This document shows positions 1-28,337 of a DNA stretch of 28,337 nucleotides, in pieces; position 1 is the stretch's first letter, and each line of letters begins with the position of its first letter. The stretch is from positions 1-28,337 of the forward strand of contig CAYLJO010000061.1 of NCBI GenBank assembly GCA_964383905.1, in the 5' to 3' direction. Under the pieces are notes generated by a model. That model was not told the origin of the DNA. It did no database searches and saw nothing but the letters and a program-made list of their open reading frames with translations. The position numbers were made by a program, and so were the translations under genes. This stretch comes from an uncultured Blastocatellaceae bacterium. Its GTDB lineage: Bacteria > Acidobacteriota > Blastocatellia > Pyrinomonadales > Pyrinomonadaceae.

Positions 1-534
1 CTAAGCAAGTAAGAGATGCTCCTTAAGATAGTGATTACCTGATCACGTGTGGTTGCGTTTCCATTACATTGATATTACATCATCATTGCACGGGAGCCCA
101 CGCTCAAACCCATAGTGTGATCCCGGTCGAATCTGTTTACGCAGGCCGACGTACATGCCAGCGCCCCATGACTGAGGCCGAAAGGCGCGAGCACCTGCGC
201 TTGGGTTGGTCGCCGAGTGGTTGCATTCGCAGGAGAATGGGAAAGGAAACTGTTTGTAGCGAAGTCGCCACAGGGCGCTGTTCACGCAGTGGCCCCGATC
301 TTTATTGGAAGTCAATATGGGTCAACGCGCCCTGCCGCCGTCAGCGTTCGTGTAGGCCGCAGCAGGACCGAACCGCTTCCGGTATTCCTCCGAGGTGATG
401 AACACACGGATCATCCCTTTAAAGCAATTGGGTCTAGGGCGTTCATCATCCCCAGCCAGAAGTCGTACTCCTCTTGCATCGGGGTTCTCGCCTCAAATAG
501 CCGAAGTGCTGTATTAAGGGATAAAGTTAAAGGA

Positions 535-1158
535 ATGCGTAAATGGATCGGACGTCTAATGCCAAAATTGTTTGGAAGAACCCAAGAAGTTCGCCATCCC
601 TCCCGGGAGCGTTGGGATCTTCAAACTCTTATTGGTCACGAGGCCGAAGAGCTTCAGAGTATTCCAAATCTGATGTGCAACACTGAAAACCTATTACCCG
701 TTAGTGAAGTAAGAATGGAGGAGATTTTTGGTTCTCAAAAGACAGAAAGGGAATGGGACACAACTAAGCGGACAATTCAGATATTTGAAGTCTCGGATGG
801 GACCGGAGGAGTGAACCCTGGTGATAGAAGAGCAATCTATTACCTGATAAGCCATTTCAAGCCCCGTTCCGTTTTAGAGATCGGCACTCACATCGGCGCC
901 TCTATGATACACGTTGCCGCAGCGCTTCATAAGCTTCAAGAATCAGAAAATAACGGGCAGGTCAGCTTAGTTTCAGTAGACGTCACAAACGTCAATGACG
1001 CGGTCCTGAAACCCTGGTTAAATTATGGAACAAAGTATTCACCGATTGAAATAGACGTTATTAGAAATAAGGTTTTTCGCTCATCGGCGCAAGGCACGTT
1101 TGCGATAACACACGCGCAGATTATGACAACCTGTTGCTGCTTCCATGAAACGATCTGA
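535..1158 (+). CDS. class I SAM-dependent methyltransferase-like protein, possibly truncated/degraded; start uncertain (ORF track starts at 217, but 217-534 is GC-rich and unlikely coding)
   Basis: ORF 217..1158. Glycine-rich motif I-like SVLEIGTHIGAS and acidic motif II-like LVSVDV typical of Rossmann-fold SAM MTases. AT-rich codon usage (aat, aaa, tta, ata) unlike the rest of the window. C-terminal region short and atypical for a complete MTase fold. Confidence 0.4.
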   Translation: MRKWIGRLMPKLFGRTQEVRHPSRERWDLQTLIGHEAEELQSIPNLMCNTENLLPVSEVRMEEIFGSQKTEREWDTTKRTIQIFEVSDGTGGVNPGDRRAIYYLISHFKPRSVLEIGTHIGASMIHVAAALHKLQESENNGQVSLVSVDVTNVNDAVLKPWLNYGTKYSPIEIDVIRNKVFRSSAQGTFAITHAQIMTTCCCFHETI

Positions 1159-1415
1159 ACATTCCCTTCGCCGGTTGCGCAATGTCTCTTTGACACATCG
1201 CGCACGCTTGATGCCACAGATCGCATGCTCGACTCGGACGCGCACGCGCGACAGCGCTCGATTGTGCCATAAACATTTAGCTGATTTTTATTCAATTCAA
1301 CTTCAAATAGATTTAGAGATAGTCCTTGTAAGCTGTGGCTGTTTTGGGATGATAGGACTAGGCCACGACTGGTTGAGAGGTTAACTGTCCATTTAGAATC
1401 TGCCATAAGTACGAG

Positions 1416-1694
1416 TTGGCCTTATCCATTCTGTTGCGGGAACAGTTAGATGCTCAGAATTTGCGCTCCAAGGTGGCCGCGCTTAAAGCTAAGCTTAAAT
1501 ATGGAAGCGAAGAGAAGGGCGGATTTACGGCGCACTCATTCCGTCAGGCGCGCATCTCTCGCCTTGCAGAACGCGGTCTGCCGCGCGAAACTATTATGAA
1601 GCTCTCCGGCCACACGAGCATTCAAGGTATAGAACCTTATCTGCACGCCACGCCAGAGTCAATTAAATTCGCGGCACAACTCATAACGGGGTGA
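1416..1694 (+). pseudogene. tyrosine recombinase (phage-integrase family) C-terminal catalytic fragment; N-terminal two thirds missing
   Basis: 92-aa ORF containing AHSFRQARISRLAERGLP...LSGHTSIQGIEPYLH, i.e. the His-x-x-Arg box and catalytic Tyr region of tyrosine recombinases. No upstream in-frame ORF encodes the N-terminal core-binding or the first catalytic Arg segment. Sits at the edge of a low-GC insert. Confidence 0.6.
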
Positions 1695-1809
1695 TGGCTT
1701 TTGACGGTGAGCGGGGTAAATGGGGTAGCTCAGGTAACAGAGGTGGCGGATTCCGCCGCCTCTAAACCCTTGAATAAACGACAACTTCCGCCAGCAGAGA
1801 GGGTTAGCC

Positions 1810-2661
1810 GTGATTGAGCCTTTATCCTACAATAATTATCTTCGTGTCGGAGACCTGATTAAGCTGCAGGAGTGTCTCTCCGATCCGGCCCATCACGACG
1901 AGCTGTTATTCATTACCATCCATCAAACTTACGAGCTCTGGTTCAAGCAGATTCTTCATGAGATCGATGCGGCCGTCGAGCGGATGAATGAAGACCGCGC
2001 CGCGGCCGCCGCGCACATACTCCACCGCGTTGTCGAGATCGAAAAGATTCTGGTCAACCAGATTCACATCCTGGAGATGATGACGCCGATCAGCTTTCTC
2101 GGTTTCCGCGACGGACTGAACCCCGCGAGCGGTTTTCAGTCCATGCAGTTTCGCGAGATCGAATTCTCTTCCGGCCTGAAAGATGAACAGATCCTGCGCG
2201 AGTTTCGTGATGACGAGTTTGCCTACCCGCGGCTCACCGCGCGTTACAATGCGCCGACGCTGAGAGACGCTTTCTTCGCACTGCTCAGGCGCCGCGGGTT
2301 TGATGCGCCCGCCGACGATGCGACACCCGGTAAGGAAGAACAGAAACAGTACGCTAAGCGGACGCGCGCGGTGGTTGAAGTTCTCACGCACTTCGAGGAG
2401 CGTGGCGAAGAGTTTCAGCTGGCAGAACGCCTCATCGAACACGACGAGTATTTTTCTCTCTGGCGCTTGCACCACATCACAATGGTCGAACGGATGGTCG
2501 GCGCAAAACGCGGCACGGGCGGGTCGGAAGGCATCGGATACTTGCGCACCACGCTTCATAAACGGTTCTTCCCTGAATTATGGGAGGCGCGCACCTACCT
2601 CGACACAAAGCATGGCGCGGGGGGCTGCCCCTTCACAGGCCATCAAGAAGGCGATGCGTGA
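1810..2661 (+). CDS. kynA: tryptophan 2,3-dioxygenase (TDO), GTG start
   Basis: Strong family signature: YNNYLRVGDLIKLQ...HHDELLFITIHQTYELWFKQILHEI, MTPISFLGFRDGLNPASGFQSMQFREIEF, and C-terminal WRLHHITMVERMVGAKRGTGGSEGIGYLR...FFPELW. Length (~283 aa) fits bacterial TDO. GAGAGGG purine run upstream of the GTG. Confidence 0.88.
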   Translation: MIEPLSYNNYLRVGDLIKLQECLSDPAHHDELLFITIHQTYELWFKQILHEIDAAVERMNEDRAAAAAHILHRVVEIEKILVNQIHILEMMTPISFLGFRDGLNPASGFQSMQFREIEFSSGLKDEQILREFRDDEFAYPRLTARYNAPTLRDAFFALLRRRGFDAPADDATPGKEEQKQYAKRTRAVVEVLTHFEERGEEFQLAERLIEHDEYFSLWRLHHITMVERMVGAKRGTGGSEGIGYLRTTLHKRFFPELWEARTYLDTKHGAGGCPFTGHQEGDA

Positions 2662-2733
2662 TCGGGCGTGAAAACCGGCCGTAAAGATCACCGGACGCAA
2701 CGTACTGACCGAGGGCGTAACCACCCGTTAAGT

Positions 2734-4287
2734 ATGAAGATCGGATTCCCCGAAAGGTTCAACATGGCAGATTACTTCCTCTATCACAACGTGGAGGAAG
2801 GTCGCGACCGTAAGATATGTCTCTACTTCAACGACGAGACGTACACGTACGGCGAAGCGGCGCGCATGTCGAATCGTGCCGGCGCGGCGCTGCGTGAGCT
2901 CGGAGTTGACATTGAAGACCGCGTGCTGATTGCGCTGCCGGACTGCCCGGAGTTTGTCTGGACATGGTTCGGCGCCAGCCGGATCGGGGCGGTCATCACA
3001 ATGGTCAACCCGCTTCTGCCCGCCGCCGACTACAGGTATTACCTGGACTATACGCGCGCCCGTGTGGCCGTCATCAGCGAATCAATGCTCGGGGCGTTCG
3101 AAGAAGCGGCCGAAGACGCACGTCACCTTCGCCACGTGATCGTAGTCGGGCGTGAGCACGGTAATTTTTCATCATTCGAGCAGTTGACCTCAGTAATGCC
3201 GGACCACGTCACGCCGGCTGACACACACCGCGACGACACCGCGATCTGGCTTTTTACCTCCGGCTCGACGGGCCACCCGAAGGGCGCTGTGCACCTGCAT
3301 CACGACCTCCCGTACAACACGGAGGCCTACGCCAAGCGCGTGCTGGGTGTAAACGAAAATGATCTCACCGTCTCCGTACCGAAGCTCTTCTTCGGGTACG
3401 CGACGGGAACCAACCTTCTCTTCCCCTTCGCGGTGGGCGGGGCGACGGCGCTCTTTGCCGAGCGCTCGACGCCGGAGAAGATGTTCGAGGTGATCGAGCG
3501 CTTTCATCCGACCATCCTGACGAGCGTGCCAACCATGATCAACGCTATGCTCAGCCTGGGCGGCGCCGCAGAGCGAGATTTATCCGGCCTGCGCATGTGC
3601 CTGTCAGCTGGGGAAGCGTTGCCCGTGGAACTTTACAGGCGCTGGGTGGAGACTTTCGGGGTCGAGATCCTGGACGGCATCGGCTCGGCCGAGATGTTTC
3701 ATATTTACATTACGAACCGTCCGGGCGACGTTCGGCCCGGCAGCCTGGGCCGCGTTGTCGAAGGCTACGAAGCGTTGATTGTTGATGCCCAAGGCAACGA
3801 GGTGCCGGCGGGCGAGATGGGCACGCTGCGCATCAAGGGCGACTCGGCGGCGCTCTGCTACTGGAACGCGCACGAGAAATCCAAAGAGACCTTCGCGGGC
3901 GATTGGTGTATGACGGGCGACCAGTTTCATGTGGATGCGGAGGGTTATTACTGGTACCACGGCCGAACGGACGAGTTGCTCAAAGTCTCCGGCGTGTACG
4001 TCGCGCCCTCGGAGATCGAGAACTGCCTGCTCCGCCACGAAGCCGTGCTCGAATGCGCCGTGGTCGGCCACGACGCCGGCGACGGCCTCATCAAGCCGAA
4101 AGCGTTTATCGTGCTTCACGAAGACTATACGCCCGGCGACCATCTGGCGCAGTCAATCAAAGAGTTCGTTAAGTCTCACATCGCGCTTTATAAATACCCC
4201 CGCTGGGTTGAGTTTGTCTCTTCCATACCGAAAAACGACCGGGGCAAAATTGATCGGAAACAACTGAAAAAGAGTGCCGAATTGTGA
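2734..4287 (+). CDS. AMP-dependent aryl-CoA ligase (benzoate / 2-aminobenzoate-CoA ligase family); ORF track extends to 2668 but ATG at 2734 (MKIGFPERF) or 2764 (MADYFLY) is the likely start
   Basis: AMP-binding motif LFTSGSTGHPKGAVHLHHD, YGATE-like FGYATGTN, hinge GDWCMTGDQF and C-terminal YKYPRWVEFVSSIPKNDRGKIDRKQLK typical of benzoate-CoA ligase-type adenylating enzymes. Confidence 0.85.
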   Translation: MKIGFPERFNMADYFLYHNVEEGRDRKICLYFNDETYTYGEAARMSNRAGAALRELGVDIEDRVLIALPDCPEFVWTWFGASRIGAVITMVNPLLPAADYRYYLDYTRARVAVISESMLGAFEEAAEDARHLRHVIVVGREHGNFSSFEQLTSVMPDHVTPADTHRDDTAIWLFTSGSTGHPKGAVHLHHDLPYNTEAYAKRVLGVNENDLTVSVPKLFFGYATGTNLLFPFAVGGATALFAERSTPEKMFEVIERFHPTILTSVPTMINAMLSLGGAAERDLSGLRMCLSAGEALPVELYRRWVETFGVEILDGIGSAEMFHIYITNRPGDVRPGSLGRVVEGYEALIVDAQGNEVPAGEMGTLRIKGDSAALCYWNAHEKSKETFAGDWCMTGDQFHVDAEGYYWYHGRTDELLKVSGVYVAPSEIENCLLRHEAVLECAVVGHDAGDGLIKPKAFIVLHEDYTPGDHLAQSIKEFVKSHIALYKYPRWVEFVSSIPKNDRGKIDRKQLKKSAEL

Positions 4288-4321
4288 GTACGGAATGCAG
4301 AACTGATTCATCATTTCCTCC

Positions 4322-4735
4322 ATGCCTTTCTCCACACGTATCAAGGTACGGTTCGGCGACGTAGATCCAGCGGGGCTGGTCTATTACCCGCGTATTTTTC
4401 ATTACATGCACGTCGCGATGGAGGAGTTCTTCGCCGCGCGCTGCGGGATCGGCTACGAGAAATTGATGGCAGATGAACGCGTCGGCTTCCCCACCGTGAA
4501 CGTGCGGGCAGAGTTTTTCGCGCCGCTCGTCTACGGCGATGAGGCTGACGTGGAGGTCTTCGTCTCCCAAGTGGGCCAAAGCTCGGCAACCTTCGAATAC
4601 AATATTCGGCGTGTAAGAGATGGTGAGATTTGTTCCCGGGCCACACACGTTCACGTGGCGATGGACCTTGACTCGCGCCGCGCCATCCCCATTCCTGAGA
4701 AATATCGCCGCGCCTTCGCCGGCAGCGCTGCTTGA
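4322..4735 (+). CDS. hotdog-fold acyl-CoA thioesterase (4-hydroxybenzoyl-CoA thioesterase / YbgC family)
   Basis: N-terminal IKVRFGDVDPAGLVYYPRIFHYM matches the 4HBT-family catalytic region (D in GDVD). ~137 aa, typical size. Immediately downstream of the CoA ligase on the same strand. Confidence 0.8.
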   Translation: MPFSTRIKVRFGDVDPAGLVYYPRIFHYMHVAMEEFFAARCGIGYEKLMADERVGFPTVNVRAEFFAPLVYGDEADVEVFVSQVGQSSATFEYNIRRVRDGEICSRATHVHVAMDLDSRRAIPIPEKYRRAFAGSAA

Positions 4736-4736
4736 G

Positions 4737-5039
4737 CGCGGCCGCCGGTCTCTATCCTCATCACCATGCCAGACGACGGGTGAGCAGGCGACCCGCTGGA
4801 CGATCACCTTTACCGCCCAGCAATTAAATGTCCTGAGCGCATACTTCGCGGCCGGACATGATATTGCGTTCGGCATCGATCCGGACTGCCACTTCTGGAA
4901 TAACGGCATCACGTTCAGCATGACGACGGCGAATAGCCCGGCGCCGGTGCCGGAGCCGACCACGATGGCGCTCCTCGGAACCGGGCTCGCCGGTCTCTAC
5001 TATCGCCGCCGCCGGTCAAAGGCACGGAGTGAGGCATAG
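4737..5039 (+). pseudogene. orphan PEP-CTERM sorting-signal tail (exosortase substrate C-terminus) lacking start and signal peptide; probable gene remnant
   Basis: Reading frame ends ...FSMTTANSPAPVPEPTTMALLGTGLAGLYYRRRRSKA* = VPEP motif + TM helix + Arg cluster (PEP-CTERM). The first canonical start codon in frame (ATG at ~4920) lies only 39 codons before the stop; no ATG/GTG/TTG exists earlier. The upstream part of the frame overlaps the thioesterase gene in another frame. Confidence 0.4.
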
Positions 5040-5061
5040 AAACTTGTCAGATAGTGTCTGT

Positions 5062-5109
5062 AAAAAGATCGGCGCGGACGGACTCTCACCCGTCCGCGCC
5101 GATCTTTTT
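5062..5109. terminator. bidirectional rho-independent terminator between convergent genes
   Basis: AAAAA-GATCGGCGCGGACGG-actctcac-CCGTCCGCGCCGATC-TTTTT: perfect 15-bp GC-rich stem, 8-nt loop, A-run on one side and T-run on the other. Lies between the + strand cluster ending at 5039 and the - strand regulator ending at 5138. Confidence 0.85.
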
Positions 5110-5137
5110 CCGGCACTGCTAGGGCCTCTTACCGGAC

Positions 5138-6556
5138 CTATTTAATACGACGATCCAGATTGTAATCGCGCAGCCGGCGGTAGAGAGTGGACGGGGATAT
5201 GCCAAGGATTTCCGCGGTCTTGCCGCGGTGCCAACCCGTCTGCTCAAGCGCGGCGAGGATTTGCTGGCGCTCGACTTCGCGTAATGATGCGGGCGATGCG
5301 GGGGCCGGGGGAATCTGCGTTGCGGTGTCGGCTGCGGTTTTGGCCGCGCCACTCTGAGAGGCGATAAACGCCGGGCCGGAACCGGCCGGCTGCCGCGTGA
5401 CTTCAGGCGGTAAGTCGTCGGGCGTGATTCGGCCCTGGTTGGCGAGGATAATGGCCCGCTCAAGACAGTTTCGCAACTGGCGCACGTTTCCGGGCCAACC
5501 GTAAGCGCGCAGCACATCAAGCGCCTCCGGCGTGAGCTCGGGCGGATTCGCGCCGCCGAGCTGCTTTAAGAGGTGGCGTGCCAGCGGCTCAATGTCTTCA
5601 GGTCGATCGCGCAGGGGGGCCAGATCAATCTGGAACCCGTTAATGCGATAAAGGAGGTCCGAGCGGAACGTGCCCTCAGTCACCACCGCTTCAAGGTTCC
5701 GATTGGTCGCGGCGACAATGCGCACATTGACCTCGACTTTGCGCACACCGCCAACGCGGAAAAAGGTCCGCGTCTCAATGGCGCGCAGGAGCTTGGCCTG
5801 AAGTTGCGGCGGCAGTTCCGTCACTTCGTCAAGAAAGAGTGTGCCGCCATCGGCCAGCTCGATCAGGCCCAGCTTGCGCCCTTTGGCGCCCGAGAATGCG
5901 CCGGCCTCGTAACCGAAGAGTTCGCTCTCGAGGAGCGTCTCCTGAAACGCGGCGCAGTTGAGGTCAATGAACGAAGCGTCCGCCCGGTTAGATAAACGGT
6001 GGATGGCGTGCGCGATCAGCTCCTTGCCCGTCCCCGACTCGCCCGTAATCAGCACTGAAGCCTCCGAGGGCGCGACGCGTTCGACGAGCCTGACCGCCTC
6101 GCGCATCGCTTCAGAGGTCGCGATGATTTCCGGCATCGCCGATTGGCGGGCCAGTTGCTCGCGCAGGCGCTGATTATCCACACGAAGGCGGCGCTTCTCG
6201 GCCGCCTGCTTGACCAGCGCGTCGAGCTCCGTGATGTGATACGGCTTCGAGAGGTAATCATAAGCGCCGAGCTTCATCGCCTCGATCGCCGTCTCGACCG
6301 TGGCGTGGCCCGTCAGCATAATTACTTCGGGCGGGTTCGGTCGCTCGTGGACGCGGCGCAGCAATTCCATCCCGTCCATCCGCGGCATGTTAATGTCGCA
6401 GAGCAACACGTCAACGTTGCCCTCTTCCAGTCGCCGCAGCGCCGCTTCGCCGTCGGGCGCAACCTGAACTCTGTAACCCAGGCGCTGGAGCTCTCGCTGG
6501 ATCACCAGGCGCAGGTTGGCTTCATCTTCGGCGACAAGGAGTCGCGCGCTTTGCAT
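5138..6556 (-). CDS. sigma-54-dependent response regulator (NtrC family: REC + AAA+ sigma-54 activator + C-terminal Fis-type HTH)
   Basis: REC domain (LLVAEDEANLRLV...LLCDINMPRMDGMELL), Walker A ESGTGKELIAHAIH, GAFSGA (GAFTGA-like sigma-54 contact motif), ELFGYE, arginine-finger region, C-terminal HTH AEILGISPSTLYRRL. ATG at 6556 (MQSARLL) preferred over the alternative start at 6565 in the ORF track. Confidence 0.9.
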   Translation of the reverse strand: MQSARLLVAEDEANLRLVIQRELQRLGYRVQVAPDGEAALRRLEEGNVDVLLCDINMPRMDGMELLRRVHERPNPPEVIMLTGHATVETAIEAMKLGAYDYLSKPYHITELDALVKQAAEKRRLRVDNQRLREQLARQSAMPEIIATSEAMREAVRLVERVAPSEASVLITGESGTGKELIAHAIHRLSNRADASFIDLNCAAFQETLLESELFGYEAGAFSGAKGRKLGLIELADGGTLFLDEVTELPPQLQAKLLRAIETRTFFRVGGVRKVEVNVRIVAATNRNLEAVVTEGTFRSDLLYRINGFQIDLAPLRDRPEDIEPLARHLLKQLGGANPPELTPEALDVLRAYGWPGNVRQLRNCLERAIILANQGRITPDDLPPEVTRQPAGSGPAFIASQSGAAKTAADTATQIPPAPASPASLREVERQQILAALEQTGWHRGKTAEILGISPSTLYRRLRDYNLDRRIK

Positions 6557-6561
6557 CTCAC

Positions 6562-8613
6562 TCAAGCTGTTTGGTCTCCGTTATGGGCAGTCATGGCCGG
6601 CAACGAAATCGTAAAAGTCGTCCCGACCCCGACCGCTGATTGCACGTCAAGACGCCCGCCGTGCTCTGTTACAATACCATAACAGACGGCGAGGCCAAGC
6701 CCCGTGCCTCTTCCGATCTCTTTTGTGGTGAAAAACGGGTCGAAGATCTTTGTTAAGTTCTCATCCGGAATGCCTATTCCGGTATCACTCACTTCGATGA
6801 GCGCACGCCCGTCCTCATTACGCACACTAAGCGTCAGGCGGCCCCCGCCCGGCATGGCGTCAATCGCATTCGTAGCCAGCGCGATGACGGCCTGCTGCAA
6901 TTGCCCCTCATCACCGGAAACGTGAATCGCTTCGCCCGCTTCAATACGAATCTCTATCTTTTCACCCCGCCGTTGATGGGCCAGGAGCCGCGCCGCCGAG
7001 TGGATCACACCCGATAAATTAACGGGTACGTACTGGCCGGCGCGCGCGCGGCTAAAATCAAGCAGCCCGTTGGTGATTGCCTTGCAGCGGAAAGCTTCAC
7101 TACGAATCAACGCCAGGTACTCACGCAAATCCTCGACTTCAGCCGAACTGTCAAACGCGCCCCCGCGCACGCGCGATTCGAGCGCTTCGGCGCAGGCGGA
7201 AATCGTCGCCAGCGGATTATTGATCTCGTGCACGACGCCCGCGGCAAGGCGTCCGATGGCCGCGAGTTTTTCGGCACGCGCGACCGCGCGGTTCGCTTCC
7301 ACGCGCGCGGTGACGTCTTCCCCAACCGTGATGACATGAGAGACTTGGTCGCCGCCTTCGGCGCGCATCGGGATTTTGCTGACGAGCCAATGGCGGGTTT
7401 CACCATTCAGCGTCGTGGTCTCCTGCTTGATGTGCTCGATGTTACCCGTCTCGAAGGCGCGCCCGAATTCGCTCTCGAGGATACTGCGCTTCTGCTTTTT
7501 TAACACATCAAAGATGTTTTTCCCCAGCACCATATCACGCGGAATACCCTGCCCACCCAGCTCGCGGTTCCGGTTCCACGCGACGACACGATAGCTGCGG
7601 TCCACCGCGTAAATTGAGAGCGGCAGGCTATCGAGAATGGCTTCGGTGAAGCGCCTTTGCGCCTCGGCTTCGGCGGTGCGCCGCTCAACCTCTTTCGCCA
7701 GTGAGGCGGACGATTCGCGCGCCGCCTCATAAAGAGAGGCAATGTGTGCGGCGAGTGCCGCCTGTTGCGCCGCCGCGTCAATTAAACGGCTCTCCGTCTC
7801 GCCGCAATCTTCGCGGCGGTCGAACCCGACGATGAGCGCCCCCTGGGTACGCCCCTCGAAGCGCAACGGCGCAACGTATTCAAGCCGGTGCGCCTCGTCG
7901 CGCAGGAAGAACTGGTCTTGATCCTCGACGCGGGCCGCCGTCGCGCGGGCCGTAGACGCCAGCCAGGCATTAAGCCGGTCGGCGTAAAGCAATGAAACGC
8001 CTTCCGCGCTCCCTTCACGATCAAAGACACAGCTCGCCGCGCCGCGCTCATTAACATTCAGCATGGCCGCGCAAAGGGTCGCGCCCGTCCCTTCGTAAGT
8101 TGCGCCGGCCACCCGGCGCACCACCTGTTCGGGCTCGCGAGCCCGCAGCAGACCGCGGCCTAAATCGGCTAAAAACAGGAGTTCGCGATTGCTCCCCAGC
8201 AACGCCCATTCGCGCTTGGCCGATTCAAGGTGCGCGCCGACGCGTGAAAGGATTTCGAGGGGGCTGGAAGGTTTAACGATAAAATCGTCGGCCCCGGCGG
8301 CAAATGCTTCGACCTTCCGCTTCTCGTCATCGCTCGCCGAAAAGATAACGACGGGCAGTTGCCTTGTCGCGGATTGCGCGCGTAGAAGGCGACACAACGC
8401 GAGTCCGCCGACGCCCGGTATCTCAACATCGAGCATGACGAGGTCGCAAGGCTCTTTGTGCAGCGAGCGTAGGGCCGAGGGCGCATCGGCCACAGCTATT
8501 GTCCGGTGGCCGGCCTCTTCAAAAATGCGCTGCAAGTTTTTGCGCACGCCTGCATCGTCGTCAACAATAAGGAGCGTCGCGCCGGTAGCAATGGTGCTGG
8601 AAGGAGCCGACAT
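6562..8613 (-). CDS. hybrid sensor histidine kinase: N-terminal receiver (REC) domain, GAF-like region, PAS domain, HisKA and HATPase_c
   Basis: N-terminal [17 protein letters not shown]...[14 protein letters not shown]...FIVKP. PAS region [23 protein letters not shown]-box [12 protein letters not shown]1/G2 boxes DTGIGIP and [20 protein letters not shown]. Its stop is 5 nt from the downstream regulator start (overlaps the alternative regulator start), indicating co-transcription. Confidence 0.88.
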
Positions 8614-8770
8614 GCTTTCGATCCCGAAACATTGCGCGCCGGGCTAAATCTAGGGAAGAAGGCCCTTTACGCGCAACCGAGTAGGTGTGGGCGGGCTGTT
8701 CTGGCGCGCGACACTGGAGGGCGCGCCACACAACCCTCTTGAAATTGAAAGCGATGCCGCGAGGTTTGTC

Positions 8771-8890
8771 AAGGCAAACTAAAGAAGGCAAAAGGTAGGA
8801 GGTAAAAGGCAAAAGTGAGGGTCAAAGACAAAATTTAAAACCTGTTTTTCGCCTCACCTTGTCCTTCTTAATTTTGCCTTCTTTAGTTGA
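8771..8890. repeat. AT-rich intergenic element with inverted AAGGCAAAAGG / CTTTTGCCTT motifs (copy A), related to copy at 19531-19634
   Basis: GAAGGCAAAAGG (8784-8795) and AAAAGGCAAAAG (8803-8815) on the left, AAATTTAAAA core, TTTTCGCCTCACCTTG, then TTTTGCCTTCTTTAGT (8873-8888), which is the reverse complement of ACTAAAGAAGGCAAAA at 8779-8794. The right arm overlaps the stop codon of the upstream - strand gene. Confidence 0.4.
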
Positions 8891-11462
8891 CTGCTGTCGA
8901 GGTAAGCTTGCCTGTGGGAATATCACTCACCGGTTCTACTTTTGCCGCCCCGGTGGGCGGGTGCTGCTGCTTATGGGCCGACTTGGCGCGGTACATGGCC
9001 TCGTCGGCGGCGATCAAAAGCTGATCGAGGGTCTCACCATTAATGCCATAGGTTGCGGTTCCGACGCTGATGCCGACGCTTGCGTAATGGTCGGCGCGCA
9101 CCCGGAGCGAGAATTTCGAGACCGTTTTCTCAATACGCTCGCGCAATTCTTCAACCTGATCAGGCAGCAGGTCCTGAACGATGGCGACGAACTCGTCGCC
9201 GGCGTAGCGCGCCAGAAAATCGTACTCGCGCAATTGGCCTTGAAGAAGGCGCGCCACCTCGCGCAACATCTTATCGCCGACCTGGTGCCCGAACGTATCG
9301 TTGACCGGCTTGAAGTTATCGAGATCAAGCATGATGACTTGAAACGGGCGGCCCGAACGGCGGGCGCGCGCCGCTTCCTGGTCGAAACGCAGGTACATGT
9401 AGCGCGCGTTGGGAAGACCGGTGAGCGGGTCGGTCAGCGCGTTGGACTCGGCTTCCGCATGCTGCATCGCATTGGCGAGCGCGTCCGAAGCGAGTCGCGC
9501 GATCGTTTCGAGCAGGCGCATGTCATCATCCGTGTATTCATTTAAGACCATTGAATACACCGAGAGTGCGCCGAGCAGGCGCTCGTCCTTAACCAGCGGC
9601 AGCGCGGCCATGGCCCGGTATTCGCTGTCGGGGGCCAACTGAACACCCGCGAAGTCCAGGCTCGGATCAAGGCGGTTAATGGGCTGGCGGTTGGCGAGCG
9701 CGAATCCGGTCACGCCCTCGCCCGGCGCGACGCATTTCGAGCGCAGCGCCTCCGCGTTCTTTCCCGCCACATGTCCGGCCGTCGCATAGGCCTTCAACTC
9801 GTCAAAAAGATAGACGACACACGTATCGAAAGGCACGATGTGGCCGACTTTATTAACTAAGATTGAAAGCGTGTCTTCGATGTCGAGCGACGAGCCAAAA
9901 GTGCGCGCGATCTCGTAGAGAGAGTAGACCTCGCGGTGCGCGTTCTTGATCTGATCATAGGCGGGCGATGAAGTGCGTTCACGGCCCTGCGCAACGTCCA
10001 GGAGGGACAGCGTACGCGTCTCGCGCCCTTCATCCGTGGCATTTTGCTGTTCGAGACCGAGCGCAGCGATCTCGGCCTCGAAGCGCGACAAATTCTCGAC
10101 GAAGAGGTCAACAACCTTCGGGTCAAAGTGTGACCCGGCTCCGCGCTGCAGGAGCGCGATGGCTTCGGCACGCGTCATACCCCGGCGGTAAGGGCGGTCT
10201 TCACGCACCGAGTCGAAGCAATCGACCACCGAAATAATGCGCGCTGTAATCGGGATGTGCTCGCCCTTCAGCCCGTCGGGATAACCCTGCCCGTCCCACT
10301 GCTCGTGATGATGGCGCACAACAGGGACGACCGGGTACGGGAAATCGACGCGCTCTAAAATTTCCGCGCCGACCGTCGTGTGCACCTTCATCTTCTCAAA
10401 CTCGGCGGCGGAAAGTTGACCGGGCTTGTTTAGGATGTGATCGGGCACAGCCAGTTTCCCAATATCGTGCAGCAGGGCCCCGGCTTTGAGCGCCTCAATC
10501 TCATTTTCCGAGAGGCCGTAGAGCTTTCCTATCCCGGTGGCGTAAATTTGCACCCGCCGGACGTGGCAGTGTGTTGTTTGATCCTTCGCGTCAATCGCCG
10601 TGGCGAGCGCTTCGACCGTCGCCAGATGCAGGCGGCTTATCTCCGAAGCCTTCCGCGTCATTTCGTTAACACGCTCGAAGTAAACCCAGTAGGTGGCGTA
10701 TGTCGCCGCGAGGACCGGCACGCTCAGCAGGACATAGAGAAACCCGAACTTCGAGAGCGCCACATAGATTATTGCCGTCGCAATCGCCGCCGCGACGAAG
10801 GTCCAGGAAGTCCACAAGTAACCTTCGCGCCAGAATCTCCAGAAGGACTGGCGGCTTCTCAAAGCATACATTGTGGCGAGGGAAAGGCCGTTGAGAAGGA
10901 ATTGCAGGATCGTCATCAACGCCAGCGGCACGAGCAGGTGATCGAGCGGCAGCGGCGTCGTCCCGAGCGGGGCAGGCTTGGCCGAAGGGTAGGCGGCGAG
11001 CATGGCGTAAAAGGCGCTCCCCGAAATCAGGGTCGTGGCGACCATCATGGCGGACGCCGCGAACAAAGTGGGCATGCGCTTTGTCGTGCGCTTTGCGCTG
11101 ATGAGAGAATCGGCAGCGCTGAGCAAAACCGCCGCCGGCACGCCGAGCAGCAGCACGCCTAAGAAGATAAACGTATCACCGGCCGTCACGCTGGCGGTCG
11201 TGGTCGGGATGCGGATCGGGTAGGAGCTGGCGGCGACCGTGAGCAGTAGCAGGGCGAAGAGCGCTGCCCACTGCGCCGACATGAAAAACAGGCACTGGCA
11301 GATGGCCCATAGGCAGATCAGAGCGGCTGCGGCAACCACCAGGTACCAATAGATTTTGGCGCCCCGGTTGTAATCTGACATGACAGATTTCACCCGCGCT
11401 CTCCAATCATAACGAGCCCGAGCGGCTGTCCGTGTCGCCTTGCCTTCGTCAAGCTTCATCAT
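8883..11462 (-). CDS. multidomain c-di-GMP turnover protein: N-terminal polytopic membrane domain, HD-GYP phosphodiesterase domain, GAF domain, C-terminal GGDEF domain (AGDEF variant)
   Basis: Multiple hydrophobic helices in the first ~260 aa. HD-GYP signature LLHDIGK...HHEQWDGQGYPDGL. GGDEF domain with RSGRPFQVIMLDLDNFKPVNDTFGH and ARYAGDEFVAIV (first Gly replaced by Ala). Alternative start at 11384 (MSDYNRG). Confidence 0.85.
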   Translation of the reverse strand: MMKLDEGKATRTAARARYDWRARVKSVMSDYNRGAKIYWYLVVAAAALICLWAICQCLFFMSAQWAALFALLLLTVAASSYPIRIPTTTASVTAGDTFIFLGVLLLGVPAAVLLSAADSLISAKRTTKRMPTLFAASAMMVATTLISGSAFYAMLAAYPSAKPAPLGTTPLPLDHLLVPLALMTILQFLLNGLSLATMYALRSRQSFWRFWREGYLWTSWTFVAAAIATAIIYVALSKFGFLYVLLSVPVLAATYATYWVYFERVNEMTRKASEISRLHLATVEALATAIDAKDQTTHCHVRRVQIYATGIGKLYGLSENEIEALKAGALLHDIGKLAVPDHILNKPGQLSAAEFEKMKVHTTVGAEILERVDFPYPVVPVVRHHHEQWDGQGYPDGLKGEHIPITARIISVVDCFDSVREDRPYRRGMTRAEAIALLQRGAGSHFDPKVVDLFVENLSRFEAEIAALGLEQQNATDEGRETRTLSLLDVAQGRERTSSPAYDQIKNAHREVYSLYEIARTFGSSLDIEDTLSILVNKVGHIVPFDTCVVYLFDELKAYATAGHVAGKNAEALRSKCVAPGEGVTGFALANRQPINRLDPSLDFAGVQLAPDSEYRAMAALPLVKDERLLGALSVYSMVLNEYTDDDMRLLETIARLASDALANAMQHAEAESNALTDPLTGLPNARYMYLRFDQEAARARRSGRPFQVIMLDLDNFKPVNDTFGHQVGDKMLREVARLLQGQLREYDFLARYAGDEFVAIVQDLLPDQVEELRERIEKTVSKFSLRVRADHYASVGISVGTATYGINGETLDQLLIAADEAMYRAKSAHKQQHPPTGAAKVEPVSDIPTGKLTSTAVN

Positions 11463-12319
11463 TTATGGCCCACCTACGCGTTCGGCGAAAACATCGCGGA
11501 GGCTGAATCATCCAGCCCCATCAACTCTCCTTTTTTTGCTATACGCATCGGTGAAGCGCGCAAGCCATCAACTATCGGTGAGCCGGACGTCCCCGGGGTT
11601 GTTAGTGAAAGCTTTAATCAGACGATTCATAAACTTCCGGCGCACAGACCAATTAACTATCAAGAACCCTTCGCCGGAAGCGAAAGCCAGGGGCAACTGG
11701 GCATTCGCTTCCGGCGCAGGACTGGGCAAGTGGCGGGCCAGGGTGTCACCCTCCCGCCTGTTCGGGGTGAGATATCGGTTGCGCCTCCTTTCTCGCACGG
11801 TAAACATCACGGGGACGCGATAGCTTTCAATATGCGCGGCTGTCGGACTCCGTGCGGTGAGTCCGTGAAGCAAGAGCGCCTCGAGCCGCACTTGTACAGA
11901 TAACAAGCCCCGTACCACTGGCGGTTAAAGATTGGTTGTCCGTGTAACCCTAGATCCGACAGTGTTTACGCCGCCGAGCTACTTTTCCGTGCGAGGGGGG
12001 CGCTCCAAGGCTGGTCAAGCTGACAGGTCAGGATGATGGCTCTGTATAAGTTGACCGAAGTAATGGGGTGTATCAACCATCTGGTCGAATTGTTCCACCC
12101 CGTTCTTCCCGCTTTGATAGAGGTATGGATACCCTTCAGGTCTACGGGAGTTCCATGAGGCGCTGCTTCCCGTTCCGTTTGACAATCCCTGATACGAGAG
12201 TGCACCCTTCCCGGGTGACAACCAAACACTGACGGGTATGGGAAACATCGATGTGACGCGGTCTCTCGTGGCTCTTGCTCGTTAAATACCTTTCGCGTCG
12301 GGGCGTGCTTTTGGACAAC

Positions 12320-13687
12320 ATGACGAGCGGAGCTGAAGAACATCGCGCACCCACCGGCTACGTGGAATTGCTTCGACGTAATCGTGGCTTCCGATACCTA
12401 TGGCTGGGCCAAGTCATCAGCCAGATGGGCGACTGGTTTGACACCATCGCGGTCTATACCATTGCTCTCAACTTGACGGGGTCGGGGCGCGCGGTCGGTC
12501 TTGTGCTGGTCGCGCGCTTTCTCCCGAGCTTCATCATCGGGCCGTTGTCGGGCGTCATCGCGGATCGGTTTTGCCGGCGGATGATCATGATCATTTCAGA
12601 CGTCTTGCGGGCCGTCGTCGTACTCGGATTTCTCTTCGTGCGCCGCCCGGACCAACTGTGGCTCGTTTACGCGCTGACGGTCCTGCAACTGGCCTTCTCG
12701 GCATTCTTCGAGCCGGCGCGCACGGCCGCCGTCCCATCCGTCGTCGCAGAGCGTGACCTCGTCGCCGCGAATACAATCTCTTCGGTCACGTGGTCTGTGA
12801 TGCTCACCCTCGGCGCGGCGGTCGGCGGTGTGGTGACGGGCTGGTTCGGCACGGACGCCGCGTTTATCATTGACTCGCTGACATTTCTCGCATCGGCGGC
12901 GCTCATCGCCGGCGTGCATTTTCCCCGGCGCCCGGCGCGCGCCAAAAGTAAATTCACCGTCGGCAGGGCGCTCGGGTTGACGGACACGCTGGAAGGGGTG
13001 CGTTATGTGTTAAAGCGCCCACGCGTGCTCGCGCTGCTGATGGTCAAGCCGGCGTGGGGATTGGGGGGCGGGATACTCGCGCTGCTCGCCGTCTTCGGCG
13101 AAAAGATTTTTCCGGTCGGCGGTCGCGCCGCCACAGGCATCGGCGTGCTCTATGCGGCGCGCGGAATCGGCACGGCCATCGGGCCTGTCGCCACCCGCCG
13201 CTTCGCCGGTGAGACACGGCAAAGCATGCAAACGGCCATCGGGGTGGCGTTCCTTATCGGTGGTATCTTCTACATGGCTTTCGGCCGCGCGACCAACTTT
13301 GTGTTGGCGCTTATCGTGCTTCTCATCGCGCACATGGGCGGCAGCATTTTGTGGGTCTTCTCGACGGTGCTCTTGCAACGCACGGTTGAAGATAACTTCC
13401 GCGGGCGTGTTTTCGCCGCCGAGATGGCGCTGCTCACGCTCGCGATGGCCGCGTCGAACTATGCCACGGGCGAACTGCTAGATCGCTTCAACATTTCGCC
13501 GCGGGCAGTCACCACCGGTATCGGCCTCTTCTTTCTACTTCCCGGAATGATCTGGTTTGCGACCCGGCGGTGGTGGAATACTGACAGGGGCGAGCGACCA
13601 GGCGAAATCTCTCAGGCGCGACCGCAACCGGAAGCGAAGATCGCCCGGCCGGCGAGGGATGAAGAGATCATCGACGCGGCACGCTAA
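12320..13687 (+). CDS. MFS family transporter (12+ TM helices); ORF track extends to 12275 but ATG at 12320 is more likely
   Basis: Continuous alternating hydrophobic segments. MFS-like motif GVIADRFCRRMIM after TM2. Hydrophilic Arg/Glu-rich C-terminal tail. Confidence 0.8.
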   Translation: MTSGAEEHRAPTGYVELLRRNRGFRYLWLGQVISQMGDWFDTIAVYTIALNLTGSGRAVGLVLVARFLPSFIIGPLSGVIADRFCRRMIMIISDVLRAVVVLGFLFVRRPDQLWLVYALTVLQLAFSAFFEPARTAAVPSVVAERDLVAANTISSVTWSVMLTLGAAVGGVVTGWFGTDAAFIIDSLTFLASAALIAGVHFPRRPARAKSKFTVGRALGLTDTLEGVRYVLKRPRVLALLMVKPAWGLGGGILALLAVFGEKIFPVGGRAATGIGVLYAARGIGTAIGPVATRRFAGETRQSMQTAIGVAFLIGGIFYMAFGRATNFVLALIVLLIAHMGGSILWVFSTVLLQRTVEDNFRGRVFAAEMALLTLAMAASNYATGELLDRFNISPRAVTTGIGLFFLLPGMIWFATRRWWNTDRGERPGEISQARPQPEAKIARPARDEEIIDAAR

Positions 13688-13749
13688 AATGATGCGCGCC
13701 GGCCGTTACCGGCGGGCGTCGCTCATGTCTCCATTAATTTCGGTTCGCC

Positions 13750-14310
13750 ATGAAGATTAAAGTTGGGGTGATGGGCTCGGCCGACGATACGCTGCCCGAG
13801 GGCGTGGCGGCCGATTTACGCGCGAGCGCGGAGGCGCTCGGACGCAGCATCGCCGCCCACGGCGCTGTGCTGCTGACCGGCGCGACGACCGGGCTGCCTT
13901 ATATTGTCGGCAAGTCGGCGCGCGAAGCAGGCGCATTACACATCGGCGTTTCGCCCGCGAGCAGTGAAGATGAACATGTCACCGCGTACAGGCTCCCGAC
14001 AGATGCCTGCGATGTGATTATCTACACGGGCTTCGGCCTGAAAGGCCGCAACGTCGTGCTCGTGCGTTCCTGCGACATCGTCCTGTTCATCTCCGGCTCG
14101 ATCGGCTCGCTCAACGAGTTAACGATTGCTCACGATGAAGGCCGCGTCATCGGTTGCTTGACCGGCACGGGCGGCGTAGCGGATCAAGCCTCCCGGCTCT
14201 TACAGACCTTTTCAAAACAGACTAAGGCGCGCGTTTTTTATCAGGATGAGGCGGAGCGCCTCGTCACCGAATGCCTGCGGGAGCTGCGCGGGGCGGGCGC
14301 GCGCAACTGA
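13750..14310 (+). CDS. LOG/SLOG-superfamily Rossmann-fold protein (TIGR00725-like; lysine-decarboxylase-like fold)
   Basis: MKIKVGVMGSADD... N-terminal glycine-rich beta-alpha start, LLTGATTGLP, DVIIYTGFG, and FISGSIGSLNELTIAH resembling the PGGxGTxxE-type motif of LOG-like proteins. 186 aa. Confidence 0.5.
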   Translation: MKIKVGVMGSADDTLPEGVAADLRASAEALGRSIAAHGAVLLTGATTGLPYIVGKSAREAGALHIGVSPASSEDEHVTAYRLPTDACDVIIYTGFGLKGRNVVLVRSCDIVLFISGSIGSLNELTIAHDEGRVIGCLTGTGGVADQASRLLQTFSKQTKARVFYQDEAERLVTECLRELRGAGARN

Positions 14311-14355
14311 GAGGTCGGCCCTCTGCGGACTTAAAACAACCGCTCGAAAGGATCA

Positions 14356-15081
14356 TTGCCAAAGCTGGCTCGTAGTCGTATTTCGCCATTTGAGGTTGTA
14401 AACCCAACGATCGAAAGCCGGGTCCGAAACTTGGAAGCCGAAACCGAGAACTTAATCATGGTGCGGCCCGCGAGCGCGGGGATGGATGCCGCCGATCCTG
14501 ACCACGCGGGGTGGGACGGGGTGCGGCCGGTTCGTCTGGTGCGGTACTGGTCAGGTAAGGAGGCCCCCATCGGACGCCGGGCTGAAGCGCAGCTTGCCTG
14601 GTCTGACGAAGCATTGTACGTGCGCTTCAACTGTCGTCAGGCCGAGCCGCTCGTTGTGAACGCGGCCCCGCAGGTTGAGCGCGAGGCGATGGGGCTATGG
14701 GATCGCGACGTGTGCGAGCTTTTCCTAGCGCCGGATGCAAGCTCGCCCGAGCACTACTTCGAGTTTGAAGCCGCGCCCACCGGCGAGTGGCTGGATCTGG
14801 AAATTCGCTGGCTTCAAGGCGGGCGTGAAACGAACTGGCAGTTTCATTCGGGGATGACTACGGCGGCCCGCACCGCCGCGGACCATGTCAGGATTGCGAT
14901 GCGTGTGCCGTGGGAGGGAATCGGCCGCAGGCCACAAGCGGGCGAGCGCTGGCGGGTAAACCTATTCCGCTGCGTCGGCGCAGGCGAACGACGCGGCTAT
15001 CTGGCATGGCAGCCGACTTACACGGAGCAGCCCAATTTCCATGTCCCTCAAGCCTTCGGCTGGCTCTCTTTCGAAGAGTGA
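14356..15081 (+). CDS. CBM9-like / DOMON-like beta-sandwich domain protein (start may be ATG at 14458)
   Basis: Motifs WSDEALYVRFNCRQAEP, WDRDVCELFLAPD, FEFEAAPTGEWLDLEI, VNLFRCVGAG and C-terminal FHVPQAFGWLSFEE resemble the carbohydrate-binding-family-9-like (PF16011/PF06452) fold. No signal peptide detected. Confidence 0.45.
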   Translation: MPKLARSRISPFEVVNPTIESRVRNLEAETENLIMVRPASAGMDAADPDHAGWDGVRPVRLVRYWSGKEAPIGRRAEAQLAWSDEALYVRFNCRQAEPLVVNAAPQVEREAMGLWDRDVCELFLAPDASSPEHYFEFEAAPTGEWLDLEIRWLQGGRETNWQFHSGMTTAARTAADHVRIAMRVPWEGIGRRPQAGERWRVNLFRCVGAGERRGYLAWQPTYTEQPNFHVPQAFGWLSFEE

Positions 15082-15136
15082 AAGGGCGGTGATTCAAGAC
15101 CCCGGCTGTGCCATTGAATCGATTACCCACCCCACA

Positions 15137-15658
15137 TCACTTCTCCTCTGGTCGTAATCCGAGCGTTCGGAGATAAGCCACGTAGCGGCCGCGGTCGTTG
15201 TCGCTCATTTCGGTAATACGCGCGCCGATGAGATAGCCTTCCTCTTCTTCCTCAAGCCGCTCGTAGCGCACCGGAACCACCTGCACCTCCGTAGGGCCGG
15301 CAGGCAGGGCAAGCGTGAGTCGCAATACGCGGTCTTCACCGGTCAGGTAATGCCCGCCGATCCGAATACTAGGAACGATGAGGGCGATGCCCGATGCGCT
15401 GATGTCGCACGTATGGCCCTGGAGCGAAGGCACGCGCCGCGTGGCGCTATTGCCCGTCTTTGCGGCCAGCAGGGAAACATTGACCAGTAAACGTGTCTTG
15501 TACCGCCTGGCGCGGCGGCGGTCACCCACAAATCTCCGTAAGCGCGCCGCGATAGAGCGCATCAATTCCGGCATTTCGCTATCTACCTCGCAGGCCGCTT
15601 CCACGCGCAAAGCGCCGTCGGGATCAGGGAGGGGTGCGAAAACTTCAAGGAATCGCAA
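15137..15658 (-). CDS. PilZ-domain c-di-GMP receptor protein (alternative start at 15577, MPELMRS)
   Basis: Canonical PilZ motifs RRRARRYKTRL (RxxxR) followed ~25 aa later by CDISASGIALIV (D-x-S-x-x-G). Small single-domain protein. Confidence 0.7.
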   Translation of the reverse strand: MRFLEVFAPLPDPDGALRVEAACEVDSEMPELMRSIAARLRRFVGDRRRARRYKTRLLVNVSLLAAKTGNSATRRVPSLQGHTCDISASGIALIVPSIRIGGHYLTGEDRVLRLTLALPAGPTEVQVVPVRYERLEEEEEGYLIGARITEMSDNDRGRYVAYLRTLGLRPEEK

Positions 15659-15738
15659 GGACGTCCAATGGGGCGCGTCTGCAAACGGGCACGCGTGTCC
15701 TGGCCCGTCTGACCATTGTAGTGGGCAAAAACGTCCGG

Positions 15739-15759
15739 GCGCAATATTTAATTGCGCCG
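15739..15759. promoter_or_regulatory. perfect palindrome GGCGCAAT-ATTTA-ATTGCGCC ~80-180 bp upstream of the PilZ gene; candidate operator
   Basis: 8-bp perfect inverted arms with 5-bp AT spacer in the intergenic region between two - strand genes. A TATAAT-like hexamer (ctataat on the - strand, ~15795) lies upstream of the palindrome relative to the PilZ gene. Confidence 0.3.
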
Positions 15760-15811
15760 GAGGGAGGGTTCAGGGTTGGCGATGCCGGGTATTATAGAAA
15801 GAAACCGGCCG

Positions 15812-15829
15812 GTAGGGTGGCCACCCTAC
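15812..15829. terminator. palindromic hairpin GTAGGGTGG/CCACCCTAC overlapping the stop codon of the upstream - strand gene; probable terminator
   Basis: Perfect 18-nt palindrome; on the - strand it is followed by GGTTTCTTTCTAT (U-rich). Confidence 0.4.
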
Positions 15830-16629
15830 TACTTCTTGTCGGATGAAGAAGACAACGGCTTGCCACCGTTGTCCGCGCTCCTTACCGCCTTATTATCCAT
15901 GTAGAAGGAGAGGCGGCCCGTGCGGCCGTAACGTACTGGCTCAGCCCCGGCGGTAAAGCTTTTCGAGTCCTGCGCGAGCGCGAGGTGAAAATGGTAGCCC
16001 GTGGACTCAGATGATTCGATATCCTTCGGCAGAAGTCCGGTCTTGACGAGCGTGGGCAGGTCGGCGAATAGACCGTTGTGCTGAGAGTTGTATAAAAGCT
16101 CGGCCAGACTAATGCGCTTCAGCATGTCATTGACTTCGTTGTGATGCGTGTCGATGCGCGCGTTGAAAAAGAAGTCCTTGCCGCTCTTCCTGACGATCTC
16201 CTGATTCGCTTTGTCGCCGACGATCCACTCGCCGCCAACGCGTTGGAGTGTGACGGGTTCAGCCTGCTCTCCAGCATCCGCACCGGGAACCTTGACAAAG
16301 ACCGTGGCCGTGTCGCCGCTCGTCTGCTCGCCGTTGAACTCGATGTTTTCCGGCACCGCCCCGGCCATCTTCTCAAAATCAGGGCGCAGCTCTTCGAATT
16401 CTTCTGCGCTCAAGCCATCAACGGCCGGTTTGTAGATTGACATCGCGAAGGCCTCGCGAAAGCGTTTCTCGCGCAGGGCTTTGTAGAATTCGCGCACTGT
16501 TTCCGTCGGCGTGCGGGGAGCGGTTTGCGCAGAGGAGGCGGCGACGTTCGCTCTCCACCCAACCAACATCAGTGAAATGACCAGTACGGCAAGAGCGCGC
16601 GAGCGGTAAACTGTTGAGGCTTTGAGCAT
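15829..16629 (-). CDS. secreted hypothetical protein with N-terminal signal peptide
   Basis: Start at 16629 (MLKASTVYRSRALAVLVISLMLVGWRANVAASSAQ), a signal-peptide-like N-terminus preceded by AAGGA ~10 nt upstream. No recognisable catalytic motif. The longer ORF to 16698 lacks an RBS and begins with non-signal sequence. Confidence 0.6.
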   Translation of the reverse strand: MLKASTVYRSRALAVLVISLMLVGWRANVAASSAQTAPRTPTETVREFYKALREKRFREAFAMSIYKPAVDGLSAEEFEELRPDFEKMAGAVPENIEFNGEQTSGDTATVFVKVPGADAGEQAEPVTLQRVGGEWIVGDKANQEIVRKSGKDFFFNARIDTHHNEVNDMLKRISLAELLYNSQHNGLFADLPTLVKTGLLPKDIESSESTGYHFHLALAQDSKSFTAGAEPVRYGRTGRLSFYMDNKAVRSADNGGKPLSSSSDKK

Positions 16630-16865
16630 TAAGCGACTTATCCTTAGGAAGAATTGGCGCGGCGGGCCGAGGGGGTTCACAAGACAGACGCACCGCATAC
16701 TTATAGAGGCTTGAAAAGAGGAAAACGTTGCCGCCTGTTAAACACGCGGGGCGGGTAAAGGGTGAATGGCGACGGTGCCAGCCAATAAATGGTTCTGCAT
16801 TCGCCGTCCATCCCTTCTTCTTCGGCGCCACCGCAGGGTTCGGAGATGATGCGCGCGAGCTTTCG

Positions 16866-19436
<2,571 letters not shown>

Positions 19437-19530
19437 CGAAAATGTCCTCCGAAAGAATTTTCAGAACGGGAAGAGCGCGGGGTTTCGGGCTAATCCTACT
19501 TTACACGCGCCCCGCACGGCAGAGCAACTC

Positions 19531-19634
19531 AGGAAGGCAAAAGGGAAAATGCTGATCACAAAAAAATTTATTAAAAAATGGTTTCCGCCTGACTTTTGCC
19601 TTTTTCCTTTCACCTTGATTTCCGCCTTTCTTCC
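19531..19634. repeat. AT-rich intergenic element with GAAGGCAAAAGG ... CTTTTGCCTTT inverted motifs (copy B), related to copy at 8771-8890; lies in the divergent OPT / carboxypeptidase promoter region
   Basis: GGAAGGCAAAAGGG (19532-19545), long A/T block AAAAAAATTTATTAAAAAA, TTTCCGCCTGAC, CTTTTGCCTTTTTCC (19602-19616; reverse complement contains AAAGGCAAAAG), TTCACCTTG, TTTCCGCCTTTC. Shares the 12-mer, the inverted 9-mer and CACCTTG with copy A. Confidence 0.4.
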
Positions 19635-19719
19635 CGCTTCCATTTCCATTACACTATGCGCCCTATAGTCTTTCCGGCTTCGCTTTTACTTTCAGCAAAC
19701 TTTTGGAGCTTCAACACGA

Positions 19720-22179
19720 ATGCGTGTACGCACACTCGCGCTCACACTCCTCAATATCTTGGTTCTTACTTCTTCCCTCGCTCCGGCGCAAACGGGTCTA
19801 CAGCCCGGTGCGGCAAGACAGGGCCCGGCGCGGGTGGCCGGCGGGCATGTGCCTGCGCCGGAAGAGGTGCTCGGCTTTCGCCCCGGCGATGACCGGAAAC
19901 TGGCAACCTGGGCCGGCGTCGTCGAGTATTTCCGCAGACTCGCCTCGGCGAGTAATCGTGTGAAGTTTGAGGAGCTGGGCCGGACGACAATGAACGCGCC
20001 CTACGTGATGGCGACGATCAGCGCGCCAGAGAACCTGGCGCGTCTGGACGAGTACAAAGAGATTCAGCGCCGGCTCGCCGACCCGCGGACGCTCGGGGCG
20101 GACTCCGACCGTCAGTCGGCGCAACTCATCGCCCGCGGCAAGACCATCGTGCTTATCACGTGCGGCATTCATTCGACGGAAGTCGGCTCATACCTGTCGA
20201 GCATGCTGATCGCGCACCGCCTGGCGTCGTCGGACGAACCGCTGGTGCGTGAGATTCTACAGAACTGTATTGTACTGCTCGTGCCCGCGCTCAATCCGGA
20301 TGGCGTTGACATCGTGAAGAACTGGTATGACAAGACGCTCGGCACACCTTATGAGGGGACCGATCCGCCCGTGCTCTATCATAAGTACGTCGGCCACGAC
20401 GACAACCGCGACTGGTACGCTTTCACCCAGGTCGAAACGCAGATCGCGGTCGGTAAGATCCACAACGTCTGGCACCCGCAGATCGTCCACGACATACACC
20501 AGCAGGGGGCTTACGGCTCGCGCCTATTTCTGCCGCCGTACATGCGGCCCGTCGAGCCGAATGTGCCGAAGCAGGTTGTCGAAGGCTATACGGAACTTGG
20601 CCGCGCGATGATGAGCGAGATGCGCGCCGCCGGGTTCAAAGGCATCACGACCGACTCCACCTACGACGCATGGACGCCTTCGCGCGCCTACTCACACTAT
20701 CACGGCGGCGTGCGCATCCTCTCCGAAACGGCATCCGCCCGCCTCGCCACACCCATCACCGTCCGTTTCTCAGACCTGCGTCCGGGCGAAGGGTACGACC
20801 CGCGCAAACCGGCGCCCAACTTTCCAGACGTGTGGGAGGGCGGAGAATGGCACCTGCGCGACATCACGAGCTATATGACGACTGCCGCCTTCGCCCTCCT
20901 ACACCATGCCGCGCAGAATCGTGAACACTGGCTCCAGAGGTTTTATGAGATCGGAAAGGAAGCAGTGCGCCCCCGAAAGCCGGGCGAGTTGTTTGCGTTT
21001 GTGATCCCCCCTTCTAAGCATAGTAACGATATCCTTCGTATCTTTAGGTTAGGTGGAATGGAGGTGGATTTAACCTCTGCATTTAGTGTGAACGGGGTGA
21101 AATATCCTCGCTTAACGGCAGTAGTGCGAATGGCACAGCCATACAACAGCTTCGCCAGGGTGCTCATGGAAGCCCAGCGTTACCCCGACCTGCGAGACTC
21201 AGCCGGCAACCCTATCGCCCCTTACGATGTTACAGCGCACACCTTACCACTGTTGATGGGAGTAGGGTTCCGGTCTATGCATGCGGCCTTTACATACAAG
21301 AATTTTGGCGGCGGCGTCGGGGGCTGTGAGGGCTGGGGGGGCCGTCCCGAACGCATCGCTATTTATAGATCGCACGTTCCTTCAATGGACGAAGGTTGGA
21401 CGCGGTGGGTGATCGATCAGCAGTGGACGGCGAAGACACTGGATAAAGGCAGACCCGTTTATACTTCGTTATTTGATGCCGAAGCGCGCGCAGGGGATTT
21501 ACGTGAAAAGTATGACGCGATCATTATCCCGGACCAACCGGCACGCATAATTCTGAACGGTTACAAGCCCGGCACAATGCCCCCGGAACTAACCGGCGGA
21601 CTCGGCGCGGAGGGTGTGCGGAGTTTGCGGGAGTTCGTTGAGCAGGGCGGCACGCTGATTTGCTTGAACAGGGCGGCGGATCTCCCCATCGAACAATTCA
21701 AGCTGCCGGTGCGCGACATCACCAAAGGACTCAAACAGACGGAGTTCTACGCGCCCGGCTCAATCCTGCGTACCGAGCTTGACACGTCGCACCCGATCGC
21801 CGGCGGCATGCCGGAGCAGTCCATCGCGTGGGTAGAGAATTCGCCCGTCTTTGAGATTAGTGATGCAAAAGAAGCGGCGCGTGTTCGCATCATCGCGCGT
21901 TATCCTACGCGGGCCGATCCGCTGCTCTCCGGCTGGCTGCTCGGGGGCCAGCGCATTCGCGGCAAAGCGGCGCTCGTGGAAGTTACGATGGGGCGCGGGC
22001 ACGTCTACCTTTTCGGCTTCCGCCCGCAATATCGCGGGCAATCACTGGCGACCTACCCTCTTTTCTTTAACGCCATCCTTCAGGCAAATAATTTGAGGGC
22101 CTCGCAACTGCCCGGGAAAATAGGCGGCGAAAAAGTGATTGTGCGTGATGCCAATGCCTCTCACCTAGTGGCAAGATAA
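19720..22179 (+). CDS. secreted M14-family zinc carboxypeptidase-like protein with large C-terminal extension
   Basis: Signal peptide MRVRTLALTLLNILVLTSSLAPAQ. M14 zinc-binding region GKTIVLITCGIHSTEVGS (H-x-x-E) and LVPALNPDGVD. 819 aa. Confidence 0.8.
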   Translation: MRVRTLALTLLNILVLTSSLAPAQTGLQPGAARQGPARVAGGHVPAPEEVLGFRPGDDRKLATWAGVVEYFRRLASASNRVKFEELGRTTMNAPYVMATISAPENLARLDEYKEIQRRLADPRTLGADSDRQSAQLIARGKTIVLITCGIHSTEVGSYLSSMLIAHRLASSDEPLVREILQNCIVLLVPALNPDGVDIVKNWYDKTLGTPYEGTDPPVLYHKYVGHDDNRDWYAFTQVETQIAVGKIHNVWHPQIVHDIHQQGAYGSRLFLPPYMRPVEPNVPKQVVEGYTELGRAMMSEMRAAGFKGITTDSTYDAWTPSRAYSHYHGGVRILSETASARLATPITVRFSDLRPGEGYDPRKPAPNFPDVWEGGEWHLRDITSYMTTAAFALLHHAAQNREHWLQRFYEIGKEAVRPRKPGELFAFVIPPSKHSNDILRIFRLGGMEVDLTSAFSVNGVKYPRLTAVVRMAQPYNSFARVLMEAQRYPDLRDSAGNPIAPYDVTAHTLPLLMGVGFRSMHAAFTYKNFGGGVGGCEGWGGRPERIAIYRSHVPSMDEGWTRWVIDQQWTAKTLDKGRPVYTSLFDAEARAGDLREKYDAIIIPDQPARIILNGYKPGTMPPELTGGLGAEGVRSLREFVEQGGTLICLNRAADLPIEQFKLPVRDITKGLKQTEFYAPGSILRTELDTSHPIAGGMPEQSIAWVENSPVFEISDAKEAARVRIIARYPTRADPLLSGWLLGGQRIRGKAALVEVTMGRGHVYLFGFRPQYRGQSLATYPLFFNAILQANNLRASQLPGKIGGEKVIVRDANASHLVAR

Positions 22180-22203
22180 TTGATCTCTCCGCGAACTCCA
22201 GAG

Positions 22204-22250
22204 CCTTTGCGAGATAAATAAGCCCCGCCAAGGCGCAGGGCTCGCAAAGG
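22204..22250. terminator. stem-loop CCTTTGCGAG ... CTCGCAAAGG downstream of the carboxypeptidase gene; probable terminator
   Basis: 10-bp perfect outer arms with an inner GCCCCGCCaaGGCGcaGGGC sub-hairpin, followed by GATTTTG. Confidence 0.5.
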
Positions 22251-22387
22251 GATTTTGAAACCGGCTTTCAATTCCCCCACTTCGGGCGAAGAAACATTCC
22301 ATGCTGCGCCATCGTATAGTATTGTAGGCAACACGCCGGAGGCGGGACAAAGAAGTAAACGGTCCCGCCGGGCGTTTAAAGCCGCCA

Positions 22388-23080
22388 ATGGTTACGCTTC
22401 TCATCACCTCTTTTCTTCTATTAACCGCCATCGCCTTCGCCATCTATTTTTGGCAGCGCACGCCGTCCGGCGCGGGCGCGGAACGGGTTCTACCGCCACC
22501 GCGCCCCGCCCCGTTGTTCGGCAATAACGGTTTGAGCGAACTCCCCGCGGCCGAGCACGAAACAGGCGCTAAAGCTGCGGACTACCGAGCAGCTCTTCTG
22601 ACGCGCGCCGCTTCCGGAGACAAGGAGACCCTGCGAGACGCGCACGCGAGCGGCGACACGGCTCTGTACGACGCGGTTCTGGACGCGCTGGTTGAGCGCG
22701 CATTGGGCTCTGACAAGGCCGTGTTCGCGCTCGTGTCCTATATCACGCGGAGCGACAAGTTACGGGTTAACAGGAAGTTAGCCGAAGCTTTTAGAGAGAC
22801 GTGGGAAGCAGCCCCCGATAAAAGCTCGACCGCCAAGATGCTGCACATCGCGGCGCTCATGGACGATGCCGCGGTCTATCAGAACGCGGTTGAAACGGCC
22901 CTCCAATTCTGGCGCGGCGGGCGCTTACAACGCGTCCCGGCGGATGAGCTGCGTGCGCTGGTGGAGGGCGAGTTCTGGCTGCTGTCGCCGGGAGTGAGAA
23001 AATCGGGCGCGGGCTTTCTGTTGAAACGCAGGATCGCAAGCTGTCGCCGTGAATTGATGGCGGCGACGCGAGCCATATAA
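22388..23080 (+). CDS. hypothetical protein with N-terminal TM anchor, first gene of the SPFH neighbourhood
   Basis: N-terminal hydrophobic helix LLITSFLLLTAIAFAIYFW followed by a ~200-aa Ala/Arg-rich helical soluble region with no recognised motif. Ends 22 nt before the flotillin-like ORF (52 nt before its preferred start). Confidence 0.5.
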   Translation: MVTLLITSFLLLTAIAFAIYFWQRTPSGAGAERVLPPPRPAPLFGNNGLSELPAAEHETGAKAADYRAALLTRAASGDKETLRDAHASGDTALYDAVLDALVERALGSDKAVFALVSYITRSDKLRVNRKLAEAFRETWEAAPDKSSTAKMLHIAALMDDAAVYQNAVETALQFWRGGRLQRVPADELRALVEGEFWLLSPGVRKSGAGFLLKRRIASCRRELMAATRAI

Positions 23081-23132
23081 CGTATTTTACTCACCCTTTG
23101 AAATGTTCTCTGGAAAGTCGAGGACCCTACCT

Positions 23133-25325
23133 ATGAACAACACTGACATGACGTCTTTCGTCCCCTACCTGTTCGGCGCAGTCATACTGCTCGTCGTGCT
23201 GCTCGTAATTTTGAGCCGCATACTCGTGAACGTCGGCGCGCGTGAGATTGCGATTAAAGAGCGGCGTTATTTCGGCGCGAAGATGCCGCCGGGAAGAGTC
23301 GTCGCCACCGAAGGTGAAGTCGGGATTCAGGCCGACGTGCTCAAACCCGGGCTGCATCTGATCAAGTACCCGTTTGAGCGGGTGGTGCGCAAAGTCCCGC
23401 TGATCGAGATCGGCGCGGACGAACTCGGCATTGTCGAGGCCATCGACGGCGAGCCGATGCCGCCCGGACGCGTCTTTGCCCCCGACCGCGCGCAGAACGC
23501 CCATAACAATTTTCAGGACCCGATTGCCTTCATCAAGCAGGGCGGCGTGAAAGGCATTCAGCTCCGCACACTCCCGCCCGGCCTGTGGCCGATTCACCCG
23601 TACCTCTTCCGCGTCTCGGTGAGCAAGACGACTGTCATCCCGCAGGGCAAGGTCGGCGTGATCACAGCGGCCGACGGCGCGCCGCTCGACCCGGGCCGCC
23701 TGCTCGGTAAAGCCATCGAAGGCCACCGCAACTTTCAGGACGCCGAGCTGTTCATTGCGTCCGGCGGCCAGAAGGGGCCGCAGGTAGATATCCTAACGCC
23801 CGGCACGTACCGCATCCTGACTCAGTCCATGCCCATCGAAGACGGCACGAGCACAAAGCCGGGGCTATTCTACATCAAGCTCTACGACGCGACTGTGATC
23901 AACGAGAATGAGATCGGGCTGGTCGAAGCTTTAGACGGCGCGCCGCTCAACCCGCGCGATTACGTCGCCGCGCCGGTCGAGGGCCACGATAATTTTCAGG
24001 ACGGCCATGAGTTCATCGGGCGCGGCGGCCAGCGCGGCCCGCAGAAGGACATCCTGCTGCCCGGCACTTACTACATCAACCCGCAACTCTTCAAAGTGAT
24101 CCCGGAGACCGCCAAGGAAGTGAAACCGGGCGAAGTCGCCGTGATCGTTTCTAACGTCGGCAAAGACCCGTCCGACGAGGTGCGCCGCGTGATGGCGGCT
24201 AAAGTGCGCGAGCGGATGGAGCGTGAAGAGCAGGAGCAGGCGGAGCAATCGGCGGCGCGGCTGGATAAGATAGATAACAGCAGAACCGCCGAAGAGATTA
24301 AAGCCGAGTTGATGACGGGGGACCCGGCGGACAGAAGGCTGGACGAAGGCGCGCACGAAGCCTACGTTGTGCCCGAAGGCTACCGCGGCATCCAGGAATC
24401 GGTCGTCGGGCCGGGCCGCTACTACGTCAACACCCTCGCCATCACGCCGATCGTCATCCCGACCACGAACCAGACGGTGGAATGGACGGCGGGCGAGGTC
24501 GTCAACACCTTCAACCCGTTCGAGGTGATCTCAAAAGACGGCTTCACGATGCAGTTGGAAGTCCGCGTCGTCTTTCGCATCAAGCCGGAAGACGCGCCCT
24601 TCATGGTCGCTAAGATCGGCGGCATCGACCGCTTGATCCAGAACGTGATGCACCCGCTGATCGACTCGATCTTCCGCAACCAGGCGTCGGAGTCCTCCGC
24701 GATGGCCTACCTGCAGAACCGCCACGAGGAGCAGGAGCGGGCCGAAGCGCGTGTCCGCGCACACCTCTTGAAGTATCACGTGGACGTGGTCAACGTCCTG
24801 ATCTGCCACATACACCTGCCGGAAGAGCTGATGAAGACGCAGACGGAAAAGATTCTCGCCGAGCAGCGGCAGAACATGTTTGACGCGCAGCGCGAGGCCG
24901 AAGAGAAGCGCATCCAACTAGAGAAGACCAAAGCGCACGCCGACAACCAGAAAGATCTGATGGCGGCTACGGTCGGCGTGGAGATTGCGGGTAAACGCGC
25001 CGAGCAGCGCAAAGCCGAGGCGGAAGGCGAAGCGCACTACATCCTCGCCACGGGCAAGGCCGAAGCGGAAAAAGTTCGCTTGATGGGCGAAGCCCAGGGC
25101 GTGGCCTATCACGAACAGGTCAACGCGCTCGGCGCGCAGGGCGTCGCGCTCGTCGAAACCCTCAAGGTGATCGGCGAAAAAGGCGTCCGCATCACGCCCG
25201 ACGTGATGGCTTCGGGCGGCACAGGCGACGGCGCGGGCGGCATCGGCACGCTGCTCCTGCTCAACCTGTTCCGCGACCGCCTGAATCTTCCGGCGGACAA
25301 TGGATCAAAAGCGACGGTGAAGTAG
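23133..25325 (+). CDS. flotillin-like SPFH (band 7) protein with N-terminal TM anchor, four tandem SPFH-N-terminal-like beta repeats, a central SPFH domain and a long Ala/Glu-rich coiled-coil tail
   Basis: GAGGA 8 nt upstream of ATG 23133 (ORF track starts 23103). TM helix FVPYLFGAVILLVVLLVILS. Repeats each of the form G-x-V-x-A-x-DG-x-P-L/M-x-PGR...EGH-x-NFQD...GGQ-x-GPQ-x-DIL-x-PGTY (aa ~47-95, 98-172, 176-243, 262-333). SPFH core EVISKDGFTMQLEVRVVFRIKPEDAPFMVAKIGG...LIQNVMHPLIDSIFRNQASE. Flotillin-type tail KAEAEGEAHYILATGKAEAEKVRLMGEAQG. Confidence 0.8.
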   Translation: MNNTDMTSFVPYLFGAVILLVVLLVILSRILVNVGAREIAIKERRYFGAKMPPGRVVATEGEVGIQADVLKPGLHLIKYPFERVVRKVPLIEIGADELGIVEAIDGEPMPPGRVFAPDRAQNAHNNFQDPIAFIKQGGVKGIQLRTLPPGLWPIHPYLFRVSVSKTTVIPQGKVGVITAADGAPLDPGRLLGKAIEGHRNFQDAELFIASGGQKGPQVDILTPGTYRILTQSMPIEDGTSTKPGLFYIKLYDATVINENEIGLVEALDGAPLNPRDYVAAPVEGHDNFQDGHEFIGRGGQRGPQKDILLPGTYYINPQLFKVIPETAKEVKPGEVAVIVSNVGKDPSDEVRRVMAAKVRERMEREEQEQAEQSAARLDKIDNSRTAEEIKAELMTGDPADRRLDEGAHEAYVVPEGYRGIQESVVGPGRYYVNTLAITPIVIPTTNQTVEWTAGEVVNTFNPFEVISKDGFTMQLEVRVVFRIKPEDAPFMVAKIGGIDRLIQNVMHPLIDSIFRNQASESSAMAYLQNRHEEQERAEARVRAHLLKYHVDVVNVLICHIHLPEELMKTQTEKILAEQRQNMFDAQREAEEKRIQLEKTKAHADNQKDLMAATVGVEIAGKRAEQRKAEAEGEAHYILATGKAEAEKVRLMGEAQGVAYHEQVNALGAQGVALVETLKVIGEKGVRITPDVMASGGTGDGAGGIGTLLLLNLFRDRLNLPADNGSKATVK

Positions 25326-25344
25326 CGCCGCCGGCCCATGACCC

Positions 25345-25388
25345 GAAAGGAGAGCGGCTGCTTCGTCAGTGGCAGCCGCTCTCCTTTC
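25345..25388. terminator. 17-bp perfect stem hairpin after the flotillin-like gene
   Basis: GAAAGGAGAGCGGCTGC-ttcgtcagtg-GCAGCCGCTCTCCTTTC. Strong hairpin, but the downstream T-tract is weak. Confidence 0.6.
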
Positions 25389-25600
25389 AAATGAAGTGAC
25401 TATCCAGGCAAGCTCATCGTTGCTGAAGCGCCGGGAAGATGCTAATAACAATATTTCTTACGGTTTGCGGCGATACGGGTTGTCAACCTGTGGAGAGTTT
25501 CGCCGGGCATAAAGAGAACTTTTAGGCTATAAAAATCGTATATATAGCTATGAGAGGCAATCCCGCCCATCACCCGCGCGCACGAGAAATTTAAGCCAAC

Positions 25601-25957
25601 ATGAAAATCAGGCATGTCGTGGTAGCCGCGCTTTACCTGGTCGTCGGCATATCGCTAGTTCTAATTGTCTGGTCAAAGGCGGCGGCGTTGCTGAATGCCC
25701 GTTCGGACGCCAGCGTGATGATGGGATGCGCTTTGATCGTCGCGACGCTGGCCTTCCTTGGCCTTTCTGCTTACCTGCTCCGGCGAAAGTTCTTCGATGA
25801 AGGGGCAGCGAGTCTGAGCGATAAAGACCGGCGTGCGCTCGACCGGCCCGTTTCACAGAGGCGGCTGTTCCCAAAGTCTGTCAACCCCGTTGAGAATTTC
25901 GATGAAGAAACCATCAATCACAAAGAGAGGTCGTCCCATGATAGACGTCAAAATTAA
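25601..25957 (+). CDS. small two-TM membrane protein with charged C-terminal tail; 3' end overlaps the start of the downstream SPFH gene by 21 nt
   Basis: Two hydrophobic helices (VVVAALYLVVGISLVLIVW; VMMGCALIVATLAFLGLSAYLL) then a hydrophilic Arg/Asp/Glu-rich tail. AT-rich promoter-like region upstream (tataaaaatcgtatatatagc). Not an obvious NfeD OB-fold. Confidence 0.5.
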   Translation: MKIRHVVVAALYLVVGISLVLIVWSKAAALLNARSDASVMMGCALIVATLAFLGLSAYLLRRKFFDEGAASLSDKDRRALDRPVSQRRLFPKSVNPVENFDEETINHKERSSHDRRQN

Positions 25958-26837
25958 TAGATCACTGGTCATCTCGGCCGCTGTGTTTATCCTGTTGCTG
26001 GTAGCCAGCGGCCTCCTGGTCGCCGGATGTACGGTCATCCCGCCCGGCTACGTCGGCATTAAAGTCAACCAGTCCGGCGGAAACCGCGGCGTCGAACACT
26101 ATCCTATTCTGACGGGCAGACAGTTTTACAACCCCGTTAACGAGAAGATCTATGAGTATCCGGTCTTCCTCCAAACCATCGTCTGGACCAAAGATCCGAA
26201 AGAGGGCGCCCCGCACGACCAGTCAATCACCTTCAACTCCGTCGAGGGCGCGGTCGTCAACGTTGACGTGAGTCTCTCTTACGCTTTCGTCACGGAGAAA
26301 GTGCCTTCGATTTTCGTCGAGTTCCGCCGCACCCCGCAGGAGATCACAGACACCTACATGCGGACCAAGGTGCGCGATTCCTTCTCACGCATCGCTTCGA
26401 CGATGCCGATCGTCGACATCTACGGGGCGAAGAAGCAGGAGCTGCTCGCCCGGGTGAAACAGGATTTGGAGCGCGAGTTGGAGCCGAAGGGCTTCAAGAT
26501 TGATACCGTCTCGATGGTCGGCAACCCGCGCCTTGATCCCAACGTCATCAACTCGATCAATCAAGCCATCCAGGCGCAGCAGGATGCTCAGCGTGCCCAG
26601 AACAAGGTCGCGCAGGTCGAGGCCGAGGCGCGGCAGAAGATCGCCGAGGCCGAAGGTGAGGCCAAGAGGATCACGACGATCGCTGAAGCTCAAGCGACGG
26701 CTAACGAGCGACTCACCAAGTCGCTCACCCCGCAGTTGGTGCAGTATGAGGCCCTGCAGAAGTGGGACGGCCACATGCCGCAGGTGACGGGCCCAGGCGG
26801 TATGCCCTTCATCCAGCTTCAAGGGGCCGGGAAATGA
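25937..26837 (+). CDS. SPFH/band 7 family membrane protein (stomatin/prohibitin/HflC-like)
   Basis: N-terminal TM LVISAAVFILLLVASGLLVAG then VIPPGYVGIKVNQSGGNRG...PGLH-type SPFH beta start (cf. the repeats in the flotillin gene). VDVSLSYAF, IYGAKKQELLARVKQDLERELEPKGFKIDTVSMVGNP. C-terminal coiled-coil AQRAQNKVAQVEAEARQKIAEAEGEAKRI. Confidence 0.8.
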
Positions 26838-26853
26838 GATAACCGAACAGTGG

Positions 26854-26882
26854 CCGGGCGAGTCTCACGGCAGCTCGCCCGG
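26854..26882. terminator. hairpin CCGGGCGAG-N11-CTCGCCCGG after the SPFH gene
   Basis: 9-bp perfect GC-rich stem, 11-nt loop. Weak downstream U-tract. Confidence 0.4.
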
Positions 26883-26929
26883 TCACTTCCCTCACCGTCT
26901 CCTTCCTGGAATGTAGGAATCGTTCTGAA

Positions 26930-26950
26930 TATGTTTTGGCAACCAAAACA
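26930..26950. promoter_or_regulatory. perfect palindrome ATGTTTTGG-CAA-CCAAAACAT ~75 bp upstream of the HExxH membrane protein gene; candidate operator
   Basis: 9-bp perfect inverted arms with 3-nt spacer in an AT-rich intergenic region. Confidence 0.3.
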
Positions 26951-27022
26951 TAATTGTATTGCGCGAAAGTTTGCCCTGCCGGTAATATCCATAGGGTCAA
27001 TCCTGTCACCGGCAATTAATAG

Positions 27023-27265
27023 ATGACAAGAGATCCGATCAAAACAGTCATCGCCGTCATCGCCGGCCTGTACTTCCTCTGGTGCGCTTATGACCCATAC
27101 CAGTGGCATCTGATAGACGGCGTTAATCTGGTTATTCACGAGGCCGGGCACATTATTTTCATGCCGTTCGGTGAATTTATGATGATCGCCGGGGGATCTC
27201 TGTTCCAGGTTATCATGCCCGCCGCATTCGCCGGGTATTTCTTCTATCACAAGCAGCCGTATTAA
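27023..27265 (+). CDS. polytopic membrane protein with intramembrane HExxH motif (putative zinc metalloprotease-like), N-terminal part; frame continues past an in-frame TAA into the next ORF
   Basis: TM helix VIAVIAGLYFLWCAY then VNLVIHEAGHIIFMPFGEF (HExxH embedded in a hydrophobic segment, reminiscent of site-2-protease / DUF3267-type zincins) and a further helix SLFQVIMPAAFAGYFFY. Stop TAA at 27263-27265. Confidence 0.55.
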   Translation: MTRDPIKTVIAVIAGLYFLWCAYDPYQWHLIDGVNLVIHEAGHIIFMPFGEFMMIAGGSLFQVIMPAAFAGYFFYHKQPY

Positions 27266-27298
27266 GGAGCGCTCGTCCTTTTCTGGGTCGGCGAGAGC

Positions 27299-27520
27299 AT
27301 GTTAAATGTATCCGTCTACGCCGGTGACGCGCTTGACATGCAACTGCCTTTGCTCGGCGGGCAAGATTCAATACACGACTGGAACTATTTACTCGAGCAC
27401 CTCGGGCTGCTGGCGTCCACATCCAAAATCGCCGGCGCGATTCGCCTGGCCGGCACGTTGGTCATCGTCGCGGCACTCTATTTATCGCTTAAGAATAGAT
27501 CTAATGAGCAGCCGGACTGA
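27299..27520 (+). CDS. membrane protein, probable C-terminal part of the HExxH protein (same frame as 27023..27265, separated by one TAA)
   Basis: Same reading frame as the upstream ORF. The 11 codons between the TAA and this ATG encode hydrophobic GALVLFWVGES (helix-like), arguing the frame was once continuous. Contains LPLLGGQD (weak resemblance to the LDGG motif of M50-type proteases) and a C-terminal TM AIRLAGTLVIVAALYLSL. Confidence 0.45.
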   Translation: MLNVSVYAGDALDMQLPLLGGQDSIHDWNYLLEHLGLLASTSKIAGAIRLAGTLVIVAALYLSLKNRSNEQPD

Positions 27521-27586
27521 AAGCGATTTTGACGGGCGCCGAAGCCGATAATTTTAATCATCACTCTCCCGATCCAGGAGCGCGCG

Positions 27587-28337
27587 AATGAAGAAGTACG
27601 CTTCCCTCTTGCCGGCCCTACTGGTGCTTACGGTAGGCGCTTTCGCTCAGAAGCCGGACATTGCGCCCGAGCTCATCCCGCTCGTCGAGGCGGAGCGCGA
27701 GTTCGCCAAAACATCCGCGACGAAGGGAACGCGCGCGGCCTTCCTCGACTATCTGGCCGACGACGGGATCATCTTCCAACTGGGTCTGGTCAACGGGAAG
27801 AAGTCGTGGCTCGCCCGCCCCAAATCGCCGGGGTTGCTGTCGTGGCACCCCATCTTTGCAGACATCTCCCGTGCGCGCGATCTCGGATACACGACAGGCC
27901 CGTGGGAATTCAGGGTGAAAGGCCCGGCCGACAAACCGGCCGCTTACGGCAACTATGTGACGGTCTGGAAAAAGGAGGTCGATAAGACCTGGAAGGTCGC
28001 CCTCGACATCGGAACGATTAACCCACCGCCGAACGCGCCGCCGACGCCGCAATTCCCCACCCATCATTTGAAGCGTAAGGGCAAGTCTAAAATGGAGGGG
28101 GAGGCTGAGCCCTACTTCAACTCTCTTCTCGATGCGGACCGGGATTTTGCCAGAGCTTCGGCCGCGCAAGGTGCGGTCAAGGCCTACCTCGCCAATGTCG
28201 CCGACGATGTCAGGATCTTCCGAATGAACGCCTTCCCCGTCATCGGCAGCGAAGCGGCTCGCGCAGCTCTTTCCACGAACCCCGGCGTGATGACGTGGCA
28301 ACTAATTACGGGCGAGGTCGCTCGCTCGGGCGATTTA
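27587..28337 (+). CDS. secreted protein with two tandem NTF2-like (DUF4440 / SnoaL-like) repeats; 3' end beyond window
   Basis: AGGAG 7 nt upstream of ATG 27587. Signal peptide MKKYASLLPALLVLTVGAFAQ. Internal repeat EAEREFAKTSATKGTRAAFLDYLADDGIIFQ vs DADRDFARASAAQGAVKAYLANVADDVRIF. No stop before window end. The antisense ORF 27618..28301 is Arg-rich low complexity and judged spurious. Confidence 0.6.

Follow-up and report, generated by a model that had tools for sequence, protein, structure and literature searches.

A membrane-anchored SPFH protein of Pyrinomonadaceae with tandem repeats predicted to form a vault-like chain of domains

The locus and the encoded protein

The window, that is, the whole stretch of 28,337 nucleotides analysed here, originates from an uncultured Blastocatellaceae bacterium and contains on its forward strand an open reading frame of 740 amino acids (23103..25325). 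The true start is probably the ATG at position 23133, corresponding to M11 and giving a protein of 730 amino acids; close homologues from Pyrinomonadaceae with 88-100% identity are 730 amino acids long and start at the equivalent of M11. The original prediction, made from the sequence alone, described a flotillin-like protein with four tandem copies of an SPFH N-terminal beta module at positions 23240-24170, which correspond to residues 47-356 of the 740-residue reading frame. The features of the locus are as follows (residues of the 740-residue frame unless 730-residue numbering is indicated).

22388..23080, + strand: upstream gene for a 230-amino-acid protein with an N-terminal transmembrane (TM) helix, a conserved neighbour
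23148..23216, + strand: N-terminal TM helix, residues 16-38 (hydropathy and flanking charges; helix in the AlphaFold2 (AF2) model)
23232..23402, + strand: repeat 1 (R1), residues 44-100, short and membrane-proximal (repeat HMM, i-E 3e-17)
23403..23636, + strand: repeat 2 (R2), residues 101-178 (repeat HMM, i-E 7e-37)
23637..23897, + strand: repeat 3 (R3), residues 179-265 (Smith-Waterman z 33 against R4)
23898..24116, + strand: repeat 4 (R4), residues 266-338 (repeat HMM, i-E 5e-39)
24117..24170, + strand: first strand of unit 5, residues 339-356, VKPGEVAVIVSNVGKDPS, the start of SPFH1 (strand E334-340, 730-residue numbering)
24171..24347, + strand: charged helical insert dividing unit 5, residues 357-415 (59 residues; helices, pLDDT 50-80)
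24348..24497, + strand: second half of unit 5, residues 416-465, the remaining SPFH1 strands (repeat HMM; z 8.7 against R4)
24366..24902, + strand: Pfam Band_7 (SPFH) domain, PF01145, residues 422-600 (85.6 bits against a cutoff of 23.6)
24822..25178, + strand: single Ala/Glu-rich helix of ~120 residues, residues 574-692 (H564-682 in the AF2 model, 730-residue numbering)
25179..25325, + strand: Gly-rich tail with a short hydrophobic helix, IGTLLLLNLFRDRL (pLDDT 31-49; helix H705-717)

The upstream gene is located directly 5′ in 80 of 83 related Pyrinomonadaceae/Blastocatellia loci, with 53-58% identity of the encoded proteins, and a counterpart is also present at locus L001; its product is a probable operon partner of the SPFH protein. 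No counterpart was present near the distant homologues P0143 and P0125, and the 230-residue protein gave no match in Pfam (NfeD included), NCBIfam, PADLOC or the PDB. The downstream SPFH gene, to which the repeats had originally been compared, occurs in only 1 of the 83 related loci; it was therefore rejected as a functional partner and is an incidental neighbour. The 80 loci kept in the related-locus search represent close Pyrinomonadaceae/Blastocatellia orthologues, and they are informative for synteny, not for the breadth of the family. Over at least 80 genomes of these groups the orthologues are 83-90% identical, indicating a strong constraint on the protein. PADLOC assigned neither the protein nor its neighbours to a defence system, and a scan for promoters and terminators remained at background level.

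Tandem repeats and their relation to the SPFH domain

Segment-wise Smith-Waterman scores, compared with those of 300 shuffles, confirmed four tandem repeats at residues 44-338. The internal similarity on which the original prediction depended is significant, with z values of 20-33 for the pairs among R2 to R4 (R2/R3 19.9, R2/R4 22.4, R3/R4 32.8) and of 7.7, 6.2, and 4.2 for R1 against R2, R3, and R4, respectively; for all pairs of R1 to R4 the observed score was reached by 0 of 300 shuffles. Identity to R4 amounts to 47% for R3, 44% for R2, and 34% for R1. The consensus proposed originally, G-x-V-x-A-x-DG-x-PL-x-PGR...EGH-x-NFQD...GGQ-x-GPQ-x-DIL-x-PGTY, describes R2 to R4 well but not R1, which lacks the ~19-residue EGHxNFQD segment and retains the canonical SPFH1 hairpin motif 'PGLH'. 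Self-BLASTP of the whole protein returned the diagonal alone without internal matches, Tandem Repeats Finder detected no tandem repeat at the DNA level, and a Pfam scan of the isolated repeats gave no match. The duplications behind the repeats are old.

Downstream of R4 the repeat HMM matched residues 419-446 (i-E 7e-4) in unit 5, whose second half has the same strand pattern as the repeats in the AF2 model. In homologues P0125 and P0143 the unit-5 insert is short, and in such homologues a single repeat-HMM match covers both the first strand and the start of Band_7; in P0125 (residues 467-530) HMM positions 5-66 were matched, i.e., the whole of unit 5. Judged from these matches, the charged insert is lineage specific, the SPFH domain of the protein itself has as its N-terminal beta part a fifth, degenerate and split copy of the repeat, and the repeats and the SPFH1 unit of this protein are homologous. 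As unit 5 is a repeat copy within this beta part, and as several homologues show a repeat-HMM match where their SPFH domain begins, the idea of an amplified N-terminal SPFH sub-module holds. Within single proteins, the sequences of the SPFH/repeat family offer evidence that repeat unit and SPFH1 represent one and the same module. This agrees with the classification of archaeal 'MVP repeat + SPFH' proteins of 317-396 amino acids with ECOD H-group 3529.1, in which the beta sub-domain before the SPFH core is one MVP repeat (PMC13607799). These archaeal proteins have one unit, whereas members of the bacterial family have 2 to ~15 in tandem.

The core that follows belongs to the SPFH/Band 7 superfamily, as the Band_7 match exceeds the curated cutoff and the alpha/beta fold is followed by the long helix, in line with the original description of an SPFH core and helix behind the repeats. 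Band_7 is the only Pfam or NCBIfam model that covers any part of the protein, and the architecture is indeed non-standard. The label 'flotillin-like' proved to be loose: Flot and NCBIfam flotillin models did not match, a profile search against PDB sequences gave flotillin-2 an E of 0.8, and by sequence the core is nearest to prohibitin and QmcA, nearer than to the MVP shoulder. An NCBIfam scan, HflK, HflC and flotillin models included, gave no match, and a PDB search with the single sequence returned only noise. An identity as HflK or HflC was rejected in view of the missing equivalog match and the predicted cytoplasmic, not periplasmic, body.

The flotillins FloT/YuaG and YqiK resemble the protein in having an N-terminal anchor, an SPFH domain predicted to be cytoplasmic, and a long helix rich in Ala and Glu. 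Flotillins do not possess a repeat array, however, and the NfeD-type partner gene of FloT/YuaG and YqiK (YuaF and YqiJ) has no counterpart beside the gene studied here; no NfeD-type gene was found in the neighbourhoods read (L001, P0143, P0125, and Microcystis). HflK/C, QmcA, prohibitin, erlin, and stomatin possess only one SPFH1 unit, adjacent to the membrane. The protein described here has four extra homologous units between anchor and SPFH1, and other members of the repeat + SPFH family have up to ~14, whereas canonical SPFH cage proteins have none.

Vault-like predicted structure and breadth of the family

The full-length AF2 model had a mean pLDDT of 79, with 85-94 over the repeats. In the case of R1 the beta strands were modelled at 85-90, and in R3 the value dropped to 62-72 in an additional loop of ~18 residues (241-258). 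A model of the repeats alone reached a pLDDT of 88.3 and a pTM of 0.79. In both the repeats appear as serial beta domains, one of the outcomes that the original prediction had envisaged for an AlphaFold model. All 15 Foldseek matches with E <= 1e-3 were MVP structures, and the repeat-only model could be superposed rigidly on ~4 consecutive MVP domains (210 residues, 3.3 Å). The prediction of a straight chain of MVP-like domains is therefore one of high confidence, and in these models the array has the fold and the linear arrangement of MVP repeat domains, a likeness overlooked by the original prediction. In the predicted structure the tandem MVP-type beta domains directly precede the SPFH shoulder, and the ~120-residue helix corresponds to the coiled coil or 'cap-helix'. 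The order of anchor, vault-like repeats, SPFH 'shoulder' and long helix thus corresponds to the plan of an MVP subunit plus a membrane anchor.

At the sequence level, Pfam Vault (PF01505), Vault_2-4 and MVP_shoulder (PF11978) matched neither the whole protein at E <= 1 nor the repeats at E <= 10, whereas these domains were present in all real MVPs scanned. A comparison with hhalign gave a nonsignificant probability of 35% with one MVP sequence and of 77.5% (E 1.9e-5, 56 columns) with a shallow alignment of 11 tetrapod MVPs, placing one repeat unit in register with MVP R4. In a generic MVP-repeat profile (MAFFT) the MVP repeats aligned poorly, which made the repeat-versus-repeat comparison uninformative. 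The data do not prove that the protein belongs to the vault protein family, and as prohibitin and QmcA are the closest to its SPFH core by sequence, with the MVP shoulder more distant, the arrays may have arisen independently of that of MVP. MVP, the subunit of the eukaryotic vault (PDB 4V60, 3GF5, 6BP7), has nine repeats compared to four (plus one) here. It is a soluble subunit whose free N terminus pairs half-cages; the protein described here carries a TM anchor at its N terminus, and its repeats, unlike those of MVP, contain an insert made up of the EGHxNFQD segment (absent from R1) and a short helix. Few prokaryotic MVP homologues have been reported (Daly 2013, PMC3762200; bioRxiv 10.1101/872010), and they are known only from a few bacteria and from ten Asgard archaeal proteins with five repeats (PMC12962969). 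Herpetosiphon A9AUD4 and Saprospira H6L4P8 are among the reported homologues.

A search with the repeat profile retrieved 1311 protein clusters (50% identity) at E <= 1e-3, with 1 to 15 matched stretches per protein, and complete members had 2 to 13 full copies. Homologues with variable repeat number, the existence of which had been anticipated, were thus found, ranging from 2 to ~15 copies. The family occurs in Acidobacteriota, Geomonas and many cyanobacteria and includes the cultivable Geomonas subterranea, Microcystis aeruginosa, Nostoc punctiforme, and Microseira wollei. Six-copy members include Geomonas WP_224962355 and a Microcystis protein of 849 amino acids. Within members from Geomonas and cyanobacteria, internal copies share 68-79% identity, more than they share with any copy elsewhere, which indicates lineage-specific duplication; copies are added by duplication of internal units. 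A link to Synechocystis Sll1021 could not be established, as no Synechocystis protein was among the best 120 relatives of a cyanobacterial member. The members all bear no more specific annotation than SPFH, YqiK, HflC or flotillin protein, YqiK being the name that JGI uses for the repeat + SPFH family.

Membrane topology and proposed assembly

In the family members with a single N-terminal helix, lysine and arginine residues follow the helix in 46 of 46 cases (mean 2.76 after the helix versus 0.22 before it), and the tail before the helix has a median length of 3 residues and almost no positive charge. By the positive-inside rule an N-out/C-in helix with the body of the protein in the cytoplasm is predicted, and not the outward, periplasmic orientation assumed originally. 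In homologue P0145 two TM helices precede the repeats, with a peptidoglycan-binding domain (sub-threshold match) between them, an order that would put its repeats in the cytoplasm as well. The members from Microcystis and Dolichospermum have neither a TM helix nor a signal peptide, and in-frame stop codons are found just upstream of their starts. Downstream of the anchor-less Microcystis gene lies a gene for a polytopic membrane protein (DUF4407), and in Moorea DUF4407 is fused to the family, suggesting membrane attachment in trans.

We favour, as the somewhat more probable reading, an inner-membrane SPFH scaffold with the subunit plan of MVP and an added membrane anchor, in which the repeat chain would serve as barrel wall. 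The TM helix is followed by four beta domains of ~55-85 residues with the predicted MVP fold, the SPFH1 unit, SPFH2, whose alpha/beta core is the 'shoulder', and the ~120-residue helix with its flexible tail. As every structurally characterised SPFH protein associates into rings or cages, HflK/C, QmcA, flotillin, prohibitin, erlin, stomatin, and MVP among them (PMC12624060, PMC13100048), the subunits would be expected to stand side by side and to close into a ring or dome at the cytoplasmic side of the membrane. With the repeat chain spanning the distance between membrane and SPFH shoulder, the repeat number would determine how tall and how large a membrane-bound compartment is enclosed. Both structures of the protein are AF2 monomer predictions, and the cage and the wall role are proposed by analogy.

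It is SPFH1 that contacts the membrane in canonical SPFH complexes (PMC12624060), and given the homology of the repeats to SPFH1 and the 'PGLH' motif in R1, the extra modules might instead lie flat on the membrane, giving an otherwise ordinary SPFH ring a larger footprint or more lipid contact. We consider this unlikely, as the straight rod of the repeat-only model, tied to the TM helix on one side and to SPFH2 on the other, could hardly be flat inside a closed ring, and members with 13 to 15 copies would need an implausibly wide footprint. The charge distribution around the helix, the anchor-less cyanobacterial members and the domain order of P0145 make it improbable that the repeats extend outward from the TM anchor as a periplasmic or cell-surface beta-rich array. 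Such an array would fit a single N-terminal hydrophobic helix and the weak summed matches of long members to the Pfam surface-adhesin model CshA_repeat, but no individual stretch exceeded the threshold of this model. HflK and HflC are periplasmic SPFH proteins and provide a precedent for this orientation. That the protein is a true MVP orthologue forming free, closed, two-halved vault particles is very improbable despite the shared domain order, the MVP repeats as best structural match, the hhalign result and the existence of anchor-less members, since the TM helix sits where MVP halves dimerise, vault Pfam models do not match, the core is closer to prohibitin/QmcA, and the anchor-less Microcystis gene has its DUF4407 neighbour, fused in Moorea.

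If the scaffold reading is extended, the family might form tall 'half-vault' cages on the cytoplasmic membrane, held there by their own TM helix or, in the case of the anchor-less cyanobacterial members, by the DUF4407 partner, with the height given by repeat number and with an origin of the MVP domain, supposedly unique to the vault, by tandem duplication of SPFH1 in a membrane-bound SPFH cage; this is a tentative proposal. The family would then stand between canonical SPFH cages and the eukaryotic vault as a prokaryotic intermediate, or would closely parallel such a form. It is an abundant and hitherto unrecognised family combining a TM anchor, a variable MVP-like chain and an SPFH core in one protein. 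Its natural series of repeat numbers allows the proposed role in the cage wall to be tested, and the origin of the vault wall and the control of SPFH compartment size become experimentally approachable in bacteria. Some members carry C-terminal fusions to VWA, CHAT or STAND-NTPase domains, which hint at roles in signalling or stress.

Repeat array and start of the SPFH domain

Band_7 (SPFH, aa 422-600) was the sole Pfam domain recognised in the window protein, and an NCBIfam scan gave no match. Its close relatives, all from Pyrinomonadaceae (Acidobacteriota), are 88-100% identical to it and comprise 730 aa, with a first residue corresponding to the second methionine of the window ORF (nt 23133). 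The N-terminal region was split into units suggested by motif, which were compared pairwise by Smith-Waterman alignment against 300 shuffles.

Features of the repeat-SPFH gene and its product
23103..25325, + strand: repeat-SPFH gene, 740-aa ORF (ORF list)
aa 44-100: R1, motif-based unit
aa 101-178: R2, motif-based unit
aa 179-265: R3, motif-based unit
aa 266-338: R4, motif-based unit
24171-24347 (aa 357-415): charged helical insert of 59 aa splitting the SPFH1 unit (lower-confidence model)

R2, R3 and R4 resembled one another at 20-33 SD over the shuffles; R1, a shorter copy from which the EGHxNFQD segment is missing, still scored 4-8 SD above them. Identity among the four copies is 30-46%. 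These scores show that the tandem repeats originally predicted, and their coordinates (aa 47-356), are right. Since Tandem Repeats Finder detected no DNA-level repeat in the gene, the duplications behind R1-R4 are old. An 18-aa loop within repeat 3 (window 23823-23876, aa 241-258) was modelled at lower confidence.

The start of Band_7 (aa 415-465) resembled the second half of a repeat (z 8.7 against R4, Smith-Waterman), and an HMM built from the alignment of the four copies (A1) matched aa 419-446 of the window protein (i-E 7e-4). In homologues with a short insert, this HMM covered the entire unit directly before the SPFH core. The match in family member P0125 spans residues 467-530 (HMM positions 5-66), and the unit before the core was matched at 1.8e-6 in P0176 and 1.2e-5 in P0192. 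In the AlphaFold2 model, a strand at aa 339-356 and strands at aa 416-465 reproduced the strand pattern of R2-R4, and the place of the repeats' short helix is occupied in this fifth unit by the 59-aa insert; in P0125 and P0143, both distant homologues, this insert is short. From the z score, the HMM matches and the strand pattern it follows that SPFH1, as the N-terminal beta sub-domain of the SPFH domain is named in the cryo-EM literature, itself belongs to the repeat series, in support of the original prediction that an N-terminal SPFH sub-module had been amplified.

Predicted fold and relation to the major vault protein

To part the repeats from the SPFH domain, aa 38-355 were modelled alone (pLDDT 88.3, pTM 0.79) and subjected to structure search. 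Against SPFH cage proteins, with ~90 residues aligned, this model scored 6.9 for prohibitin, 5.7 for erlin, 5.2 for QmcA, 5.1 for HflC, 4.7 for HflK and 4.1 for stomatin. Foldseek agreed independently: 15 of 15 matches with E <= 1e-3 were major vault protein (MVP) structures, and SPFH proteins came next, below the threshold. On these results the modelled array is predicted to share both fold and linear arrangement with the vault repeat domains. A single unit is also like SPFH1, which is consistent with a 2026 ECOD-based study in which the beta sub-domain that precedes the SPFH core in archaea is classified as a single 'MVP repeat' (PMC13607799).

By hhalign, the family profile matched a single human MVP sequence (1984 bits over residues 1-893 in a check against the PDB) with a probability of 35%, and an 11-sequence tetrapod MVP alignment with 77.5% (E 1.9e-5), the latter match placing one repeat unit (aa 165-227, 730-aa numbering) in register with MVP residues 148-210. 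This similarity is suggestive, short of proof of kinship. The window protein is not assigned to the MVP family here, because it was matched by none of the Pfam models Vault, Vault_2-4 and MVP_shoulder, which mark every true MVP, and because the sequence of its SPFH core was closer to those of prohibitin-2 and QmcA (E about 1e-6) than to that of MVP, to which the search with this core gave no match. The window protein works, or at least is built, like MVP.

The kind is already known, since bacterial proteins, among them a Herpetosiphon 'band 7 protein', were put forward as putative MVP homologues in 2013 and 2019 (PMC3762200; 10.1101/872010), five-repeat homologues from Asgard archaea were added in 2026 (PMC12962969), and ECOD implicitly equates SPFH1 with a single MVP repeat (PMC13607799). 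Still in April 2026, the literature on vaults called MVP domains unique to the vault (PMC13100048). In the literature we found no description of a large bacterial family which escapes the Vault models of Pfam and in which a TM anchor is combined with an MVP-like chain of variable length, nor of within-protein sequence evidence for such a chain growing from SPFH1. For specialists in SPFH proteins and vaults, the repeat-SPFH family, which so far rests wholly on prediction, is of real interest.

Repeat number, topology and proposed assembly

When 1.84 billion representatives of clusters at 50% identity were searched with a four-copy profile, 1311 proteins matched at E <= 1e-3 (655 of them at E <= 1e-10, 133 at E <= 1e-30), each with 1 to 15 matched stretches; no ordinary SPFH protein was retrieved among these representatives. 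An SPFH core was detectable in 87 of the 150 best matches. Complete proteins contain 2-13 full-length copies: the members from Geomonas subterranea and G. oryzae (829-837 aa) have six, and that from Symploca (1802 aa) has 14 matched stretches, 13 of them full-length. Many members occur in Nostoc, Microcystis, Dolichospermum, Cylindrospermum, Okeania, Moorea, Tolypothrix and Hassallia, and further ones in Microseira wollei and Planktothrix; the source names of named members are all generic (SPFH or Band 7 domain-containing, YqiK, HflC, flotillin family, VWA domain-containing, hypothetical). Each copy of the window protein is closer to its positional equivalent in orthologues than to its sibling copies. 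Internal copies of Geomonas-type and cyanobacterial members share 68-79% identity with one another, more than with any copy elsewhere, and the first and last copies are distinct from them, a sequence pattern indicating that duplication of internal units alters the repeat number.

Some members carry additional C-terminal domains (VWA, CHAT, DUF4407, STAND-type NTPase), and a zinc ribbon is present in some.

Extra domains in individual family members
P0121, P0122, P0128, P0145: C-terminal VWA
P0246: C-terminal CHAT
P0512: STAND/AAA domains
P0172: VWA and RTX, N-terminal of the repeats

That long members join VWA, CHAT-protease or STAND-NTPase domains to the repeat-SPFH-helix module is a hint of a role in signalling or stress. 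The CHAT part of P0246 gave a weak PADLOC match to BovA. Public annotation of the repeats of long members (e.g. P0121 186-246, 1009-1065) shows CshA_repeat (PF19076) and ATP-synt_ab_Xtn (PF16886) instead of a proper domain model; these summed, sub-threshold matches, which come from precomputed and fresh Pfam scans alike, are probably a spurious result of repetition.

In members with a single N-terminal hydrophobic helix, Lys and Arg followed the helix in 46 of 46 cases (mean 2.76 vs 0.22 before it), and the median tail ahead of the helix is 3 aa long. Under the positive-inside rule, repeats and SPFH domain alike are predicted to be cytoplasmic, which contradicts the outward-facing, periplasmic array proposed earlier. 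Proteins from Microcystis, Dolichospermum and Microseira start right with repeat 1 and have no hydrophobic segment. An in-frame stop lies 10 codons 5' of the ATG in two Microcystis genomes, and thus the anchor is truly absent from these forms.

Anchor-less member and next gene in two Microcystis aeruginosa loci (L084 and L085)
5001-7550: anchor-less member, 849 aa, six copies
7621-8829: DUF4407 gene, next after the anchor-less member

The DUF4407 protein beside anchor-less forms is polytopic, with 3-4 predicted TM helices and coiled-coil regions. Its position as next gene, together with the fusion of DUF4407 to a family member in Moorea (P0490), suggests that anchor-less members are held at the membrane in trans via this protein.

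The comparisons establish the domain plan, the homology between repeats and SPFH1 and the variable copy number, and the models predict a rod of MVP-like domains. By analogy with the assembly behaviour of all structurally known SPFH proteins and MVP (PMC12624060, PMC13100048), subunits would assemble side by side as a ring or dome at the cytoplasmic face of the membrane; the repeat rods would be its wall between membrane and SPFH shoulder, and copy number would set how high the enclosed space is. In the main rival explanation, the additional SPFH1-like units lie on the membrane and serve as further lipid-binding modules; the rigid, rod-like prediction and the members of 13-15 copies speak against this.

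Neighbourhood of the repeat-SPFH gene

Genes flanking the repeat-SPFH gene in the window
16866-19436, - strand: OPT oligopeptide transporter, syntenic in 31/83 related loci
19720-22179, + strand: 819-aa protein with M14 carboxypeptidase domain, syntenic in 55/83 related loci
22388..23080, + strand: 230-aa protein, single N-terminal TM helix, body apparently helical, directly upstream
25601-25957: 118-aa TM ORF, overlapping the second SPFH gene
25833..26837, + strand: second SPFH protein of ordinary size (Band_7 E 1e-23; weak HflK similarity)

Of 83 related Pyrinomonadaceae/Blastocatellia loci, 80 contain the upstream gene for the 230-aa protein, which was not found beside distant homologues; its product had no Pfam, NCBIfam, PADLOC or PDB match. 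The second SPFH gene, located ~500 bp downstream and used as comparator in the original prediction, is probably an unrelated neighbour, because it was present in only one of the 83 loci. The anti-phage defence models of PADLOC matched neither the repeat-SPFH protein nor its neighbours. A cyclic-di-GMP-related signalling cluster with no evident link to the repeat-SPFH gene (window 5138-11462 and 15137-15658, both - strand) encodes a sigma-54 activator response regulator, a hybrid PAS histidine kinase, an HD-GYP/GAF/GGDEF protein (859 aa) and a PilZ-domain protein. A 313-aa ORF at window 217-1158 had no Pfam match, and the G+C content is ~0.50 in window 1-2000 vs 0.57-0.63 elsewhere.
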